From: Spirochaetota bacterium | GTDB taxonomy: Bacteria; Spirochaetota; UBA4802; JAKQUI01 | Reading direction: 5' to 3' | Length of the DNA stretch: 64,000 nt | NCBI GenBank assembly: GCA_029562645.1 | Contig: JAKQUI010000005.1 | Coordinates: 327,961-391,960 of the forward strand | Shown: piece after piece, positions 1-64,000 of the stretch | Layout of the letters: the number at the start of each line of letters is the position of its first letter | How positions within the stretch are numbered: the stretch's first letter is position 1 | Notes under the pieces: model-generated | Databases searched by the model: none | What the model was told of the DNA's origin: nothing | The model's input: the letters and a program-made list of their open reading frames with translations, nothing else | Program-made: the position numbers and the translations under genes

Positions 1-1
1 T

Positions 2-184
2 CGGCCCGATCTGGTCCTGAAGGTGACGGTCTATCTGTCGAAAACTATATGGCTCGGCAAGGTCAATGACATCTATGCTCGCTTCTTCGGCGCCCACACG
101 CCGGCCCGGGTCGTGGTTCCGATCGAAGACCTTCCCAATGCGATGTGGATCGAGATCGATGCCATCGCGGCGGTTGCGAAATAA
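2..184 (+). CDS. RidA/YjgF (Rid family) protein, C-terminal fragment truncated by window start
   Basis: Frame-2 translation gives ...RPDLVLKVTVYLSKTIWLGKVNDIYARFFGAHTPARVVVPIEDLPNAMWIEIDAIAAVAK*, matching the conserved C-terminus of RidA-family proteins. This frame is open to the window edge. Confidence 0.6.
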   Translation, partial: RPDLVLKVTVYLSKTIWLGKVNDIYARFFGAHTPARVVVPIEDLPNAMWIEIDAIAAVAK

Positions 185-220
185 CGGCATCGGCTCTTTG
201 CACGACAGGCTACGAGTAAT

Positions 221-243
221 GGGTCCGGCCTAGAGCCGGACCC
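221..243. terminator. GC hairpin (GGGTCCGGC-ctaga-GCCGGACCC) between the convergent RidA and GGDEF genes
   Basis: Perfect 9-bp inverted repeat with a 5-nt loop in the 86-bp gap between convergent stops. No clear U-tract. Confidence 0.4.
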
Positions 244-270
244 GTGCCGCCGCATCGGGCTCCTCGGCCG

Positions 271-1539
271 TCACGGCCGCTCGTCGATCTCGATGCGGTT
301 CCGTCCGTTGCGCTTGGCGCGATAGAGCGCGTCATCGGCGAACTTGATGACCGTGTCCGTGTTGGCGATTCCCGCAAGCTCGGACGCACCGACGATGACG
401 ATACCGATGCTGATGGTGAACCGTATGTCCGCTCCGGTCTCCGACATCGTCGAGGAGGATTCAACGAGGCTGCGGATCTTTTCGGCGAACAGCATCACCC
501 CGTCCCGGCCCGCTTCGGGGATCATCACGACGAACTCCTCGCCGCCATAGCGCGCGGCGATGTCGCTGGCCCGGGTGTTTCGCATCAACAGTTCGGAGAG
601 GTTCTTCAGCGCGACGTCGCCGATCTGGTGGCCATGGGTGTCGTTGATGGCCTTGAAGTGGTCGATATCGATCATCATGATGCAGAGGTTCTTCCGGTAG
701 CGGATCGCGCGATCGCATTCCTCGCGGTATCGTGTGAAGAAATAGCGCCGATTGTACAGCCCCGTCAGCTCGTCGTGCGTGGCCATCTCTTCTATCAACA
801 CCTGCGCCTCCGTGATCCTCCGGATGAGCTTTCTGATCAGTAGATATATGATCAGAAAGATGATCGCGAAGGTGGCCACGCCGAGAATGATAATGACGAC
901 CATGTAGAGGTTGATCTGTCGCCTGGTGTCGGTGATGTCGAAGCTCACGCTGATGCCGCCGCGGATGTCCCCGATCCGGTAGCCCTGTTCGGCGTGGCAG
1001 GTGAGACAGGATCGGTCGACGACAAGGGGCGCCATGTAGCGGAAGAGGTATCGGTCGGCGCTGCGGACGACGGTGCTCGTCTCCTTCGTTCCGCGTTCGA
1101 ATGAACGCAGCGCCTTTTCCTCGAACGGATCGGCCTTGTTCCCGGGATTGAGCGGCATCAGGCTGGTGATGTGAAAACGAAACAGCCCGTCGCGTTCGGC
1201 GATCTGCGAGATCTCGCGGGTCATGAGCGCGGGATTCTTCTTCGTGTACGTCTTGCCGTTTATTCCGTGGATGTCGGGATTTTTTAAATAGGGGTTCGAT
1301 TCGACGCCCTTCGTCTTTTCCACATAGACCCCGCCGTAGCGCGCGTTCCAGCTGCGGGTGATCACGATGTTCCTGAAATGCGCCCGTGCGTTCGACAGCA
1401 TGCCGGACTCGATGAGGTCCTTGTTCTTGAAAAAGATGCCGATGAAGATCCCCACGATAAACAGCAGGATCACCAGCATGATGTTGAGGATGAAGGGTTT
1501 CCAGATATTTCGCGAGTTTTTTTCAAATAGTTCCGACAT
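271..1539 (-). CDS. Diguanylate cyclase (GGDEF) with periplasmic c-type haem (CxxCH) sensor domain
   Basis: 422-aa ORF. It has an N-terminal TM helix, a periplasmic segment with SCLTCHAEQ (CxxCH), a second TM helix, and a C-terminal GGDEF domain (LTGLYNRRYF...RYGGEEF). Confidence 0.8.
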   Translation of the reverse strand: MSELFEKNSRNIWKPFILNIMLVILLFIVGIFIGIFFKNKDLIESGMLSNARAHFRNIVITRSWNARYGGVYVEKTKGVESNPYLKNPDIHGINGKTYTKKNPALMTREISQIAERDGLFRFHITSLMPLNPGNKADPFEEKALRSFERGTKETSTVVRSADRYLFRYMAPLVVDRSCLTCHAEQGYRIGDIRGGISVSFDITDTRRQINLYMVVIIILGVATFAIIFLIIYLLIRKLIRRITEAQVLIEEMATHDELTGLYNRRYFFTRYREECDRAIRYRKNLCIMMIDIDHFKAINDTHGHQIGDVALKNLSELLMRNTRASDIAARYGGEEFVVMIPEAGRDGVMLFAEKIRSLVESSSTMSETGADIRFTISIGIVIVGASELAGIANTDTVIKFADDALYRAKRNGRNRIEIDERP

Positions 1540-1701
1540 AGTCGTTCCTCTGCTGCGCGATGATTATATTAGTATGATATATGCACGGTCAACGATATTA
1601 TTGCAGAAACTTCGCGAGGGCATATCGCCTGAACGCTGTGCTCATGCATGAAGACGGTGAGGGGAATTCAGTGCGCATGATTCAGGAGAAGAATCAGCGT
1701 A

Positions 1702-2631
1702 CTAGAGAATGTGACGGACGTCGCACCGCCTCGATGCTGATAGCGCCTCGTCCCATGATGGGATCCCTCGTCGTCCCCCATACGCGCGACACGAGAGGGT
1801 CGCCACGGCGACCGCGAAGGCGAGAAGCTCCTCCCGCGGCAGGCCGCGGGCCAGGCCGAGGGCGAAGGCCGCGTGGAAGTTGTCGCCGGCCCCCGTCGTG
1901 TCCTTGACGGTCTCGGGGGGAGGAGCGGCGGTGATGATTTCCTTCCCGGTGAACCATGCGGCGCCGCGGGGACCGTCGGTCACGATGAGCTCTCCGGTGA
2001 CGTGAGTGCGGAAATCCAGCGCCCGGTCGAACAACGTGATTTCGGCGCCGCCATCGCTATCGGTGAGAAAAAACTCCGCCGAGGGAATGAAGTAGTCCGC
2101 GGCCGCCATCATGTCCTCGAGTCCCTCGCGGCGCCGCTCGCAATCGTACACGATGAGGCCGTGTTGTGCCGCGCCAAGCATGGGAGCCAGATAGGTCGCC
2201 TGCGGATCGAGGAGTATCACCGGCGCGGCGGCGGCGTGCGACATCAGCAGATCATCGACGACAGGCTTTGGGAGCGCTGAGGGCTCGTAGAAAATGGTCC
2301 GCGAGCCGCCGCCGGCAATTACGATGGCCGCTGTCGGCGTCCGGCCGCCGGGAATGATTTTAACCAGATCGGTGGGGACGCCGAAATCGGCGAGGCGGTC
2401 GAGGCAGAAACGCCCGGCGTCGTCGTCCCCGACGGACCCGATGAAACGCACGCGGCCGCCCAGCCGCGCGACGCAACATGCGGCGGTGCTTCCCTGTCCA
2501 CCCGCCTCCACGAGGTGCTCCGCGACTGCGATCTTGCGGTCCTCGGGGGGATATGAGTCGACGACGTACAGGTAATCGACGCAGCTTCGCCCGATGACCA
2601 GAACGTCGACGTCCAATGAAGAAATCGCCAT
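1702..2631 (-). CDS. PfkB-family carbohydrate kinase (ribokinase-like)
   Basis: C-terminal DTTGAGDNFHAAFALGLARG signature of the PfkB family. The start is placed at the internal Met (MAISSLDVDVLVIG), because the upstream part of ORF 1702-2709 is low-complexity R/G-rich. Confidence 0.75.
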   Translation of the reverse strand: MAISSLDVDVLVIGRSCVDYLYVVDSYPPEDRKIAVAEHLVEAGGQGSTAACCVARLGGRVRFIGSVGDDDAGRFCLDRLADFGVPTDLVKIIPGGRTPTAAIVIAGGGSRTIFYEPSALPKPVVDDLLMSHAAAAPVILLDPQATYLAPMLGAAQHGLIVYDCERRREGLEDMMAAADYFIPSAEFFLTDSDGGAEITLFDRALDFRTHVTGELIVTDGPRGAAWFTGKEIITAAPPPETVKDTTGAGDNFHAAFALGLARGLPREELLAFAVAVATLSCRAYGGRRGIPSWDEALSASRRCDVRHIL

Positions 2632-2807
2632 GATGCCCTCCGCTGCATGCTGGTACGATGCTACGAGAGCGCATGGTACATTGTCAACCGGGTATTCCGG
2701 ATCAACCACTCTGCCGATGCTGCGCCGTATTCTTCTTTACACTCACGGAAATGCGGTGCGTGATGGGCGGCATTCCATTACGGACCAGAATGCGGAGAGG
2801 AAAAATG

Positions 2808-3146
2808 TCGTCATTGAAGAGTCGGTTGACGGCGATCTTGAATCTCGATACGCGAAACCAGCCGTATTCCGCGACGCAGATCGCCGGGATGATGGCTATC
2901 GTCGTGCTGCTGTTTCCGCTGCTGTTCACCATGTTCGGATTTCTATCGGCGCCACTGGCGGGCCTGATTGAAGTCGTTTTCCGGCCAAGAGATCCGGACG
3001 CGGTCCGGGCGGCGAAGATCGCGGTGCTCATTGTCAAAACCGCGCTCGGATTGACCGGCGGGTTGTGGATATGCCGCATCGTGTGGCCGAAAAGATTGGC
3101 GTTGCCGAGGGATCAGGGCGATGAGCATCCGGTTTTTCCAAAATAA
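2808..3146 (+). CDS. Small hypothetical membrane protein
   Basis: ORF 2658-3146 contains two predicted TM helices (IAGMMAIVVLLFPLLFTMFGFL, IAVLIVKTALGLTGGLWICRIVW). The start is uncertain (MSSLKSRL at 2808 or MRCVMGG upstream). The region is visibly lower in G+C. Confidence 0.35.
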   Translation, partial: SSLKSRLTAILNLDTRNQPYSATQIAGMMAIVVLLFPLLFTMFGFLSAPLAGLIEVVFRPRDPDAVRAAKIAVLIVKTALGLTGGLWICRIVWPKRLALPRDQGDEHPVFPK

Positions 3147-3921
3147 AGCAATCACCCTGCCAATATCCATCGCGGTCATGGTATGTGCAGTGTACATGGC
3201 GGCGGTTCCAAGGACCGGAACGACCGCTGAGGTCGAATCAACACCCATGTATAGCACCGGCGATATTCTGAACGCGCGCGCGAAGCCGTCGATGAGCGCG
3301 CCGATCGTCGTGCAGATACCGTACGGATCTATCGTGAATGTCGCGAAAACCGATGTGCGCATGACGTACGAGGGCATGACGTATCACTGGTATCGCGTCA
3401 AGGAGGCCGATGCGTATGTCCTGGGCGCATTTCTTTCCGTGAAACGACCATCGGCGAAAAAGGAGATGAAGCTCTGCTTGTGGGGCGAGAATGAGGGATG
3501 TCCCGCGCAGAGCGCGGTGGTGCGCCTTTCCGGAATGAAGGCGTCATCGTCGCGCTACCAGGGGTGTCATTCGGAAGAATACCGGAGCGAGCTCTCGGGG
3601 GACTACGCGATCAGGAAGGGGTATCTGGAGATTGTATGGAAGGACTATGAAACGATACGCACCGTCATTGCTCCGGGACGGGCGCGATCATCGACTCGCG
3701 TTCGCAATAAAGGCTATATCCAGCGGTTCCACTGGCGAGCGGACTACGCAGGCTGGATCGACGATGACACGCTCGCGCTCATGCAAAAACGGAAATGCCG
3801 GCTCGACCCGAAGAACTGTTTTCTCGATTGCACGGACCCCTCCATCACCGACGCAGCCGAGCGGGAGATGGACGCCAATGAAAATATTCGTTCTTTTTAC
3901 TGCGTCAAGGAATGCAAATAG
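3121..3921 (+). CDS. Hypothetical exported protein with SH3b-like domain and Cys-rich C-terminus
   Basis: 266-aa ORF with an N-terminal hydrophobic segment. An SH3b-like stretch (GDILNARAKPSMSAPIVVQIPYGSIVNV...YHWYRVKEADAYVLGAFLS) is followed by a Cys-rich tail. G+C is lower than the neighbours. Confidence 0.5.
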   Translation: MSIRFFQNKAITLPISIAVMVCAVYMAAVPRTGTTAEVESTPMYSTGDILNARAKPSMSAPIVVQIPYGSIVNVAKTDVRMTYEGMTYHWYRVKEADAYVLGAFLSVKRPSAKKEMKLCLWGENEGCPAQSAVVRLSGMKASSSRYQGCHSEEYRSELSGDYAIRKGYLEIVWKDYETIRTVIAPGRARSSTRVRNKGYIQRFHWRADYAGWIDDDTLALMQKRKCRLDPKNCFLDCTDPSITDAAEREMDANENIRSFYCVKECK

Positions 3922-3962
3922 GATGATATGAGTGTCGGCCGCAGTGCGGGTTGACGTGATGG

Positions 3963-4829
3963 TCACGTGATCAACTCGACGATCCGGTCGAAGTCGTCGA
4001 GCGAGTAGTAGCTGATCTCGATGGTGCCGTGCGGTCCGGCGTGCTTGATCTCCACCTTGGTCCCCAGGCGGGACACCAGAAGCTCCTCCATCTTGCGGAT
4101 CTGCGGGTTTTTCGATTTCGGTTTCGCCGGCGACGGTTTCTTCGTGCCGGCGCTTCCGGCGAGACGCGATTCGAGCGCGCGGACGGAAAGCCCGTTGTCG
4201 ATGATCTCGCGAAACAGCGTTTTCTGCTGGGCGCCGGAGGTCCCGAGAAGGACCTTCGCATGGCCCACGCTGAGCTCGCCCGCGGAGATGCTCGCCTGTA
4301 TCTCGGAAGGAAGCGCGAGCAGGCGCAGGAGATTCGCGATGGTCGCGCGGTCTTTCCCCACGCGCCCGGCGATATCGTTCTGCGTGAGGCTGAATCGTTC
4401 GGAGAGGACCCTGTACACCTTCGCCTCTTCGATGGGATCGAGATTGGCGCGCTGGATGTTCTCCACGAGGGCCAGGGTGATATTCTCCTCCTCGGAGGCC
4501 TGGATGACGATGGCCCTGATCTTCGGCACGCCCGCAAGCTTGGAGGCCCGCAGGCGCCGCTCCCCGGCCACAACGAAGTAATCGGACCCCGCGCGGCGAA
4601 CGATGATCGGCTGCAGCATCCCGACCGATCGGATCGATTCCGCCAGACCCTTGATCTCGTTCTCGTCGAAGTGCGTCCGCGGCTGGTCGGGGTTCGGCTT
4701 GATGGCGTTCGTGTCGATGTGCACGATGCGATCGCCGTGCGCAATCACCTGCTCCTCGAAATCCGCGACCGGCGTCGTCGATTTCGAGATGATGGCCTCC
4801 AGGCCCTTCCCCAGCGCCTTCTTAGCCAT
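3963..4829 (-). CDS. parB: Chromosome partitioning protein ParB/Spo0J
   Basis: [17 protein letters not shown]...[31 protein letters not shown] has ParB-box motifs. The start is at the internal Met, with a 5' overlap with the parA stop. The upstream part of ORF 3963-4982 is spurious. Confidence 0.9.
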
Positions 4830-5583
4830 TGGCGAGCACCTCCAACGCGAGCTTCTCGTAGCTGTCGCTCCCGGTCGAGTGCCGATCGTACATGCCGATC
4901 GGTTTCCCGAACGAGGGCGCTTCGGAGAGGCGGACATTCCGGGGAATGATGGTGGTGAAAACCTTCTCTTTGAAGAATTCACGCACGTCGCTCACCACCT
5001 GCTGGGCGAGATTGGTGCGCGGGTCGTACATGGTGAGCACCACGCCCTCGATCGCCAGGCGCGGATTGAGACGCTCCTGGACCATCGCGATGATGCGGAG
5101 CAGCTGGCTCAACCCCTCGAGCGCATAGTATTCGCACTGGAGCGGGATGAGGACGGAGTCGGCCGCCACCAGGCTGTTGAGCGTCAGGATGCCCAGCGAC
5201 GGCGGGCAGTCGATGAAGATGTAGTCGTACTCGTCGCGTATCGCCTGCATCGCATTGCGCAGGGTGAATTCCTTGCCCTCGAGGTCCAGGAGCTCTACCT
5301 GGGCGCCCGAGAGGTGTATGTTCGACGGGACGATGGACAGGTTCGGCACCGAGGTGGGCTGGACGCACTGCGCGATGGTCTTCTCGCCGGTGAGCACCTC
5401 GTAGACGGTGCTGGTGATCTCCTCGACGCGCACGCCGAGGCCATAACCGGCGTTCGCCTGCGGGTCGATGTCGACGATGAGCACGCGGCGGCCCTTCTCG
5501 GCGATGAACGCCGCGATGTTGACCGTCGTCGTCGTTTTTCCAACGCCGCCCTTCTGGTTGGAAACCGAAATGATCCTGCCCAT
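4822..5583 (-). CDS. parA: Chromosome partitioning ATPase ParA/Soj
   Basis: [26 protein letters not shown]... has a deviant Walker A. It is 253 aa, Soj-size. Confidence 0.9.
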
Positions 5584-5603
5584 GCGCCGCTCCGGGTGTG
5601 CCG

Positions 5604-6794
5604 CTATCGTCGGACTCTGCCGCGAAACCTCTTTGTAAAAAAGAGCGTTTTAATTGCAAGAATTAAAATCGCAAGGCACGCCACGGCCGCTGCGCCGTAG
5701 AGGGCGTAGCGTACATGGGGACGGGCCCGTCGGCCGGACGCGGCGAGGAGCGCATACGGCGTCGCGCGCACGCCGCGGGACGGGTAGAGGTGGACGCGCA
5801 CGGTGCGATCGCCATCCGAGGGAATATCCACAAGGAATTCGCGCTGGTCCAAGGAATAGGCGGCCAGCAGCGAGTCGCTCGAAAATACGTCGAGCGAGAG
5901 CTCGTCGCCCGCGCAACTGACATAGAGCGTGTTCATTCCCGATTGCAGCGGGACCAGATAGGCGCGCACCGCTTCACCGGCGAGCACACGGTCGGCGATG
6001 CGGACCCGCACGGTCTGGCCGTTCTCGCGCGCCCGCTCCTCAAGGGACGCCACGAGATCGCGATGGTACAGCCGGTACGCGAGGAAGCGGAAGAGCTCGG
6101 TGATGCGGTCCTCGTGATGGCTCGAAAACGCGATAGTCCCCTTCCCGCGCGAGATCAGCGCTGCGACGGGTCCGGAGCGCTCGCCGCGCGGGGTCGAGAA
6201 CTCTCCGGTCGCGAGCGGAACGGCGCCGCTGATCGACTCCGGTGCAACCCATCCCGAATGAAGCACGGTTCGGGTGTCGTGGCGCAGCCGGGTGAAGGCC
6301 AGGAGGTCCCCGTGGTGGGTCAATTCGACCGTTCCCGCGCGGCCCACATTGGGAAAGCCGTCGAAGAATGAGAACATGGAAAAGGCGCACTGGGCGTATT
6401 CGTACGAAAGGTCTGAGAAATACGCCGCCCCGCCGTTTTCGACATACTGGCGGATGGAGCCGCATACGCGCGCGCGGTTCACGGAATAGTGATCGTCGGT
6501 CAGGGTGACGGCGTTGAGCCGGATGCCGTGCGAGCGGACGTCGATCGCGTCTTCGATTGCGGGGCCGATCCCGCAGGGAAAAAACAGGACCCGGTAGGTT
6601 CGCGCGGGGCGCTCGAGGTCCTTCAGTCGTATTCGCTCGAAGGGGATGGAGAGCTGTCGCAATGCCGCGCCGGCGTTTTCGAACTTTCCTTCGACAAGGC
6701 CGGCGGGCTGATCCGCATTCGCGCGCGTCGCGTCGCGGGCCGTCTGCGAGAACAGCGGGAGAATCATGAGGGCGATAACGGCAACAGTGCGCAC
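5604..6794 (-). CDS. Hypothetical exported protein with C-terminal membrane anchor (possible class-I glutamine-amidotransferase-like fold)
   Basis: Signal peptide [19 protein letters not shown] and a C-terminal TM helix [18 protein letters not shown]. The [10 protein letters not shown]...[10 protein letters not shown] segment hints at a GATase1-like fold (weak). Confidence 0.55.
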
Positions 6795-6800
6795 GGCGAA

Positions 6801-8750
6801 TCAGCTCGTGAGGTCGCGGATGCGCTTTATGATCGAGCGCCGCTCGTCGAGGAGCCGGTAGAGGGAGCTCTCCTTGCAGGCAAAGGCGAGCTGGTAACAG
6901 AATGCGATGGCGACGAGCAGGAAGCCGGGATTTGCGAGATCACCGACCACCTCGCGCGCCACGAGATACTTCGATGCCTGTGCGCGCCCAGGAAAACCCT
7001 TGATCGTGCAGTCGAAGAAGGGGAACTGCCGGCCCGCCTCGTCGGTATCGTCCACGGCGCTCCGGGAGAGAAGGGGCGTGCGTGCATCGTCCGGCCCGTC
7101 GGATGATGCGTCGGAGGCGCGCCAGCGCTGGTGCGTTCGAAGCAGGCGGTGGCACTCCGACCCGATCTGGTAGAAAACGCTCGCAAGGCGCCCGAGGTAG
7201 TGCTGCAGGTGCGCAAGGGACTTCGTTTCGCCGCTCAGGATCCGCTCCACCTGGGTGCGCGTGACGACCAGGGTGGGGTTGTTCGACTTAAAATAATGGA
7301 TCTCGCCCTGGAGCTCGAGAAACAGCGCGCGCTCCTTTTCGAAATAGGCGGGGCCGAAGAGCGCCTCGTCGCGCGTTTCGCCCCGGGCGTCCTGAAGCGT
7401 GGCGCGCGCGCCGGCGATGATCGGCAGAATCACACCGGCGAAAAAGGCGAGGCATCCCTCCATGAATCCGAAGAAATTCTCCTCGTGCTGCGTGCCCGGA
7501 TCGCCCTTCTTTTTGTCGATATGCCGCCACTGGTGTTCAAATGCGCTCTGAAGGAGAAGGCTCGCGCCCTCGCCGAGCTGGAGCAGGGAGTTCACCTCCT
7601 CGTAGTAGACGAGCTCGCGGCGAAGCTGCTCGGCGTATCGGCGACGCTTCGTTTCCGGGTCCTTGCCGATCTTTTTCAGATAGTCCGCGCTGTAGTCCCA
7701 CGAGTCGGTCCGGACCGTCGGGGCGCCGATGGCGTAGTGCTCCACGATGTCCGCCGGCGCGACTTCACGTTCGAACACGAGTGCCTCGAGCGAAGCCAGC
7801 AGAAAATCGGGAAAAGAGGGAAGCCCGTATTTTTTCTTGAGCAGCGCCGAGAGCGCGCTTTCCGCGCCGATCGTCGCGGGGAGGAAGGACCGGATGAGCC
7901 CGATGAATTCGTGGATGGTCTTTTCGGACGAGAGGTTCTTCTTCTCCTTGTCGCGGCGGACCGCATCGGTGTCGCGCTCGTCAAACGGCTCCTTTCGTAG
8001 ACCGTCGAGCTCCCGAAGGCGGCTTTCGACGAGCAAAAAGAGCTGCTCGCGCGTTTCCCCGTCAAGCCGCAGAAAGGAGAAGAAATAGATCGCGTAGTCC
8101 TTGAGTTCCGGCTCGAAAACCGAGCGGTCCATCCACTTTGCGCGGTCCGGCGGGACCTGCGAGAAGGGCGCGATGAGCATCCATCGCGCCAGGACGCGCA
8201 GATAGTTGAAGTGCGTGGGGTCCTCCACCGCGGGGTCCGCGAGCAGCGCCTCCATGACGCGCTGCAGCAGGACCGTTACCGTCTCTTGGCACGCGGCGAT
8301 CTCGCGAAATACGGCGAAGTAGCGCGGCAGCGGCACCAGACGCTTCCGAAAGCCGATCCCAAAGCGGTTGTTCGCGTGGATGAGCAGGCGCTTTTTAAAG
8401 AGCTTATATTCGCGGTATTTATCGTAGAGCGTGGGTATCGCTTTCCTCGTGAGGTCGGAGGGTTCAGGTGCGGACGCCGGCTTTTCAGGTTCGGATTTTT
8501 TTGCGGGAACGGGCTTTTTTCGTAGCACTTGCGGTTTCTTTATCTCCACCCGCTCGCCGGGCGGCGCGCCTCGCGGTTTGTCCGGGCACGATTGGATGAG
8601 GTCGATGATGGTGCGGTACTTCTCGTCGGGGGAAATCGCGCCGTTGTTGATGAGCGAGCGCACCAGGTCCATCTTGGCCGGCGGAATGTCCTTGTCGAGC
8701 AGAAGCGATTTCGCCCGCCGCTCGAGCTTTTTTATGTCCTGGGGGTTCAT
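6801..8750 (-). CDS. Hypothetical protein (649 aa), no recognisable domain
   Basis: Long ORF with coding-like composition. Its stop lies 6 nt upstream of the next gene's start, in the same orientation as parAB. Confidence 0.6.
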   Translation of the reverse strand: MNPQDIKKLERRAKSLLLDKDIPPAKMDLVRSLINNGAISPDEKYRTIIDLIQSCPDKPRGAPPGERVEIKKPQVLRKKPVPAKKSEPEKPASAPEPSDLTRKAIPTLYDKYREYKLFKKRLLIHANNRFGIGFRKRLVPLPRYFAVFREIAACQETVTVLLQRVMEALLADPAVEDPTHFNYLRVLARWMLIAPFSQVPPDRAKWMDRSVFEPELKDYAIYFFSFLRLDGETREQLFLLVESRLRELDGLRKEPFDERDTDAVRRDKEKKNLSSEKTIHEFIGLIRSFLPATIGAESALSALLKKKYGLPSFPDFLLASLEALVFEREVAPADIVEHYAIGAPTVRTDSWDYSADYLKKIGKDPETKRRRYAEQLRRELVYYEEVNSLLQLGEGASLLLQSAFEHQWRHIDKKKGDPGTQHEENFFGFMEGCLAFFAGVILPIIAGARATLQDARGETRDEALFGPAYFEKERALFLELQGEIHYFKSNNPTLVVTRTQVERILSGETKSLAHLQHYLGRLASVFYQIGSECHRLLRTHQRWRASDASSDGPDDARTPLLSRSAVDDTDEAGRQFPFFDCTIKGFPGRAQASKYLVAREVVGDLANPGFLLVAIAFCYQLAFACKESSLYRLLDERRSIIKRIRDLTS

Positions 8751-8832
8751 TGGTTCCGTTTATCGCAGTATCAGCGAATACGGTTTTTCGGTTTGTGTCA
8801 ATGATATTATCTGCGGGGAGGGCAAACAAAAA

Positions 8833-8855
8833 GGCCCCCGATTGGGGGCCTTTTT
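8833..8855. terminator. Bidirectional intrinsic terminator (aaaaaGGCCCCCgattGGGGGCCttttt)
   Basis: Perfect 7-bp GC stem with a 4-nt loop, flanked by an A-run and a T-run. It lies immediately 3' of the outer-membrane-protein gene on the minus strand. Confidence 0.65.
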
Positions 8856-8874
8856 GGAGGAAATTCGTATTGGC

Positions 8875-9891
8875 TTAGTAAAGGTTGAAGGTCAGCGATG
8901 CGCCAATAAAAACGTAGTGGACGATGCTGGTAACCTGTGTGCGATCAGCCAATGTTAAACCATCTGGATCAAAATTCGGATTCAGATTTGTTTCACAAAC
9001 ATATTGGTTGATAAATGAAACGTTTGATGCAAGTTTCAATGAGTAACCGAGGTAGGCCCTATTGCGATAGTAGCCGATCTTTGCGAAACCGCCATCGCCA
9101 TACGCCATTCGGGACTCATTGTTGTCCCTGTTGCGTTCAGTGGTTTTATTAGGATCTTCAGACTGCTCATTGTCGGGAACGAAACGGGTTTCATTGTCGG
9201 CAATCGTACCGTAGAAGATTTCATAGCGGGCGAAAATGGTTGCTGTCTTCGTGAGTTTGTATTCAAGACCAACGAGCGCACGAGTGGTCATGGCCCATCC
9301 ATATTCTTCGCTCTTGTCCCAGCCTCTACGATATGATCCCCCGTCCGTGCCGTCAGCATTTGTACGCAATACCCAAGTCTCGGTGTTTCCCTCAAAGATC
9401 TGATTATAAAGGATAATCCGAGCCATAATGGTGAAATCACCAATTGTATACGAAGGAACTGCCCATACGTTGATCGCATGTTCATACGGGTAGTTGTTTC
9501 TCGTATTGTGAATGTTTTTACTGTCGGATTGTGGAGAACCGTTGAAATACCAATCGGCACCAAAGGTTACCTTTAATGAATCATCGACTTTTAAGTTATA
9601 GAGGAAACCGGTATACAGCTCAAGAAACCAAACGCCTAACGGTTGCCCGTTGTGGCTAGTCTGAGCCGTTTTGGGATCATACGTATCTCTTCTATAATGT
9701 TCTGTCCGAACATTAGGTTGTGTGAACAATCCGAATTCCGGGCTTAACATGAATTTAAGATCCAGCATCTCCCATGTACGGTGCATATCCTGTACGCGAG
9801 CACGGGGCGCATCAGCAAACACATTCGTCGATCCGATCGCCAGAATGGCTGCCAGCGCGATTAGTACAAGCACTTTGAATTTCATACGCAT
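8875..9891 (-). CDS. Outer-membrane beta-barrel protein (porin-like), in a low-GC islet
   Basis: Signal peptide MRMKFKVLVLIALAAILAIGSTNVFA. Alternating hydrophobic pattern with C-terminal ...ASLTFNLY (aromatic terminus). Markedly lower G+C than the flanks. Confidence 0.6.
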   Translation of the reverse strand: MRMKFKVLVLIALAAILAIGSTNVFADAPRARVQDMHRTWEMLDLKFMLSPEFGLFTQPNVRTEHYRRDTYDPKTAQTSHNGQPLGVWFLELYTGFLYNLKVDDSLKVTFGADWYFNGSPQSDSKNIHNTRNNYPYEHAINVWAVPSYTIGDFTIMARIILYNQIFEGNTETWVLRTNADGTDGGSYRRGWDKSEEYGWAMTTRALVGLEYKLTKTATIFARYEIFYGTIADNETRFVPDNEQSEDPNKTTERNRDNNESRMAYGDGGFAKIGYYRNRAYLGYSLKLASNVSFINQYVCETNLNPNFDPDGLTLADRTQVTSIVHYVFIGASLTFNLY

Positions 9892-10139
9892 TCTACTCTC
9901 CTTGTTTTATTTCATAAAACTTTTTGCATAAATAAAAAGGGTGTCCCCTTTTGATTTGCGTGGAAACACGAAGACATGTCGCAACGCAAACGCGGGAAAC
10001 CCTATTTTCTCGCATGGTTTTGTCAAGAAAATATATAAAAAAAATAAAGTATGCACTTAATCATTTTCCTCGCAGCGCGCGTGCATCGATATCGTCGGAT
10101 ATCAATGCACGTAGCGAGGATTGGCCCCGGAATTATCCG

Positions 10140-11885
10140 TTACGCGCGCGCCGACCGGCGCCGTTCCAGCAGAAAACGTATCACCAAGACGACAACGCCG
10201 ATGGCGAGCAAAATCAGCATGATATCGCCCGCCGTGAGGGCGATGTTCCCCGACGGGATATAGCTGAACACCAGCAGGTAGATGAGCGCTGCGATGGTGG
10301 TCGCGAACATGAAAATCCCCGGGATGAACGCGAACATATACCTCTTGCCGCGTTGGAGGAGCCACATGGACACCGTGATGAGCGTGAGCGCCGCCAGGAG
10401 CTGGTTCGCGGAGCCGAAGAGTTTCCACAGCGCTCCAAAGGCGTTGAAGTAGGCGAGCAGGAACATGAGCGCCACGCAGAGCAGCGAATTGAACAGATAG
10501 GTGTTCAGAAGTTTCGGGACGCGCGGGAAAATGGCGCGCCAGAGCTCCTCGAGGAGATAGCGGTTGAGGCGAACGCCCGTATCGAGCGTCGTAACGACGA
10601 AGCCTTCCACCATCAGGATGCCGAAGATGGTGCCGATGATCTTCGGCATGCCGAAGGCGCTGTTTAGCATTCCGCCCAGGCCCAGCGCGAAGGCGAGGAT
10701 CGGGTTCGACTTCGTCGGATCGGCGGGATGGACGATGCCCACGAACTCATCGAATTTAAGGCCGTAGCCCACGGCGATGACCACGCCCATCGCGAGCAGC
10801 CCCTCGAGCACCATGCCGCCATAGCCCACATAGCGCGCATCGGGCCGCTCGTTCTCGAGCTGCTTGGAGCTGGTGCCGCCGGCGACGAGCGCGTGGAAAC
10901 CGCTGATCGCGCCGCAAGCGACGGTGATGAACAGCAGCGGCCAGACCCAGCCCACCTCGCTCATCGCGGCCGCGGCAGCGATGTTGTTCGCCGGCGCGGC
11001 GATCGTGCCGCCGGAGATCCCGATGACGACCGTCGCCGCGATCATCAACACGACGCCGCCGTACAGAAGGAACGAGTTGGTGAAATCGCGCGGCTGGAGG
11101 ACCAGCCAGACCGGGATGCCCGCGGCGAATATCGTATAAATGGATAGAATGATCTGCCACACGAAGGGGTTGATGGAGATCGGGTGCAAAAAGCCGACCA
11201 GCACGGAGACGACGCACACGGTAATGGCGATCACCGATCCCAGGAGCACGCTGATGCCCCGCTTGTAGAGCAGGTAGCCCAGGAGCGGCGCGCAGCAGCT
11301 AATCACGATGACCGAGGTGGACGCGATCCCGCCGATCACCGCATGCGGAACGCCGTTCACATCGACCGTGCGAACGCCCTGCGCCAGGTCGCTCGGGAAA
11401 TGGCTCATGGGGTACATCGACGAGAGCGCCTTTGCCGTGGCGGTGAGAAAGACCGAGGTGACCATGAGAAGCATGATGACCGTGAAGCCGATGAACAGCA
11501 TGAATCCGGTGCGTCCCAGCGTTTTTTCCGCGATCTCGGCCATGGAGCGGCCATTTTCGCGGACGGAGGCCAGGAGCGCGGTGAAGTCGTGCACGGCGCC
11601 GATGAGGAAGGTGCCCACGACGATCCAGAGCCATACCGGCAGGTAGCCGAAGATGAGCGCGAAGGTGGGGCCCAGAATGGGGCCGCCGCCGGCGATTGAC
11701 GCGAAGTGATGGCCGAAGAGCACGAACTTCTTGGTGGGAACGAAGTCGATGTCGTCGCGCTGCTCGTGTGCGGGCGTGGCGTGCGAGCCGTCCACATCGA
11801 AGACCTTCTCGATGAAGCGGCCGTAAAAGCGATATCCGATAAAAAAGACGGCGACGGTGATGACGAGTATAAGCAATACGTTCAT
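10140..11885 (-). CDS. cstA: Carbon starvation protein CstA (peptide/pyruvate transporter family)
   Basis: MNVLLILVITVAVFFIGYRFYGRFIEKVF...FGHHFASIAGGGPILGPTFALIFGYLP matches the CstA N-terminus. It is a polytopic protein. Confidence 0.9.
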   Translation of the reverse strand: MNVLLILVITVAVFFIGYRFYGRFIEKVFDVDGSHATPAHEQRDDIDFVPTKKFVLFGHHFASIAGGGPILGPTFALIFGYLPVWLWIVVGTFLIGAVHDFTALLASVRENGRSMAEIAEKTLGRTGFMLFIGFTVIMLLMVTSVFLTATAKALSSMYPMSHFPSDLAQGVRTVDVNGVPHAVIGGIASTSVIVISCCAPLLGYLLYKRGISVLLGSVIAITVCVVSVLVGFLHPISINPFVWQIILSIYTIFAAGIPVWLVLQPRDFTNSFLLYGGVVLMIAATVVIGISGGTIAAPANNIAAAAAMSEVGWVWPLLFITVACGAISGFHALVAGGTSSKQLENERPDARYVGYGGMVLEGLLAMGVVIAVGYGLKFDEFVGIVHPADPTKSNPILAFALGLGGMLNSAFGMPKIIGTIFGILMVEGFVVTTLDTGVRLNRYLLEELWRAIFPRVPKLLNTYLFNSLLCVALMFLLAYFNAFGALWKLFGSANQLLAALTLITVSMWLLQRGKRYMFAFIPGIFMFATTIAALIYLLVFSYIPSGNIALTAGDIMLILLAIGVVVLVIRFLLERRRSARA

Positions 11886-12238
11886 GGATGCTCCTCCGGG
11901 CGTGGCGTGTACGACATGCTGCGTTCGTCGTCATTACGGGGAGCCTGTGCGAAGAGGCGACCGTCCGCCACCCCCGAGTGCCGGGAGGAACATGTTTCCT
12001 GGACCGCGCCGGACCCCGGATGCCGGGTCGGGCGGTCGCTGCAGGTCCACATGCTTCGTGCGCAATGACCGTAATGCACCGGCGCGGTTTTCGCGCGGAT
12101 GCGGTACGTCAATGCCGGTATCATGCGATGCGCCGCGGCGCTGTCAAGGAAAAATATACCCACTCCGTCCTGCGGACACCACCCGCGTCGCAAGGGGAAG
12201 GCGAGAGGGAAGAAGTAATCGGTATTTCCTAGGGCACT

Positions 12239-12261
12239 CCTCCCCCTAACGAAGGGGGAGG
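12239..12261. other. C-run/G-run hairpin (CCTCCCCC-taacgaa-GGGGGAGG) 12 nt downstream of the rRNA methyltransferase stop
   Basis: 8-bp perfect stem. Similar in flavour to the hairpin at 39971-39994. Confidence 0.3.
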
Positions 12262-12272
12262 CCGGGAGGGGG

Positions 12273-13415
12273 TCAGCGCCGGTCGAGGACGGCCAGCGTC
12301 TCGATGTGCGGGGTCTGCGGGAACATGTCATAGGCCTCGAATGACGTGAGGCGATATCCGTCGAGGCGCAGGAGGTCGTCCTTGAACGATTCCGGGTTGC
12401 ACGACATGTACACGATCCGCTCGGGGGCGAGCGCAGCGATGCGCTTGACGGCCGCGGGGTGCATGCCGGCGCGGGGCGGATCGAGCACGAGCGTGGTGCA
12501 GCGCCCCGTAAAGGTTGCGAGAAAATCGGCCGCATCGCCGTGGACGAAGGAGGCGTTGGCGATCCCGTTTTGTACGGCATTGGCGCGAGCGGCAGTGACC
12601 GCCTCCTCCACGATCTCCACGCCGGTCACGGTCTCGCAGGCGCCGGCGATGAAGAGGGTGATGCTGCCGATGCCGGCGTACAGGTCGAGCACGTGGCCGC
12701 GCGCATGCTCGCGGATGCGGCGGTACATGCGAAGCGCGATCTCGGAGTTGGACTGGAAGAAGGCGTTGGGCGCAATGGCAAAGCGCAGATCGTCCAGGCG
12801 TTCGTCGATGGCGCCGCCCTTCGCGTGTTCGAGTATCTCCCCGAAGCTCAGGTCGGCCCGTCCCGCGCTCAGGAGTATGGAGATCGACGCCACCCGGTCG
12901 GCCATCGCGGCGATGACCGGATCGAGACGACCGCGGCCGTCGGGCGAGGCCACCACGAAATTGAGCATCACCTCGCCGGTGAAGCGCCCCTGGCGGATCA
13001 CCACGTAGCGGAGATAGCCGGCATGGGCGAGGTAGTCGTAATCCTCGACGCCCGCGAGGAGCTCGCGGACCCGGCGAAAGGCCTCGTCCGCGGCGTCCTG
13101 CTGGATGCGGCACGAGCCGATATCGACGACGTGCTTGAAGCTCCCCGCGCGGCGCAGCCCGATCTTCCCGAAGGCGGTCACGAAGTCCATGCGGTTGCGG
13201 TAGCCGAAGGGATCGGCCGGCTGCACCGGACCGACGTCGATGGCGCCGTCGAAGAGCGCGGCGAGATGGTCGCGCTTGAGCGAAAGCTGGCTCTCGTAGG
13301 GCAGATGTTGGAGCGCGCACCCGCCGCACTCGCCGGCATGGGGGCAGGACGGATCGACGGCGACGTCGGCGTATCGCCTCGCGAGTTCGAGAAAGGCGCG
13401 CTTCTTTTTTTTCAT
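12273..13415 (-). CDS. 23S rRNA (uracil-C5)-methyltransferase, RlmD/RumA family
   Basis: It has an N-terminal Cys cluster (CPHAGECGGCALQH), a TRAM-like region, and a C-terminal class-I SAM methyltransferase fold. Likely start MKKKKRAFLE. Confidence 0.75.
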   Translation of the reverse strand: MKKKKRAFLELARRYADVAVDPSCPHAGECGGCALQHLPYESQLSLKRDHLAALFDGAIDVGPVQPADPFGYRNRMDFVTAFGKIGLRRAGSFKHVVDIGSCRIQQDAADEAFRRVRELLAGVEDYDYLAHAGYLRYVVIRQGRFTGEVMLNFVVASPDGRGRLDPVIAAMADRVASISILLSAGRADLSFGEILEHAKGGAIDERLDDLRFAIAPNAFFQSNSEIALRMYRRIREHARGHVLDLYAGIGSITLFIAGACETVTGVEIVEEAVTAARANAVQNGIANASFVHGDAADFLATFTGRCTTLVLDPPRAGMHPAAVKRIAALAPERIVYMSCNPESFKDDLLRLDGYRLTSFEAYDMFPQTPHIETLAVLDRR

Positions 13416-13570
13416 GATATGCCCAGTGCGGCGACTGATTTTATAGCCTGGAGTTATCGCGCAGCGAAGGATTGCCCGCATGCTGGATCATGCATGGAAA
13501 GATGCGTTCGCCGTAAAGAAAAATAATTGAAATAATATCGAACGGGGGGTCCAATGGATGGCGACCGCCC

Positions 13571-14575
13571 GTGGGCGGGAGTATCGAGGAGCGGAGGTCG
13601 GGCGTGATTATCGTAACCGGCGGGGCGGGATTTATCGGCAGCGCCTTCCTGTGGAAACTCAATGAGCAGGGGATCGACGATGTTCTGGTGGTCGACCGGC
13701 TGGGCACGTCCGACAAGTGGAAAAACCTGGTCCACCGGCGCTGTATCGACTTCATCCACAAGGACGATTTCCCCGGCCTGCTCGACGACGGGAACCGCTA
13801 TTTCAGGGCTAGCGCCATCATTCACATGGGCGCCTGCTCCGCGACCACCGAGCGCGACGCGGATTATCTCTACGCGAACAACTATCGCTACACCCGCACC
13901 CTCGCCGAGTGGTGCCTCAAGCGAAACGTGTTTTTCATGTACGCCTCGAGCGCGGCAACCTACGGCGACGGCGCCCGTGGCTTTTCCGACGACCCGGCCG
14001 GCATGGATGCGCTCACCCCGCTTAACATGTACGCTTTCTCCAAGCAGCTCTTCGACCAGTGGGCGCTGCGCAACCGCGTCCTGGACCGGATGACGGGGAT
14101 CAAGTTCTTCAACGTGTACGGGCCCAACGAGTACCACAAGGCGCACATGGTCAGCATGATCTATCGCGCGTTCCATCAGATCCGCGAGACCGGGCGGGTG
14201 CGGCTGTTCAAGTCGTACCTGCAGCAGTATGCCGACGGCGGGCAGCTCAGGGATTTCGTGTACATCAAGGACTGCGTGGATGTCATGTGGTGGCTGTTCA
14301 ACAACCGGAGCGCGAGCGGCATCTATAATCTCGGGACGGGAACGGCGCGCTCCTGGAACGATCTCGCGGGCGCCATCTTCGCGGCAATGGGGAAGAAAAC
14401 CGACATCGAATACATCGAGATGCCCGAGGAGTTGCGCGACCGGTACCAGTACTTCACCGAGGCCGATATGGCGCGCCTGCGGGCCGCGGGGTGCAATCAT
14501 ACCTTTATGAAAATGGAAGATTCCGTTCGCGATTACGTGGTTAATTACCTTGCACGGGACGTTCGATGTTTGTAG
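13571..14575 (+). CDS. hldD: ADP-L-glycero-D-manno-heptose-6-epimerase
   Basis: IIVTGGAGFIGSAFLWKLNEQGIDDVLVVD...YASSAATYGDG is collinear with HldD/RfaD. Confidence 0.85.
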   Translation: MGGSIEERRSGVIIVTGGAGFIGSAFLWKLNEQGIDDVLVVDRLGTSDKWKNLVHRRCIDFIHKDDFPGLLDDGNRYFRASAIIHMGACSATTERDADYLYANNYRYTRTLAEWCLKRNVFFMYASSAATYGDGARGFSDDPAGMDALTPLNMYAFSKQLFDQWALRNRVLDRMTGIKFFNVYGPNEYHKAHMVSMIYRAFHQIRETGRVRLFKSYLQQYADGGQLRDFVYIKDCVDVMWWLFNNRSASGIYNLGTGTARSWNDLAGAIFAAMGKKTDIEYIEMPEELRDRYQYFTEADMARLRAAGCNHTFMKMEDSVRDYVVNYLARDVRCL

Positions 14576-14578
14576 GCC

Positions 14579-15247
14579 ATGAAGCGTTTTCTGTTTTCGT
14601 ATGTCGGGCCGTATGTGGGCCTGGCGATTCTTAAAAGCCTGACGGCGACCTATCGGATCCGGATCGTCGACGAGGAGAACGAGCAGTCGATTTACCGCCG
14701 CGGGAGCCGCCCGATCTATTGTTCGTGGCACCAGCGATTTTTTCCGGGGATCGCGTTTTTCCCGAAGCGCAACAAGATCGCGATCATGATCAGCCCGAGC
14801 GCGGACGGCGAGCTTATCGCGCGCGTCGTGAAGATCCTGGGCTGGCACCCGTCGCGCGGCTCGTCGTCGCGGCGCGGCAAGGAGGCGCTTATGGAACTCA
14901 GGCGCCTGGCCGCGGAGCGCTATTCCATCGGGCACATCGTGGACGGGCCCAAGGGGCCCTTCGGCGAGGTGAAGCCGGGGCTCATCTCGATGGCGCAGCA
15001 CTCGGGGCTGCCGATCCTTCCCACGATCACCTCGGCCGAGCGCCGCTGGGTGTTCGGGAGCTGGGACCGTTTTATGGTGCCCAAGCCGTTCTCGCGGATC
15101 ATCATCCGTTTCGGGAAGGAGATCCCGGTGCCCAGCGAGATCGGCGACGCGCAGTTCGAGGAGCTGCGGCGGCAGGTGGAGCGGACGCTGCGGGAGCTCT
15201 ACGAGGACACCGACCGGATGTGGGAGCGCGCGCCGCAGGCGTCGTGA
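14579..15247 (+). CDS. DUF374-type lysophospholipid acyltransferase family protein
   Basis: MKRFLFSYVGPYVGLAILKSL...CSWHQRFFPGIAFFPKRNKIAIMISPSADGELIARVV pattern. It sits 3 nt after hldD. Confidence 0.55.
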   Translation: MKRFLFSYVGPYVGLAILKSLTATYRIRIVDEENEQSIYRRGSRPIYCSWHQRFFPGIAFFPKRNKIAIMISPSADGELIARVVKILGWHPSRGSSSRRGKEALMELRRLAAERYSIGHIVDGPKGPFGEVKPGLISMAQHSGLPILPTITSAERRWVFGSWDRFMVPKPFSRIIIRFGKEIPVPSEIGDAQFEELRRQVERTLRELYEDTDRMWERAPQAS

Positions 15248-15322
15248 TCGAACTAACGGTGCGCATGAGTTGAATTGTTGCACGGCACGTACATATAAAA
15301 TCCAAGCGAAAGAGATGATTGT

Positions 15323-15802
15323 ATGAGTACATTGATCAACATCGGCGTAGCGCAGGTGGGCACGGCGTCCTCGCCCGCGGTTTTGCGCACCATCCTCGGA
15401 AGCTGCATCGGGGTGTGCGTGTACGAGCGCATGAAGAAGATGGGCGGCATGGCGCACGTGCTGTTGCCCAGCACGGTGCAGGGCGGCAAGCCGGAAAAGT
15501 ACGCCGATACGGCGATCCCGATGCTCGTCGAGCGGCTGCTCGCGGACGGCTGCAAGAAGGAATTCATGTCGGCAAAGATCGCCGGGGGGGCGTCGATGTT
15601 CACGTTCAACTCCTCCGTGGCGCTGGCGCAGATCGGCGAGCGCAACGCCGAGATGGCCCGCGCGGTGCTCGCGAAATACGGGATCCCCATCGTCATCGAC
15701 GACACCGGGGGCAATGCGGGACGCGTGATCGACTTCTTCCTGGAGGACGGGCGCCTCAAGGTGAAATCGGCCGGCGAGGAAAAGATCTACTACAAGCTGT
15801 AA
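15323..15802 (+). CDS. cheD: Chemoreceptor glutamine deamidase CheD
   Basis: MSTLINIGVAQVGTASSPAVLRTILGSCIGVCVYE... The CheD catalytic Cys is in context. Confidence 0.8.
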   Translation: MSTLINIGVAQVGTASSPAVLRTILGSCIGVCVYERMKKMGGMAHVLLPSTVQGGKPEKYADTAIPMLVERLLADGCKKEFMSAKIAGGASMFTFNSSVALAQIGERNAEMARAVLAKYGIPIVIDDTGGNAGRVIDFFLEDGRLKVKSAGEEKIYYKL

Positions 15803-15829
15803 CGGACATCCGCGCACCGGAGGGAGACA

Positions 15830-16690
15830 ATGAACCCGCAGATAAAGCAGAGAATCGAATCGGTCATCAACAACATCGAGCAGCTGCCCTCGATCCCCGA
15901 GGTGGCCACGCGCATCATCAACATGGTGAACGACCCCGAGGTCTCGTTCAAGGCCATCGCCGACGAGATTTCGAAGGACCAGATGATCACCACCAACATC
16001 CTCAAGCTGTGCAATTCGGCCTACTTCAGCAAGGGCAAGGAGATCTCGTCGGTGGACCGCGCGATCGTGACGCTGGGCCTCAAGGAGGTCAAGGACGCGG
16101 TGATCCTGGCGGCGACGAAGATCGTGCTCAACAAGATCATCATGGGCTACGACCTGGCCAAGGGCGAGCTGTGGCGGCACGGCCTGTACGTAGCGGTCCT
16201 GGCGAAGAAGATCGCGCTCATGAAAGGGAAAAAGGACATTGCCGATGTCGCCTTCACCGGCGGCCTCATCCACGACGTGGGGAAGACGATCCTCGCGCTC
16301 TTCGTGCAGGGCACCTTCAAGGAGATCATGCGGACGGTCGAGGAGAAGAAGATCCCCTTCATCGCCGCCGAGAAGGACATCATGGGTTTCGACCACCAGG
16401 AGATCGGCGAGCGGATCCTGAGCAAGTGGAAGTTTCCGGAGGTCCTCAAGGCCTCGGTGCGCCACCACCATCAGCCCATGAGCGCGCCGGATGAGTTCCG
16501 TACGGTCGTGTCCATCGTCCACGTGGCCAACTCGCTGTGCCTCATGGCCGGGGTCGGCATCGGGAGCGACGGCCTCTATCACGAGCTTGTGCCCGAGGCC
16601 ATCGAGCTCACGAAGCTCGAGCCGGGCGAGCTCGAGATGCTCTTCGCCGGGATCCCGGAGATGGGCGAACAGGCCGAGACGCTCATCTGA
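15830..16690 (+). CDS. HDOD domain signalling protein
   Basis: LPSIPEVATRIINMVNDPEVSFKAIADEISKDQMITTNILKLCNSAYF...GLIHDVGK matches the HDOD fold. Confidence 0.8.
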   Translation: MNPQIKQRIESVINNIEQLPSIPEVATRIINMVNDPEVSFKAIADEISKDQMITTNILKLCNSAYFSKGKEISSVDRAIVTLGLKEVKDAVILAATKIVLNKIIMGYDLAKGELWRHGLYVAVLAKKIALMKGKKDIADVAFTGGLIHDVGKTILALFVQGTFKEIMRTVEEKKIPFIAAEKDIMGFDHQEIGERILSKWKFPEVLKASVRHHHQPMSAPDEFRTVVSIVHVANSLCLMAGVGIGSDGLYHELVPEAIELTKLEPGELEMLFAGIPEMGEQAETLI

Positions 16691-16699
16691 GCCGACGGA

Positions 16700-17088
16700 T
16701 GCATATCGTCAAACGCTGTCCCGCCTGCGGAAAAAACCTCCGCTTTCCCGTCGACAAGGGGAAGATCCGCGTCACCTGCGTGTGCGGCAACGCCTTCACC
16801 GCCGACCCCGATGATCCGCGGCTCTTCGACGGGGCCGCCTTCGACATGGGCGCCCAAAAGAAACCCGCGTCGCGCCCTGCCGCGAGCGTGCGGGTGCGCG
16901 CGCTCGGTGATGCCGTCATTCAGGGGCTCTACTCGTTTACGTACCGCGTGCAGAATTTCAGGCTTCTCCCCACGAGGGAAAAGGCGCAGGTCCTCCTCGT
17001 GGTTGTCAGCGTCGCGGCGCTCGTCGCGGCGGTGCTCATCTACTTCCTGGTGAATCCCGCGCCACGCCCCAATAGTTCGGTGATCTAA
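16700..17088 (+). CDS. Zinc-ribbon (MJ0042-type) membrane protein
   Basis: MHIVKRCPACGKNLRFPVDKGKIRVTCVCGNAF has a CxxC...CxC ribbon. C-terminal TM helix VLLVVVSVAALVAAVLIYFL. The start is the internal Met of ORF 16537-17088. Confidence 0.45.
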
Positions 17089-17090
17089 GC

Positions 17091-18023
17091 GTGCGTCTCA
17101 ACACCACCGACGGTTACTATGCGCGCGAGATCGAATCGCTGGGCTGGGAGCTCACCGTGTGCAACATGCTCGCGCGCCCCGAGAGCCCCTGCCGGGGGGT
17201 GCTGCGCGTCAACGCCTCCTACGGCGCCCTGCTCGCCGATTTCCTCGCGACGCTCGTCCCGCTTGCGTCCTGCTCGTCGGTGCTCGAGGTGGGCGGTGGC
17301 TACGGCGTGTTGATGCGCGATTTCCTCGATCGCGTTCCGCACCTCGCGTGCACCATGCTCGATATCTCCCCGTTTCTGCTGGAACGCCAGCATGAGGCCC
17401 TTCGCGGCCGGTCCGCATCGTTCGTGGCGCGTGATTTTTTTTCCGTTGAGGACGCGTGTCTCGCCGGTTTCGATTGCGCGATTTTAAACGAGATCGTCGG
17501 CGATTTCCCGACGGCCTGCGACATCGATCCGGACGCCCTGTCGAACGGCACCGACGCGGATGATCCGGCCACGGCGCGCGTGCGCCGCATCATGCTGCGC
17601 TATGGCATCGCGCCGCCGGAGGGGGCGCGATTCAATTTCAATCTTGGAGCGGCCGAGGCGGCGGAGCGGCTCTGCGCGGCGGGGGTGCCGTACATCTTCA
17701 TGAGCGAGCACAGCTGCGAGGCGCGCGTGCCGGATGCGCTCGCGGGGCTGGTGTCGATCGCAGCGCCCGGCAACCCCGAGCGCATCCCCCTGAAGGGGCA
17801 CGACGAATACACGATCGCGTTTTCCCATCTCGTCGCGATCGCCGTAGGCCACGGCTATCGCGTTGTGCGCGGTCCGCTCGCCGACATCGTCCCGGTCGAT
17901 TTCGACGGGCGCGTGCGTTTCATCATGTCTTCGAACGCCTCGCGCTCGGACGAGCACGAGATCATCCGCCAGTTCGTCGAGGACCTGTTCAAGTACGAAT
18001 ACGTCGTGTTCGTGAAGGGCTGA
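17091..18023 (+). CDS. Class I SAM-dependent methyltransferase-like protein
   Basis: Motif I is VLEVGGGYG, with an acidic post-I residue (TMLDIS) and motif II FDCAILNEIVGDF. It starts 3 nt after the zinc-ribbon gene. Confidence 0.5.
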   Translation: MRLNTTDGYYAREIESLGWELTVCNMLARPESPCRGVLRVNASYGALLADFLATLVPLASCSSVLEVGGGYGVLMRDFLDRVPHLACTMLDISPFLLERQHEALRGRSASFVARDFFSVEDACLAGFDCAILNEIVGDFPTACDIDPDALSNGTDADDPATARVRRIMLRYGIAPPEGARFNFNLGAAEAAERLCAAGVPYIFMSEHSCEARVPDALAGLVSIAAPGNPERIPLKGHDEYTIAFSHLVAIAVGHGYRVVRGPLADIVPVDFDGRVRFIMSSNASRSDEHEIIRQFVEDLFKYEYVVFVKG

Positions 18024-18506
18024 TCAGTCCCACATCTTCGTCGGGTCTTTGGGCGCGCCGGCGTCCTGCGTCCCGCCTTTCGCTTTTTCGGCGCAGGCGC
18101 GGCAGAGCCCGTCGTCGGAGCAGGACGCGCACGTCAATGCGCCGCAGGTAGTGCAGGGCGCGAAGCGGCTGCGGACCTCATCGAAGGCCTGGCGTCGCGC
18201 CCCGTCCTGTTGCTGCTGCATGTTCTGCGCTTGACGCTGCCCCAGGTGGGTGCTCACGAGACCGCCGAGGACGCTTGCGAGGACGGACCCGATAATGGGT
18301 ATGCGCCAGAGCAGCCTCGACAGTCCCTGCTGCGCGCCGGTCGAGAGGATGTTCTGCAGCGTGCCGCTCGACGCCGCGGCGCCATAACTGTTCTGTGAAA
18401 TCACCTGCGCGCCGCAGGTCGGACAGCTGAAAACGTATTTCGCCTGCGGTCCGCTCCCCTGCGGATATCCCGATTCCATGATTCGATTGAGGGTGTCGCT
18501 CATCAT
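18024..18506 (-). CDS. Hypothetical zinc-ribbon protein
   Basis: FSCPTCGAQV and C-terminal CTTCGALTCASCSDDGLCRAC Cys clusters. The start is at MMSDTLNRIM, and the upstream part of the ORF is spurious. Confidence 0.4.
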   Translation of the reverse strand: MMSDTLNRIMESGYPQGSGPQAKYVFSCPTCGAQVISQNSYGAAASSGTLQNILSTGAQQGLSRLLWRIPIIGSVLASVLGGLVSTHLGQRQAQNMQQQQDGARRQAFDEVRSRFAPCTTCGALTCASCSDDGLCRACAEKAKGGTQDAGAPKDPTKMWD

Positions 18507-18676
18507 TGCCGCTCCGTGTGGATGTCGTGCTGCCGTCTTCCCGTCGATACGTATATCGTTTCCAGCCGGGCGTGTCAAGCCGGAAGGGCGTGATTGATGC
18601 ATGGGGAAAAACGGATTGACCTGAGTCGCACGGCGGGATAGGCTTCGGCATTGCAGCAAAACGGCAGGAGGGACCC

Positions 18677-21184
18677 ATGGCGCAGAAGAAAAAGGAGAAA
18701 AAACTCACCCCGTCCACCAATGAGTTCCAGGGCACGGACGTCGAATCGCTCCAGGTCTCGTTCGTGAATCATCTGGAGTACTCGTGCGCCAAGGACGAGT
18801 TTTCGGCCACCAAACACGACTGCTACACCAGCACCGCCCTCATGACGCGCGACCGGCTCATCGAGCGCTGGATCGAAACCCAGCAGTCCTATTACGCGGC
18901 GGACGCGAAGCGGGTCTACTACCTGTCGCTGGAGTTCCTCATGGGGCGCACGCTCGGCAACAGCCTCATCAACCTGGGGCTGTACGACAACGCCCACCGC
19001 GCGCTCGTGGATCTGGGCCACGATCTCGAGGAGTTGCGCGAAATCGAATGGGACGCCGGCCTGGGCAACGGGGGCCTCGGCCGCCTGGCCGCCTGTTTCA
19101 TGGATTCGATGGCCACGCTGGAGCTTCCCGCCTACGGGTACGGAATCCGCTACGAGTACGGGATCTTTTTCCAGAGCATCGTCGACGGCTACCAGGTGGA
19201 GACGCCCGACAACTGGCTCCGCTACGGAAACCCCTGGGAGTTTCCCCGCGCCGAGTACCTCTATCCGGTTCGGTTCTACGGGACCGTTGGTCATCACGCC
19301 GATCCGTCCGGCGCGCAGCGGTTCGAATGGACCGACGGGCAGATGGTGATGGCGATGGCCTACGACACGCCCATCCCCGGGTACAACAACAATACGGTGA
19401 ACAATATCCGGTTGTGGTCGGCGAAATCCACGCGGGAATTCAACCTGGAGTACTTCAACCACGGCGACTACGAGAAGGCCGTGTCGGACCAGGCCAACAG
19501 CGAAACGATATCGAAGGTGCTCTATCCCAAGGACGAGAGCTTCAAGGGAAAGGAGCTGCGGCTCAAGCAGGAGTATTTTTTCGTCTCGGCGACGCTCCAG
19601 GACATCATCCGCCGCTATAAGAAGATCCACGACTCCTTCGACGCCTTCCCCGACAAGGTGGCCATTCAGCTCAACGACACGCACCCGGCGATCGCCATCG
19701 CCGAGCTCATGCGCATCCTCATGGACGACGAGGGGATGGGCTGGGAGGCCGCCTGGGACATAACCGTGAAGACCTTCGCCTATACCAACCACACGGTGCT
19801 CCCGGAGGCGCTGGAGAAATGGCCCGTGGGGCTGGTCGAGTCGGTCCTGCCGCGGCACATCATGATCATCTATGAGATCAACCGCCGGTTCCTCGAGGAT
19901 ATCGCGGCGCGATACCCCGGCGACATGAACCGCCTCCATCGGATGTCCATCATCGAGGAGGGGGCCGTGAAGAACGTGCGGATGGCCAATCTCGCGATCG
20001 TGGGCAGCCATTCGGTGAACGGCGTCGCGGCGCTGCACACCGAGATCATCAAGAACAACATCTTTCGCGATTTCTTCGAATACTGGCCGCACAAGTTCAA
20101 CAACAAGACCAACGGCATCACGCAGCGTCGCTGGCTCAAGCTCTGCAATCCGGGGCTGGCCGGGCTCATCACCGAGGCGATCGGCGCCGGGTGGACGACC
20201 GACCTCTTCGAGCTCAAGAAGCTCGAACCGCTGGCCGGCGATGCGGCCTTCCAGGCGCAATGGGCGGCGGCCAAGCGGGTCAACAAGGAGCGCCTGGCCG
20301 AATACATCATGCGTAAAAACGGGGTGCGCGTAACGGTCGATTCCATCTTCGACTGCCACATCAAGCGGCTGCACGAATACAAGCGCCAGCTCCTCAAGGT
20401 GATGCACGTGGTCGCGCTGTACAACCGGATCAAGGCGAACCCCTCGGCGGCCATCACGCCGCGGACGGTGCTCTTCGCCGGCAAGTCGGCGCCGGGCTAC
20501 TACATGTCCAAGCTCATCATCAAGCTCATCAACTCCGTGGCGGACGTGGTGAACAATGATCCCGACGTGGCCGGGCGGCTCACGGTGCTATTTCTGGTCA
20601 ACTACTGCGTGTCCAACGCCGAGAAGATCATTCCCGCCGCGGACCTCTCGGAGCAGATCTCGACCGCGGGCTACGAGGCCTCGGGGACAGGCAACATGAA
20701 GTTCGCGCTCAACGGCGCGCTCACCGTGGGCACGCTCGACGGCGCCAATGTCGAGATCATGGAGGAGGTCGGGAGCGAGAACATCTACATCTTCGGCCTC
20801 ACGGCCGACCAGGTGGTGAGCACGCGGATCACCGGCTACAACCCGTGGGACTACTATCACAGGAACCCGGAGCTGAAGCGGGTGGTGGACATGATCGGCG
20901 GCGGCGCCTTCTCTCCGGGGCAGCCGGGGCTCTTCGCGCCCATCGTCGATTCCCTGCTCGCGCAGGGTGACCATTACCTGCTGATGGCCGATTTCGAGTC
21001 GTACCTGAATTGCCAGGACCGCGTGGCCCGCGACTATCTGGACCGGCCGGGCTGGGTGCGGAAATCGATCCTCAACGCCGCCCGGATCGGGAAGTTCTCG
21101 TCGGACCGGACGATCAAGGAATATGCCGACGAAATCTGGAAGGCGAAACCGGTACGCGTGAAAATCCGGCCTGATGCCACATAA
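18677..21184 (+). CDS. glgP: Glycogen/maltodextrin phosphorylase
   Basis: 835 aa. Phosphorylase hallmarks include EASGTGNMKFALNGALTVGTLDGANVEI (the PLP-Lys region). Confidence 0.9.
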   Translation: MAQKKKEKKLTPSTNEFQGTDVESLQVSFVNHLEYSCAKDEFSATKHDCYTSTALMTRDRLIERWIETQQSYYAADAKRVYYLSLEFLMGRTLGNSLINLGLYDNAHRALVDLGHDLEELREIEWDAGLGNGGLGRLAACFMDSMATLELPAYGYGIRYEYGIFFQSIVDGYQVETPDNWLRYGNPWEFPRAEYLYPVRFYGTVGHHADPSGAQRFEWTDGQMVMAMAYDTPIPGYNNNTVNNIRLWSAKSTREFNLEYFNHGDYEKAVSDQANSETISKVLYPKDESFKGKELRLKQEYFFVSATLQDIIRRYKKIHDSFDAFPDKVAIQLNDTHPAIAIAELMRILMDDEGMGWEAAWDITVKTFAYTNHTVLPEALEKWPVGLVESVLPRHIMIIYEINRRFLEDIAARYPGDMNRLHRMSIIEEGAVKNVRMANLAIVGSHSVNGVAALHTEIIKNNIFRDFFEYWPHKFNNKTNGITQRRWLKLCNPGLAGLITEAIGAGWTTDLFELKKLEPLAGDAAFQAQWAAAKRVNKERLAEYIMRKNGVRVTVDSIFDCHIKRLHEYKRQLLKVMHVVALYNRIKANPSAAITPRTVLFAGKSAPGYYMSKLIIKLINSVADVVNNDPDVAGRLTVLFLVNYCVSNAEKIIPAADLSEQISTAGYEASGTGNMKFALNGALTVGTLDGANVEIMEEVGSENIYIFGLTADQVVSTRITGYNPWDYYHRNPELKRVVDMIGGGAFSPGQPGLFAPIVDSLLAQGDHYLLMADFESYLNCQDRVARDYLDRPGWVRKSILNAARIGKFSSDRTIKEYADEIWKAKPVRVKIRPDAT

Positions 21185-21232
21185 CGTCCCGCGTGCGGCG
21201 ACGCGTCGTCCGCGGCGGTCGTTCCGGTCGCG

Positions 21233-22231
21233 TTATGCGAGCGCGGCGCGCTTCAGCTCATCCTCGCCGATGGGGCGCGCGATCGTCATGGTCCGCGGAT
21301 CATCCCCCCGCCGGAACACCTGAATGGCGTTGATCCCCTCCGGGCGTCCGTAGCGCAGCATGATCGAGCCGGCCAGGGCGAGCGTCGCCTCGTCGACGTC
21401 TCCCGTGAGGAGGGCGGTGGGTCCCTTGAAGTCCGGGACGAGGAGACAGTCGGCGCTGTCGCGAGCGCGCTCGAGCGCGCTCCCCTCCCGCTCGTTTCGC
21501 GCAACGATGAGCCGGGTGCGCTCGTTGAGCCGGAAATGGCGGCCCACGGAAAGCAGGTACACCGCGGCCAGGTCGTAGTCCGGCCGGTGCGCGAAAAGGT
21601 CGCGAAGGCGGCGCTCGTAATTGGCGTCGGTGAACAGGCAGCCGCCGGCGGGCGAGGCATAGTCCTCGATCTCGTAGCGCGCGGCGAGCTCCATCTGCCG
21701 GCGGCGCGATCGCCCGCTGATGTCGAGCAGGCGTTCGCGGTCCACGATTCCTTCGTCCTCTGCGACCGTCGGTTTCAGGAGCCTCGCGCTCAAGGGGCGC
21801 AATAAATACCCGTCGAGTCCCGACGCGTGTTCGATGTGGTTGAGCATGTGCCGCATCTGCGACATCGGCCGCTGGCCGACCACCTCGCCGGTCGCGACGA
21901 AGGCCGCGCCCGTGCGCTCCATCTCCTCCCGCGCGCGTTGCAGAAAAAATATCTTACAGTCGATGCACGGATTGATGTGCTTCCCGTACCCGTGCGCGGG
22001 GCGTTCGACCATGTCCATGTAGTCGCGCCCGCAGCGGATGTGCCGCAGCGAAAGTCCGATGCGCGCGGCCTGGCGCGCCGCGGCCGTGTCTGCGGGATCG
22101 GCATGCGGCGAAAAGAACGGGAGGACGAAGTGGAGTCCGATGAGTTCGATCCCCTGGTCCAGCAGAATCCGCGCGGCAAGCAGGCTGTCGAGTCCGCCGG
22201 AATAGAGGAGTATGCCGGTTCGCGGCGCCAT
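21233..22231 (-). CDS. PP-loop ATP pyrophosphatase, ThiI C-terminal-domain-like (no THUMP domain)
   Basis: LLYSGGLDSLLAA has a PP-loop SGGxDS. CIDCKIFFLQRAREEMERTGAAFVATGEVVGQRPMSQ parallels the ThiI CxxCK...TGEsLGQVASQ block. Confidence 0.5.
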   Translation of the reverse strand: MAPRTGILLYSGGLDSLLAARILLDQGIELIGLHFVLPFFSPHADPADTAAARQAARIGLSLRHIRCGRDYMDMVERPAHGYGKHINPCIDCKIFFLQRAREEMERTGAAFVATGEVVGQRPMSQMRHMLNHIEHASGLDGYLLRPLSARLLKPTVAEDEGIVDRERLLDISGRSRRRQMELAARYEIEDYASPAGGCLFTDANYERRLRDLFAHRPDYDLAAVYLLSVGRHFRLNERTRLIVARNEREGSALERARDSADCLLVPDFKGPTALLTGDVDEATLALAGSIMLRYGRPEGINAIQVFRRGDDPRTMTIARPIGEDELKRAALA

Positions 22232-23469
22232 CAGACCTCGTCGTGGTCGATGAGCTGGATGGTCACGCGGTCGCCGCGTTCGGCGCGGCGCATGTCGGCG
22301 GGGAGGATGATGAGGCAGTTGGCTCTGCTCATCGAGCGCAAAATCCCCGACCCCTGCGGGCCGGTGGTCCGCACGCGGAATTCCCCGTTTTCGATCGTGA
22401 ACACGCCGCGGATGAAGTGCACGCGTCCCGGCTTTTTGTCGATGGGCTCTTCGAGGATCGCGCGTACCAGCGGCTTGTCGCGTTTGCGCGCGCCCATGAG
22501 CGCCAGGAGCGCCGGCCGGACGAATTGGAGAAAGGCCACCTGTGTCGAGACGGGATTGCCGGGGAGGCCGAAGAAGAGCGTCGAATCCCGGCGACCGAAG
22601 ACGCAGGGCTTTCCGGGCTTCATGAGAATGGACTCGATGCTGATGTCGAAGCCGATCGACGCGAGCGCGTCGCGGACGAAATCATACCGGCCCATCGACA
22701 CCCCGCCGCTGGTGATGATGACGTCGTGCTCGGATGCGCGCGCCAGAAGGTCGCGGGTGGCTTCCAGCGTATCGGGGGCGATGCCCAGATAGGTTGGCTC
22801 CCCGCCGGTGCGGCGGACCTCCTCTCGGAGGATGTAGGCATTGCTATTGCGCACAACGCCATCGCGCGCCGGTGCGCCCACCTCGATCACCTCGTCGCCG
22901 GTGGAGATGATGGCGACGCGCGGGCGGCGCGCCACGCGGACGGTTGACGCATTGAGGGAGGCGAGCACGCCGATCTCAGAGGCGCGCAATCGCTCACCCG
23001 CCGTGAGGGTTACGGCGCCGCGCGGGATGTCCTCGCCGGCGCGGCGGATGTTCGACCCCATCGGGACGGCGTCGTATATCGAAACGGCGCCGTCAGTCTC
23101 GGCCGTGTCCTCGACCATGACCACCGTGTCCGCGCCGGGCGGAATGGGTGCGCCGGTCATGATCCGGACGGCCGATTCGGGATCGTCCAGACGGAGGAGA
23201 TCGCCGCCCGCACGAACCTCGCCGCGTACGGCGAGTCGCGCCGGGCGATCGCGCGTTGCGCCGGTGATATCGGCTGCGCGCACGGCGTATCCGTCCATGG
23301 CCGAGTTGTCGAATGCCGGGATGTCGGCGCCTGCGACGATGTCCTCGGCGAGGATACGGCCGCCGGCATCGACGAGGGAGACGGTCTCCGGCTCGAGGTG
23401 CGCCGTCGAACGGATGATAATGTCGATCGCGTCCTCGACCGATATCGAAGGCCTGCTGTTGGTGCTCAT
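22231..23469 (-). CDS. moeA: Molybdopterin molybdo/tungsto-transferase MoeA
   Basis: IPAFDNSAMDGYAVRAADI...GLPGNPVS matches the MoeA domain order. Confidence 0.85.
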   Translation of the reverse strand: MSTNSRPSISVEDAIDIIIRSTAHLEPETVSLVDAGGRILAEDIVAGADIPAFDNSAMDGYAVRAADITGATRDRPARLAVRGEVRAGGDLLRLDDPESAVRIMTGAPIPPGADTVVMVEDTAETDGAVSIYDAVPMGSNIRRAGEDIPRGAVTLTAGERLRASEIGVLASLNASTVRVARRPRVAIISTGDEVIEVGAPARDGVVRNSNAYILREEVRRTGGEPTYLGIAPDTLEATRDLLARASEHDVIITSGGVSMGRYDFVRDALASIGFDISIESILMKPGKPCVFGRRDSTLFFGLPGNPVSTQVAFLQFVRPALLALMGARKRDKPLVRAILEEPIDKKPGRVHFIRGVFTIENGEFRVRTTGPQGSGILRSMSRANCLIILPADMRRAERGDRVTIQLIDHDEV

Positions 23470-23534
23470 TCAGTCGCTCCGGCCGTATGGGTGCAGATGC
23501 GTTCGTCCCATGCAACAGGGGGCGGGGGGCGCTG

Positions 23535-24080
23535 TCAATTACTACTTGGTTCCGACGGACGATAGTGCGCGCGCAACAATTCCCGAAGCGCCGTCATGGC
23601 CTCGCGAAGCGTCCGTTGCAGGATGAAGTTCGAGATGCCCAGCTCGCGCATGAGCCGATTGTTCTTTTTCCGCTGATAAAATTTGCCAAGAATGAGCGAC
23701 CGCGCGCGGGGCGGCATCGAATCGATCGCGTCGTGCATCGTCGAGATCACCTCGCCCTCGAGATGTGCGTCCGCAACATCGTTGAAGAAACGCTCGTTGA
23801 GCGTGACCTCCTCCATCTGCAGCATGGTCTGATAGCGCCGCTCCACGCCCTGATGGCGCAGGTGGTCGCAGGCGATGTGGCGCGCGATGGTCAGGAGATA
23901 GCTCAGCGCCGTTGGATGGTCGGGGTCCAGCGCCTCCTTCCGGTTCAGCAGACGGATAAAGGTTTCCTGCGTGAGGTCTTCTGCGGCATGACGGTCGCGC
24001 AAAAAGCGGGACAGGAAGTCGAGCACGGCATTGGAATGGCGCGCATAGCAGGCGGCGATCGTCGCGGTGTACTCGTTCAT
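23535..24080 (-). CDS. ECF (sigma-70 family) RNA polymerase sigma factor
   Basis: Region 2 (DLTQETFIRLLNR) and region 4 HTH (LREAMTALRELL) are present. 181 aa. Confidence 0.8.
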   Translation of the reverse strand: MNEYTATIAACYARHSNAVLDFLSRFLRDRHAAEDLTQETFIRLLNRKEALDPDHPTALSYLLTIARHIACDHLRHQGVERRYQTMLQMEEVTLNERFFNDVADAHLEGEVISTMHDAIDSMPPRARSLILGKFYQRKKNNRLMRELGISNFILQRTLREAMTALRELLRAHYRPSEPSSN

Positions 24081-24303
24081 GGCATCTCCTCGAACGGCGC
24101 TAACGGTGTAGTGGTCGTGTGATTGGTCAATGCCGGCGGTCCAACGATGTTGCGCGTTAACCGCCAGCGTCTTTATGGGGAAAGCGTTTCCGAGGTTGTA
24201 TTTCTTTCAATAAAAATATTCACGCGGCGGAAAAAAGCGAGGAGGAATTTTTCATGATAGGAAAAAAATAATCACAAAAAATCCAGGGCAATCGTATAAA
24301 ATG

Positions 24304-26043
<1,740 letters not shown>

Positions 26044-26046
26044 CGG

Positions 26047-26508
26047 CTACTGCGCGCTCTCTTTATAGTAGAGGTCGATGTCGAACCCGCCGAAGGCGGA
26101 CTGGAAGGAGAGGTTCACGTTCTCGTAGAAGGTCTTGAGCGCGATGGGGTCCTCGTTGAACTCGGGGGCCGAGAGGCGGACATTGTGTTTGATGAACTGG
26201 AGCTGGTTGGCGAAGGTCCCCGTGATCATGTTCGCGATCTCGCCGGCGATCTCGCGATGGTGCTTGCGCACCGCGCGGGGGCTCACCGACGGCATGATCT
26301 TTTTGGTGAGCTGCGACAGCGTCTTCTCGGGGATGTTGATGACGATCTCGCCGGAGATGGTCCCCGCGAGCTCGATGCAGACGCGCGGATCGTTCTCGTG
26401 CGACTGCGCCTCGAACACCTCCGTGATGGTGTCGTCCTTGATGAAGTTCTTGAAGATGTGGTCCACCGAGCGCGCGATGTATCGGGAGTAGCGGTCGTTC
26501 TTGTCCAT
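26047..26508 (-). CDS. CheX/CheC-family chemotaxis phosphatase-like protein
   Basis: EIAGEIANMITGTFANQLQFIKHNVRLSAP fits the CheC/CheX active-site motif E-x2-N-x22-P. The start is at the internal Met MDKNDRY. It lies 3 nt upstream of the SSS gene. Confidence 0.55.
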   Translation of the reverse strand: MDKNDRYSRYIARSVDHIFKNFIKDDTITEVFEAQSHENDPRVCIELAGTISGEIVINIPEKTLSQLTKKIMPSVSPRAVRKHHREIAGEIANMITGTFANQLQFIKHNVRLSAPEFNEDPIALKTFYENVNLSFQSAFGGFDIDLYYKESAQ

Positions 26509-26910
26509 GGATCCTGCCGGTTTCGGTTCGGCGATTGCGCCGGAGTGCCGTTCCGTTGTGCGATGGCCGTGGAGAAATATCAAGCCTTTTCGCTCGCCCG
26601 CGCGCAATTTTCGGGGCCGGAAGGATTTCTCGCCCGCCGATTTAGAATTATGTCACATAATTGGCCGATGTGTCAGTTGTTCACAAGGTGACATATTCCG
26701 CGAATGTGCCGCCCGGCGGGATCGGGCCGCCGGATTCGAATGTCAATATAAAATGAGGCGCTCCGGGTCGCAGAAGAAATTTTTTTTACGGCTAAGTGCT
26801 GATGCCGTCAGGCCGTGCATATTTTATGTCTCATCGGAGGCGTCAGGCCCACAATGCAAAAGTTGCTTAGTGAAATTTCTTTATCAAAATATTTAAATTA
26901 TATATATAAT

Positions 26911-26940
26911 TGTGGACACTGTGGATAATATTGTGGACAA
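26911..26940. promoter_or_regulatory. Cluster of three DnaA-box-like 9-mers (TGTGGACAC, TGTGGATAA, TGTGGACAA) beside a 26-nt pure A/T tract
   Basis: TGTGGATAA is the reverse complement of the consensus DnaA box TTATCCACA. The neighbouring two differ by 1-2 nt. The cluster is embedded in a roughly 300-bp A+T-rich intergenic island (26690-27000). Confidence 0.5.
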
Positions 26941-27109
26941 GTTTGATAAATAAATAGGCATTCTCTCATTTATGATGATAAATATCGCTACACATAGTCT
27001 CACGCTGCATGTGCAACCGGGATGCGTCGGTCACGTTATCGGCAATACGACGATGCATGGGCGGTTTTTCGCGTTGGATGAAATGGCGATGATGACGTAT
27101 GCCGACGGA

Positions 27110-27894
27110 TTAGGCGCGATTGAGATCGTAGAGGAGCTTGATGCCCTTCAGGGTGAGATGCGGGTCGACGCGCGCGTCAAGGGTGGCGTGGGCGGCGATG
27201 ATGTCCGCATAGCCGCCGGTGAGCACGGTGGTGAAGGCGGTGCCGCAGCTGCGCTCGATGCGTTGCACCACGCCCTCCACCAGCGAAAGCCAGCCATAGA
27301 AGACGCCCGCCGCGACCGCGTCCGCCGTATTGCGCGCGATGGGCGTGCCCGGATCGCGGAACTCGGCGCGGGGCAGGCGCGAGGTGCGCTCGGCCAGCGC
27401 GTCGATGCAGATCCCCGCGCCCGGCGCGATGAGGCCGCCCTCGAAATCGCCGTTCGCGCGAAGGACGCAGAAGGTGATGGCCGTCCCCAGGTCCACGATC
27501 ACGCAATCGCTGGCGTACTCGCGGCGGGCCGCGGCGGCGTTCGCGATGCGGTCGGCGCCGAGCTGGGACGGGTCGTCGTAGCACAGGCGGACGTTTAGGC
27601 GGATCGCGTGCGAGACATCGAATGCATCGCAGGAACAGAGCGAGCGTGCGGCCGCATGATAGGCGGCGTTGAGCTCCGGGACCACGCTCGAACAGGCCAG
27701 GGCGCCTACGGCGTCAGTGGAGCCGCTCTCCGCGCGATACGCCGCGAGGGCGGCTTCGATGTCGCGGATCAGATCGTCGGGGGTTGCGTTTTTTCGGGTC
27801 GCATAGCGCCGTGTCGCATGCGGCGCGGGATCGTCGTCGTGAAAAAATCCCAGGGTGGTGTTGGTGTTGCCTATATTCGCGCCGAGAAGCATCA
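27110..27894 (-). CDS. coaX: Type III pantothenate kinase (CoaX/Baf)
   Basis: MLLGANIGNTNTTLGFF...IVDLGTAITFCVL...GGLIAPG matches CoaX motifs. Its start ATG overlaps the stop of the HEAT-repeat gene (TGATG). Confidence 0.8.
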
Positions 27895-28923
27895 CTCCGC
27901 GGCTTTTTCCAGGCGCGTCTTGAGCGAGTTGTACGCCCGGATGGCCTCCAGACGGACGTTCTTGTTGGTGTCCTTCATCGCCTTCTCGATGCCGCGAAGC
28001 GCGCCGGGATGGAAGAGCTTTTCGAGCGTTTTTACGGCCTCCAGGCGGACGTCGTAGAACGGGTCCTCGACGAGCTTGTTGACCGTATCGACGGCCGTCT
28101 TGTCGCGGAGCTGGCCGACGGCGCGCAGGGACTCCAGGCGGATGTTCTTGTACTCGTCCATGCAGGATTTGTGGAGCAGCGGCGCGCCCTCCTTGATCTT
28201 CAGCCGGCCGATGTTGATGACGGTCTCGAGGCGGACGGACTCGTTCTCCGTCATCTTTTTCACCAGCAGCATGAACGGCGCGTCGGTCACGGCGTTGAGC
28301 GCCTTTTCGGTGCCGACCTGCCGGAGCGCGGCGTCGGCGGCCCGGCGCACCTCGCCGTGATTGTCCACGAGCGAACCGATGAGCGGATCGACACACACCT
28401 CCCCGCCGACGGCGCCCAGCGCCTTGGTCGCCTCGAGGCGGATCTGGAACTTCTTGTCGTCCAGGCAGTCGATGAGGTGCTTGATCGAGTACCGGTCCTT
28501 GATGGCGCCCATGGTGCGTATCGACTGGATGCGCACCACCTGGTTCTTGTCGTTGAGCGCGAGATACAGGATCTTCGATATCTCGGCATTGTCGGTCTGC
28601 CCGCGCCCGCCCAGGACGCGCAGCGCCTCGATCTTCTCGGTCTGGGAGCCGGTGATGATGATATCGCGGAGGTTCGTCAGCGTCTTCGGATCGGTGATCT
28701 CGCCGAACTTGAGCGTCGCGATGGTCTTGACCCGTTCGTCCGGATCGTCGATCATGGGGCGCAGGCGGGACAGCACGTACTCGTCGCGCTTGCGCGAGAG
28801 CGCCAGGAGCGCCCCCAGGCGGATTTTCGGCTTGCGGTGGCCCAGGAGCTTGAGCAGGCCGTCAACATCGTCGTTGTCGATGAGTTTCTCGATATTCGGT
28901 CCGAAGAGTCCCATTGCCGCCAC
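27892..28923 (-). CDS. HEAT-repeat (PBS-lyase-like) protein
   Basis: Repeated about 30-aa units xxRxxAxxALGxIGDxxAVxxLxxLLxD (for example DERVKTIATLKFGEI, NQVVRIQSIRTMGAI). Confidence 0.7.
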   Translation of the reverse strand: MAAMGLFGPNIEKLIDNDDVDGLLKLLGHRKPKIRLGALLALSRKRDEYVLSRLRPMIDDPDERVKTIATLKFGEITDPKTLTNLRDIIITGSQTEKIEALRVLGGRGQTDNAEISKILYLALNDKNQVVRIQSIRTMGAIKDRYSIKHLIDCLDDKKFQIRLEATKALGAVGGEVCVDPLIGSLVDNHGEVRRAADAALRQVGTEKALNAVTDAPFMLLVKKMTENESVRLETVINIGRLKIKEGAPLLHKSCMDEYKNIRLESLRAVGQLRDKTAVDTVNKLVEDPFYDVRLEAVKTLEKLFHPGALRGIEKAMKDTNKNVRLEAIRAYNSLKTRLEKAAE

Positions 28924-29062
28924 CTGATGGTATGTTTTCTTTTAGTGCCCCGCCGTCGCGGCATTTTGTCAATTGATTTTCAGTAAAATTATTTTTGACA
29001 GGCCGTATCGGCGATGCGCGCAATGGATGGCGCGGAACGGAGAGAAAAGGGAGGAGAAACGC

Positions 29063-29722
29063 ATGGGGGGTGATACGCTGCTGACGCTCGTGGGGATTTT
29101 CGGCGCCTCGTTCGCGGTCGCCTTTTCCGGCGCGCTCATGCCGGGTCCGCTCCTCGCGGTCACCGTTCGGGAGGCCGCAGCGCGCGGGTTTTGGGCCGGT
29201 CCGATCCTCATCGCCGGTCATGCGATCCTCGAGTGTGCGCTCGTGGCGCTTTTGCTCGTGGGGCTCGGCGCGCTCCTCGCGACGGATGCGGCCTTCGGCG
29301 TCATCGGCGCCGCCGGGGCGCTGGTGATGCTGTGGATGGCGTATGGGATGTTTCGCGCGCTTCCCGAACTCCGCATCTCGAGCGGGGACGGGACCTCGTC
29401 GGGGATGCATCCGGTCCTCGCGGGGATCGTCATGAGCGTGGCCAATCCGTACTGGAGCATCTGGTGGGCCACCATCGGCCTGGGTTATATCACGTACTCC
29501 ATGCGGGAAGGGGCGCTGGGCGTGGCCTCGTTTTTTACCGGGCACATCCTCGCGGATCTCGCCTGGTATTCCTTCGTGGCCTTCGGCATCGCCCGGGGAC
29601 GGCGCTTCATCGGCGATCGCGCATATCGTGCGCTCATCGGGGTGTGCGCCGTTGCCCTGGTCGTCTTCGCGCTCTGGTTCGGGCTCGCCGGGGCGCGGCG
29701 GCTGATGGCGCTGGCGCTGTAG
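29063..29722 (+). CDS. LysE/RhtB-family amino-acid exporter
   Basis: MGGDTLLTLVGIFGASFAVAFSGALMPGPLLAVTV... is six-TM and LysE-like. The start is at the internal Met. Confidence 0.7.
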   Translation: MGGDTLLTLVGIFGASFAVAFSGALMPGPLLAVTVREAAARGFWAGPILIAGHAILECALVALLLVGLGALLATDAAFGVIGAAGALVMLWMAYGMFRALPELRISSGDGTSSGMHPVLAGIVMSVANPYWSIWWATIGLGYITYSMREGALGVASFFTGHILADLAWYSFVAFGIARGRRFIGDRAYRALIGVCAVALVVFALWFGLAGARRLMALAL

Positions 29723-29725
29723 CCG

Positions 29726-30787
29726 CTAGCGCGTCCGTTCCTGCGCCATCAGCATCATTTGCTCGAGCGCGTTTTTCGGAAGCGCCCTGCGCTCGCCCTC
29801 GGGTTTCGCGCGCAGGACGATGGCGTCGGCCGGGCATTTAGGCACGCACACCCCACAGCCGATGCAGCGCTCGAGCGCGATGCGGGCCGTCCCGTCGGCG
29901 TCCATCGAGATCGCGGCCATGGGACACCACGCGATGCAGTCCTCGCATCCCGCGCATTCGTCGGCGATCACCTCCGAAAAATGATTCGTGTACACCAGAT
30001 CGGCGGGGCGGGGCGTCTTCTTGATCGAGGAGAGAATCCCGCAGCAGTCGCCGCAGCAGTTGCACATGCCGTTCGGGTTCTGCGAGGTTGACGGCTGGGT
30101 GACCAGTCCCGCCTCCTGGGCCGTGCGCGTGAGCGCGAGCGCCTCTTCGGCGGTGACTCGCCTGCCCATGTTATTGTCGAGATAGTAGCGCGCCATCGAG
30201 CCGAACATGAAGCAGACCTCCACCGGCGCGCCGCAGGAGCCGCTCACCATCGCCTTTCCTTTTCTGCAGATGCAGTCGGTGACCACGATCGTGTCGATCC
30301 CCGCGAGGATCTGCTCCACGTCGTCGAGCGCGGCAACATGGTGCTCGGGGGTGATGGATTGCCGCACGGGGATGGTGCGTAAAAAGGCGCCCTTGACGTT
30401 CACGAATGACCGGTCGAAGCCCTCGTCGGAGTATTGCAAAAAAAGCGCCGCGAGCTCGGGATCGAGGTCCTTCACCTTGAATTCGATGAGGCCGTGCACG
30501 AACGGGATCGCCCCATAGCGCGCGGAATCGCCCTTTTTCTGACGGAAGAGCAGCCCGCGGGAGGCCATGTCTTCGAGCCGCGCGGCCGCCGCGTCAACCG
30601 GCATGCCGGTCCGTTCCGCGACGGACGCGGGCGCCTCGAGCAGGGGGCTCATCGCGAGGAAAAACCGCGCCTCCTCCTCGGTGAAGAGTTTTTTCAGAAT
30701 CCGGATCTCGATGCCCGATTCGGTCGCGGGGAAGCCCACGGAGTAGGTGTCCAGCCGTTGCTGCAGTTCGCGGTAGATGTCGCTCAT
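29726..30787 (-). CDS. 4Fe-4S dicluster domain protein (ferredoxin-like oxidoreductase component)
   Basis: CNCCGDCCG, CAGCEDCIAWCP and CIGCGVCVPKCP clusters. The start is at MSDIYRELQQ, a 4-nt overlap with the TetR stop. The upstream part of ORF 29726-31195 is spurious. Confidence 0.7.
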   Translation of the reverse strand: MSDIYRELQQRLDTYSVGFPATESGIEIRILKKLFTEEEARFFLAMSPLLEAPASVAERTGMPVDAAAARLEDMASRGLLFRQKKGDSARYGAIPFVHGLIEFKVKDLDPELAALFLQYSDEGFDRSFVNVKGAFLRTIPVRQSITPEHHVAALDDVEQILAGIDTIVVTDCICRKGKAMVSGSCGAPVEVCFMFGSMARYYLDNNMGRRVTAEEALALTRTAQEAGLVTQPSTSQNPNGMCNCCGDCCGILSSIKKTPRPADLVYTNHFSEVIADECAGCEDCIAWCPMAAISMDADGTARIALERCIGCGVCVPKCPADAIVLRAKPEGERRALPKNALEQMMLMAQERTR

Positions 30788-31443
30788 CGTCGTCTCCTGG
30801 TTGTGATATAGCGCTGCGGGGGCGCGCCCCCGTCGTCGTGCCGGCACAGCGCGTCGATGTAGTCGTCGACCCGGTCCAGCGCGTTCATGAAGTAATCCGC
30901 GGAGCGCGCGCCCGCCGCCAGCAGCGCCCCGCCCTCGATCAGGGTGATGATGGTCATGGCCGCGCGGCGCGGGTCGGCCGACGGGGCGCACTCGCCGGAG
31001 GCGATGCCGCGCGCGACGATGCGGGCGATCGTGTCCCGCCAGCGCGCGAGCATGCGTCCCGCCTCCGCGCGCAGTCCCGGGTGCGTGTCGTCGGCGTCGC
31101 AGAGCGTATTTGCGAGCGGGCAGCCGCCCCCCGCGGCGATTGCGGGATAGATGCGCCGATAGGTCTCGGTGTAGGCCCGGAGCTTGTCCGCGCACCGGTC
31201 ACGCGATCGGACCGCGCCCTCCAGCTCCGCGATGATCCCGCCGATGTTGTGCCGGAACGCGTGGAGCGCCACCTCGTCCTTGCCGTCGAAGTTCCCGTAG
31301 ATGGCGCCCTTGGTGAGTCCCGCGGCCTCGGTCATGTCCGACAGCGAGGTGCCCGCATAGCCCTTCCGGTTGAAGAGCGGGGCCACGCGCGCGACGATCC
31401 TCGCCCGCGTGCGTTCCGATTTTGTTCCGACGATTGCCGTCAT
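30784..31443 (-). CDS. TetR/AcrR-family transcriptional regulator
   Basis: N-terminal HTH RTRARIVARVAPLFNRKGYAGTSLSDMTEAAGLTKGAIYGNF. Confidence 0.8.
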   Translation of the reverse strand: MTAIVGTKSERTRARIVARVAPLFNRKGYAGTSLSDMTEAAGLTKGAIYGNFDGKDEVALHAFRHNIGGIIAELEGAVRSRDRCADKLRAYTETYRRIYPAIAAGGGCPLANTLCDADDTHPGLRAEAGRMLARWRDTIARIVARGIASGECAPSADPRRAAMTIITLIEGGALLAAGARSADYFMNALDRVDDYIDALCRHDDGGAPPQRYITTRRRR

Positions 31444-31508
31444 TCTCTTTCCCCGTGCTGATGTGCCGGGCGCGGCCCGGAGGCAGCGGATCGGCGCATG
31501 GGGGCAAA

Positions 31509-31526
31509 ATATACCGATCGGTATAT
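31509..31526. promoter_or_regulatory. Perfect 18-bp palindrome ATATACCGATCGGTATAT, candidate TetR operator
   Basis: It lies in the divergent intergenic region between the TetR gene and the PP2C phosphatase gene, 66 bp upstream of the TetR start. Confidence 0.5.
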
Positions 31527-31648
31527 TTATGTCAAGCGCATTGTATGATTCGCCTGCGGCGTTCGTCTTCGGGATTCTCTGCTTGACAGGGGCGCCCGGA
31601 CGACGGTAGCATCGTGCCGAAGGCCATCATGCGCACCACGATAGACAT

Positions 31649-33043
31649 ATGAACCAGGCCCGATCCCGCAGCGGATTCAATCTTTCCCGTCGTCTTTATG
31701 GGCCGCGAAATCTCGGCTTTGTCCTCGCCGCGCTTCCCCTCGCGGCATTGCTCTATCAACATGACGCCGTGGCCGCGTGCTGGGGCGCGCTCGCGCTGAC
31801 CTGTTTTGCCTGGCCCCATGTCGCGTACTGGATCGCGCGGCGCGCGGACAACTCCAACCGTGCGGAGCTTCGAAACCTGCAGATCGACAGCGTGCTGGGG
31901 GGCGCCTGGTGCGCCGCGATCGGCTTTAACCCGCTGGTGGGGCCGGTCATGTTCTCGATGCTCATGATGGACGCGATCGCCGTGGGAGGCTCCCGGCTGC
32001 TCGCCAGGTGCCTGGCGGCGTACGCGGCGGCGGCGCTTGCCGGTGGACTGGTGACGGGCTTTCGGGTCGACGCCGGGATCAGCCTTATGACCGCACTTGC
32101 GTGCTTGCCGCTCATGATACTGTTTCCGTCCATCAACGGGACCATCGCCTATCTGCGCACGCGGCAGGTCGTGAGGCTGAAAAACGAGCTCGAGCGCCAG
32201 AAGGACGCGTTGTTCGACGTGCAGTTCAGGCTCGAGGAGGCGAACCGAGACCTGCGGGATACGAACGACACGCTTCGCCAGGCGCAACGGATCGCCGCGC
32301 ACGACATGCGGCTGGCCGCGAACGTGCAGATGAGCGTTCTTCCCGGCGCGGAGCCGAGCGTCGAGGGATGGGAGATCGCTTTTTACTTCAGACCCATGAG
32401 CGGCGTGTCGGGCGATTTCTACGATTTTTACGTCCGGGACGGGCGGCTCGAGGGGGTCGCGCTGTTCGATGTGTCCGGCCACGGCATATCGTCGGCGCTG
32501 ATCACGATGCTGGCCAAGTCGCTGCTCTACCGTCTGTTCGTGAGCGGTCTCGCGGGTCCGCTGGGTTCCGTCCTGACCGCGTTCAATCATGAGCTCTTCG
32601 GCGATATTGGGCAGTCGCAGTACTACTTGACCGGGGTGCTTCTGCGGATCGATGGCGACCGCGTGGAATATGTGAACGCCGCCCACCAGGAGATCGTCAG
32701 AAGGACCGCCCGCGGGGTCGAGCCGGTCCGTCCGGAAACGGACGAGCATCCGGGCGGCTTCTTCCTGGGTATATCCAGCGCGCCCCAGGAGTACGATGCG
32801 GTCGCGTTCGTCGTGGAGGCGGGGGAGCTGGTGCTGCTGTACACCGACTGCCTTTCCGAGGCGCGCAATGCCGAGGGGGAGCTCTACGGCCGAGAGCGTA
32901 TCTCGGCGTCGTTGTTGCGCGCGTCCGACACAAGCGCCCAGGCGGCGCTTTCCGGACTCTGCGAGGATTTCTATTCGTTTGTGAACGAGCGCGGCACCCT
33001 CAATGACGACCTGACGATCATCGTATTGCGAAAAACGGGGTGA
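31649..33043 (+). CDS. Membrane-anchored PP2C-type (SpoIIE/RsbU-like) serine phosphatase
   Basis: N-terminal polytopic region and a coiled-coil linker. PP2C motifs include FYDFYVRDGRLEGVALFDVSGHGISSALITM. Confidence 0.75.
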   Translation: MNQARSRSGFNLSRRLYGPRNLGFVLAALPLAALLYQHDAVAACWGALALTCFAWPHVAYWIARRADNSNRAELRNLQIDSVLGGAWCAAIGFNPLVGPVMFSMLMMDAIAVGGSRLLARCLAAYAAAALAGGLVTGFRVDAGISLMTALACLPLMILFPSINGTIAYLRTRQVVRLKNELERQKDALFDVQFRLEEANRDLRDTNDTLRQAQRIAAHDMRLAANVQMSVLPGAEPSVEGWEIAFYFRPMSGVSGDFYDFYVRDGRLEGVALFDVSGHGISSALITMLAKSLLYRLFVSGLAGPLGSVLTAFNHELFGDIGQSQYYLTGVLLRIDGDRVEYVNAAHQEIVRRTARGVEPVRPETDEHPGGFFLGISSAPQEYDAVAFVVEAGELVLLYTDCLSEARNAEGELYGRERISASLLRASDTSAQAALSGLCEDFYSFVNERGTLNDDLTIIVLRKTG

Positions 33044-33059
33044 TGAGACTCGCCCGCGC

Positions 33060-33866
33060 TTAGTGGAGCATGAGCAGGCTCATGGCCATGACGGCCATGC
33101 CCGCCACCAGGCCGTAGATCGCCAGATGCGGCTGGCCGTACTCTCGAGCGGCCGGCAGGAGCTCGTCGAGCGAGATAAACACCATGATCCCGGCGACGGC
33201 GGCGAGACTCGCCCCCATCACCGCGCCGCTGAAATAGATCCGGAGCAGAACAAATCCCAGGAGCGCGCCCACGGGTTCTGAGAGCCCGGACAGGAAGGAA
33301 TAGCCGAAGGCCTTGCGCCGGCTGCCGGTGGCGTAGAAGATGGGCACCGCGACGGCGATCCCTTCGGGGATGTTGTGGATTGCGATTGCGATGGCGATGG
33401 GCGTCCCCAATGCGGGATCGGCGAGTGCGGCCATGAAGGTGGCGATCCCCTCCGGAAAGTTGTGGATGGCGATCGCGCCCGCCGAGAGCAGCCCCAGCCG
33501 CATGAGCCGGGGGTCGCGACACCCGGTCTCGCAGATCTCCTCGACGAGGTGCATCTCGTGCGGGTTCTCGCGTTCGGGAACGAAGCGGTCGATGAGGCCG
33601 ATTACGATGATCCCGGCGAAAAAAGCGGCGACCGTCGCCCAGCCGCCCGTCCCCTCGCCCAGTGACGCGACGAGGGACTTTTTCGCCTCGAAGAATATCT
33701 CGACGAAGGACACGTACATCATCACGCCCGCCGAAAAGCCGAGGGCCAGCGACAGGAATTTTTTATTGGTGGTATTGGCCAGGACGGCGATGGCGCTCCC
33801 GACGCCGGTGGAGAGGCCCGCGATGGCGGTGAGCGCGAAGGCGATGAGGACCGCGGAAGTATCCAT
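33060..33866 (-). CDS. zupT: Zinc transporter ZupT (ZIP family)
   Basis: HNFPEGIATFMAA...HNIPEGIAVAVPIFYATGSRRKAF is collinear with ZupT. The start is at the internal Met MDTSAVLIAF. Confidence 0.8.
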   Translation of the reverse strand: MDTSAVLIAFALTAIAGLSTGVGSAIAVLANTTNKKFLSLALGFSAGVMMYVSFVEIFFEAKKSLVASLGEGTGGWATVAAFFAGIIVIGLIDRFVPERENPHEMHLVEEICETGCRDPRLMRLGLLSAGAIAIHNFPEGIATFMAALADPALGTPIAIAIAIHNIPEGIAVAVPIFYATGSRRKAFGYSFLSGLSEPVGALLGFVLLRIYFSGAVMGASLAAVAGIMVFISLDELLPAAREYGQPHLAIYGLVAGMAVMAMSLLMLH

Positions 33867-33981
33867 TGGCGCGACTCCGAAGCAGTGCTGTATCATGCTA
33901 TCAAAAACGGACGGGCCGTTCGAGGGCAAGCACTAATTCTATTTCGAGGATGACCCCGGTCGCGCCGCGTGGAATGCGCCT

Positions 33982-35016
33982 TCAGCCATGCGCGCCGGAG
34001 AAGGCCGTCCGCAGCCGGGCGGCGGCGAGGTCGAGGGCCGCGTAGGCCTCGCGGTAGATGAGGCCCATGGAGATGAAGCCGTGGATCATGCCGCGGAAGC
34101 GCGCGCGCTCGGCGGGGACCCCGGCGCGGGAGAGCCGGTCCGCGAAGATCTCGCCCTCGTCGCGCAGCGGATCGCACTCCGCGGTGATGACCATGGTGTA
34201 CGGGAGCCCCCGGAGGTCGTCGCGCGTCAGCAGGCGCATCTCGGAGAGGAGCGCGCTGTCGGTCACGAAGAGCCTTCTCGAAAAGTCGATGAAGTCGCGG
34301 TTGAGTCCGTAGCGCGTGGCGAATTGCTCCCGCGAGGCCGTGGCGTCCTCGGGGGTGACCACCGGGTAGATCAGGAGCTGGCAGCACAGGGACGGCCCCT
34401 TCCGGTCGCGCGCCATGAAGGCGATCTTGGCCGCGAGGCCGCCGCCCGCGCTGTCGCCGGCGATGGCGATCCGGGTGCGGTCGCCGTTGAAGGTCCAGGC
34501 GCGCTCGTACGCCCACTGCAGGGCGGCGTAACAGTCCTCGAGCGCGGCCGGATAGGGGTGCTCGGGCGCGAGGCGGTATCCCACCGAGATCACCACGGCG
34601 CCGGCATGCCGCGCCAGATAGCGGCAGATGTAGTCATGGGTGTCGATGCTGCCGATATTGTAGGCGCCGCCGTGGAAGAACAGCAGCACCGGCTGGGGGC
34701 GCGCGGGGTCGGCGGCGTCAATGCGATAGAGGCGTAGGGGAACGGCCCCGCGCCGCCCGGCGATCGTGATATCGCGCACGACGTCGAGGCGCTCGCGGCG
34801 CCCGCCGATGAGGCGCGTCGCAAGGTCGGACATCGCGCGGAAGCGGCGCATGCCCAGAAACCTGACCCGGGCGGGATTGAGCTGGCGGCTCATGGCGAGG
34901 CGTACGATGTCGGTGGTGATGCTGGTTTTCGGGCGTGCTGCGTGTGCGGATCCGCTCTGCGCATGGGCGGCGATGTCTCGTGTGATGTCCCGGTGTATGT
35001 CGCGGGTGGTGTCCAT
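33982..35016 (-). CDS. Alpha/beta hydrolase, hormone-sensitive-lipase-type esterase
   Basis: It has an HGG oxyanion motif (LLFFHGGAY) and a GDSAGG nucleophile elbow. The start is uncertain (MDTTRDI or MSRQLNP), and the ORF extends to 35202. Confidence 0.7.
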   Translation of the reverse strand: MDTTRDIHRDITRDIAAHAQSGSAHAARPKTSITTDIVRLAMSRQLNPARVRFLGMRRFRAMSDLATRLIGGRRERLDVVRDITIAGRRGAVPLRLYRIDAADPARPQPVLLFFHGGAYNIGSIDTHDYICRYLARHAGAVVISVGYRLAPEHPYPAALEDCYAALQWAYERAWTFNGDRTRIAIAGDSAGGGLAAKIAFMARDRKGPSLCCQLLIYPVVTPEDATASREQFATRYGLNRDFIDFSRRLFVTDSALLSEMRLLTRDDLRGLPYTMVITAECDPLRDEGEIFADRLSRAGVPAERARFRGMIHGFISMGLIYREAYAALDLAAARLRTAFSGAHG

Positions 35017-35195
35017 GGGTGGCCTCTGTGACGGGTGCGTGATCGTGCGTGGTGTACAAACGAATGCGATTTGTGCAACGATTTCGGCGGCGGCGCGTTT
35101 TGGCAACCGAATTTTTCTTTCGGGACCGGTGGGCCATCGACCCATGGCGGGTAATAGTGATTGACGCGCGCCGCTGTGCGTGATACAAGCGGCGT

Positions 35196-35582
35196 ATGAC
35201 ACCCGAGACGCTTGATGCGATGCTGCGCGAGGGATTCGTGAAGCGCGAGGACGACCGGAACCGGATCATCGCGCATTTCGAGGAGTTGGTGCAGGCGCAA
35301 TCCCTGGCCGAGGCCGTCGGGATCGTTCGGTCCGTTTGTGCTGGGCCGCTCCGGAACAGGGATGCGAGGGTCGCCCTGGGGGCCATCGTGCTTCTCGAGC
35401 GGCTGTACAAGCGGCTTCCCGAGGACCGGTTCCTCCCGGACAAGGGCGCCGTGCGCGACGAGGCGCTCGCGGCGCTCAGGGAAAAAATGGCCGATGCCAA
35501 CAAAAAGATATCCCGAACAGCCTCTGAAACGTTCGACCTTCTGAAGACCTATTTCCCGCCGATCCGATTCGACCTCTGGTAG
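35196..35582 (+). CDS. Hypothetical small protein (128 aa)
   Basis: ORF with coding-like composition, divergent from the sensor kinase. No recognisable motif. Confidence 0.4.
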   Translation: MTPETLDAMLREGFVKREDDRNRIIAHFEELVQAQSLAEAVGIVRSVCAGPLRNRDARVALGAIVLLERLYKRLPEDRFLPDKGAVRDEALAALREKMADANKKISRTASETFDLLKTYFPPIRFDLW

Positions 35583-35591
35583 CGTTAGGCG

Positions 35592-37058
35592 CTATCCCCA
35601 TCCGGCGAACGGCGGGGAAAGGCGATGCGGTACCGCGTCCCCCGCCGGCATGCCCACGCCATTGTCGCCGATCTCAAGCGATATCGTATCGTCCCCGGCC
35701 CGGAGCAGGACGTCGATGGCCTCCGCCGCGCCGTTCGGTGCGGGATGGGCGTGCGCGAAGGCATTGGCGAGTATCTCGTGCACGATGAGCCCGCAGGGAA
35801 TCGCCTGTTCGATGTCCAGCACGACCTCGTCCAGGTCGCTCGTCAACGTCGGCGCGGGCCGGTCCGAGGCATACGCCCGCTGCAGATCGGCGATCAGCGA
35901 GCGCAGGTAGGTGGTGAAGTGTATGCTGGACAGGTTGTCCGATTGGTAGAGCCGCTCGTGGATCAGCGACATGCTTTTGATCCGCTGGATGCACACGGTG
36001 AACTGCTCGGCCAGCCTGCGGTCGTCGGTCGCGCGCGCCTGCAGCTGCAGCAGGCTGGTGATGATCTGCATGTTGTTTTTCACCCGGTGGTGGATCTCGC
36101 GCAGCAGGACGTTTTTTTCCTCGAGCGACCGCATGAGACGCTCGCGCTCGCGCTGAAGCTCAAGCTCGACCTCCTTGCGCCGGGTGACGTCGCGGGTGTA
36201 CAGGACCGTGCTCACCAGCTCGTTGCGCTCGTCGAGGATCGTCCGGGCCGATGATTCGAGAAAACGCCACGACCAGTCGGCGTGCAGAAACCGGTATTCG
36301 AAAAAGGGGCTGCCCTCGGTCTTCGTCTTTTCGTGGGAGAGGATGCGGGGAAAGACCTCCTCGTCGTCGGGATGGATGTAGGTGAGCAGGCTTTCGCCGA
36401 TCAGGTCGATGGGGGTGTAGCCGAGAAAGCTCCTCACGGACTCGCTCACGTACAGGATGGTCCCGTCGGTGGAGACGATCGAGAAGGCGTCAGACGAGTA
36501 GTCGATGAGCGAGCGGTAAAAGCGCTCGGTGAGGCGCAGCGCCTTTTCGATCGTAATCACATCGCTCAGGTCGCGGATGATGCCGATGGTCCCCAGGAGC
36601 TGGCCGGTCTCCTCGTTGCCGCCCTCGTAGAGCCCCAGCGAAATGACCTCCCCGTCGAATTGCGCCGGTGCGGTATCCGGATCGCGCGGCAGAAGCCGTA
36701 TCCTGAGCGAGCGGGTGATGCGCGTTCCCGTGCGCCGCTCGTCGAAGAGCTTGGGCGCCTTGCTGTCGGGGAGCATTTTCCCTTGGTACTGGGGCAGGAC
36801 CTTCTCGCGCTGGATCGCATCGCGCGAATCCGGATGGATGATGGCGCTGTAGTGTTTGCCGATGAGCTCGGCGGGATCGTAGCCGAGCTTGCAGATGGAA
36901 TTGCTGACGAAGGTGAACCGGCCCTCGGGGTCGATCTTGTAGACGATGTCGGGCAGCGACTGTATGAGCGAGTTGTAGATGGCGTCGTCGTGTATCATGT
37001 CCGTTTCGCGCTCTCCCCCGTGCGCTCGTATCATTGACGCGTTTTTACGGCATGTCAA
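35592..37058 (-). CDS. PAS-domain sensor histidine kinase (HisKA_2 / HWE-type)
   Basis: Several PAS repeats, then LLREIHHRVKNNMQIITSLLQL (a HisKA_2 H-box) and an HATPase_c (DNGVGMP). Confidence 0.8.
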   Translation of the reverse strand: MTCRKNASMIRAHGGERETDMIHDDAIYNSLIQSLPDIVYKIDPEGRFTFVSNSICKLGYDPAELIGKHYSAIIHPDSRDAIQREKVLPQYQGKMLPDSKAPKLFDERRTGTRITRSLRIRLLPRDPDTAPAQFDGEVISLGLYEGGNEETGQLLGTIGIIRDLSDVITIEKALRLTERFYRSLIDYSSDAFSIVSTDGTILYVSESVRSFLGYTPIDLIGESLLTYIHPDDEEVFPRILSHEKTKTEGSPFFEYRFLHADWSWRFLESSARTILDERNELVSTVLYTRDVTRRKEVELELQRERERLMRSLEEKNVLLREIHHRVKNNMQIITSLLQLQARATDDRRLAEQFTVCIQRIKSMSLIHERLYQSDNLSSIHFTTYLRSLIADLQRAYASDRPAPTLTSDLDEVVLDIEQAIPCGLIVHEILANAFAHAHPAPNGAAEAIDVLLRAGDDTISLEIGDNGVGMPAGDAVPHRLSPPFAGWG

Positions 37059-37193
37059 CGAGAAAACGCCCGACGCTCGATGAAAAGCGTGCGAGGTGAA
37101 GCCCGCCTGTGCGGTATTAATGCTTGATAAAATCGCGCACCGTCATTACGTGGTGCGCGCGCAGGCGCCGCGAATCGCGCTGCGTCAACGGCC

Positions 37194-37556
37194 ATGGCAC
37201 AGAAAACGAAATACAGCACCGACCCGGACACCCTCCTCGCGGAGTGCGAGGTCGACTATTACAGCGGGACCGGGAAGGGCGGGCAGAACCGCAACCGGCA
37301 CTACAATTGCGTGCGGCTTCGCCACCGCCCCACGGGGATCATCGCGGTGGGGACCGAGGAGCGCTCGCAGCGGAAAAACCGCGAGCTCGCGATCCGGCGG
37401 CTCGTGGAGCGGATCGAGGCGCTCAATTACGTGAAACCGAAGCGCGTCCCCACGAAGCCGTCGGCGGGCGCGAAGAAGGCGCGGATCGAATCGAAGACGC
37501 GTGTCGCGGTGAAAAAATCCGCGCGCAAGAAGGTTGCGAATGATGACGACGCCTAG
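37194..37556 (+). CDS. arfB: Alternative ribosome-rescue factor ArfB (peptidyl-tRNA hydrolase, GGQ)
   Basis: GTGKGGQNRNRHYNCVRLRH...RSQRKNRELAIRRL with a basic C-terminal tail. 120 aa. Confidence 0.75.
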   Translation: MAQKTKYSTDPDTLLAECEVDYYSGTGKGGQNRNRHYNCVRLRHRPTGIIAVGTEERSQRKNRELAIRRLVERIEALNYVKPKRVPTKPSAGAKKARIESKTRVAVKKSARKKVANDDDA

Positions 37557-38316
37557 CGGGCGAACGCGCGCATGTGCGATCATCATCGCGTTCTGTGCGG
37601 CAGCTCTCGTCGCGGCGCTGGCCGCGGCGGCGCTCGTGCACTACGGCGTCATCTGGCTGCATGATCCCGATCCCGTCCGCTATCCGGTGCGGGGCATCGA
37701 CGTGTCCCATCATCAGGGCGCGATCGAGTGGAGCGCGGTGGGCGCGCGGCGGATCGACTTCGCGTTTATCAAGGCGACCGAGGGCGGCGATCACGTCGAT
37801 TCGCGCTTCGCGGAAAACTGGCGCGGCGCGGCCTCGGCCGGGATCGCGCGGGGAGCCTATCACTTCTTTACGCTGTGCCGGGCGGGGAGCGAGCAGGCGC
37901 GCAACTTCATTAGCATCGTGCCGCGCGAGAATGGCGCGCTGCCGCCGGTCGTCGACCTGGAGTACGAGGGCAACTGCCGGAACCGGCCCGCGGAATTCGT
38001 CGTGCTCGACGAGATCAAGGCGTTCCTCGACGCAGTGGAGCGCCGCTACGGCGTGCGGCCCATCCTGTACGTGACCCGCGAGTTCTACGACCGGCACCTG
38101 CGCGGCGCCCTGCCGGGCTACCGGATATGGCTGCGCGCCGTGTACGAGCGGCCCGTACTCCCGGACGGTCGGGCCTGGGACTTCTGGCAGTACAGCTCGC
38201 GCGGCCGTGTCGCGGGGATCGACGGCCGGGTGGACCTCAACGTGTTCCGGGGAACGCGGCGCGAGTTCGACGCGCTGGTGTCGGCGAGCGGACGCGCCCC
38301 GGGAAGCGCGCCGTGA
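37534..38316 (+). CDS. Glycoside hydrolase family 25 muramidase (lysozyme) with N-terminal membrane anchor
   Basis: VRGIDVSHHQGAIEWSAVGARRIDFAFIKATEGGDHVDSRF is the GH25 signature. It overlaps the arfB 3' end by 23 nt. Confidence 0.8.
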   Translation: MRMMTTPSGRTRACAIIIAFCAAALVAALAAAALVHYGVIWLHDPDPVRYPVRGIDVSHHQGAIEWSAVGARRIDFAFIKATEGGDHVDSRFAENWRGAASAGIARGAYHFFTLCRAGSEQARNFISIVPRENGALPPVVDLEYEGNCRNRPAEFVVLDEIKAFLDAVERRYGVRPILYVTREFYDRHLRGALPGYRIWLRAVYERPVLPDGRAWDFWQYSSRGRVAGIDGRVDLNVFRGTRREFDALVSASGRAPGSAP

Positions 38317-39284
38317 TCGAGCCGTCCGCGCGCGAGCGCATGAACCGCCTGGGTCGCGAGGGCGTCCCCTTTCTCTTTATTGTCGATTTCGACGGTGCGC
38401 GCCCCATCGTCCTTCCGCTCGACGAGGTGGACCCCGCCGCGATTTTGTATGATGTAAACGGACGGCGTAATTTCGATCCGCCCGGCGCGCCGATCGCGCC
38501 GCCACGATTGCGCACAACGCCAATCGGGTATGAACGCTACCGCCGCGCCTTCGACCTGGTGCAGGAGAACCTGCGCGCGGGGAACAGCTATCTGCTCAAT
38601 CTCACCTTTCCGACGGCAATCGAGGTCGATGCGGCCCTCGGCGACATCGTTCTGCATGCCCGCGCACCGTACCGGCTCTGGATGCGCGACGAGCTCGTGG
38701 TGTTCTCGCCGGAATGCTTCGTGACCATCGAGCGCGGGGTGATCGCCTCACACCCGATGAAGGGCACCATCGACGCGGCCCTGCCGGACGCCGAGGCGCG
38801 CATCCTCGCCGACGAGAAGGAATTCGCCGAGCACGTCACCATCGTGGACCTCATCCGTAATGACCTGGGCATCGTCTCGCGCGGCGTGGCGGTGGAGCGC
38901 TTTCGGTATGTCACGCGCGTGCGATCCGCCCAGGGGGAGCTCTTGCAGGTGAGCTCGCGCATCACGGGCCGCCTCGATGGCGACTATCCCGCGCGCATCG
39001 GGGACATCGTGAGCGCGCTCCTCCCGGCCGGCTCGGTGACGGGCGCCCCCAAGAAAAAAACTGTTGAAATAATCAAAGCCGCCGAGCACTACAACCGGGG
39101 TTACTACACCGGCGTCTTCGGCGTCTTCGACGGCGCCTCGCTCGACAGCGCGGTGATGATCCGCTTCATCGAGCGCGACGGCGGCTCGCTCGTCTATAAG
39201 AGCGGCGGCGGCATCACCATCTACAGCGACCCGGAGGCGGAGTATCGCGAACTCATCGACAAGGTCTACGTGCCGATTGTTTGA
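38313..39284 (+). CDS. pabB: Chorismate-binding enzyme, short aminodeoxychorismate-synthase-component-I-like
   Basis: C-terminal GGGITIYSDPEAEYREL and upstream chorismate-enzyme blocks. Putative GTG start overlapping the lysozyme stop (GTGA). An ATG alternative is at 38340. Confidence 0.65.
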   Translation: MIEPSARERMNRLGREGVPFLFIVDFDGARPIVLPLDEVDPAAILYDVNGRRNFDPPGAPIAPPRLRTTPIGYERYRRAFDLVQENLRAGNSYLLNLTFPTAIEVDAALGDIVLHARAPYRLWMRDELVVFSPECFVTIERGVIASHPMKGTIDAALPDAEARILADEKEFAEHVTIVDLIRNDLGIVSRGVAVERFRYVTRVRSAQGELLQVSSRITGRLDGDYPARIGDIVSALLPAGSVTGAPKKKTVEIIKAAEHYNRGYYTGVFGVFDGASLDSAVMIRFIERDGGSLVYKSGGGITIYSDPEAEYRELIDKVYVPIV

Positions 39285-39864
39285 GGCGATGCGCCTCGAT
39301 GACGGCCGGTTCGACGATCTGCGATATCACACGGAGCGGTTCAACCGCTCGCGCCGCGAGCTCTTCGGCTGTGCGGACGAAATCGACCTCGCCGCGCGGA
39401 TCGCGGTCCCGGACGACTGCCGCGCCGGTCTGTACAAGTGCCGGGTGGTGTACGAGCGGGACATCATCGGCACGGAATTTGTCCCGTATCGCATGCGGAC
39501 CATACATCGATTGCAACTTGTTCGCGAGGATACGGTCGACTATACGTACAAGTACGACGACAAACGCGCGCTTGAGGCGCTTGTTGCCCGGCGCGGCGTC
39601 TGCGACGACGTCATCATCGTGAAGCGCGGATGCGTCACGGACGCCTCGTTCTGTAATCTCGCGTTTTACGACGGCGCGCGCTGGATCACGCCGGACACGC
39701 CGCTCCTCGCGGGAACGCGGCGCGCGCGCCTGCTCGAGGCGGGAAGGATCGTCGAAGGGCGTATCCGCCCAGGAGACCTGGGAGCGTATTCGACCGTCGC
39801 GATGATTAACGCCATGATTGATCTCGGACAACTGACAATCCCCATCGATGGTATTGTAGAGTAA
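39277..39864 (+). CDS. pabC: Class IV aminotransferase-fold protein, aminodeoxychorismate-lyase-like (short form)
   Basis: VIIVKRGCVTDASFCNLAFYDGARWITPDTPLLAGTRRARLLE matches the class-IV fold. It overlaps the pabB-like gene by 8 nt. Confidence 0.6.
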   Translation: MFEAMRLDDGRFDDLRYHTERFNRSRRELFGCADEIDLAARIAVPDDCRAGLYKCRVVYERDIIGTEFVPYRMRTIHRLQLVREDTVDYTYKYDDKRALEALVARRGVCDDVIIVKRGCVTDASFCNLAFYDGARWITPDTPLLAGTRRARLLEAGRIVEGRIRPGDLGAYSTVAMINAMIDLGQLTIPIDGIVE

Positions 39865-39970
39865 ATGATGAACGGCACCGCACCCCGCAACCGGCGAGAC
39901 CTGCGCCTCGTCCCCCGTTTTGTGATTCCCCGGGGAGCGGGCCGGGCGCACATTGTATCCTTGCCTGACC

Positions 39971-39994
39971 CCCCTTCTCCGGGGGGAGAAGGGG
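39971..39994. other. GC hairpin CCCCTTCTCC-gggg-GGAGAAGGGG, 21 nt upstream of the AOR start codon
   Basis: 10-bp perfect stem. It could be a pabC terminator or a 5'-UTR structure for AOR. Confidence 0.3.
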
Positions 39995-40014
39995 TCGGGG
40001 GATGAGGTAGCATC

Positions 40015-41766
40015 ATGCACGGCTGGACCGGAACCATAGTGCGAATTGACCTGACGGAGAAGACGTTTTCCGTCGAACATCCGTCATCCGACATCTACGA
40101 GCGATTTATCGGCGGTCGTGGTATGGCGGGCCACTACCTCATGCGCGACGGCACGCGCGCCTGGGACGATCCGGCGATGCCGCTCCTCTTGTTCACCGGA
40201 CCGCTGGTGGACACGCCCACGCCCACCTCGGGGCGCATGTGCGTCATGAGCCGCTCGCCGCTCACGGGCGCCATCTGCGACACCTCCGTGGGCGGAAGGC
40301 TCGGCACGCAGCTCAAGCGCGCGGGGTTCGACGGCGTCGTGATCGCGGGAAAAAGCGATGCGCCCTGCGGCATCGAGATCCGCGACGGCGCGATCACCTT
40401 TACGGACGCCGCGCACCTTCGCGGGAAAACGGTAAGCGAGACGCGTGCGGCCATCGGCGATGCCGGTTCCTGCGCGGTCATTGGGTCGGCGGCGGAGAAC
40501 GGCGTCCTCTACGCGAGCATCATGGTGGACGGGCATTTCTGCTCTGGGCGCGGCGGCCTGGGCCTGGTGATGGCGTCGAAAAACCTGAAATACCTCGCGG
40601 TGAGCGGAACGGGAAAGACGCCGGTCGCCGACCGCGACGAGATCGCCGCGGCGCGCGAGGAGATCAACCGCCTCGCCGCGGCCTCGCCCATCCTGCTGGG
40701 CGAGCTCGGGATCGCGCACTACGGCACGGGCGCCCTCTACGATCTCATGGACAGCCGGCGCATGATGCCCACCGACAACTTCCGCGCGACCCATTTCGCC
40801 GCCGCCGCTTCCATGAACGCGCATGCCTACAAAACGCGCTATGCCACGAAGCGAACGGGCTGCACCGGCTGCGCCATTCTCTGCAAGAAGATCGGCGCCA
40901 ACAAGGAAATCATCCCCGAGTTCGAGACGATGTCGCACTTCAGCGCGCTTATCGGGAATGTCGATCCCGACGCCGTGATCGAGGCGAACCGCGTCTGCAA
41001 CGAGGCGGGAATGGACACCATCACCGCCGCGGTCACGATCGCCTGCCACCTCGAGATCACCGGCCGCTCGCTCTCGCCGGACGCGCTCATTGAATTGTTG
41101 AACGACATCGCGCATGCGCGGGGTGACGGTGCGGCGCTCGCGATGGGATCGCACCGCTATGCGGCCGCGCAGGGGCGTCCGGAGGTTTCCATCAGCGTGA
41201 AAAAAATGGAGCTTCCCGCCTACGATCCGCGCGGGGCCTACGGGATGGCGCTCGCCTACGCCGTGTCCACGCGCGGGGCCTGCCACCTGCGCGCGTACCC
41301 GATATCGCACGAACTCCTGCGCAAGCCCGTCGCGACCGACCGTTTCAGCTGGAGCGGCAAGGCGCGCATCATCAAGATCGCCGAGGACGCGAACGCGACG
41401 ATCGATTCGCTCACGGCCTGCAAGTTCCTCTTCTTCGCCGCGAGCCTCGAGGAATACGCGCGCGCCTATTGCGGCGCGACCGGCGCGCGCGCGACGGCGC
41501 AGGACCTGCTCGCGGCCGGCGAGCGCATCTATTATACGGAGCGCATTATGAATGCGGCGAACGGCTTTTCCGCGGACGACGACGATCTGCCGCCGCGCTT
41601 TTTTGCGGAGCCGGGGACCGGCGGGGGCGGCATCGCCATCGCCCCGCTGGGTCGCGGGGAGTTCCTCGCGGCGCGCGCGCGGTATTACCGGATCCGCGGG
41701 CTGGACGGGCGAGGGATGCCCACCGAAGAAAAATGCCGGGAGCTCGGGATCGAATGGAACGGCTGA
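40015..41766 (+). CDS. Aldehyde:ferredoxin oxidoreductase family (tungsto/molybdo-pterin) enzyme
   Basis: MHGWTGTIVRIDLTEKTFSVEHPSSDIYERFIGGRGMAGHYL...GFDGVVIAGKS is collinear with the AOR N-domain. 583 aa. Confidence 0.85.
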   Translation: MHGWTGTIVRIDLTEKTFSVEHPSSDIYERFIGGRGMAGHYLMRDGTRAWDDPAMPLLLFTGPLVDTPTPTSGRMCVMSRSPLTGAICDTSVGGRLGTQLKRAGFDGVVIAGKSDAPCGIEIRDGAITFTDAAHLRGKTVSETRAAIGDAGSCAVIGSAAENGVLYASIMVDGHFCSGRGGLGLVMASKNLKYLAVSGTGKTPVADRDEIAAAREEINRLAAASPILLGELGIAHYGTGALYDLMDSRRMMPTDNFRATHFAAAASMNAHAYKTRYATKRTGCTGCAILCKKIGANKEIIPEFETMSHFSALIGNVDPDAVIEANRVCNEAGMDTITAAVTIACHLEITGRSLSPDALIELLNDIAHARGDGAALAMGSHRYAAAQGRPEVSISVKKMELPAYDPRGAYGMALAYAVSTRGACHLRAYPISHELLRKPVATDRFSWSGKARIIKIAEDANATIDSLTACKFLFFAASLEEYARAYCGATGARATAQDLLAAGERIYYTERIMNAANGFSADDDDLPPRFFAEPGTGGGGIAIAPLGRGEFLAARARYYRIRGLDGRGMPTEEKCRELGIEWNG

Positions 41767-42929
41767 TACGCAAATACGAGGACAAGCTCGTCGCGCACGG
41801 CCTGTGCGATCCTGGGGCGCCACTCATCGGATCGCGCGACGAGGCCGTGCTCTGGAACCGCGACGATGCGCTCGTCCCGGCCATGGAGGAGGTGTTCGCG
41901 GGCCTGAACATCGCGAGCCTGCTCTTCGCGCGACCGGCCGAGCCGTTCTTTTCGATCATGGAGCGCGTCGCGCATTCGCCGGAGGCGCGCGCGGGCTGCA
42001 TCCGCCCGCAGGACTCCGAGACGCGCACCTTTCTGCACGACATCCCCGTGCTGGACGCGTTCGTCCCGCGCGACATCATCGCCACGCTCAAGCGGCGCAA
42101 GTGCGTGGTGGTGCGCAGTCACGGCATCGTGACCTACGGCACGGTGAGCCCCGAGCAGGCCTTCGTGTTCTTCAGCTCGGTGTGCTTTTCCATATACGTG
42201 AAATTTTTTGCGGATTATCGCGACGCCGTGCGGGCGGGAACGGCGGATGCCGCGGACCGGGCGGTCGTCGAGCGCGCACTTGCGTCCTACGAGTCGTTCG
42301 TCGCGCGCATCCCCGAATCGCCGCGACTCATGCGCGGTCCCTTCACGGAACCGGACGACTGCCTCGCGGCCATCGTCGAGGCGGGCAGGATGACGGTCGA
42401 GTGTCGGATGGTCGATTCGTTCTTCGGCAACATATCGTATCGGCTCGGCGACACGGTCTACATCAGCCAGACGGGAAGCTCGCTGGACGAGCTCGGCGGG
42501 ATGATCGACCCGTGCCCGATGGACAACTCCTCGTGCGCGGCCATCACCGCCTCCAGCGAGCTCTCGGCGCACCGCGGAATCTACCGCGATCCCGGCGTCG
42601 CCGCAATCCTGCACGGGCATCCGAAGTTTGCGGTGATCGCGTCGCTCGATTGCGACGACGATGCGTGCGCGCACCGCGGCCGCTGTCATGTGGAGTGCGC
42701 GCGGGAGCGCTTCGTGGGAGACGTGCCCATCGTGCCCGGGGAGGTGGGGACCGGGCCGCACGGCCTGTGCAATACCCTGCCTCCGGCAATGAGGGGTCGG
42801 CGCGGCGCGATCGTCTTCGGGCACGGTCTCTTCACGACCGGCGCGGCGGACTTCACCGACGCCTTCGCGAGCCTCGTTTCCGTCGAACGGATGTGCCTGG
42901 AGGAGTACCGGCAGACCATCACCGGGTAG
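41754..42929 (+). CDS. Class II aldolase/adducin-family protein (tandem/duplicated domain)
   Basis: C-terminal half has FFGNISYRLGD, TGSS, LHGHP and FGHGLFTTG, the class-II aldolase phosphate- and Zn-ligand pattern. The N-terminal half is a degenerate copy. The start MERLIRKYED overlaps the AOR 3' end by 13 nt. Confidence 0.55.
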   Translation: MERLIRKYEDKLVAHGLCDPGAPLIGSRDEAVLWNRDDALVPAMEEVFAGLNIASLLFARPAEPFFSIMERVAHSPEARAGCIRPQDSETRTFLHDIPVLDAFVPRDIIATLKRRKCVVVRSHGIVTYGTVSPEQAFVFFSSVCFSIYVKFFADYRDAVRAGTADAADRAVVERALASYESFVARIPESPRLMRGPFTEPDDCLAAIVEAGRMTVECRMVDSFFGNISYRLGDTVYISQTGSSLDELGGMIDPCPMDNSSCAAITASSELSAHRGIYRDPGVAAILHGHPKFAVIASLDCDDDACAHRGRCHVECARERFVGDVPIVPGEVGTGPHGLCNTLPPAMRGRRGAIVFGHGLFTTGAADFTDAFASLVSVERMCLEEYRQTITG

Positions 42930-43115
42930 AGTGATCGTTTTCTTGGTTGTACCCATCTCGATAGCGCCGTCCGGCGCTGCATTGAAAATGTGTTGTCATA
43001 TGCGCCCATTTCGTCTATTGAAGGAAAAGCACGGGAACGAAGGCGAAACCGTACTTGTAGCGGAGGCATCGCGGATTGAGGCGCGGAATACGTCCCTCGA
43101 CCTCCAGCGAGCCGG

Positions 43116-43748
43116 ATGACGCGATCACAATTTGCGGAAACCACTGGTGCAATGGCAATGAAGGCCCCGCCTGCGAAAAAAACGAAACCCGTTAAGCGTT
43201 TTATCAATCCCGAGAGCGGGCGATGCGTGTTGTGCGGGAGGGAATACAAAAATCTCGCGCGGCACATGGCCACACGACACAAGGCGATGCCGCCATTTCG
43301 CCTACGGCTTGGTTTTTACGGTCGGTGGCTGTGCAGTATTTTCATCATGCTGGCGACATCGATGATAATTCTCCTTCTGCCGATCGGCGACACCGCCCAT
43401 CTCGTGATCAGCGTCATCGTCGGTATCGGATTCATGTACTATTACATCTTCGCGGCGCTCGCCAATTGGCCGGGTGACGACGATCCGCTCGAGCCGGTAA
43501 AACTATCATATCCCATAATGATGTTGTTGCTATGGACGTTTGGGTGGTCGATTGAATCGGTGATCGGCAGGGACCTCGAGGGAGGGGTTCGTCTGCTGGA
43601 ACACTCTATCCGGCACCAGAACCTGAGCGCTATCCGATGGAGACCGATCGCGTGCATGGTCTTCGTCCCGGCGATGTGGATCGCGGGCGTAACGCTGTGG
43701 GAGCTAGGTCTTCTGTACCGTACAAAAGCTCGTGGTAATCGCCTATAG
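43116..43748 (+). CDS. Hypothetical zinc-ribbon/polytopic membrane protein in a lower-GC islet
   Basis: CVLCGREYKNLARH followed by several TM helices. Lower G+C than the flanks. Confidence 0.45.
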   Translation: MTRSQFAETTGAMAMKAPPAKKTKPVKRFINPESGRCVLCGREYKNLARHMATRHKAMPPFRLRLGFYGRWLCSIFIMLATSMIILLLPIGDTAHLVISVIVGIGFMYYYIFAALANWPGDDDPLEPVKLSYPIMMLLLWTFGWSIESVIGRDLEGGVRLLEHSIRHQNLSAIRWRPIACMVFVPAMWIAGVTLWELGLLYRTKARGNRL

Positions 43749-43817
43749 CGCCTGCGTACGGTGACGAAACGAGTGCGGGGACGCTCGCTGTTTGATGATG
43801 ACGAAGCGCGCGAAAGG

Positions 43818-44639
43818 CTATCGCATCCCGCCGTCTGTGGCCGGTGTGAATCTGTGGTTACGCAGAAGCTCCTTTCCGCCGGCGCTCATGAGATAGACCA
43901 GCAGGGCGCGGCCGGCCGGGCACTCGTTCTTTTCGTTCACGTACAGATAGAGCGTCCTGAATCCGGGATGCCGCTTCATGGCGGCGGGGTCCGTGGGATG
44001 ACCCGCAATCTTCAGTTCCTTCACCTCGGGATTGAGAAAGGCGCGGCTGATATAGCCGATCGCCCCCGGCTCATGCGCCACCGTCGAGAGCGACTCGCTG
44101 TTCGACCGCGCGCGGAGGCTGCCGCTCGCGCAGGGGCCGTCGCGCATGAACCGCTTGCTCCAGACGGCGCCGGTGCCGGAACCCTCGTCGCGGCATACGG
44201 GCTTGATGGGCAGATCGGGGCCGCGCAGCTCTTTCCACGATGCGACCGTTCCCGCGAAGATGCCCCGAAGCGCGTCCGGGGCGATCTCGCCGAGCGGGTT
44301 CGAGGGATGGACGATCGGGATAACGAGATCGTATCCGATCGCGATCTCCCTGACGCGAATCCCCTTTTTCGCGAGCGCGTCGATCTCCTGCGGGGCGAGC
44401 CGGTAGGACGAGTCGCAGATGTCGCAGGCGCCGTCGAGGAGCGACCGGTATCCCCCGACCGATCCCGTCGCGCTGAGCTCGACGGCCTCCCGGTTCGCGC
44501 GGGAGAGCGAAGCGAGCGCGGCGGTCATGATCGGGTACAGTGTCGTCGATCCGCATATCCGCACCGGACAGACGCCGGGCGTGGGTTTGCAGGACAGCAG
44601 GAAAATCGCTCCGATGATTCCGCTTAAAAGAATGCGCAT
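43818..44639 (-). CDS. Periplasmic phosphate-binding (PstS-family-like) lipoprotein
   Basis: ICGSTTLYPIMTAALASL...YDLVIPIVHPSNP is a PBP-like fold of the PstS type. Signal peptide with Cys. Confidence 0.6.
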   Translation of the reverse strand: MRILLSGIIGAIFLLSCKPTPGVCPVRICGSTTLYPIMTAALASLSRANREAVELSATGSVGGYRSLLDGACDICDSSYRLAPQEIDALAKKGIRVREIAIGYDLVIPIVHPSNPLGEIAPDALRGIFAGTVASWKELRGPDLPIKPVCRDEGSGTGAVWSKRFMRDGPCASGSLRARSNSESLSTVAHEPGAIGYISRAFLNPEVKELKIAGHPTDPAAMKRHPGFRTLYLYVNEKNECPAGRALLVYLMSAGGKELLRNHRFTPATDGGMR

Positions 44640-44753
44640 GGGACGCTCCAGGATGTGGTATCGAGCGGCGCGCGGACGCTCTGTATCACGGACGGCGGTT
44701 TTCGCGAAAAGTCAAACGATTATCGGGCCAATCGCGTAAAAACCGGCCGCGCG

Positions 44754-45638
44754 CTATCGCCGTTTTCCCGGTCGTCCGGCGGGCGCGATGAGGTCCTGAT
44801 ACAGCTCGGCGATCGTGCCGAGGAGCCGGGTGCGCGCCGCGTCGCGTTCCGCGAAGTCCACCGTGTACTCGACGGCCAGGACCCATTTCCCGGCGTCGAT
44901 GTCGATGCGCAGCGAGAGCGCCGACACGCCGGGCAGGTTGCGTTCGATGGACGCGCGGATACGCTCCATGGGCGCGGCCCAGTCGCGCGGGGGCGTCTCG
45001 AGCGGGATCCGGATGGCGTCGGCAATGACGCCGCGACCGAAGTTGACGATGGGATGATCCAGCAGGGTCTTGTTGGGGATACGCACCACGCGCTCCGTGA
45101 CGTCCGGGCAGGGCCGCACCGACAGGTACATGGTGCCGATGCGGCTCACCAGGCCCGTGGTGTCGCCGATGCGAATGCCGTCCCCGATGCGCACCGGGTT
45201 TTTCAGGATGATGATGATCCATACGAGATACGACATGATGAGCTCGCGCATAGCCAGCGCGATCCCGGTGGCCACCAGGCCCACGAAGAGGGTGAGGTTC
45301 TGGAAGGACAACCCCAGGTGGACCAGCAGGAATAAAACCGGGATGAGGTAGAGCGCCCCCTTGTACAGCTTGGTGAGCAGAATGCGCTGCTCGATCTCCA
45401 CCTCGCCCTCGAGGAAGTGGAACACGCGGTTCTCGGTGAAACGCAGGATGACGTTCACCACCAGGAACCCGATGATGACGATCGAGAGCGTCCGCGCCGC
45501 CGTGATGATCTCCGGCGGGACGGGATAGAACCCCAGCAGGTTGACCAGGTAGACCGCTTCGTCCATGAACAGGATGGCGATCAGGAGCGCGATGCGGCGG
45601 TTGATGCGGGCGTTCGCGTTGAAGGGCAGCTTCATCAT
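44754..45638 (-). CDS. Small-conductance mechanosensitive channel MscS family
   Basis: Three TM helices, then GDGIRIGDTTGLVSRIGTMYLSV (the MscS beta-domain). The start MMKLPF gives a 4-nt overlap with the upstream gene. Confidence 0.75.
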   Translation of the reverse strand: MMKLPFNANARINRRIALLIAILFMDEAVYLVNLLGFYPVPPEIITAARTLSIVIIGFLVVNVILRFTENRVFHFLEGEVEIEQRILLTKLYKGALYLIPVLFLLVHLGLSFQNLTLFVGLVATGIALAMRELIMSYLVWIIIILKNPVRIGDGIRIGDTTGLVSRIGTMYLSVRPCPDVTERVVRIPNKTLLDHPIVNFGRGVIADAIRIPLETPPRDWAAPMERIRASIERNLPGVSALSLRIDIDAGKWVLAVEYTVDFAERDAARTRLLGTIAELYQDLIAPAGRPGKRR

Positions 45639-46729
45639 AGGTCTTTGAAGAGCGATTTTTCGACGTCCGCAATGCAGCGATCGAGACGGGTTTTGTCGAT
45701 GAGGCTCACGGTGGCGCGGTCGGTGAACGAGGCGGTGAACAGGAGCGCCCCGCCCTCGAACTCCCACCGGCCGATGTACATCTCCTCGTTCGCGTACACC
45801 GGCTCGCCCGCGACGCTGCGCATGAAGCGCAGGAGATCGACGATGTATCGCTGATCGGCGTCCGGCCGATAGACGACGATCTCGTAGGCCGCATCGGCGT
45901 TGTCGAAGGACACGCGGATCTCGCTCCGGTCGGCGAGCCGCGCGGTGACGATCGCCCGGCCGTTGCGGCATTTCCCCGGGGCCGTGTCGGCGCCGGGACG
46001 CGCGCCGAGCCGTGCGAGCGTGGACACCACGGCCGCGCGCGTATCGCCCAGGCGAAACTCCGCGAAGCGGAGCGTGGCCGGGGCCGATCCCGCGCGGGGG
46101 ACGAAGAGCGCCTTGAAGGCGTCGTAGCGCGTGCGCAGCGATTCACCCTGCATCCGTTCGTCGGCCGCGATGTCGCGGTAGGTGATGGCGACGCCGGTCG
46201 CAGTGTACTCGGCGTTGATGCCGTAGCGCCTGTTCTGCAGCCGCCACACCGCGCGCCAGATGAACCCGCGGTTCGCGCCGCCGCTCTCGACGGTGGTTTT
46301 CCCGTACTTGTTCTCCAGGAAGTTGAGCAGCTTGCTCAGGTAGATGGAGTCCTTGTCGCGCCCCAACAGCGTGGTGATGGCGTAGAGGGTCCCGGCGGCG
46401 TTGAAGCGCAGGATCACGCGCTCGTTGTTCTGCTCGTTCTGGGTGATGGTGATGGCGTTCGCGGCGGCGTCGTGCTGCGCGTCCATGCCCCGGTAGGAGG
46501 CCGCGATGATGCCGCGCGCCTCGGCGATCGACTGGCCGAGGCGGAACTCGCGGTAGCCGAGGCCGGTCTCCGCCGCCCCCGCGCCGGGGAGTGCGAGCAT
46601 GACGAGCAAGCAGCCGACGGCGGCGGTACGGCCCGACGGGCGGGCGCGGGTGTGGTTTCGAGCGCGCATACGCGGCCAGCACAGCACCGGCATCATAAAA
46701 TGGCCATAATTTTTTTGTTGATATTCCAT
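45635..46729 (-). CDS. Hypothetical exported protein with internal duplication
   Basis: Signal peptide. Two similar roughly 150-aa halves (LGYREFRLGQSIAEARGII / LRFAEFRLGDTRAAVVSTL). Confidence 0.55.
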   Translation of the reverse strand: MEYQQKNYGHFMMPVLCWPRMRARNHTRARPSGRTAAVGCLLVMLALPGAGAAETGLGYREFRLGQSIAEARGIIAASYRGMDAQHDAAANAITITQNEQNNERVILRFNAAGTLYAITTLLGRDKDSIYLSKLLNFLENKYGKTTVESGGANRGFIWRAVWRLQNRRYGINAEYTATGVAITYRDIAADERMQGESLRTRYDAFKALFVPRAGSAPATLRFAEFRLGDTRAAVVSTLARLGARPGADTAPGKCRNGRAIVTARLADRSEIRVSFDNADAAYEIVVYRPDADQRYIVDLLRFMRSVAGEPVYANEEMYIGRWEFEGGALLFTASFTDRATVSLIDKTRLDRCIADVEKSLFKDL

Positions 46730-46795
46730 GACGCTGAATATTTACTCAACTCGGGTCGATACTATATATAGACGGCGCGTCAGGCGGAATAGACC

Positions 46796-48283
46796 ATGAT
46801 CAACACCTCGGAACTCACCGACCGGCTCATCGACGGCGGGACGGACATCACCCTCGCATTCAAGCATCCCGACGATCGCACGATCATCGCGATCTCGGCG
46901 CTGGTGTCCAAGATCCTGTCGCGGCTCGATCGCGTCTTCTTCATCGACTCGCTCATCATCATCGTGAAGGAGATCGTGCTCAACGCCTACAAGGCCAATG
47001 CGAAGCGCTGGTACTTCAGCTCGCGCGGGCTCGATATCGCCGATCCGGAGCAGTACGCCGCCGGCATGGCGAGGTTCGATCACGAGGTGGTCCGGAACCT
47101 GGAGCGCATCCGCGACGATATGGAGCGCAGCGACTATACGATCACCCTGGTGATCAGCAAGCGCCCGGAGGGGATCATCCTGTCGATAACCAACAATGTC
47201 CCCATCCTTCCCGACGAGCTGGAGCGGGTGCGGGCGCGCCTCCGCAAGGCCGGCGACTTCGACAACCTGCGCGACGTGTACACGTCCCTCTACGACACCA
47301 CCGAGGGCGCCGGGATGGGGATCATCCTGTCGAGCCTGCTCTTGCGGCATTACGGCATCGACGCATCGAGCCTGACCGTCACCCCCGGAGAGAATTCGGT
47401 GACCACGTCCCTTACGGTGCCCTACGAGTTCCGCCCGCGCGAGGTGGTCTCTATCATCCGCGACCGGATCGTCGCGGCGATCGAGGGCCTGCCCACATTT
47501 CCCAAGAACATCGTGGAGCTGCAGGGCATGTGCGCCGACCCGTCCGTGGCCATCGAGGCCATCGCGGAACGCATCACGCACGACCCCTGCCTCTCCGCGG
47601 AGATCCTCAAGGTGGCGAACTCGGCGGGCTTCGTCACGCGCAAGCGCATCGAGACGGTCCACGAGGCGCTCATGATCATCGGCATCAAGAACCTGCAGAC
47701 GATCCTCGTGGTGACCGCGGCGCGGAAGATCCTGGCGCAGCGCTATCACAAGTTCGAGGAGCTGTGGGAGCATTGCACCAAGACCGCGTTTTACGCGCGC
47801 CGGATCGCGCACGCGCTCAAGCTGGGCGCCGCGGCCGACCACGCCTTCCTGGCCGGCCTCCTGCATGACATCGGCAAGATCGTCCTGCTCTCGACCGATC
47901 TCACGCTCGTCAACCAGATCGCCGATCTCGTCGCCAACCGCAAGGTGCGCGCCTCGACCATCATCGAGGAGGCGACCGTGGGGATCAGCCATGGCGCCAT
48001 CGGGGAGCTCATCGCCCGGAAGTGGAATTTCCCGGCGTTCCTCATCGAGGCGATCCGGGATCATCACACCCCGCTCAATGCGCCTCCGGAGTATTCCGTC
48101 TCGGTGTCGGTGGTGTACCTGGCGAACATGCTGGTGAACATCGAATCGAACGACTGCGCGTATTCATACGTCGAGACGCAGGTGCTCGAGCGCTTCGGGA
48201 TCGCCGGCGAGGACGCCTTTAACGCCCTGCACGACCAGATCCGGACCGAATACGCCGAGCATTCGGCGGCGATGAACGCGTAG
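46796..48283 (+). CDS. HDOD-domain signalling protein with N-terminal HATPase-like domain
   Basis: N-terminal region has a G2-box-like TTEGAGMGIILS. The C-terminal HDOD has LPTFPKNIVELQGMCADP...GLLHDIGK. Confidence 0.7.
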   Translation: MINTSELTDRLIDGGTDITLAFKHPDDRTIIAISALVSKILSRLDRVFFIDSLIIIVKEIVLNAYKANAKRWYFSSRGLDIADPEQYAAGMARFDHEVVRNLERIRDDMERSDYTITLVISKRPEGIILSITNNVPILPDELERVRARLRKAGDFDNLRDVYTSLYDTTEGAGMGIILSSLLLRHYGIDASSLTVTPGENSVTTSLTVPYEFRPREVVSIIRDRIVAAIEGLPTFPKNIVELQGMCADPSVAIEAIAERITHDPCLSAEILKVANSAGFVTRKRIETVHEALMIIGIKNLQTILVVTAARKILAQRYHKFEELWEHCTKTAFYARRIAHALKLGAAADHAFLAGLLHDIGKIVLLSTDLTLVNQIADLVANRKVRASTIIEEATVGISHGAIGELIARKWNFPAFLIEAIRDHHTPLNAPPEYSVSVSVVYLANMLVNIESNDCAYSYVETQVLERFGIAGEDAFNALHDQIRTEYAEHSAAMNA

Positions 48284-48299
48284 GCAGGGGCCAATCCGC

Positions 48300-48617
48300 T
48301 CAGACCAATTTCTCAATCACCGCGTCGAAATCGAAATTGCTCTCAACGAACGCTAAAAACTCCTCATCGCTCATGAGCGACTCGAACACGACCGGGTTGA
48401 AGATGTCCGCCGTGGCGTCTTCCTTGCGATAGATGAAGGTCAGGTTTGCCCGATCGTATGAAAGCCGTTCCAGCCCGACAGAACGCCCGTCCGTGTACAC
48501 CTTGCCGCTCTTGAGGATCTGCGCGACCGTATGTGCCTGATGCGGTTCCATGATAGAGTGCACCGTTCCGGTATTGTGACTGATTCTCAAGGTAACCCCG
48601 GAAACGGCGCATTTCAA
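48300..48617 (-). CDS. Hypothetical small protein (105 aa)
   Basis: ORF with moderate G+C. No motif. Confidence 0.35.
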   Translation of the reverse strand: MKCAVSGVTLRISHNTGTVHSIMEPHQAHTVAQILKSGKVYTDGRSVGLERLSYDRANLTFIYRKEDATADIFNPVVFESLMSDEEFLAFVESNFDFDAVIEKLV

Positions 48618-48660
48618 ATTTTTTCGCCGCCATCGGGCGTTTTCGCGAGCCCGTGAGGCG

Positions 48661-50985
48661 TCAGTCCTCCTCCCGCGTGCGCTCCTTGCCCTGGATGTAG
48701 CCCCAATCCTTGAGTATCACATTGATGTCCGCCGAGAGGTACTTCTCCCGCTTCACCTCGCGGACGCTGCTCTTTGCGCCCTCGTGCCAGAAGAGCAGGG
48801 CGCGTCCGGCGAGCGCCAGCATGGCGGGCTCCGGGCGGCCGTGCAGCGCGCGGTCCTCGCCGTTGATCGCGAGCGTCCCGCCGAGCGAGCGCGCCGCAAG
48901 CGGCAGGAGGTTCCGTCCGCAGAGGAGCGGCGTCGCCGGTGCAGCGGTGATCGCGACGCGCGCCGCTCCGGGAATGGTCTGGAAAACCAGCGAGCCGCCG
49001 GCCGGCAGCGAGAACTCGCATTCCCGCCGGGAAAGCGCCCGCGAAGAGGAACCCGCGCCCGTGGTCGCGATTGAATAGAAAAACCCGTTTTCGATGCGGA
49101 CCCGTCCGCGCGCGGGGGCGCCGTTGGAGAAGAGCACATTGTCCGGCTGCTTGAAGCGCGCATGGCGCAGGAGCGCGCGCATCCGGCCCGCCGTCTCGGG
49201 CAGGTCGGCGGCCAGATTGCGCGTCTCGCGGGGGTCGGCGGAGAGGTCGTAGAGCTCGGCGTATTCCCCGGCGTACTCCCCGCCCCAGTGCTCGGGCTTG
49301 AGGCCGAAGCCCGTGAAGCGCTCGGCGTATTTATAGCCGCCGTACCGGACCGAGTACATCCGTCGCCCCTCAGAGTATGCGATGCGCTCCTGTCGCTCCT
49401 CGCCGCGGACCAGGGGAAAAAGCGAGCGGCCCTGGAAGGAGTCCGGCGGGGAGAGGCCCAGCGCCTCGAGCACGGTGGGGGCGATGTCGATGCTGCGCAC
49501 CTGCGCGGCGACGCGCTTCCCGGCATAGCCGTACGCGGCCGGGAACTTTACGATGAGCGGCGTGTGGAGCTCCTCGTCGAACTGCGTCTGCCCGTGCGTG
49601 TAGATCGTGTCGGCGCCGGTGAAGGGGCTCGACCCCCGGTCGTGCGAAAAGATCTCGCCGTGGTCCGAGGTGACGATGATGAGCGTGTTTTCGTAGAGCC
49701 CCAGGCGCTTGAGCGCGGCGATCACGCGCCCCAGGCCCTCGTCGGTGTAGGCGATCTCCCCGAGATAGGCGTTGAACATGGGGTCGGCGCCGGGGAAGCG
49801 GCGGGCCGCCTCGCGATAAAAGCGCGCGGGGGGGCTGTAGGGATTGTGCGGGGCGTTGTAGTTCATAAACAGAAAGAACGGCCGCCGCGCGTTCTCGCCG
49901 AGCCAGGCGACGGTCTCCTCGGTGATGTCGGTCGTGTCGGCCACCGAGGTGCTGTATTCGGAGAGGTCCGCCAGGTCGCAATCCACGCCGATGCCGCTGT
50001 AGTCGATGATGAAGGGATTGTTCCCGATCGCGCGGGTGAGATGCCCGGCGCGCTTCAGGAGCGTGGGCAGCAGCGTCACGCCGCTCTCGCGGTAGAAGAA
50101 AGCGCGCTCCTCGTCGTGCACGGCCGGGTAGAACAGGTTTACGCCGGCTGCGGAGGCGCTGCACGAGCCCAGCATGGCGATGGTGGAGGGGCGCGTCCAG
50201 TTGGCGGCGACGATGTGCCGCTCGAAGAGCACGCCGTCGCGCGCGAGGACGTCCATGACGGGCGTGACGGCGTAGCGGTCCGCGAGCGCATTGAGGCAAT
50301 CGGCGCGCATCGCGTCCACGATCACGAACACCACGTTGGTCGGCGCCTCGCGCGTCGGCGTAACGATGCGGGGCCCGCCCACGAAGAGGTGCTCCGGCCG
50401 ATCTGCGTCGCTCTCGAAGCGCAGCGCCAGTGTCGCGTGCGCGCCGGCGCCGCGGGGAAGCGCGATCGCGTGCCCGCGCCAGCGGGAGTCGGGAATTCCA
50501 TGTTCGTCCCGCGCCGAATCGTACAGGGGGATGGAGGCGCCGCCGTGGGAAAATGTGATGATGAGCCGCCGCGCGGCGCGCGGCGACGCGCGCCGGATCG
50601 ACGCCAGCGAAAATTCCAGCGTGCCGTCGCGGACGGGCCCGTCACCCAGCCCGATGCGCATCTCGACGGGCGCGCCGCGGTGCGCCGAGAGCCATATCGA
50701 CTGGCGGATGCGCTGGTGCTTCTTCGCGCGGTCCATGACGAAACCCGCGGTGACGAGATACGGCGAGTCGGGGCCCCAGGGCGTGGTCGAGAGATTGTCG
50801 AAGCGCTCCCGGTCGCGCCGCTTGACGGCGGCGTCCGCGTCCTCGATGCGGGCGTCGGCCATGCGGGCGCAGAGATCGACGGCGATGCGCTCACGGACGT
50901 CGGAGGATGAATGCGCGCCGGAGCAGGCGATCATCATCACGATGGGGGCCGTCTGGAGGATGTGCGCGAGCGTGCGTGTGGTCAT
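48661..50985 (-). CDS. Alkaline-phosphatase-superfamily (sulfatase-like) hydrolase, large lipoprotein
   Basis: NVVFVIVDAMRAD, NYNAPHNPYSPP and LIIVTSDHGE blocks. Likely lipoprotein signal MTTRTLAHILQTAPIVMMIACSG. The upstream part of ORF 48661-51354 is spurious. Confidence 0.65.
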   Translation of the reverse strand: MTTRTLAHILQTAPIVMMIACSGAHSSSDVRERIAVDLCARMADARIEDADAAVKRRDRERFDNLSTTPWGPDSPYLVTAGFVMDRAKKHQRIRQSIWLSAHRGAPVEMRIGLGDGPVRDGTLEFSLASIRRASPRAARRLIITFSHGGASIPLYDSARDEHGIPDSRWRGHAIALPRGAGAHATLALRFESDADRPEHLFVGGPRIVTPTREAPTNVVFVIVDAMRADCLNALADRYAVTPVMDVLARDGVLFERHIVAANWTRPSTIAMLGSCSASAAGVNLFYPAVHDEERAFFYRESGVTLLPTLLKRAGHLTRAIGNNPFIIDYSGIGVDCDLADLSEYSTSVADTTDITEETVAWLGENARRPFFLFMNYNAPHNPYSPPARFYREAARRFPGADPMFNAYLGEIAYTDEGLGRVIAALKRLGLYENTLIIVTSDHGEIFSHDRGSSPFTGADTIYTHGQTQFDEELHTPLIVKFPAAYGYAGKRVAAQVRSIDIAPTVLEALGLSPPDSFQGRSLFPLVRGEERQERIAYSEGRRMYSVRYGGYKYAERFTGFGLKPEHWGGEYAGEYAELYDLSADPRETRNLAADLPETAGRMRALLRHARFKQPDNVLFSNGAPARGRVRIENGFFYSIATTGAGSSSRALSRRECEFSLPAGGSLVFQTIPGAARVAITAAPATPLLCGRNLLPLAARSLGGTLAINGEDRALHGRPEPAMLALAGRALLFWHEGAKSSVREVKREKYLSADINVILKDWGYIQGKERTREED

Positions 50986-51172
50986 GGGCGCGTCCGGTAC
51001 CGTTGGGACCATTCGTGGGGGGCGTCGATAAATGGCAAATACAATATGCCGACGGCCGGTGTGTCGCCCACACGGGGCCGAAAAAGAATATTGACACGGA
51101 TGCGGACACGCGGGTACGATCGTGCTGGGCCGTACAGGAATGCGCGGCCGACGACCGGTGCGGAGGATTGCG

Positions 51173-51817
51173 ATGAAACGGACATGTACCTGGCTGATGG
51201 CGCTGGCCGCGGCGACGGCGATCGGGTGCTCCACCATAGACGTTGCGGTGTTCCCCACCGCGGAGTTCCGGCAGCAGGTGAAGAAGATCGCGGTGATGCC
51301 CTTCAATTTCAAGGGACAGGACATCGGGCAGGATTTCGCCGGAGCGATCCGCACCTATCTCATGCAGGAGGCGCCGGGGCGCTTTATCATCGTCGAGCGC
51401 GAGGAGTTCGACCGCATCGTGGACGAGCAGAAGATGGGCGCCACGGGGCTGTTCGACGAGGGGCAGGCCGCCAAGCTCGGCAAGATGATCGGCGCGGACA
51501 TCATGATCGTGGGGCGCGGGGACGTGCTCGAGCTCACCGGCCCGGGCACCTATCCGGGCAAGCACATTCACACCTGCGAGATCAAGGTGGTGAGCGTGGA
51601 AAAGGGATCGCTCCTGGTGTCCCTTATCAAGACGCCGGGGATCGCATGGGATATGGGGTACCGGGCCAAGTGGTGTTTCTCGCCCTTCGGCGCGGGCATC
51701 TGGAAGGATGCAGATCTCGTCGCCCAGAGCTCGATGTACTCGAACCTGGCGCGGCAGTGCGTCAAGCGCATCCTCGGCGCGATCGAGCGCGTCGAGAAAC
51801 GGCCGCTGGGATACTGA
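51173..51817 (+). CDS. Lipoprotein, CsgG/LpoB-like fold
   Basis: Lipobox AIGCS. IIVEREEFDRIVDEQKMGATGLFDEGQAAKLGKMIGADIMIVG pattern. Confidence 0.55.
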   Translation: MKRTCTWLMALAAATAIGCSTIDVAVFPTAEFRQQVKKIAVMPFNFKGQDIGQDFAGAIRTYLMQEAPGRFIIVEREEFDRIVDEQKMGATGLFDEGQAAKLGKMIGADIMIVGRGDVLELTGPGTYPGKHIHTCEIKVVSVEKGSLLVSLIKTPGIAWDMGYRAKWCFSPFGAGIWKDADLVAQSSMYSNLARQCVKRILGAIERVEKRPLGY

Positions 51818-51902
51818 CGGGCGTGCGCATGTCGCGTATCATGAATGGCGTTCGCCTCAGTACGGTGCAGCCGACCCGACGCACGGAACGCGCCGCGTGA
51901 TC

Positions 51903-52688
51903 ATGGGTACGATCCGGACAGCAGTCGCGCGTATCGCCGCCGCGTTGGTCGTCGCCGCTGTCGCCATCACCCCCTGCGCCGCGATCGAGTTCGATGAGCT
52001 CGACAAGCCCCCGGAGGGGGCCCACAAGGGGCAGATGTTTCTCGGGGTCGTCATCTCGGTGGGCGCGCCGTCGGGCGAGCTCGTGGACGCGGAAACGGCC
52101 TTCGTGGACGGGTCCACCTATACCTTCGAAAACGAGGTGACCAAGCAGCTCAAGGTGTCGCACCTCTTCTTCGGCGTGGGGGCATCGTTCGAATACATGC
52201 CCATCGACCACGTGGGCGCCAAGACGCGCGCGATGCAAACCATCGTGGTGCAGCGCACGGAGTTCGGGACCGACTACGAGAACTGGCGGGAGAACCTTTA
52301 CACCTGCGGTGCGATCTACGCGGGGCCGGCCTTTCATCTCACCACGCGGCGGAGCTGGGACGTGACGCTCGCGGCGCTGGCGGGCTATGGGTGGGGCGAG
52401 TACGCGGCGACCCCCGTGGCCAAGAAGCTCATCGAGAACTATACGGGGGAAAATAAAAAAACCGCCTCGAGCTTCACCTATCTGGTGGAGCTCGCCTTCT
52501 GCGCCTACTTCAGCGGCGGGCTGTACTTCTCGATCGGCGGCGAGTTCATATCGTACGCCGTGGACTTCGGCAAGCCCTTCGAGCTGGTCAATCCCCAGAC
52601 GCAAAAGAAATACTATGAAGGGAAAAGCGCCGGCGCGATCACCTCGGTCAACTGCGTCCTCTCGATCGGGTACGCCTTCTCGAATTGA
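51903..52688 (+). CDS. Putative outer-membrane beta-barrel protein
   Basis: Signal peptide MGTIRTAVARIAAALVVAAVAITPCAA. Alternating amphipathic strands with C-terminal ...SIGYAFSN. Confidence 0.5.
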   Translation: MGTIRTAVARIAAALVVAAVAITPCAAIEFDELDKPPEGAHKGQMFLGVVISVGAPSGELVDAETAFVDGSTYTFENEVTKQLKVSHLFFGVGASFEYMPIDHVGAKTRAMQTIVVQRTEFGTDYENWRENLYTCGAIYAGPAFHLTTRRSWDVTLAALAGYGWGEYAATPVAKKLIENYTGENKKTASSFTYLVELAFCAYFSGGLYFSIGGEFISYAVDFGKPFELVNPQTQKKYYEGKSAGAITSVNCVLSIGYAFSN

Positions 52689-52796
52689 TCGCTCCGGTTG
52701 CAGGCCGGCGCAATCAGACAGGCATGTCGTTGGATAGGTGAGTAAAAGCGGCTGTCCCCATCTTCACGGAGCGCTCCTTCCTCGTTTGCGTTACTT

Positions 52797-54656
52797 CTAC
52801 AGGATCTCGCAGCCGATGACAACCGAATCGTCCTCGGCCGGCGCGGCGCCGCGAAACGACGCAATCGCCTTCTCGACGCGGTCGAGTGCGTCTGAAAGCT
52901 CCAGGTGGGCGAATTCGTCAATTAAGGACAGCAGCCGCACGTACCCGAAGAGCTCGCCATCGGCAGTTCGGGTTTCGACGATCCCGTCGGTATAGAAAAA
53001 CACCCGGTCTCCAGTGCCCAATTCCAAGCGCATGTCGCAGAACGTTGCATGTGCAAAATGACCAATCACGGGCCCGTGGCAGACCAGGAATTCCGCCGGC
53101 CTTCCGCTGCGTTGAAGCACCGGTTCCGGATGCCCTCCCTTGGAAAAGGCCAGCGATACCGGGCCCTGTCCCGTCCAGGAAAAAAACGCATAGGCCGCGG
53201 TAAGATAATGTCCGGGCATGGCTCCGAGGAGATTCAGATTGAGCGTCCCGATGAAGCCCGCGGGATCGCGGTGGCTGGTGCGGAAAATCCGTTCCGACTC
53301 GGATTTCAGCAGGGCAAGGAACAGCGCGGCCGATACGCCGTGCCCCGAAACATCGCCAATGAGCAGGCCCAGCCCCTCGCTTGTCGCAGCGAAGGAGAAA
53401 TAATCGCCCCCCACCGCGTCCATGCTGTTCGAGCGGAAATCCGTGCGGACCCGTTCCGTTATCGGCGCCGATTGCGGCAGGAGGGCCCGCTGGATGCGCT
53501 GGGCGTGCAGGAGCTGTTCCTCGATTTGTTCATTGCGCGCGCTGAGCACCTCCCTGCTCTGTCGAAGCTCCGCTGCGGTCGCTATGCCCTGTTCAATCTC
53601 CCTGCGGAGGAGTATCTTTTCCGTCAGGTCGTGGGCGATGATCAGCACCGCGATGATGTCTCCCTCCCGGTCGTGCATGGCGCTGCCGCTGATGCGATGG
53701 GGGACCTCCCCGCCGCTGCGGGTGATCAGCGCGTCCTCGAGGGAAAATTCCTCACGATCCCCGGCGCGTACTGCGTCGAACAGAGTGCGAAATGCATCGC
53801 GATTCCGCAGGAATTCCGTAAAGGGCCGCCCGGCGAGCTCGGTCTCGCTCGATCCCAGCAGGGTCCCCGCCCAGGCGTTTACCTTCAACACCGTTCCGCC
53901 GGGATCGAGAAGGACAACAACGTCCCTGATGCGCTTGAGGATTTCACCTGAGGCGAAGGCCAGGGAAAGCGACAGCAGCTGGTAACGCACGATGGTGAAG
54001 AGCGTGCCCGCGGCGAGGAGAACGATGATCAGCGGCGAGAGTGATGGCATGGCGTACACGCCGATAAGCGGAAGCAGGATGTCGGATATAAAACAAAGTA
54101 AAAAGGTGAAGGATATGCAGATCGTGAGAATGGCCGACTGCTTTCGTTCGCGCCGCAACGGGCTTCGCAATCCCCAGCAGACAAGGATGATGAGGGCCAC
54201 GGAAATGCAGAGCACCTGATAGAGGATGAAGAACCAGTACCACGGTGAATCCGTGAGCGGAATCTCGATCCAGCCCAGCGGATGGCGATATAGCGCAAAG
54301 CCCTGAAAATGTCCCGTCCATTGCATGGCTAAAAGCAGAATCCCGGGCGCGTACAGCGCCGTTACGAACCAGGGATTTCTCGTTAAACCGGATCCGGCAA
54401 TGTATAATAACACATGGGCGGCCATGCCGCTGTAGAGACACCATGCGAGTGCGCTAATAGTGTACGCGGCGTATGCCATTTCGGGCGCATGGAACGCGTG
54501 CATCACCGCAAACGACGCGGCCCAAAGGCCGAAGAGGGCGCACAGGAGCGAGAAGACCCGATTAAGGCCGTCCCGAAGCCCCCTGCTGAGGATGAACCCG
54601 GCAAGGTAGAGATAAAAGAGCGATGCGGTCACATGAAGAAGGATGAAAACATTCAT
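52797..54656 (-). CDS. Polytopic membrane sensor with PAS domain and PP2C (SpoIIE-type) phosphatase
   Basis: About 7 N-terminal TM helices, a PAS region, and a C-terminal PP2C (GDYFSFAATSEGLGLLIGDVSGHGVSAALF). Confidence 0.75.
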   Translation of the reverse strand: MNVFILLHVTASLFYLYLAGFILSRGLRDGLNRVFSLLCALFGLWAASFAVMHAFHAPEMAYAAYTISALAWCLYSGMAAHVLLYIAGSGLTRNPWFVTALYAPGILLLAMQWTGHFQGFALYRHPLGWIEIPLTDSPWYWFFILYQVLCISVALIILVCWGLRSPLRRERKQSAILTICISFTFLLCFISDILLPLIGVYAMPSLSPLIIVLLAAGTLFTIVRYQLLSLSLAFASGEILKRIRDVVVLLDPGGTVLKVNAWAGTLLGSSETELAGRPFTEFLRNRDAFRTLFDAVRAGDREEFSLEDALITRSGGEVPHRISGSAMHDREGDIIAVLIIAHDLTEKILLRREIEQGIATAAELRQSREVLSARNEQIEEQLLHAQRIQRALLPQSAPITERVRTDFRSNSMDAVGGDYFSFAATSEGLGLLIGDVSGHGVSAALFLALLKSESERIFRTSHRDPAGFIGTLNLNLLGAMPGHYLTAAYAFFSWTGQGPVSLAFSKGGHPEPVLQRSGRPAEFLVCHGPVIGHFAHATFCDMRLELGTGDRVFFYTDGIVETRTADGELFGYVRLLSLIDEFAHLELSDALDRVEKAIASFRGAAPAEDDSVVIGCEIL

Positions 54657-55699
54657 GTCGCAAGACCCGCGTCGTTAAAAAATTGCAGGACGCGCAGCGT
54701 CGTCCACTTTCGCGCCTCTTCGTCGTCGATCGTTCGCCGGCTCCCGAACAACATCCCGCTGGAGAAGCGCTCCATGGCCCAGGTGCCGTCGGCGTTTTGC
54801 TTCTCGATGAGCGTATTGAACGCCTCGCCGCTGCGGCTGTCGTCGATGCGTCCGGTGCCCGCGACGACCGAAAGCCCCGCCAGGATGTCGTAGTGCGTCA
54901 TGAGCGGATAGCCCAACGACGACCATTCGTGCAGCCCGCCGCGCTCGCACCGCGACGGAATATCGGAGCGGTTCGGCCGGACGAAGCAGCGATGCGCGAG
55001 AAAAAATTCTGCGGCGCCGTCAAGGGCGCCCTCGGGGGCGCGCCCGGTCGTCCGGGCATGGCGCAGCAATGCGTCGGTGCAGGCATGGGTCGCGATGGGG
55101 CAGCTCGGCACGGCCGTACGCCCCTCGCGGCGCAGGCCTCCACCCGAGCGTCCCAGAAGGACCAGTCCCAGCGCGTCGCGCCATCCCTCCTGCGGGCAGT
55201 GCAGCCAGCCGCCGTCACTGCGCTGGCGCTCCCGGATCCACGAAAGTCCACGGAGCACGCGCGCGTCATCGGCATAGCCGGCTTCGATGAGCGCGCGCAG
55301 CATGTCGCCGGTCCGGCAGGCGAGGGCGATCGCGGGGCGCCAGGCGAGCGTGAATCCTCCGTCCGGTAGCTGGCATCGGGCCAGAATGCGCTCGGCGGTG
55401 TCGCGGACGAAATCGTCGCGCCGATCGAAACCCAGCGCGACCGCCTCGATGAAGCGCCACATCATCCCGCTGCCGTAGAGGTCGAAGCGCCGCGCATCGC
55501 CCACGACCCCGCCGTGTATCGCGCGCCTCAGTCGCGCCGCATGCGCCGTGCCAGACAGGCGTTCGCGCGCCTCGCGCAGTTCGGCGTCATCGTCGGTGAG
55601 CCCCACGAGGTCGCGGAGCGTGCGATAGCGGAGATGCGGATGGCGCGCCTCGAGCAGGAGCGGAATCGGATCGGCGGCGAGGTAGCGCGAGGCCGTCAT
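54653..55699 (-). CDS. Prenyltransferase/squalene-cyclase-repeat (alpha-alpha toroid) protein
   Basis: QW-like repeats (RERQRSDGGW, IEKQNADGTW, CQLPDGGF). The start MTASRYLAAD overlaps the M23 gene stop by 4 nt. Confidence 0.5.
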   Translation of the reverse strand: MTASRYLAADPIPLLLEARHPHLRYRTLRDLVGLTDDDAELREARERLSGTAHAARLRRAIHGGVVGDARRFDLYGSGMMWRFIEAVALGFDRRDDFVRDTAERILARCQLPDGGFTLAWRPAIALACRTGDMLRALIEAGYADDARVLRGLSWIRERQRSDGGWLHCPQEGWRDALGLVLLGRSGGGLRREGRTAVPSCPIATHACTDALLRHARTTGRAPEGALDGAAEFFLAHRCFVRPNRSDIPSRCERGGLHEWSSLGYPLMTHYDILAGLSVVAGTGRIDDSRSGEAFNTLIEKQNADGTWAMERFSSGMLFGSRRTIDDEEARKWTTLRVLQFFNDAGLAT

Positions 55700-57438
55700 T
55701 GCTCGTACTCGTAGGTCAAGGGGGCCGATCGGTTTCCGGCGCGATCGACGATGGTCATCGTGACCGTATGCGCGCCCTTGGCCCAGATGGGATTGTGCGG
55801 CAGGATCACCACGGCCCGGTAATCGACGTCGAAATACCAGAAGACGCTCTTCCCGTCCACCGCGAGGGAAATCTTCGACAGGTCCACGCCGCTTCCCCGG
55901 TCGGATACGGTGAAGCGAAGCTGCGTGTTCGGCCGCGGCCGTTTCGGGTTGCGGTGGCGGATGACCGGCGGGATCTCGTCCCGCGCCAGCACATAGCGGC
56001 CCATGCGCCTCACGGTGGCGTAAAAGGCGCGCTCCTTTGGATGGTAGCTGTTCGACACGAAGCCGATCCCGGTCCCCGCCGCGTTCACGGAATAGATCCC
56101 CACCGTGCGATGATCGGCGCCGTCGTAGGCGATGCGTATGCGCGCCGTCGAATCGATGCACAGGTGCGTGGGCGTTACGGCGTAGCGCGCGCTCAAAACG
56201 GGAAGGCCCGAGAGAACGTTTTGGGGAAGGGGCGATTGTTCCATGGCCACCATTTCCGGGTAGAGCGCCGCTGTATCCGGGAAGGAGAGCGTACAGCGCC
56301 CGTCGGCGCTCGTAAGGACAAGGGCCGATCCCGGGACGAGGTTGTGGTCGAACCCCGGCGCGGGTTCCGGTGCCGGCGGCTCCGCACGGCAGGAGAACTC
56401 GATGATCGAGCGGTTCAGGCGGGCGTCAAAGAACTCGGCGCGGGCCCGGCGCGTCCCCCCCGGCGCACCGGCGTTTATCACGCCGTCCCCGCTGGTGCGC
56501 GCATAGAGGTAAAAGGTGAAATGCCGCGAGTTCGAGGTGTCGTAATCGTAGATGAGTCCCATGCGGTGGGTGTAGGCGCGGACGATCTTGTCGAAGAAAA
56601 GCCGGTGCCGCTTGACGCCGTCGACGTACCAGTTGAACCCGTAGGCGGTGACCTTGTTCCGCCAGCCCACGGTGTCGTGGACGCGCGCCTTCACGCCCAC
56701 GCGCCCCGCGATGCGGGGAACGACGTTCCCCGCCAGGACATAACGGCCCTCTTTCCGGTTGACGAGCGTGGCGCGATAGGCCTTTTCGCCGGGCGTGCCG
56801 TCCACACGGGAAAAGCGGTCGAGCGGCGTGAGGTAGACCGTTTCGATGACCGGCGCGGTGGCGTCCGGGACCCACAGCGCATAGCGAAGCGGGTTGAGGT
56901 GGACATTGTTCTTGTCGCGCACCTCGAAGTGGAAATGCTCGAGCCCCGCGCCGCTGTCGCCCGAGTAGCCGATCGGGGTTCCCCGGCGCAGCGGAATCTC
57001 GGGCTTCGAGAAATCGACGCGAAAATCGCGGTGATTGCGGATGTGCTCGATGTGCCGCCGGACCCGCGCATTGGCGAGGATGCCGTCGGCGAAGCGGTCC
57101 ATGTGGCCGTAGAAGGTCGTGCGGCCGTCGGGATGGCGGACGAATACCGCGTACCCGATCCCGTAATTCTCGTACATGACGGCGCTTACGTAGCCGCGCT
57201 CGGCCGCCACGACGCGGAACCCGCGTTTGCCGCCGGTGCTCACGTCAAGCCCGTGATGAAACCGCGTGGAGCGGAACTCGCCGAAGGTGCTGGTGACCCG
57301 CTTGGGAACATCGATGGGCCAGCGGTAGGATTGCGCGCCGGCCTCCGGCGCGCTCGAGACGGCCAGCAGCGCCGCGGAACACACAATCGCAACCCTGCGA
57401 GCGATCATGCCGGGCGGCTGCGATCGGATGCGGAGCAT
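55696..57438 (-). CDS. M23-family metalloendopeptidase (LytM-like) with long C-terminal extension
   Basis: Signal peptide. HHGLDVSTGGK...YGHMDRF matches the M23 HxxxD / HxH zinc ligands. 580 aa. Confidence 0.8.
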   Translation of the reverse strand: MLRIRSQPPGMIARRVAIVCSAALLAVSSAPEAGAQSYRWPIDVPKRVTSTFGEFRSTRFHHGLDVSTGGKRGFRVVAAERGYVSAVMYENYGIGYAVFVRHPDGRTTFYGHMDRFADGILANARVRRHIEHIRNHRDFRVDFSKPEIPLRRGTPIGYSGDSGAGLEHFHFEVRDKNNVHLNPLRYALWVPDATAPVIETVYLTPLDRFSRVDGTPGEKAYRATLVNRKEGRYVLAGNVVPRIAGRVGVKARVHDTVGWRNKVTAYGFNWYVDGVKRHRLFFDKIVRAYTHRMGLIYDYDTSNSRHFTFYLYARTSGDGVINAGAPGGTRRARAEFFDARLNRSIIEFSCRAEPPAPEPAPGFDHNLVPGSALVLTSADGRCTLSFPDTAALYPEMVAMEQSPLPQNVLSGLPVLSARYAVTPTHLCIDSTARIRIAYDGADHRTVGIYSVNAAGTGIGFVSNSYHPKERAFYATVRRMGRYVLARDEIPPVIRHRNPKRPRPNTQLRFTVSDRGSGVDLSKISLAVDGKSVFWYFDVDYRAVVILPHNPIWAKGAHTVTMTIVDRAGNRSAPLTYEYEQ

Positions 57439-57451
57439 GCGCGGCTGTCGG

Positions 57452-58225
57452 CTACTTCTTGGTCAGCTTTTCGGCCCGGCTCAGGTTGTCGAAGATGGCC
57501 GTGTTTTCGGGGGCCAGCTTCTGCGCCTTCCGGTAGGCCTCGACGGCCTCGGCGTTCTTGCCCAGCAGCTCGTAGCTGAGCGCGAGGTTGTTGAGGATGA
57601 TGCCGGAGGACGGCATGAGCTCGTGCGCCGTCGCGAACGCGGTGTTCGCCTCCGAGTACCGCTTGAGGCGCATCAGGGCCATCCCCAGGGCGTGGTACGA
57701 TGCGTACAGGGCCGGGTCCATCGAGATGGATTTTTCGAGCAGCTCCTTGGCGCGCCAGGCGTTGCGGTTCGCCAGCGCCATGCGGCCCCAGATGTAGTAA
57801 AACATCGGATCGTCCTTGATCTTCCGGCCCTTCCGGAGGAAGGAATCGGCCTCTTTCAGTTTCCGGTGCTCGACGAGCATGAGCGCCGCGTCGATGTACG
57901 GGTCCGGGGTGGCGCGGTCGATCTCGGCGCATTTCCTGAAGTGCGAGAGCGCGCCCTTGAGGTTCCCCTTCTTCCAGTGGGCATGGGCCGCGAGAAAGCG
58001 CAGGCGATAGTTGGGTGAGCCGGGCTCGCGGTCGCGCTTCGCGTCCAAGGTGTCGGTGATGGTTTTGAGCGCGTCATCGTACTTGTTCTGTTGGAACAGT
58101 TTTAACGCATCGTCGTAGCTGTCGGCGCTCGCCGGCAGGGCCACGCACAATATCGCACATAGGAGCAGGATCGTTTTCATCTCGGTTTTCCTGGGGGAAT
58201 GATGGTCCGGCGCCGATGCGTACAT
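57452..58225 (-). CDS. Tetratricopeptide-repeat protein, exported
   Basis: Signal peptide. Repeated A/Y/L 34-aa TPR units. Confidence 0.7.
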   Translation of the reverse strand: MYASAPDHHSPRKTEMKTILLLCAILCVALPASADSYDDALKLFQQNKYDDALKTITDTLDAKRDREPGSPNYRLRFLAAHAHWKKGNLKGALSHFRKCAEIDRATPDPYIDAALMLVEHRKLKEADSFLRKGRKIKDDPMFYYIWGRMALANRNAWRAKELLEKSISMDPALYASYHALGMALMRLKRYSEANTAFATAHELMPSSGIILNNLALSYELLGKNAEAVEAYRKAQKLAPENTAIFDNLSRAEKLTKK

Positions 58226-58243
58226 CGGCGCCGGACTCCTCCG

Positions 58244-61117
58244 TTACTTCTTGCCTTTTTTCTTCGCGGTTTTTTTCGGCGCGGCCTTCTTCTTCGGGGC
58301 CGGTTTCTTTTTCGCCGGAGCCGCCTTCTTCTTCGCCGCGGGCTTTTTCGGCGCGGCCTTCTTCTTCGGCGCCGCTTTCTTCACCGCCGGTTTCGCCTTC
58401 GGCAGGGCGGCGCCGCGCACCGCCGCCTGGGCCGCCGCGAGACGCGCGATGGGCACGCGGAACGGCGAGCAGCTCACATACGACAGGCCGATCATGTGGC
58501 AGAACTCGACCGAGCTCGGCTCGCCGCCGTGCTCGCCGCAGATGCCCAGCTTGATGTCCTTACGGACGCTGCGGCCCTTTTCGACGGCCATGCGCATCAG
58601 CACGCCCACGCCGTCGCGGTCGAGCTGCTGGAACGGGTCAACCGGCAGGATCTTCTTCTCGACGTAATCCGGCACAAAGCCGCCGATGTCGTCGCGCGAG
58701 AAACCGAAGGTCATCTGCGTCAGGTCGTTGGTGCCGAAGGAGAAGAACTCGGCCGTCTTCGCGATCCGGTCGGCGGTGATGGCCGCGCGGGGTATCTCGA
58801 TCATGGTGCCGAACATGTGTTCGATCTTCGAGACGCCCATCTTCTTGCATACCGCGGCGTGGACCGCGTCCAGGAGCTTCTTCTGGTCATCCAGCTCGTT
58901 CACATGGCCTACCACGGGGATCATGATCTCAGGGACGACCTTTTTGCCCTCTTTGTTGAGCTCGGCCGCGGATTCGAGAATGGCGCGGTACTGCATCTCG
59001 GAGATCTCGGGGAAGGTGACGCCCAGGCGCACGCCGCGGTGCCCCATCATGGGGTTCGATTCGTGCAGATCCTCGGCCCGCTTGGTGAGCCGGTCCATGC
59101 CGATGCCCAGCGCCGAGGCGAGCTTCTCGCGCTCGTCCTGGCGGGTGGGCACGAACTCATGCAGCGGCGGGTCCAGCAGCCGGATGGTCACCGGGAGCGG
59201 GCTCATCACCGCCAGCGTGCTCTTGATGTCGCGCTTCACGAAGGGAAAGAGCTCGTCGAGCGCGGCGCGGCGCTTCTCCTCGGTGTCGGAGAGGATCATC
59301 TTGCGCAGGATAAACAGCGGCTGCTCGGAGTTCTTTCCGTAGAACATGTGCTCGGTGCGGAAGAGGCCGATCCCCTCCGCGCCGAACTCGCGCGCCTTGG
59401 CGGCGTCCTCGGGGGTGTCGGCGTTGGTGCGCACCTTGAGGGTCCGCATCTCGTCGGCGATCTTCATGAACTTTTGGAAGCGCGGGTTTTCGGTGGCGTC
59501 CATCATCGCCAGCGCCCCGGCGTAAACGAAGCCGCGCGTGCCGTTCAGGGTGAGGGTTTCGCCCTCGCGGAAGGTGCGCCCGTCGACCGTCATGGTCTTC
59601 GCGTGCACGTCCACGTGGATGGCGCCCGCGCCCACGATGCAGCACTTGCCCCAGCCGCGCGCCACCAGCGCCGCGTGCGAGGTCATGCCGCCGCGCGCGG
59701 TGAGGATGCCCACGGCCGCGCGCATCCCCTCGACGTCCTCGGGGTTGGTCTCTTCGCGCACCAGGAGCACCTTCTTGCCGGCTTTCGCGGCCTCGACGGC
59801 GTCGGTCGCGGTGAAGACGATCTCGCCGCAGGCGCCGCCGGGACCGGCGGGCAGGCCGCGCGCGATCACCGTCGCGCTCTTCTCGGCGTTCGGATCGACG
59901 ATGGGGTGCAAGAGCTCGTCGAGCTGCGCGGGTGCCACGCGCATCACGGCCTCCTTCTTGCTGATGAGCCCCTCGGCCAGCATGTCCATGGCCATGTTGA
60001 GCGCGGCGGTGCCGGTGCGCTTGCCCACGCGGCACTGCAGCATCCACAGGCGCCCGTCCTGGATGGTGAATTCGATGTCCTGCATGTCCGTGTAATGCTT
60101 CTCGAGCTTGTTTCGAATGGCGTCCAGCTGCTTGTAGGCGGGCGCCATCCCCCGCTCGAGGGACGGAAGGTGCTTGTTCTGGTCGTTCTTGGTCGATTCG
60201 TTGATGGGGTTGGGCGTGCGGATGCCCGCGACCACGTCCTCGCCCTGCGCATTGGGGAGCCACTCGCCGTAGAACTTGTTGTCGCCGGTGGCCGGGTTGC
60301 GCGTGAAGGCCACGCCGGTGGCCGAGGTGTCTCCCATGTTGCCGAATACCATCGATTGCACGTTCACCGCGGTGCCCCACTCGTCCGGGATGCTCTCGAT
60401 GCGGCGGTAGGCGATGGCGCGCTTGCCGTTCCACGACGAGAACACGGCGCCGATGCCGCCCCAGAGCTGCTCGTAGGCGTCGTCCGGGAAGTCCTTTCCG
60501 AGGATCTCGCGCACCTTCGCCTTGAAGCGTTCGACGAGGCTCTTGAGATCGTCCGCGGAGATGTCGGCGTCGGTCTTGTAGCCGCGGGACTTTTTCAGGT
60601 CGCCCAGCATGCGGTCGAGCTGCTGGCGGATGCCCATGCCCTCGGCGGGTTCGATGCCGGCGGCCTTTTCCATCACCACGTCCGAATACATCATGATGAG
60701 GCGGCGATAGGCGTTGTATACGAAACGCGGATTGTTGGTTTTCTTGATGAGGCCGGGGATGGTCTTGGAGCACAGGCCCACGTTGAGGACCGTTTCCATC
60801 ATGCCGGGCATCGAGGCGCGCGCGCCGGAGCGGACGGATATGAGGAGCGGGTTTTCACTGTCGCCGAAGCGGGCGCCCATGATCTGCTCGACCTTTTTCA
60901 TGGCCGCCATGACCTCTTCGCGCAGACCCGCGGGAAATTTCCGGCCGATCTCATAGTATTCGTTGCAGACCTCCGTGGTGATGGTGAAGCCGGCCGGGAC
61001 GGGGATGCCGATCTTGCTCATCTCGGCGAGGTTCGCGCCCTTGCCGCCCAGGAGGTTCTTCATCGTCGAGTCCCCGTCGGCCTTCGCGCCGCCAAAAAAA
61101 TACACTCGTTTTGCCAT
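58244..61117 (-). CDS. ppdK: Pyruvate, phosphate dikinase with K/A/P-rich C-terminal tail
   Basis: MAKRVYFFGGAKADGDSTMKNLLGGKGANLAEM at the N-terminus, and the catalytic His region GGMTSHAALVARGWG. It ends SPFRVPIARLAAAQAAV, followed by about 59 aa of PKAKPAVKKAAPKKKAAPKK...KKGKK. Confidence 0.9.
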   Translation of the reverse strand: MAKRVYFFGGAKADGDSTMKNLLGGKGANLAEMSKIGIPVPAGFTITTEVCNEYYEIGRKFPAGLREEVMAAMKKVEQIMGARFGDSENPLLISVRSGARASMPGMMETVLNVGLCSKTIPGLIKKTNNPRFVYNAYRRLIMMYSDVVMEKAAGIEPAEGMGIRQQLDRMLGDLKKSRGYKTDADISADDLKSLVERFKAKVREILGKDFPDDAYEQLWGGIGAVFSSWNGKRAIAYRRIESIPDEWGTAVNVQSMVFGNMGDTSATGVAFTRNPATGDNKFYGEWLPNAQGEDVVAGIRTPNPINESTKNDQNKHLPSLERGMAPAYKQLDAIRNKLEKHYTDMQDIEFTIQDGRLWMLQCRVGKRTGTAALNMAMDMLAEGLISKKEAVMRVAPAQLDELLHPIVDPNAEKSATVIARGLPAGPGGACGEIVFTATDAVEAAKAGKKVLLVREETNPEDVEGMRAAVGILTARGGMTSHAALVARGWGKCCIVGAGAIHVDVHAKTMTVDGRTFREGETLTLNGTRGFVYAGALAMMDATENPRFQKFMKIADEMRTLKVRTNADTPEDAAKAREFGAEGIGLFRTEHMFYGKNSEQPLFILRKMILSDTEEKRRAALDELFPFVKRDIKSTLAVMSPLPVTIRLLDPPLHEFVPTRQDEREKLASALGIGMDRLTKRAEDLHESNPMMGHRGVRLGVTFPEISEMQYRAILESAAELNKEGKKVVPEIMIPVVGHVNELDDQKKLLDAVHAAVCKKMGVSKIEHMFGTMIEIPRAAITADRIAKTAEFFSFGTNDLTQMTFGFSRDDIGGFVPDYVEKKILPVDPFQQLDRDGVGVLMRMAVEKGRSVRKDIKLGICGEHGGEPSSVEFCHMIGLSYVSCSPFRVPIARLAAAQAAVRGAALPKAKPAVKKAAPKKKAAPKKPAAKKKAAPAKKKPAPKKKAAPKKTAKKKGKK
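58247..58425 (-). repeat. Imperfect tandem DNA repeats (GCCTTCTTCTTCGGCGC-like) encoding the KAAP tail of PPDK
   Basis: Visible degenerate periodic repeats on the plus strand at 58250-58420. Confidence 0.5.
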
Positions 61118-61214
61118 GGTAGTGACTCCTTGTGTCAGTGGGTTGTATGATTCCGGAACACGTAACAGTAAAACGGGTGCCGGAGAATCATGAAATTGTA
61201 AACATTAATTTTTT

Positions 61215-62177
61215 TTACAAATACCGCTTTATCTCGCGCAAAAAGCACACGTCGAAATCCTCGCAGGAGGCGCACCGCGCACTCTCGCCGAGCCGCTCCG
61301 GGCAGGGTCCGCCGCGGTCCTCGGTCATGATCGACAGGAGTTTGATGCGCTGATATTCGTCGTCGCTGAGCGCCTCGGGCCCCTCCGCGCGAACGCGGGT
61401 GAGCATGGCCAGCTTCTCCTCCCTGCCGCGCGCATCGCTATAGTCCGGTTTGGCCCGCATGAGCGAATCGTATTCGTTGAGCTTTTTCTGGGCGCGGACC
61501 TGCGCGATCTTTCCCTTGAACGACAGGGTGCGCCGTTGGAAAATGAGAAAGAACACGATGCCGAAGAAGAGCCCGCCCAGGTGGCCGATGTGCGATATAT
61601 TGCTCGCCCCGCCGAAGAGTTCGAAATACAGTTCGAGCCCCCCATAGAGCAGCACCAGGTATTTCGCCTTGATGGGGATGAAGAAGAACAGCAGCAGCTC
61701 CATGTTCGGATAGAGCACCCCGAAGGCCAGCAGGAGGCCGAACACCGCGCCCGAGGCGCCGATCGTCGGGAGGTAGAACCCCATGCCGCCCGAGATGAGG
61801 TTGATGAGGAAGATGGCGACGCCGGCGCCCGTGCCGCAGAAGACGTAGTAGAGCAGAAAGCGCCGGCTCCCCCACGCCTGCTCGATGGGTATGCCGAAGA
61901 TGAGGATCGCGTACATGTTGAAGAAAATATGGAAGAAGCTGTGCGTGCTGTGGAGGAACATGTACGAGAAGAACTGCCAGAGGTAGCCCTTGCCGATCAC
62001 CAGCGCGGGGGTGAGGCCCAGAAAGTGGGTCATCGGAGAGACGCCCGGACCCATCCCCCCGCCGGGGTCGGGCCGCCCCGAGGACTCGCTGAATATCTGC
62101 AGGATGAAGATGACGACGTTGGCTGCGATAATCTTGAACACCACGCCGCGCGCATCCGATCGGGAAAAGCCGTTCAT
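61215..62177 (-). CDS. Rhomboid-family intramembrane serine protease with C-terminal Cys-rich cytoplasmic extension
   Basis: GASGAVFGLLLAFG (GxSG catalytic Ser) and a downstream His helix. C-terminal CPERLGESARCASCEDFDVC. Confidence 0.75.
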   Translation of the reverse strand: MNGFSRSDARGVVFKIIAANVVIFILQIFSESSGRPDPGGGMGPGVSPMTHFLGLTPALVIGKGYLWQFFSYMFLHSTHSFFHIFFNMYAILIFGIPIEQAWGSRRFLLYYVFCGTGAGVAIFLINLISGGMGFYLPTIGASGAVFGLLLAFGVLYPNMELLLFFFIPIKAKYLVLLYGGLELYFELFGGASNISHIGHLGGLFFGIVFFLIFQRRTLSFKGKIAQVRAQKKLNEYDSLMRAKPDYSDARGREEKLAMLTRVRAEGPEALSDDEYQRIKLLSIMTEDRGGPCPERLGESARCASCEDFDVCFLREIKRYL

Positions 62178-62236
62178 GGGCGGACACCTGCCCCCTGTCC
62201 TTCGATTTTATGATACCTACAGCAAAGGCGCGGTCA

Positions 62237-62608
62237 TCAGTCAATCACATTCCGCGCGCGGGACGATCGGGGCGCGCCCGGCGTCGTCGCGAACAGCGAG
62301 CACAGCTCGGATGATCCGGCGGCGTAGTCGCGGCACACCTGGGGGCGCGTCTCGTAGATGGCGCAGTCGTACCGGTCGCCGCGGTTGATGAGGAAGGGGC
62401 AAGGCCCGATGTAGTGGCCGTCGGTCGCGGAGACCAGGTGGTCGCCCATCCACACCGCGCTCTCGCGCTCGATGACGTGCATAATATCCCCCCGCCCCTC
62501 GCGCTTCCAGCGCGCGAGATCGTCATCGGTCACGTAAGCGATCATGTCGGCCAGGCAGCACGTTCCGCACTGGACGCACGATTGCGGTTTTTTCGACGGA
62601 GCGGTCAC
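62237..62608 (-). CDS. YkgJ/UPF0153-family cysteine-cluster protein
   Basis: CVQCGTCC...CPFL...C...C pattern. 123 aa. Confidence 0.6.
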   Translation of the reverse strand: MTAPSKKPQSCVQCGTCCLADMIAYVTDDDLARWKREGRGDIMHVIERESAVWMGDHLVSATDGHYIGPCPFLINRGDRYDCAIYETRPQVCRDYAAGSSELCSLFATTPGAPRSSRARNVID

Positions 62609-62701
62609 GACGGCCCCCTTGTGCGGTCACTCTGCCTCCGGGGGCGCACTATGGCAAGGAAAGTTATTATTTTTTTTGATGATATACGTCGCCCGCGCGG
62701 G

Positions 62702-64000
62702 CTACGGATTCGCCCGGTCCGTGATGTCTTCGCCGGAGCTCAGGGTCCCGTTGGGCGCACCGAATTCGTCGCGCATGATGGCGTTGTGCCAGGCGATGCG
62801 GCGCTGTTCGCCCGATGCGGCCACGACGGTGTTTTCGTAATACTCGACCGACTCGAGTTCGCCCGACATGATTTTACGGAAGACGTCCTTCACGGCGTCC
62901 CGCTCGGAGGGCGGCAGGCAGGCGTCGAACCAGTTTTTTCCCAGCAGTTCGTGTTCGGCGTATCCGAGCACGGCGCAGCACTTGCGGTTCGCGAGGGTGA
63001 TCGCGCCGGTCTCGTCCAGCGCGAGCATCATCACCTCCGCGATGTCCAAATAGTGCTGCGCGCGCTTGCGCTCGCCGATGTCGCGCGCAACCGAAAGGAT
63101 CACCCGCGCGCCCTGAAGGTCCAGCAAGCGCACGTTCACCTCCACGGGGATGCGGCGGCCGTCTTTCGTGCGATGGCTGGTCTCGAACAGCGCATGCCCG
63201 TCCCGGAACAGCCGCTCCATGATGGCGGGAATGCGCGCCGCCTGCTCGGGGACGTCGATGTCCGCCACGCTCATCGAGAGCAGTTCGTCGCGGCTGTAGC
63301 CGAGCGTCCGGCAGGCATTGTCGTTCACGGCCAGGAACGTGCCCGGACGGTCCGGGAGCGCCTCATGGAGAAACACGGAGTCCGCGATCCCCTCGAAGAG
63401 CTCGCGGTAGCGCTCCTCGCTTGCGCACAGCTGCTCCTCGGCGCGCTTGCGCTCGGTGATGTCGCGAAAGAACACCGCCATGCGGTTGCGCTCCGTCTGG
63501 AAGGCGTGGACCTCGTAGGCGCCGCTGATGCCGCCGTCGTCGTACTCCACCTGCTCGCTCGAGTATCGTTCTCCGGTCGCGGCGGCGCGACGGTAGGCGT
63601 CCGGGATTTCCGTTTGTGCGAGCGGCGGGAAGGCCTCCTCGATGGTTTTGCCGATGAGGGAGCGGTGATCCATCTTTAGGATGCGGTCCGTTGCGGGGTT
63701 TGCGCCCGAGAACACGAGCCGATTCTCGGGAAACAATTCGTAGATCAACGCCCCGAAGGGGGCATTGTCGATGATAGCCTGGAGCCGTCGCTCGCTTTCG
63801 AGAAGGGTTTCCTGCGAGCGGATGAGCTCCTGGTTCGTCGCCTCCAGCTCCTCGAGGGCGGCGTTGAGCTCCTCGTTGGTCGCTTCCATCTCTTCGTTCG
63901 CCGCCTCGAGCTCCTCCGACTGGTGGTGCAGCGCCGCCTCAAGGCGGAACCGGCTGAGCGCGGTGTCGATGGTGGAATACAGGTCCTGGACATGGATGGG
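62702..64000 (-). CDS. PAS-domain signalling protein, N-terminus outside the window (CheB/CheR-PAS type coiled-coil linker)
   Basis: The frame is open to the window edge. ...HHQSEELEAANEEMEATNEELNAALEELEATNQELI heptads are followed by three PAS-like repeats. Confidence 0.65.
   Translation of the reverse strand, partial: PIHVQDLYSTIDTALSRFRLEAALHHQSEELEAANEEMEATNEELNAALEELEATNQELIRSQETLLESERRLQAIIDNAPFGALIYELFPENRLVFSGANPATDRILKMDHRSLIGKTIEEAFPPLAQTEIPDAYRRAAATGERYSSEQVEYDDGGISGAYEVHAFQTERNRMAVFFRDITERKRAEEQLCASEERYRELFEGIADSVFLHEALPDRPGTFLAVNDNACRTLGYSRDELLSMSVADIDVPEQAARIPAIMERLFRDGHALFETSHRTKDGRRIPVEVNVRLLDLQGARVILSVARDIGERKRAQHYLDIAEVMMLALDETGAITLANRKCCAVLGYAEHELLGKNWFDACLPPSERDAVKDVFRKIMSGELESVEYYENTVVAASGEQRRIAWHNAIMRDEFGAPNGTLSSGEDITDRANP

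Follow-up and report, generated by a model that had tools for sequence, protein, structure and literature searches.

A conserved putative DnaA-box cluster upstream of a CheX-like/SSS operon in an uncultured spirochaete

The coaX–CheX-like spacer and its box words

The source of the stretch of DNA analysed here (64 kb, hereafter the window) is an uncultured spirochaete present in numerous metagenome assemblies. Positions 26509-27109 of the window form a 601-bp spacer between coaX and a CheX-like gene, and the gene callers place no genes in it. The following genes serve as landmarks.

3963-5583: parA/parB, about 21 kb from the conserved module described below
24304-26043, minus strand: SSS transporter gene (Pfam SSF, 2.2e-25), downstream of the CheX-like gene
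26047-26508, minus strand: CheX-like gene (Pfam CheX, 2.7e-11), the first gene downstream of the module; the gene callers agree on its start
27110-27883, minus strand: coaX, type III pantothenate kinase (Pfam Pan_kinase, 1.7e-54), with its 3' end facing the module

The SSS gene is followed by genes for an ECF sigma factor, MoeA and a ThiI-like protein, all on the minus strand. The surroundings are thus as given in the first-pass annotation, which had named coaX, the CheX-like/SSS operon and parAB at about 21 kb. No parS site was found, parAB lying 21 kb from the module. The possibility that the SSS protein is a pantothenate permease (PanF) tied to coaX was not supported (score of 51 bits against a cut-off of 328).

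The same annotation had described an A+T-rich island in otherwise high-G+C DNA, and the composition bears this out: G+C is 25-29% at 26850-27000 versus about 64% for the whole window. A pure A/T run of 26 nt, also noted then, occupies 26886-26911, beside the box words, and shares one base with the first of them, TGTGGACAC. Minor repeats and inverted words reported for the spacer are likewise present: CGTCAGGCC occurs twice (26806-14 and 26841-49), and TATGTCAC and GTGACATA form inverted words at 26649-56 and 26688-95.

Three 9-mers resembling DnaA boxes had been reported within 30 bp, and their coordinates are confirmed: on the plus strand they read TGTGGACAC (26911-19), TGTGGATAA (26920-28) and TGTGGACAA (26932-40). 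The middle one is, as claimed, the exact reverse complement of TTATCCACA, the canonical DnaA box. All three boxes have the same orientation, head-to-tail, and their starts lie 12 and 9 bp apart, leaving gaps of 3 bp and 0 bp. Guanine at the third position, found in boxes 1 and 3 (TTGTCCACA and GTGTCCACA), is the box variant of high-G+C actinobacteria and is therefore probably not decay.

A box-density scan of the 64-kb window showed the spacer to be its densest place, with 8 words at two or fewer mismatches from the box per 600 bp compared with a window mean of 0.9. The word TGTGGAYA occurs five times in 64 kb, against 1.3 expected, and three of these five occurrences fall within 30 bp in the spacer. 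At one or fewer mismatches the whole window contains 8 box-like words versus 4.4 expected.

Homologous spacers, aligned as described in the next section, delimit a conserved module whose parts in the window are as follows, listed in the direction of the CheX-like gene.

26640-26955, minus strand (towards the CheX-like gene): the whole conserved module, from alignments A1 and A2 of homologous spacers
26932-26940, minus strand: DnaA box 1, TTGTCCACA, one mismatch, G at position 3; relatives have TTATCCACA or ATATTCACA at the aligned place
26920-26928, minus strand: DnaA box 2, a perfect TTATCCACA, 3 bp after box 1; invariant in 15 of 15 aligned sequences
26911-26919, minus strand: DnaA box 3, GTGTCCACA, abutting box 2; TCCACA core invariant in 15 of 15
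26873-26910, unstranded: A+T-rich block, which holds the A/T run and occupies the place of the AATTAATTT(A/C)C repeats of relatives
26824-26834, unstranded: palindromic ATG-N3-CAT block, ATGAGACATAA on the minus strand
26799-26811, unstranded: CTG-N7-CAG block, CTGACGGCATCAG on the minus strand, overlapping the GCCGTCAGGCC repeat noted in the first-pass annotation
26772-26789, unstranded: A/T tract, A8 on the minus strand; a T-run or A-run in all relatives
26677-26685, plus strand: distal DnaA box, inverted, TTGTTCACA, two mismatches, 225 bp from box 3
26647-26676, minus strand: sigma-70-type promoter-like site, CTGACA, 18 nt, then a TG-extended -10, TGACATAAT (CATAAT), at 26655-26647
26646-26662, unstranded: perfect 17-bp palindrome, AATTATGTCACATAATT, lying over the -10; window-specific, a candidate operator

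Conservation of the module and the promoter-like site

Alignments of 11 (A1) and 15 (A2) distinct homologous spacer sequences were built, all from uncultured Leptospirales-like spirochaetes; the 15 sequences span 36-64% G+C, and the proteins flanking the module are only 41-67% identical among relatives. None of the 15 sequences departs from box 2 or from the cores of boxes 1 and 3, the box spacing is fixed throughout, and most of the remaining spacer cannot be aligned. About 10 bp separate the tandem boxes from the A+T-rich block, where relatives carry two or three AATTAATTT-type words with a period of 13-14 bp; the window copy is A+T-rich and does not keep the repeat. The ATG-N3-CAT block appears in relatives as ATGAGACATAA, ATGTGACATAA, ATGCGACATAA, ATGTCGCAT or ATGAAC..GTTCAT, and the window has a second copy at 26648-58. 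Within the CTG-N7-CAG block, both A1 and A2 show C, T and G with little or no variation and the CAG part largely retained. At the place of the distal box, relatives show TGTGGATAA, TGTGGACAA or TGTTGATAA, 227-249 bp from box 3. Between clades, conservation is lacking in the 100-200 nt directly behind coaX and in the stretch next to CheX. Conservation lies in blocks of primary sequence, two of them palindromic, and such a pattern is what protein-binding DNA looks like.

A search of species-representative genomes with the CheX-like protein yielded 19 loci from Spirochaetota/'Leptospirales' MAGs of 34-59% G+C. Perfect TTATCCACA words and an A+T-rich island occur at the same relative place in the 10 loci with coaX upstream of CheX. 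Boxes and module are absent from 7 loci with another upstream gene and from 3 further non-syntenic loci; these ten module-less CheX loci have enough upstream sequence, and coaX is absent upstream in them. Among module loci, coaX lies upstream of the module in all except L076, which retains the module with no visible coaX, and in L079 and L105 the whole module follows coaX but precedes a different downstream gene. As the module is kept when the downstream gene changes (L079, L105 and L076), it is a unit in its own right. Moreover, the next gene downstream of the module is convergent in L105 and L076, so that the module is not only a promoter.

The promoter-like site at 26647-26676 faces the CheX-like gene and has 10 of 12 consensus matches plus the TG in a consensus scan, which suggests that it serves as a promoter; the distal box would then be centred near -41. 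In the window and four low-G+C relatives (L010, L012, L016 and L018), the distance from the inverted box to the start of the -10 hexamer is exactly 24 nt; L009 has TATCATATA at the -10 place, and the clade of 57-59% G+C has TGTTATAT(T/C) 41 nt after the inverted box. A DnaA box thus adjoins putative core promoter elements, recognized by consensus, at conserved spacing. The tandem array, about 290 bp upstream of the putative promoter, is far away for simple regulation, which counts against such a role.

Two other promoter assignments were rejected. A sigma-70 promoter with boxes 2 and 3 as its -35 and TATAAT (26897-26902) as its -10 fails because this -10 is not conserved, relatives having ATTAA without the final T. 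To read the TGGTGTAAAATACTTGCA block of the 57-59% G+C clade as a sigma-54 site fails on spacing, which is off by 2 nt as judged by eye.

Readings of the module and the replication-origin question

We favour, with moderate confidence, the reading that the spacer contains a conserved secondary (non-origin) DnaA-box cluster within the upstream control region of the CheX-like/SSS operon. As in Bacillus, several consensus boxes are clustered at an intergenic site that, by its skew, does not appear to be an origin; the putative secondary status of the cluster rests on the polarity tests given below. DnaA would bind the tandem array cooperatively and with high affinity, and the bound oligomer would reach the weaker promoter-proximal box, at about -41, across bendable A+T-rich DNA, probably with the help of other factors at the two palindromes. 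Transcription of the CheX-like/SSS operon would be tied in this manner to the amount or the nucleotide state of DnaA. Like the clusters of B. subtilis, the site may in addition be a titrating sink that draws DnaA from the true origin, and replication would not start at the module itself.

To our knowledge, E. coli, Bacillus and Streptomyces are the only bacteria in which the control of DnaA by non-origin box clusters has been elucidated, and we know of nothing comparable described for spirochaetes. The module, about 300 bp long and with the same internal spacing in DNA of 36-64% G+C, offers a precise candidate for DnaA control in an uncultured lineage and suggests that DnaA status may be wired to a CheX-like/transporter operon.

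The convergent downstream gene in L105 and L076 points to more than the driving of a promoter and keeps alive a role of the datA/DARS kind. It is possible, and we advance this tentatively, that the module is a spirochaete counterpart of datA/DARS, in which DnaA and two site-specific partners, bound at the ATG-N3-CAT and CTG-N7-CAG blocks, would set initiation activity and report it to the CheX-like/symporter operon; if so, a dedicated chromosomal locus of DnaA control would extend across the Leptospirales-like order. We consider rather unlikely a stricter version, namely, a dedicated DnaA-cycle locus of the datA/DARS type with no transcriptional role, at which an oligomer and bending proteins would hydrolyse DnaA-ATP or release ADP. 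The length of about 300 bp compares well with the 262 bp of minimal datA, like datA, the module pairs a set of head-to-tail boxes with a remote one and has blocks resembling protein sites in between, it is kept in L105 and L076 with no co-oriented downstream gene, and Bacillus and Streptomyces have datA-analogous clusters by which initiation is restrained (PMC3245932, PMC5742627). Against this version, the fixed 24-nt link to the extended -10 speaks for an additional role in transcription; the distal box is inverted, unlike the essential boxes of datA, which share one direction; no convincing IHF-type site was seen by eye; and the tandem boxes are all head-to-tail, whereas box I of DARS opposes boxes II and III (PMC5742627).

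The first-pass annotation had proposed an oriC, a DnaA-titrating site or a DnaA-regulated promoter. The boxes, their fixed spacing and their persistence from 36 to 64% G+C strongly support the DnaA part of that proposal; the oriC part was not supported. On the oriC reading, the module would be the origin of this spirochaete lineage, displaced from dnaA, at which DnaA on the tandem boxes opens the adjacent A+T-rich repeats. Several features do look origin-like: the size of the module, boxes in both orientations, perfect ones included, the A+T-rich repeats, which in relatives consist of AATTAATTT-type words at the 13-14 bp period, the survival of the module through changes of its flanking genes, and parAB at 21 kb. 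Furthermore, no second DnaA-box cluster occurs in the 74 kb covered (the window and 10 kb past its left end). The A+T-rich block lies on the side of the boxes on which the unwinding element is found in E. coli and B. subtilis (PMC6669920). The 26-nt A/T run, with the block at 25% G+C, is on the correct side too, and, judged by composition only, is a candidate for unwinding. There is also a small left-right difference in skew, of the same direction in four relatives.

The polarity of the DNA, however, shows no switch in the window. A weighted fit with bootstrap confidence intervals, split at 26.9 kb and with a coding-strand component of -0.046, gives a strand-specific GC skew at four-fold sites of +0.086 to the left (95% CI 0.042-0.143) and +0.080 to the right (0.044-0.117); both values are positive, with intervals that exclude zero, and they agree in sign and size. 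The fit is much worse with a sign switch at 26.9 kb than with a constant value (SSE of 140 versus 89). Considered by coding strand, four-fold skew to the left and right of 26.9 kb is +0.03 and +0.04 for plus-strand genes and -0.136 and -0.124 for minus-strand genes. AT skew at four-fold sites is negative on the plus strand on both sides, in agreement with GC skew, and all-site GC skew is +0.067 to the left and +0.070 to the right. These tests are to be read with the proviso that four-fold sites are not perfectly neutral, given codon selection, and that the decisive skew test covers one genome.

In the four relatives with 10-kb flanks (L150, L151, L154 and L155), the left-right difference is +0.07 to +0.08, with no change of sign. 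The window orthologues of the same genes differ by +0.04 between left and right with no switch in their wider context, and most of the difference in the relatives is therefore gene-specific. The conserved CheX-MoeA block beside the module has a skew of the lagging type, which is forbidden for an origin. A change of polarity just past the left end of the window was considered as well; it is hinted at by four-fold-site skew, but not by all-site skew, and no box cluster lies there. Another candidate origin, a stretch of 45% G+C at 9-10 kb, proved to be merely a low-G+C gene.

Gene orientation speaks against an origin too. The order selD-selA-selB-HEAT-coaX-[module]-CheX-SSS-...-MoeA-ThiI-like-formyltransferase is on one strand throughout, in clades of both G+C classes. 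Thus, in five genomes, 5-7 co-oriented coaX-side genes are directed head-on at the module, and the genes of the window show the same tendency to point into it. A dnaA/dnaN neighbourhood and divergent gene orientation are typical of origins, though not defining. Neither dnaA nor dnaN, nor recF or gyrB, was found in the window, in the 10 kb past its left end (74 kb in total) or in the fetched loci; for dnaA and dnaN the search took in 154 other loci, all those fetched apart from the E. coli reference, and E. coli DnaA as a query matched nothing in any of them. The predicted origins of sequenced spirochaetes lie next to dnaA (PMC2897892).

The basal unwinding system consists of a box, a spacer of 0-16 nt and at least three NAN trios on the strand of 3'->5' DnaA loading (PMC8287927, PMC6669920), and this box-plus-trio module is described as broadly conserved in bacterial origins (PMC8287927). 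We scored trios on the TGTGGATAA strand, at 0-16 nt from the proximal box (PMC8287927). After the boxes of the window, the run comprises only 2 trios, below the 3 or more required; in relatives the runs comprise 1-4 and keep no common position, and 32-100% of shuffles give runs at least as long. The small number of boxes, 4-5, is a further point against an origin. Given the skew, the gene orientation, the missing dnaA/dnaN and the missing trio array, we reject oriC as the leading reading and regard it as improbable; it is retained at this level because dnaA and the true origin were not located and because of the skew caveats.

The same tandem arrangement also turns up elsewhere. A metagenome scan for CACAANNTTATCCACANNNTCCACA returned at least 120 loci, and unrelated bacteria, many of gut origin, account for most of the matches listed. 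None of the listed loci (at least 120, 39 of them with 2 kb or more on both sides) has a dnaA homologue. Among the listed contexts are positions upstream of an operon of DnaB_2 (DnaD-like) and a DnaC/IstB-like loader, and loci with hpf, with V-ATPase subunit D and with rhodanese-lepA. Judging from these contexts, the tandem array (gaps of 3 bp and 0 bp) is a recurrent predicted high-affinity DnaA site in non-origin promoter regions of several phyla and so by itself is no evidence for an origin. The practical warning is that boxes with an adjoining A+T-rich tract, however textbook-looking, are insufficient to call one.

The fallback offered in the first-pass annotation, a promoter with chance box-like words, is wrong in its second clause because the boxes are not chance. 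We give very little credence to an ordinary A+T-rich promoter or intergenic region whose box words arose by chance or are read by another protein: A+T-rich spacers do yield many promoter-like matches (4 in this spacer versus 0.9 expected), and the window has no shortage of single box-like words, as the counts at one mismatch show, but three boxes stand within 30 bp, a perfect TTATCCACA is invariant in 15 sequences at fixed spacing, the word is the canonical DnaA box, and the array recurs beside replication genes in unrelated bacteria. A structured small RNA or riboswitch-like leader, which a long (601 bp), gene-free spacer with conserved blocks might suggest, is highly improbable: Rfam gave no hit at gathering score and none below E = 0.1 in the spacer, the RNAalifold consensus reaches -0.7 kcal/mol with pairing only in the A/T palindrome and compensatory change confined to one pair of a single sequence, no tRNA or tmRNA turned up, and no conserved small ORF was read from the spacer sequences.

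Comparison with known DnaA-binding systems

The unwinding system of oriC shares with the module tandem boxes followed by A+T-rich DNA on the correct side (PMC6669920, PMC8287927), and in B. subtilis incC a distal box in either orientation occurs, as it does here. Unlike oriC, the module comes with no trio array, no skew switch and no dnaA/dnaN neighbour, and its flanking genes are co-oriented through the element.

Among spirochaetes, the dnaX-ebfC system of Borrelia is a precedent for DnaA controlling promoters other than its own (PMC9879097). The target genes differ from those of the module, and we know of no comparable multi-box module described for that system.

DARS1 and DARS2 of E. coli resemble the module in having a core of three close DnaA boxes and a regulatory flank (PMC5742627). 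Box I of the DARS core opposes boxes II and III, whereas the three boxes of the module run head-to-tail at spacings of 12 and 9 bp.

The datA locus of E. coli, which titrates or inactivates DnaA (PMC5742627), is, like the module, non-coding, about 260-300 bp long and equipped with separated boxes that are thought to cooperate across bent DNA (PMC5742627). Its essential boxes face one direction and need one IHF site, located between boxes 2 and 3 (PMC5742627); the module has an inverted distal box, an attached putative promoter and no recognized site of the IHF type. When the conserved positions, central blocks included, were inspected by eye for the IHF word WATCAANNNNTTR, no convincing match was seen.

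B. subtilis has six DnaA-box clusters outside oriC, some of which regulate neighbouring genes and which together restrain initiation (PMC3245932); its DnaA binds eight high-affinity regions (PMC4447404), and the clusters are usually near the origin (PMC3245932). The module differs from these clusters in belonging to Spirochaetota, in its defined architecture of about 300 bp, which includes two palindromic blocks and an inverted distal box, and in its order-level range. We know of no common architecture for the Bacillus clusters. Like the module, the clusters at yydA-yycS, ywcI-vpr, sda and ywlC are intergenic, consist of consensus boxes and have no adjacent dnaA (PMC3245932, PMC4447404). Some of them overlap promoters and regulate the neighbouring gene, and the module, with its distal box beside a putative promoter, appears to be promoter-linked as well.

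Gene order and inverted repeats around the DnaA-box module

Comparison of both 10-kb flanks of the conserved DnaA-box module in four relatives, representing both G+C classes (L150, L151, L154 and L155), showed that the order selD-selA-selB-HEAT-coaX-(module)-CheX-SSS-...-MoeA-ThiI-like-formyltransferase, all on one strand, is retained in all four. In the window genome, genes for LysE, a 4Fe-4S protein and a TetR regulator take the place of the relatives' selenocysteine genes.

Within the module, a perfect 17-bp palindrome, AATTATGTCACATAATT (26646-26662), covers the -10 element of the putative CheX-proximal promoter, and its half-site word recurs in the central ATG-N3-CAT block (26824-26834). 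A single factor may bind both sites. The three DnaA boxes and the A/T run are enclosed by a 14-nt inverted repeat, ATTTCTTTATCAAA / TTTGATAAATAAAT (26875-26888 and 26942-26955; 93% complementary), which was not seen by eye in the sequences of the relatives.

Strand composition and the left part of the window

At neutral sites, the + strand of the window is richer in G than in C and in T than in A and, from this skew, looks like the leading strand. The - strand carries 29 of the 46 genes, including the entire conserved coaX-CheX-MoeA block, so that, if the skew is read correctly, gene orientation shows an unusual head-on bias. Within 10 kb past the left end of the window (L026, 11356-18261), eight genes lie on the window's + strand with a four-fold-site GC skew of -0.09, unlike the + strand genes inside the window (+0.03); the all-site skew of this region is unremarkable, and it contains no DnaA-box cluster. 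This negative skew could come from codon bias particular to these genes, or polarity may change close to coordinate 0 of the window.

Genes in the left part of the window
3963-4982, parB, co-oriented with two large upstream ORFs
4822-5583, parA, co-oriented with the same two ORFs
5604-6794, - strand, large protein of ~390 aa, upstream of parA
6801-8750, - strand, large protein of ~649 aa, upstream of parA
8878-9886, - strand, 338-aa ORF with a signal-peptide-like start, 41-45% G+C

The two large-protein genes are contiguous with parA-parB, and their products have no Pfam or NCBIfam matches. A scan of the whole window, with up to 2 mismatches allowed, found no parS consensus; therefore, the four genes may form a non-canonical partition-like cluster. 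The low-G+C dip at 9-10 kb is due to the 338-aa ORF (against 64% G+C for the genome), whose flanking DNA is A+T-rich up to 10080. This ORF, with no Pfam match on record, may be a foreign gene or encode an outer-membrane protein.

The tandem DnaA-box array in other bacteria

Among the matches listed, unrelated and mostly gut-derived bacteria also carry the array in its exact form: box, 3 bp, box, 0 bp, box.

Metagenome loci with the array, in four groups
L075, L100, L106
L034, L088, L043, L104
L035, L047, L083
L067, L113

Among these matches, the array never adjoins dnaA; some loci have it upstream of a DnaD-like/helicase-loader operon, others near hpf-secA, V-ATPase and rhodanese-lepA genes. 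The array-bearing loci look like candidate DnaA-regulon promoters.

Follow-up and report, generated by a model that had tools for sequence, protein, structure and literature searches.

The question raised by this locus is whether three overlapping genes, encoding an M23 peptidase, a toroid-repeat protein and a PP2C phosphatase, constitute a non-standard coupled module, as a preliminary description of the sequence had proposed. The genes lie in a 64-kb (64,000-nucleotide) stretch of an uncultured Spirochaetota genome, hereafter the window, which contains the following features in this region:

61215 to 62177, minus strand: rhomboid-family membrane protease (Pfam Rhomboid), at the upstream end of the syntenic block
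58244 to 61117, minus strand: pyruvate phosphate dikinase, ppdK (Pfam), at the head of the conserved syntenic run
57452 to 58180, minus strand: secreted TPR protein (Pfam TPR families), 13 nt upstream of the M23 gene
55696 to 57438, minus strand: secreted M23 (LytM-type) metallopeptidase, 580 aa (Pfam, invariant residues, AF2 and Foldseek)
55696 to 55699, minus strand: ATGA stop/start overlap from the M23 gene to the toroid gene, 4 nt shared (read from the sequence)
54653 to 55699, minus strand: monodomain alpha/alpha-toroid protein with QW repeats, 348 aa, of an unnamed family
54653 to 54656, minus strand: ATGA stop/start overlap from the toroid gene to the PP2C gene, 4 nt shared (read from the sequence)
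52797 to 54656, minus strand: 7TM (HisKA_7TM)-PAS-PP2C sensor phosphatase of SpoIIE/RsbU type, 619 aa (Pfam, Asp motifs)
51903 to 52688, plus strand: convergent gene for a secreted beta-rich protein of ~260 aa, the most constant toroid neighbour
51122 to 51817, plus strand: CsgG/LpoB-like lipoprotein (Pfam), upstream of the convergent gene on the same strand

The coordinates, strand and ATGA junctions given for the three genes in the preliminary description were confirmed, as were its domain calls (through Pfam and, for the toroid protein, a family profile that aligns with QW repeats) and its placement of the TPR gene and ppdK upstream on the same strand. The open reading frame of the toroid gene also stood, but its length of 349 aa did not, given that it comprises 348 aa plus a stop. 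A minus-strand ORF at 51762-52604 was discarded as a shadow of the plus-strand convergent gene. Given the two ATGA overlaps, co-transcription and coupled translation of the three genes are likely. By eye, neither junction has an obvious Shine-Dalgarno sequence, so both the toroid gene and the PP2C gene may need translation of the gene upstream to be expressed, in which case their dosage would be linked in this species. Overlaps of 4 nt are not unusual for this genome: counting the listed gaps, 9 of the 36 same-strand adjacent pairs of the window have junctions of -8 to +6 nt, and a third 4-nt overlap occurs at 11882-11885. The promoter/terminator scan gave no terminators beyond shuffled expectation, and a terminator-like site at 54705-54688 falls within the toroid coding region. 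Rfam and tRNA scans of the sequence returned no matches.

We surveyed approximately 100 related loci, collected with either the M23 gene or the toroid gene as the starting point. These included 92 related toroid loci, of which 84 could be scored downstream of the toroid gene and, in the toroid-first sampling, 69 were informative upstream. A PP2C gene follows the toroid gene in 1 of the 84 informative loci, L029, which represents a 98-100% identical strain of the same species; by source, the one case lies among the 80 metagenome loci, and neither L003 nor any of the 12 reference-genome loci has this order. The convergent secreted-protein gene meets the toroid gene tail-to-tail in 65 of the 84, with every upstream context, and is adjoined by the CsgG/LpoB-like gene (Pfam CsgG, 37.7 bits; LpoB, 23.3 bits) in 26 related loci. 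Its own product had no match in Pfam, NCBIfam or the PDB. In the window the PP2C gene separates the toroid gene from this convergent partner, and in another clade the slot downstream of the toroid gene holds an FKBP isomerase gene. The upstream contexts largely track the clades of the toroid tree. In the toroid-first sampling, the gene upstream was M23 in 11 of 69 loci, TPR with no M23 between in another 11, an IspD-family cytidylyltransferase overlapping the toroid start by 4-11 nt in 17, a divergent gene pair in 20 and other genes in 10.

Sampling from the M23 side placed the toroid gene beside M23 in 11 of 18 orthologue loci; the other seven have neither a toroid nor a TPR gene, carry M23 amid metabolic genes and are nested in toroid-linked lineages in a neighbour-joining tree. 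The M23-toroid context was found in 23 loci of one Spirochaetota subclade, with the ATGA overlap kept in 18 of them, at 40-57% protein identity and across a locus GC of 44-65%. Such persistence exceeds what simple neighbourhood needs and speaks against full independence of these two genes. The co-occurrence suggested as a check in the preliminary description was absent for the trio beyond this species, an outcome that the description itself had named as refuting a module, and present for the M23-toroid pair in the one subclade. Thus, M23, toroid and PP2C form no conserved unit and represent a lineage-specific juxtaposition; the M23-toroid pair recurs in one subclade, yet either gene frequently occurs without its partner.

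We consider, with a probability of roughly 0.8, that the locus forms the end of an ordinary operon with tightly packed genes and not a three-part machine, and that its ATGA overlaps reflect genome compaction and not common function. The ancestral syntenic block would have consisted of the rhomboid, ppdK, secreted TPR and toroid genes, facing the convergent unit of the CsgG-like and secreted-protein genes. In relatives ppdK is syntenic and 57-78% identical, and the synteny of the rhomboid gene is kept as well. The block would then have changed at two places, with the gene for a periplasmic M23 endopeptidase coming to lie between the TPR and toroid genes in one subclade, and a sensor PP2C gene, one of the genome's many, coming to lie between the toroid and convergent genes in this species alone. 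The three proteins most likely act each alone.

The PP2C gene is a species-specific insertion. Its GC3 of 0.727 is ~1.5 sd lower than the window mean of 0.839 (sd, 0.074). A search for mobile-element flanking repeats around the gene found short chance matches only, and the alignment of the intergenic DNA with that of L003, in which we sought an insertion scar, was uninformative past the end of the convergent gene. Three orthologues of the phosphatase (at 55, 46 and 40% identity) occupy three unrelated neighbourhoods, and a 349-aa gene upstream of the closest one (L022), considered as a toroid homologue, proved unrelated. A second SpoIIE phosphatase is present within the window, and locus L023 carries three in 18 kb. 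The protein itself matches the Pfam families HisKA_7TM, PAS and SpoIIE, all beyond cut-off (SpoIIE, PF07228: 117 bits versus 25), and its metal-binding Asp motifs GGD418, D435xSGHG, TD557G and D609D610 are invariant. It thus shares with sensor phosphatases of the RsbU/SpoIIE type the SpoIIE domain, all metal-binding Asp motifs and the N-terminal sensor modules, but carries a 7TM module of HisKA_7TM type. The check for a STAS or anti-sigma partner found neither a STAS antagonist nor an anti-sigma kinase among the ORFs scanned in the 64 kb, where an RsbU-RsbV-RsbW-type partner-switching module would require both. We propose that the phosphatase would dephosphorylate a phosphoserine partner encoded elsewhere, upon a membrane or PAS-sensed signal.

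The M23 protein consists of a signal peptide, a catalytic domain (residues ~40-190) and three C-terminal beta-sandwich domains. Peptidase_M23 (PF01551) passed its gathering score (48.5 bits versus a cut-off of 28.7), with a match limited to residues 59-117, because a ~25-residue helical insert (118-134) splits the catalytic domain. Residues H61, D65, H112, H168 and H170 are invariant among 17 orthologues, completing the HxxxD, H, HxH set. Structure prediction, which had been suggested for these proteins, gave an AF2 model (pLDDT, 87.7) with a LytM domain followed by the three beta-sandwich domains, and Foldseek matched it to the LytM domains of DipM, EnvC, Csd and lysostaphin and also to Ig-like adhesin domains; target TM-scores against the DipM, EnvC, StM23 and Csd domains were 0.6-0.79. 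The protein resembles MepM/ShyA, Csd1-3 and DipM in its LytM fold, HxxxD...H...HxH motifs, signal peptide and extra non-catalytic domains, and differs from them in the helical insert and in having beta-sandwich domains in place of LysM or coiled-coil domains. Full-length relatives with at least 40% identity were found only in uncultured Spirochaetota, and more distant ones aligning over the full length (23-28%) include Bacteroidota MAGs. Given that the zinc-binding and catalytic residues are all present, the enzyme is predicted to cut peptidoglycan cross-links in the periplasm, and the beta-sandwich domains probably position it.

We considered that M23 and toroid could be a true functional pair in their subclade, to which PP2C is a later add-on; the toroid protein could, for example, assist the exported hydrolase from the cytoplasm, by handling lipids or in the manner of a chaperone, with the two proteins made at a constant ratio. 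The recurrent order, M23 upstream of toroid, and the overlap retained despite divergence in protein sequence and GC argue for this. However, the signal peptide on M23 and its absence from the toroid protein put the two in separate compartments, 7 of the 18 M23 orthologue loci lack the toroid gene, and most loci of equally similar toroid orthologues lack M23. The toroid gene also overlaps the IspD-family gene equally tightly in another, low-GC clade, and the contexts follow phylogeny, as vertical inheritance predicts. We therefore regard a dedicated pair as unlikely. The trio could also be a newly assembled signalling module, in which the 7TM-PAS phosphatase would act as a sensor of envelope or lipid state, with the peptidase or the toroid protein under its control. 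The ATGA overlap joining PP2C to the toroid gene would fit such a module, as would a resemblance to Sinorhizobium meliloti, in which a polytopic 7TM-PAS signalling protein is associated with an M23 peptidase: the 7TM receptor RgsP and the M23 protein RgsM were reported to interact and co-localise (PMC6107284). RgsP, however, has a GGDEF/EAL output where the window has PP2C, and neither GGDEF/EAL nor the periplasmic 7TMR-DISMED2 of RgsP was found here by Pfam. The association in the window is one of adjacency, limited to a single species and with no STAS/anti-sigma partner found in the 64 kb, and the PP2C orthologues function in other contexts, which makes this module highly improbable.

The preliminary description had also likened the M23 and PP2C proteins to SpoIIQ and SpoIIE of Bacillus, and was right to offer this as analogy only. 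In both cases an M23 fold adjoins a polytopic membrane PP2C; the NCBIfam SpoIIQ model matches weakly, and Foldseek returns SpoIIQ among many other LytM domains. The SpoIIQ model, however, scores 20.6 bits where its cut-off is 250, and the catalytic residues of M23 are fully conserved, which sets the protein apart from LytM scaffolds that lack catalysis. In SpoIIE, ten TM segments are accompanied by an FtsZ-binding region, whereas the PP2C protein studied here has a membrane region that matches the HisKA_7TM family, with PAS after it. Given that the adjacency is not conserved either, a developmental pair of this kind is refuted by these tests and retains a negligible probability.

The toroid protein, which our preferred reading of an ordinary operon leaves to act by itself, has no signal peptide and is cytoplasmic; a 502-aa GTG-start ORF was dismissed as an out-of-frame artefact, given that homologues start at ATG. 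Its family includes 519 cluster representatives at E<=1e-3, of about 320-360 aa among those listed, and has no Pfam family of its own among the models checked. The protein scored below threshold with SQHop_cyclase_C (PF13243; 25.7 versus a cut-off of 26.1) and TIGR03463 (33.7 against 851), and PF00432 matched weakly in 5 of 49 family members, but the profile of the family aligns with several of the QW repeats in squalene-hopene cyclase. The AF2 model (pTM, 0.81) had its best fold matches in SHC, drimenyl-PP synthase, MstE and AprG, all with TM<=0.5. Like MstE and SHC, the protein is a single alpha/alpha-toroid domain of ~350 aa with QW repeats, and its GGF...helix...QxxDGGW segment is colinear with the SHC catalytic repeat. 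Profile alignment sets its A-C128-R-T-G on the DxDDTA of SHC, so that Cys128 falls at the cyclase catalytic-acid position and the DxDD (or, as in MstE, DxD) motif is absent at the aligned position; an N-terminal TDDD is not conserved among homologues. Unlike the acid motif of MstE and SHC, the set conserved in this family is C128, H167, C200, C207 and D271, which could be a candidate metal site. Judged by its sequence, the toroid protein and its unnamed family are relatives of the monodomain class II terpene cyclases.

The preliminary description had allowed that this protein might be an ordinary LanC-like enzyme. It appears to be neither LanC-like nor any ordinary annotated enzyme: no LanC model matched, and no PFTase or LanC sequence in the PDB was found for the family at E<=10, leaving a LanC-like or prenyltransferase identity unsupported. 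A thioester-domain reading (alpha-2-macroglobulin/C3d) was put aside, given the weak fold matches, the lack of a signal peptide and the absence of a CGEQ motif by eye. The homology to the cyclase catalytic repeat, together with the start overlapping an IspD-family gene in another subclade, suggests that the protein probably binds or modifies isoprenoids in the cytoplasm in a non-canonical way, an argument weakened because the IspD-family neighbour also scores as a ribitol-5-phosphate cytidylyltransferase. Apart from M23, nothing in the gene neighbourhoods of the toroid family points to peptidoglycan; a connection with the cell envelope is possible. We also considered an undescribed enzyme family that has Cys in place of the catalytic Asp and uses metal- or thiol-based isoprenoid chemistry, as the conserved Cys/His/Asp cluster might suggest. 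It would act in spirochaete-specific modification of envelope lipids or lipoproteins, given the tail-to-tail pairing with the secreted beta-rich protein and the IspD-family overlap in one clade. We think this quite unlikely; if true, the M23/TPR neighbourhood of the toroid gene could reflect envelope remodelling.

In summary, two ATGA overlaps and an odd domain mix resembled a new module, and approximately 100 loci showed a lineage-specific juxtaposition, which is a caution for similar readings. The finding overall is ordinary. What is left standing is an unnamed toroid family of ~340 aa with homology to the terpene-cyclase catalytic repeat and without its acid motif, whose conserved neighbours are the secreted-protein gene and, in one clade, an IspD-family gene. 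This family is a modest lead that would reasonably merit heterologous expression followed by lipid analysis.

The three minus-strand genes that the preliminary description had proposed as a coupled module were located at the positions it reported, and the Pfam assignments agreed for the peptidase and the phosphatase. The trio and its neighbors on the opposite strand are as follows:

55696-57438 (-): M23 peptidase, 580 aa (Peptidase_M23)
54653-55699 (-): toroid protein, 348 aa
52797-54656 (-): 7TM-PAS-PP2C phosphatase, 619 aa (HisKA_7TM, PAS and SpoIIE)
51903-52688 (+): convergent gene, product secreted, beta-rich, ~260 aa, with no family assignment here or in loci L003-L098
51122-51817 (+): CsgG/LpoB-like lipoprotein, which precedes the convergent gene on its own strand in 26 loci

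Both trio junctions read ATGA, so the stop and the next start share four bases, and a secreted TPR protein and ppdK lie upstream on the same strand. The closest database copies carry the annotation of Spirochaetota metagenome-assembled genomes. Tight gene junctions are common in the window, where gaps of -8 to +6 nt were counted in 9/36 of the same-strand neighbor pairs with listed gaps.

The trio is a juxtaposition specific to one species. We pooled the loci from a metagenome scan for the toroid gene with reference-genome loci and the metagenome contig L003, and among the 84 informative loci the phosphatase followed the toroid gene only in L029, which belongs to the species of the window and is 98-100% identical at the strain level; the proposal of a three-gene module was thus not upheld. 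Full-length phosphatase orthologs (55, 46, and 40% identity) occurred in three unrelated neighborhoods. The phosphatase retains every PP2C metal-binding motif, and its gene has a GC3 of 0.727, whereas the mean across the window is 0.839 (sd 0.074). SpoIIE-domain genes are abundant in these genomes, with a second copy in the window (31649-33043, +, carrying a MASE2 membrane sensor) and three inside 18 kb of another locus, L023. The ORFs scanned over the 64-kb window included neither a STAS gene nor one for an anti-sigma kinase.

The pairing of the M23 and toroid genes fared better: it represents real synteny, limited to one subclade, although each gene is frequently found alone. A scan from the M23 side, counting full-length orthologs in one genome per species, identified 18 loci, each from an uncultured member of the Spirochaetota or Leptospirales. 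Scored only as far as each contig extends, the gene order was rhomboid, ppdK, TPR, M23, toroid in 11/18 and in L003; in none of these did a phosphatase gene come after the toroid gene, and the next gene in most was a homolog of the convergent gene. In the other seven loci, the M23 gene sits amid metabolic genes without a TPR or toroid gene, and these seven are nested inside toroid-linked lineages in a neighbor-joining tree. The M23-toroid ATGA overlap was kept in 18/23 loci. From the toroid side, the metagenome scan returned 80 loci with diverse upstream genes.

Gene upstream of the toroid gene (number of 80 loci)
M23 peptidase: 11, including L029
TPR gene directly, without M23: 11
IspD-family cytidylyltransferase, with a 4-11 nt overlap between its stop and the toroid start: 17 (L052, L056-L058, L060, L063, L064, L068, L073, L074, L076, L078, L079, L082, L083, L086, L098)
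Divergent small membrane protein and zinc-ribbon/DUF4389 protein: 20
Other neighbor: 10
Contig too short: 11

These contexts largely match the clades of the toroid tree, as inheritance with occasional rearrangement predicts. The IspD-overlap clade is low in GC (31-41%). In four loci with the divergent pair (L042 at 5473-5994, L032, L035, and L050), the stretch of ~500 nt that precedes the toroid gene holds no ORF of at least 110 aa; in L042, the only one listed in detail, the longest is 54 aa.

We read the trio overlaps as probable operon compaction and co-expression rather than as evidence of a shared mechanism, given that the M23 and toroid genes are often apart, the IspD overlap is equally tight, and the two proteins are predicted to be separated by the inner membrane. 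The M23 protein carries an N-terminal signal peptide, whereas no signal peptide or membrane segment was found in the toroid sequence. An analogy to SpoIIQ/SpoIIE was rejected on model score, conserved catalytic residues, membrane architecture, and conservation. Functionally, the nearest precedent in which a 7TM signaling protein works with an M23 peptidase is RgsP/RgsM of Sinorhizobium (PMC6107284), a system that uses cyclic di-GMP as its signal; for the trio, adjacency in one species is the only hint of a similar link.

The M23 protein appears to be catalytically active, not a degenerate LytM factor, given that H61, D65, H112, H168, and H170, which make up the HxxxD, H, and HxH set, are invariant in an alignment of 17 orthologs. 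A helical insert at 118-134 limits the Pfam alignment to residues 59-117. In the AF2 model (pLDDT 88), the LytM domain is followed by three beta-sandwich domains that match Ig-like adhesin modules.

The toroid protein was described as carrying squalene-cyclase-like QW repeats. The family profile did match several QW repeats of squalene-hopene cyclase (SHC), but the squalene-cyclase scores of the protein itself were below threshold. The predicted alpha/alpha toroid (pTM 0.81) had as its best structural matches SHC, drimenyl diphosphate synthase, MstE, and AprG, each with a TM of 0.5 or less. The profile is colinear with the catalytic repeat of SHC, aligning the GGF, loop, inner helix, outer helix, and QxxDGGW. 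The SHC DxDDTA motif falls on A-C128-R-T-G, an alignment found only with SHC chains reading Cys at residue 376 and weak for the stretch alone (12 bits); spacing and flanking motifs are consistent with it. Given this placement, the acid that class II cyclases use for protonation is missing. MstE, a monodomain cyclase of similar size, differs in retaining its DxD motif (PMC12324236). C200, C207, and D271 are invariant in the close toroid subfamily, and C128 and H167 were found in 22/25 of its sequences. By our reading of helix boundaries in the model, these residues would fall at, or close to, the N termini of successive helices, where the active sites of other toroid enzymes are located. The IspD-family neighbor passed the ispD model in 2/3 loci tested; since it also passed a ribitol-5-phosphate cytidylyltransferase model, any hint at isoprenoid chemistry is only suggestive.

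Several other features of the window were recorded. A secreted, beta-rich 338-aa protein ending in ...FNLY (8875-9891, -) had no match in Pfam or the PDB, and its gene, in a low-GC island (GC 0.51, GC3 0.48 versus a window GC3 mean of 0.84), may be foreign. Four sizeable high-GC3 ORFs lacked a Pfam match:

5604-6794 (-): next to parA/parB (3963-5583)
6801-8750 (-): next to parA/parB (3963-5583)
11882-12580 (-): 4-nt overlap with cstA (10140-11885)
45635-46729 (-)

At 37194-38316 (+), there is a GH25 muramidase gene whose longest ORF overlaps that of a 120-aa RF-1-domain protein; the muramidase is a further cell-wall hydrolase, unrelated to the trio. No tRNA genes or Rfam families at gathering score were found in 1-64000, across which cumulative GC skew climbs steadily without a switch.

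The most constant neighbor of the toroid gene is the convergent gene, which follows it in 65/84 informative loci irrespective of the upstream gene. In a separate clade, an FKBP-type peptidyl-prolyl isomerase gene lies between the two (L032, L042, and L050, about 7190-7860; 3/3 tested), and similar ORFs of 164-169 aa were seen in L043 and L053. Given that this isomerase gene occupies the slot of the PP2C gene in the window, the site seems prone to insertions. An exhaustive search at E<=0.001 placed 519 cluster representatives in the toroid family; those listed are about 320-360 aa, the cluster records examined are unnamed or labeled hypothetical, and the more distant members, which come from other phyla, lie next to unrelated genes. 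Collectively, the toroid family and the convergent gene conserved beside it represent a modest lead.

Follow-up and report, generated by a model that had tools for sequence, protein, structure and literature searches.

Bacterial tails rich in lysine, alanine and proline (K/A/P) and resembling histone H1 are known from several systems. The PAKKA tails of actinobacterial Hlp (HupB), Ku and topoisomerase I are C-terminal, disordered, K/A/P-rich, fast-evolving repeats on otherwise conserved proteins, and are patchily distributed among orthologues (PMC3553676, PMC7398561); their hosts are DNA-binding or DNA-processing proteins, whose existing DNA activity the tail modulates. In Pseudomonas, the H1-like K/P/A repeats of AlgP and PhaF, 150–195 aa of near-perfect KPAA on small structural or adaptor proteins, tether non-DNA cargo (polyphosphate and PHA granules) to the nucleoid (PMC9239181), and DNA is bound by the KPAA and PAKKA tails of AlgP, PhaF, Hlp and Ku (PMC9239181, PMC3553676). 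In the myxobacterial transcription factor CarD, for which DNA binding has been demonstrated, the AT-hook domain can be functionally replaced by human HMGA or by a histone H1 C-terminal region (reviewed in PMC8156234). Chlamydial Hc1/Hc2 and the Burkholderia H1-like proteins are stand-alone nucleoid proteins, and a K/A/P-rich C-terminal extension is included in the curated family model of valyl-tRNA synthetase (ValRS) PRK14900, a housekeeping enzyme whose substrate gives an RNA-binding tail an obvious purpose.

Pyruvate phosphate dikinase (PPDK) catalyzes the reversible reaction pyruvate + ATP + Pi <-> PEP + AMP + PPi, and PPDKs are dimers or tetramers. The gene described here, from a 64,000-nucleotide stretch of Spirochaetota DNA (the window), encodes a PPDK fused to a tail of this general kind. 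With Hc1/Hc2, the Burkholderia proteins and the eukaryotic H1 C-terminal domain it has K/A/P composition, disorder and tandem pentamers in common, but it is fused to an enzyme and not free-standing; with the PAKKA tails it shares composition and no sequence homology, and its host is a central carbon enzyme without known nucleic-acid function, in which the substrate rationale available to ValRS is not obvious. AlgP and PhaF are conceptually the closest analogue of the tethering that we propose, although the tail on PPDK differs in being a degenerate AAPKK-type sequence of 54 aa attached to a 100-kDa enzyme, and no profile match links the two. Literature searches on PPDK together with lysine-rich tails returned nothing relevant.

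PPDK gene and catalytic core

The PPDK gene is complete (58244–61117, minus strand), consisting of 957 codons and a TAA stop codon (58244–58246, minus strand, read in the sequence), as supported by the list of open reading frames, TIGR01828, Pfam and PDB matches. The TIGR01828 equivalog model gave 1284 bits, above its cutoff of 843.45, with residues 3–900 aligned to positions 2–865 of 865, and the Pfam domains PPDK_N (PF01326), PEP-utilizers (PF00391) and PEP-utilizers_C (PF02896) were all found far above their gathering scores, giving the three-domain layout of a nucleotide-binding PPDK_N domain, a swivelling phospho-histidine domain and a TIM barrel, with which the AlphaFold2 model is compatible. 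PDB PPDKs matched at E = 0; the Clostridium symbiosum enzyme (1KBL/1DIK) shares the full architecture and the catalytic motifs, with residues 2–901 aligning end to end. The phospho-histidine motif GGMTSHAA and the cysteine motif GICGEHGG were read in the translation, and H481 and C860-G861-E862-H863 are invariant in alignment A1. By these sequence features the gene is a canonical PPDK (TIGR01828 / EC 2.7.9.1), with activity predicted.

The catalytic core, including both motifs, was delimited by alignment to C. symbiosum PPDK and by AlphaFold2 as residues 1–903 (58409–61117, minus strand). PPDK homology stops near residues 899–903, with Pfam PEP-utilizers_C ending at 899, TIGR01828 at 900, and the alignment to PDB 9pzl/1kbl at residue 901 (chain residue 872/874), and the final predicted helix of the core spans 885–903. 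Canonical PPDKs stop 2–3 residues past this last helix, whereas the window enzyme runs on for ~54 aa.

C-terminal tail

The polycationic tail, delimited by composition, GC3 and pLDDT, comprises residues 904–957 (58247–58408, minus strand), of which residues 906–957 (58247–58402, minus strand) form the K/A/P run proper of AAPKK(K)-type repeats, and the protein terminates in ...SPFRVPIARLAAAQAAVRGAALPKAKPAVKKAAPKKKAAPKKPAAKKKAAPAKKKPAPKKKAAPKKTAKKKGKK. The original prediction, made from the DNA without mention of the minus strand, was of a genuine PPDK extended in frame by an H1-like, K/A/P-rich tail that degenerate tandem repeats encode, and homology, composition and repeat analysis agree with it on each count. 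Its 52-residue quotation is exactly residues 906–957; the extension of about 59 residues that it gave is real but shortens to ~54 aa beyond the canonical C-terminus, and its interval (58247–58425) takes in the end of the conserved terminal helix as well as the tail.

Counted over residues 902–957, the tail has 25 K (45%), 17 A (30%), 9 P (16%) and no D or E, for a net charge of +25. AlphaFold2 gave it a pLDDT of 31–35 and no secondary structure, and it is predicted to be intrinsically disordered and fused in frame to the last TIM-barrel helix. These 56 residues include a single L and a single V; they lack aromatic and bulky hydrophobic side chains and form no amphipathic pattern, all of which speaks against electrostatic pinning of PPDK to the anionic inner surface of the membrane. 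Lysine-rich C-terminal regions that bind both membranes and DNA do exist, e.g. in TubY (PMC7762940), but we regard a membrane role as very unlikely.

The tail is encoded by degenerate tandem DNA repeats (58255–58394), for which TRF reported periods of 15, 18, 21 and 33, with 2.5–6 copies and 69–81% matches. Such DNA is prone to slippage, and a stop-free run of 56 codons has P ~0.22 in this 63% G+C DNA and is not unusual alone; both points would fit an artefact (read-through from a frameshift or misassembly) or a low-complexity expansion that is neutral and functionless. By contrast, finding 25 Lys among 56 residues has P ~3e-15 at the Lys frequency of the core and ~1e-29 for random codons, and chance is ruled out as the origin of the tail because of this improbable Lys enrichment, even though the stop-free run is not improbable. 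GC3 is 0.82 in the tail and 0.92 in the core, the codon preferences of the two are the same, and in all six frames of the window the PPDK tail is the sole segment of its kind.

Stop, hairpin and gene neighbourhood

RNA folding placed a perfect, G+C-rich 14-bp hairpin (58205–58236, minus strand), terminator-like but without a U tract, 7 nt past the PPDK stop; its folding energy is -35.1 kcal/mol (z = -5.0), and none of 200 shuffles was as stable. A scan for consensus terminators gave no canonical U-tract terminator 3′ of PPDK, and its single match, on the plus strand within the tail repeats, was rejected as spurious. An analogous inverted repeat 3′ of the PPDK stop was seen by eye in one relative (L081).

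Downstream of PPDK lies a TPR lipoprotein-like gene (57452–58180, minus strand; Pfam TPR, start taken at MKTILLL...), which adjoins PPDK also in L081, L082/L083 and L084, and upstream lies a rhomboid protease gene (61215–62177, minus strand; Pfam Rhomboid). The gene order CxxCxxCC, rhomboid, PPDK, TPR, M23 is kept in L082/L083 and L084. All of the syntenic relatives have a fused PPDK tail, followed by a stop and then by a hairpin (for L081, the repeat seen by eye).

Distribution and evolution of the tail

Of the 121 closest PPDKs (cores 73–86% identical), 75 have a basic tail fused to the enzyme and 20–165 aa long. Tail length is bimodal, with 44 proteins below 10 aa, 2 at 10–19 aa, and 75 at 20 aa or more, and the 75 tails have net charges of +11 to +53, a median K+R content of 41%, and essentially no D or E. 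They form three clade-coherent groups, Spirochaetota/TA06/Edwardsbacteria, Thermoanaerobaculia-like and Bacteroidota-like, and three clades in which every member is tailed have 34, 29 and 10 members and core divergence of up to 26%. The presence or absence of a tail tracks clades, such that 5 changes suffice by Fitch parsimony on a quick neighbor-joining tree with midpoint rooting, on which gains and losses can be told apart with little certainty. Each of the three tailed clades has its own junction sequence, repeat type and terminal motif, which suggests separate origins of their tails. Proteins that cluster at 90% identity or more have tails of differing length and sequence, yet these are always basic and in frame, and tailed PPDKs span genomes of 51% to 72% G+C. 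Metagenome-assembled genomes with a tailed PPDK include GCA_004297825.1, GCA_053578275.1 and GCA_001777935.1.

Outside this group the tail was not found on PPDK at any of 80 species-representative genome loci from a genome scan (cores 65–76% identical), where the proteins end within ~14 residues of the canonical end, and it is rare among 150 family-wide PPDK representatives. To call it unusual, as was done at the outset, is thus apt for PPDKs at large but not for this subfamily, most members of which carry it. No separate small K-rich open reading frame was found beside PPDK in the 773 kb of loci compared, and comparison of orthologues therefore did not turn up the small basic gene in place of a fusion that would have spoken against the original prediction. 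Within ~175 kb of DNA from tailed lineages (64 kb and 111 kb), no gene other than PPDK has such a segment, and the idea that the tail reflects a general habit of the lineage's proteome is unsupported within the DNA covered.

Together, the codon usage of the tail, the syntenic relatives with fused tails, and the 75 of 121 homologues dismiss the concern over a frameshift or read-through. The independent assemblies of the relatives all show in-frame fused tails, and the tails have been kept over 26% core divergence and, against mutational bias, in 72% G+C genomes; together with the Lys enrichment and the bimodal lengths, this leaves an artefactual or junk origin effectively refuted. The pattern is best explained, from sequence comparison, by selection that maintains the tail in one PPDK subfamily, whose hosts are uncultured lineages of anaerobe type (Spirochaetota, TA06, Edwardsbacteria, Thermoanaerobaculia, and part of the Bacteroidota), and the variation among close relatives by rapid turnover through repeat expansion and contraction, with charge and the absence of acidic residues conserved.

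Conservation limited to composition and not extending to sequence, in a disordered segment, is what would be expected if the tail did not localize the enzyme but acted on it in cis, as a solubility element or "entropic bristle", an oligomer stabilizer, or an antenna or regulator acting electrostatically on the anionic substrates PEP, PPi and AMP, and charge alone is what the independent lineages converge on. The core, however, is roughly neutral (K+R 120 versus D+E 117) and so lacks an obvious acidic partner surface, a +25 tail will bind the abundant nucleic acid of the cell anyway, and the AT-hook motifs of some orthologous tails (below) would be unexpected in a pure bristle. We consider a role in cis improbable.

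Motifs and profile matches

AT-hook cores were found in orthologous tails of one subclade, as RGRPKGSKN in P0072 and RGRPKG in P0024, and PGRPKGSKNK occurs twice each in P0082 and P0119, both of which have a third PGRPK core. RGRPKGSK is the core of HMGA1 AT-hook II (PMC11354804). AT-hooks were called by regular expression, the Pfam AT_hook model being silent even on RGRPKGSKN tails, and on this basis 4 of 75 tails bear them (5 of 75 if a lone GRP is counted). No AT-hook core (GRP) is present in the window tail. The orthologous PPDK tails, either K/A/P-rich or RGRP-containing, thus recall the interchangeable domains of CarD, the equivalence for PPDK being drawn from motif content, whereas CarD is a transcription factor with demonstrated DNA binding.

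The window tail matched no model in Pfam (E <= 10) or NCBIfam (E <= 1), including PF07382, NF038052 and NF038053, and nothing significant was found in a Pfam scan of seven tails or an NCBIfam scan of four. Against H1-like models, the tails of relatives gave sub-threshold matches of 11–14 bits versus cutoffs of 40–135, e.g. P0006 with NF038052 (E = 0.059, 13.5 bits versus a cutoff of 135) and P0108 with PF07382 (E = 0.055). A tail-only search of a 5.8-billion-protein database returned one non-significant match (E = 2.3), low-complexity bias correction stripping the signal. In composition the window tail belongs to the H1-like or PAKKA-type class, being disordered, made of short K/A/P tandem repeats, and free of acidic residues. 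It does not belong to the AlgP/PhaF KPAA domains, its unit being AAPKK(K)/PAAKKK with neither a KPAA array nor a family match, and formal membership of the Hc1/Hc2/AlgP families, to which the tail had been likened, is not borne out, no match lying above or near threshold.

The sole significant profile match of the tail was to ValRS PRK14900 (NF011492; E = 1.8e-5, model positions 968–1036 of 1044), i.e. to the basic C-terminal extension of that enzyme, a local and compositional match of 22.8 bits versus a cutoff of 1783 that does not amount to whole-protein membership. It raises the prospect that the tail binds RNA or ribosomes, siting PPDK at translation, where aminoacyl-tRNA synthetases release AMP and PPi, or in RNA-dependent condensates. 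Thermoanaerobaculia-type tails hold repeated G/R-rich units (e.g. GSGVRGQGS) resembling RG/RGG RNA-binding motifs, and glyQ and glyS lie directly upstream of PPDK in one locus (L085). However, the characterized K/A/P-type tails have so far been nucleoid-associated and the AT-hook variants favor DNA; given these and the compositional nature of the ValRS match, we judge RNA an unlikely primary target, if the least unlikely of the alternatives weighed here.

Binding to polyphosphate, or targeting to its granules, would place an enzyme that handles PPi and Pi at a phosphate store. AlgP is enriched on and localized to such granules, and its K/A/P C-terminal domain is needed for granule spacing (PMC9239181). 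A H+-PPase gene 8 kb from a tailed PPDK (L087) points to a PPi-based economy, but the loci examined have no polyphosphate gene (ppk or ppx) next to a tailed PPDK, AlgP is thought to act by DNA binding too, and AT-hooks, as readers of the DNA minor groove, would make no sense for polyphosphate. This reading seems to us improbable, somewhat more so than RNA binding.

Discussion

We propose that the tail is a nucleic-acid tether of the histone-H1/PAKKA type that places PPDK on the nucleoid, and assign this reading a probability of roughly 0.5; the original prediction had named the nucleoid, polyphosphate and the membrane as candidate sites. The tail would bind nucleic acid as a polyanion and without specificity, making contact chiefly with the minor groove and backbone of nucleoid DNA, and would thereby hold the PPDK oligomer at the nucleoid; since PPDK is a dimer or tetramer, each particle would carry at least two tails and could possibly bridge DNA segments. 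The pay-off is speculative: a PPi- and AMP-consuming, ATP-yielding enzyme may be sited where PPi arises, or PPDK may be sequestered or partitioned. Nucleic-acid binding is favored indirectly, by AT-hooks that replace or accompany the K/A/P repeats in orthologues and by analogy with the published experiments on CarD, AlgP/PhaF and Ku. Because basic tails bind any polyanion, DNA, RNA and polyphosphate are inseparable as targets by sequence.

Several points stand against the tether. The AT-hook is absent from the window tail and belongs to a minority of orthologous tails, and weakly constrained low-complexity sequence would also turn over fast. To our knowledge, the hosts of PAKKA-type tails all act on DNA or granules, and we know of no reason for PPDK to sit on DNA.

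The tail on PPDK has been kept across several uncultured phyla and apparently gained more than once. That it is specific to PPDK relative to neighbouring genes, retained, and apparently gained repeatedly suggests that these bacteria are under selection to hold a metabolic enzyme at a polyanion within the cell. A bolder extension, which we consider improbable, is that PPDK in particular acquired such tails convergently, at least three times, and that they would make it a pyrophosphate sink tethered to chromatin or nucleic acid in anaerobes with a PPi economy. Sited on the nucleoid or on the transcription-translation machinery, it would pull polymerization forward by removing PPi and AMP at polymerases and synthetases and keep the bond energy as ATP, and, being abundant, multivalent and basic, it would have an H1-like nucleoid-associated role in addition.

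For annotators, the ~30–170 extra residues on many metagenomic PPDKs are genuine and not gene-calling errors. Untailed natural variants exist whose cores share ~78% identity with the tailed enzyme of the window, and tailed and untailed PPDKs form a ready pair for experimental comparison. The bacterial proteins known to carry H1/PAKKA-type tails already work on DNA or organize storage granules, and a central glycolytic/gluconeogenic host differs from these. If the proposed nucleoid tether is correct, tailed PPDKs would be a simple, testable case of spatially organized bacterial energy metabolism, in which PPi recycling would be linked to nucleic-acid synthesis.

The PPDK gene and its C-terminal tail

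The gene at 58244–61117 (minus strand; 957 aa) was matched by TIGR01828 over the whole model at 1284 bits (cutoff 843), all three PPDK Pfam domains were found in its product, and structure searches gave E=0 matches to the enzymes of Clostridium symbiosum, Flaveria, maize and trypanosome, making it unambiguously a pyruvate, phosphate dikinase (PPDK). All family and structure alignments ended at query residue 899–903, where just two residues of the C. symbiosum chain remained. Beyond this 901-residue core, which is about neutral in charge, the 3′ end of the gene adds AALPKAKPAVKKAAPKKKAAPKKPAAKKKAAPAKKKPAPKKKAAPKKTAKKKGKK in frame before a TAA stop is reached, the final 56 residues comprising 25 K, 17 A, 9 P and no D/E (net charge +25). 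The peptide quoted in the original prediction matched the translation exactly, and its continuation of the frame past the core was borne out; the length past the canonical terminus was revised from about 59 to about 54 residues, and the minus strand, missing from that prediction, was assigned. The tail-encoding DNA was, as predicted, a degenerate tandem repeat, with periods of 15, 18, 21 and 33. Starting 7 nt past the stop, and followed by a TPR lipoprotein-like gene, is a G+C hairpin with a perfect stem of 14 bp (−35 kcal/mol, z = −5).

AlphaFold2, using a 43-sequence alignment, modelled the core with its last helix ending at residue 903; residues 905–957 had pLDDT of 31–35 and no secondary structure, which indicates that the tail is a disordered appendage. 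The nucleotide-binding domain of this subfamily contains two short stretches inserted relative to C. symbiosum PPDK, AAGIEPAEGMGIR... and ESTKNDQNKHLPS (residues 153–165 and 307–318, about 60164–60661, minus strand), both modelled at only moderate confidence (block means about 67–71, above the under-50 segments).

At 63% G+C, a run of 56 codons without a stop is nothing unusual (P about 0.22), but 25 lysines in 56 residues have a P of about 3e-15 at the lysine frequency of the core. GC3 was 0.82 in the tail vs 0.92 in the core, retaining the gene's preference for G/C-ending codons, and a scan of all six reading frames across the window found no second K-rich segment of this kind. A stop-free ORF of 983 codons runs antisense to the entire gene (58199–61150, plus strand); it and several other long ORFs that overlap the gene were rejected as genes, spurious reading frames of this kind being common in high-G+C DNA. 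GC3 singles out the minus-strand PPDK frame.

Specificity and genomic setting

The window and 111 kb flanking six tailed PPDKs, from three tailed clades (Spirochaetota and Edwardsbacteria, an Acidobacteriota-type clade, and Bacteroidota), were scanned for K-rich low-complexity coding segments, and the PPDK tail was the sole one; within the 64 kb and 111 kb scanned, the tail is a trait of PPDK, not of the proteome. A small RF-1-domain protein at 37194–37556 (plus strand), ArfB-like by its size and basic C-terminal stretch (...VAVKKSARKKVANDDDA), was rejected as kin of the PPDK tail, that stretch being the ordinary ribosome-binding tail of its family.

The window is rich in signalling genes, since it holds two SpoIIE/PP2C-type phosphatases with membrane sensors (7TM-HisKA_7TM plus PAS, 52797–54656, minus strand; MASE2, 31649–33043, plus strand), a GGDEF protein (271–1539) and an HDOD/HD protein (46796–48283). 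A glycogen or maltodextrin phosphorylase with a short basic N-terminus, MAQKKKEKK... (18677–21184, plus strand), an aldehyde:ferredoxin oxidoreductase (40015–41766, plus strand) and CstA (10140–11885, minus strand) fit an anaerobic, fermentative, glycogen-cycling lifestyle.

Distribution and origins of the tails

The nearest database proteins, one from 'Spirochaetes bacterium' GCA_004297825.1, had 86% core identity. The closest relatives share the window's arrangement, in which genes for a CxxCxxCC protein and a rhomboid precede PPDK and one for a TPR protein follows it (at locus L084 the M23 peptidase is shared too), and their fused basic tails extend 115, 37 and 40 aa past the canonical end, each followed by a stop; locus L081 has an inverted repeat 3′ of the PPDK stop (by eye). 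Since relatives' tails are fused and in frame, and no separate K-rich ORF adjoined PPDK at any locus examined, neither a sequencing error nor a gene split in relatives, the alternatives named with the original prediction, explains the extension.

Among the 121 closest PPDKs, window included, 75 had tails of at least 20 aa (longest, 162 aa past the canonical end), 44 terminated <10 residues past that end, and 2 were intermediate. The tails had net charges of +11 to +53, a median K+R of 41% and essentially no acidic residues, occurred across genomes of 51% to 72% G+C, and within clusters of ≥90% identity varied by indels and substitutions while remaining basic and in frame. Such extensions were found in just ~4 of 150 family-wide representatives, and in none of the 80 loci of species-representative genomes that the genome scan retrieved (cores 65–76% identical). 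All tailed PPDKs came from uncultured MAGs or metagenomes and were annotated simply as PPDK.

In a neighbor-joining tree of the cores, tailed PPDKs formed three coherent clades (34, 29 and 10 members; core divergence up to 26% within one) and two singletons, and Fitch parsimony gave five changes in tail presence. Judged from the few named members, the clades are Spirochaetota/TA06/Edwardsbacteria, an Acidobacteriota-type group (its named members being Thermoanaerobaculaceae and Acidobacteriia/Terriglobia MAGs), and Bacteroidota-like. Junctions (AAIRG..., AQLTHPRG..., AALAD...), repeat flavour and terminal motifs (KKKGKK vs RSRR or KARR) differ between clades, which argues for separate origins of the tails, as inferred from a quick tree. 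Lysine mini-tails of 3–9 residues (...PRKKK, ...PRKTKKK, ...RRKAKKTKKAD) in the homologues P0025, P0029, P0043, P0071, P0078 and P0063, sister lineages to the long-tailed acidobacterial clade, may be nascent or residual tails. At a Victivallales locus (L031, about 3914–4000, plus strand), a stop-free stretch 5′ of an untailed PPDK reads STKKKGKDMAKTASNKRKSSSAAKK; it could encode a basic N-terminal extension, or it could be an untranslated leader.

Tail class and probable function

By composition the tail belongs to the histone-H1/PAKKA class. Since all tests of homology failed (the tail matched neither Pfam nor NCBIfam, and relatives' tails gave only sub-threshold Hc2 scores), 'H1-like' denotes a possible working mode, not family membership. 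DNA binding is known for the K/A/P tails of AlgP, PhaF, Hlp and Ku, and those of AlgP and PhaF anchor granules of polyP or PHA to the nucleoid (PMC9239181; PMC3553676).

Orthologous tails of one subclade carry canonical AT-hooks: RRGRPKGSKNRPK in P0072, SRRGRPKGKK in P0024, and PGRPKGSKNK twice in each of P0082 and P0119, each with a third PGRPK core. AT-hook II of HMGA1, which reads the DNA minor groove, has RGRPKGSK as its core (PMC11354804), and in myxobacterial CarD the histone H1 C-terminal region functionally substitutes for the AT-hook domain (PMC8156234). The AT-hooks are the strongest internal clue to the tail's role, which by analogy we judge most likely, at about even odds, to be that of a non-specific nucleic-acid tether, DNA first. 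Since PPDK is oligomeric, binding by the tailed enzyme would be multivalent.

PolyP is a rival ligand, and RNA or ribosomes another, weakly suggested by a match to the ValRS PRK14900 tail and by the RG-rich units of Thermoanaerobaculia-type tails. The latter (P0021, P0048, P0087, P0105, P0106 and related tails) begin with repeated G/R-rich units (GSGVRGQGSAKTK, GTGHRAPGTG), present in at least six near-identical copies in P0105, and continue with K/A/T/P repeats. The G/R-rich units resemble RG/RGG RNA-binding motifs and set these tails apart from the spirochaete type. The tail might instead work in cis, on solubility or kinetics. Membrane association is disfavoured, the tail having no hydrophobic residues. 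In one subclade (P0091, P0103, P0108) there is a two-part tail, about 153–158 aa past the canonical end, whose first segment (about 90 aa, K/E/V-rich, helical-looking, MKVLQETVKDAVKRAGDAAQKKVAPVVEKALK...) weakly matched apolipoprotein, DUF948 and DivIVA-like proteins and whose second consists of KKPxxKKP repeats; this could be another attachment mode, through amphipathic helices or a coiled coil.

A membrane H+-translocating pyrophosphatase is encoded ~8 kb from a tailed PPDK in a Bacteroidota MAG (GCA_049587695.1; locus L087, 20650–22799, minus strand), a hint that tailed lineages may run their energy economy on PPi. Such lineages would gain from a PPi/AMP-consuming, ATP-forming PPDK sited where PPi arises, a speculative rationale for PPDK as the host of a nucleic-acid tether. 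This tail type is already well known, and the literature searched gave no account of a PPDK bearing a basic tail; new here are the host enzyme, the specificity to PPDK and the apparent convergence across lineages. The tail's function is what we infer; the tailed PPDK itself is real, conserved and testable.
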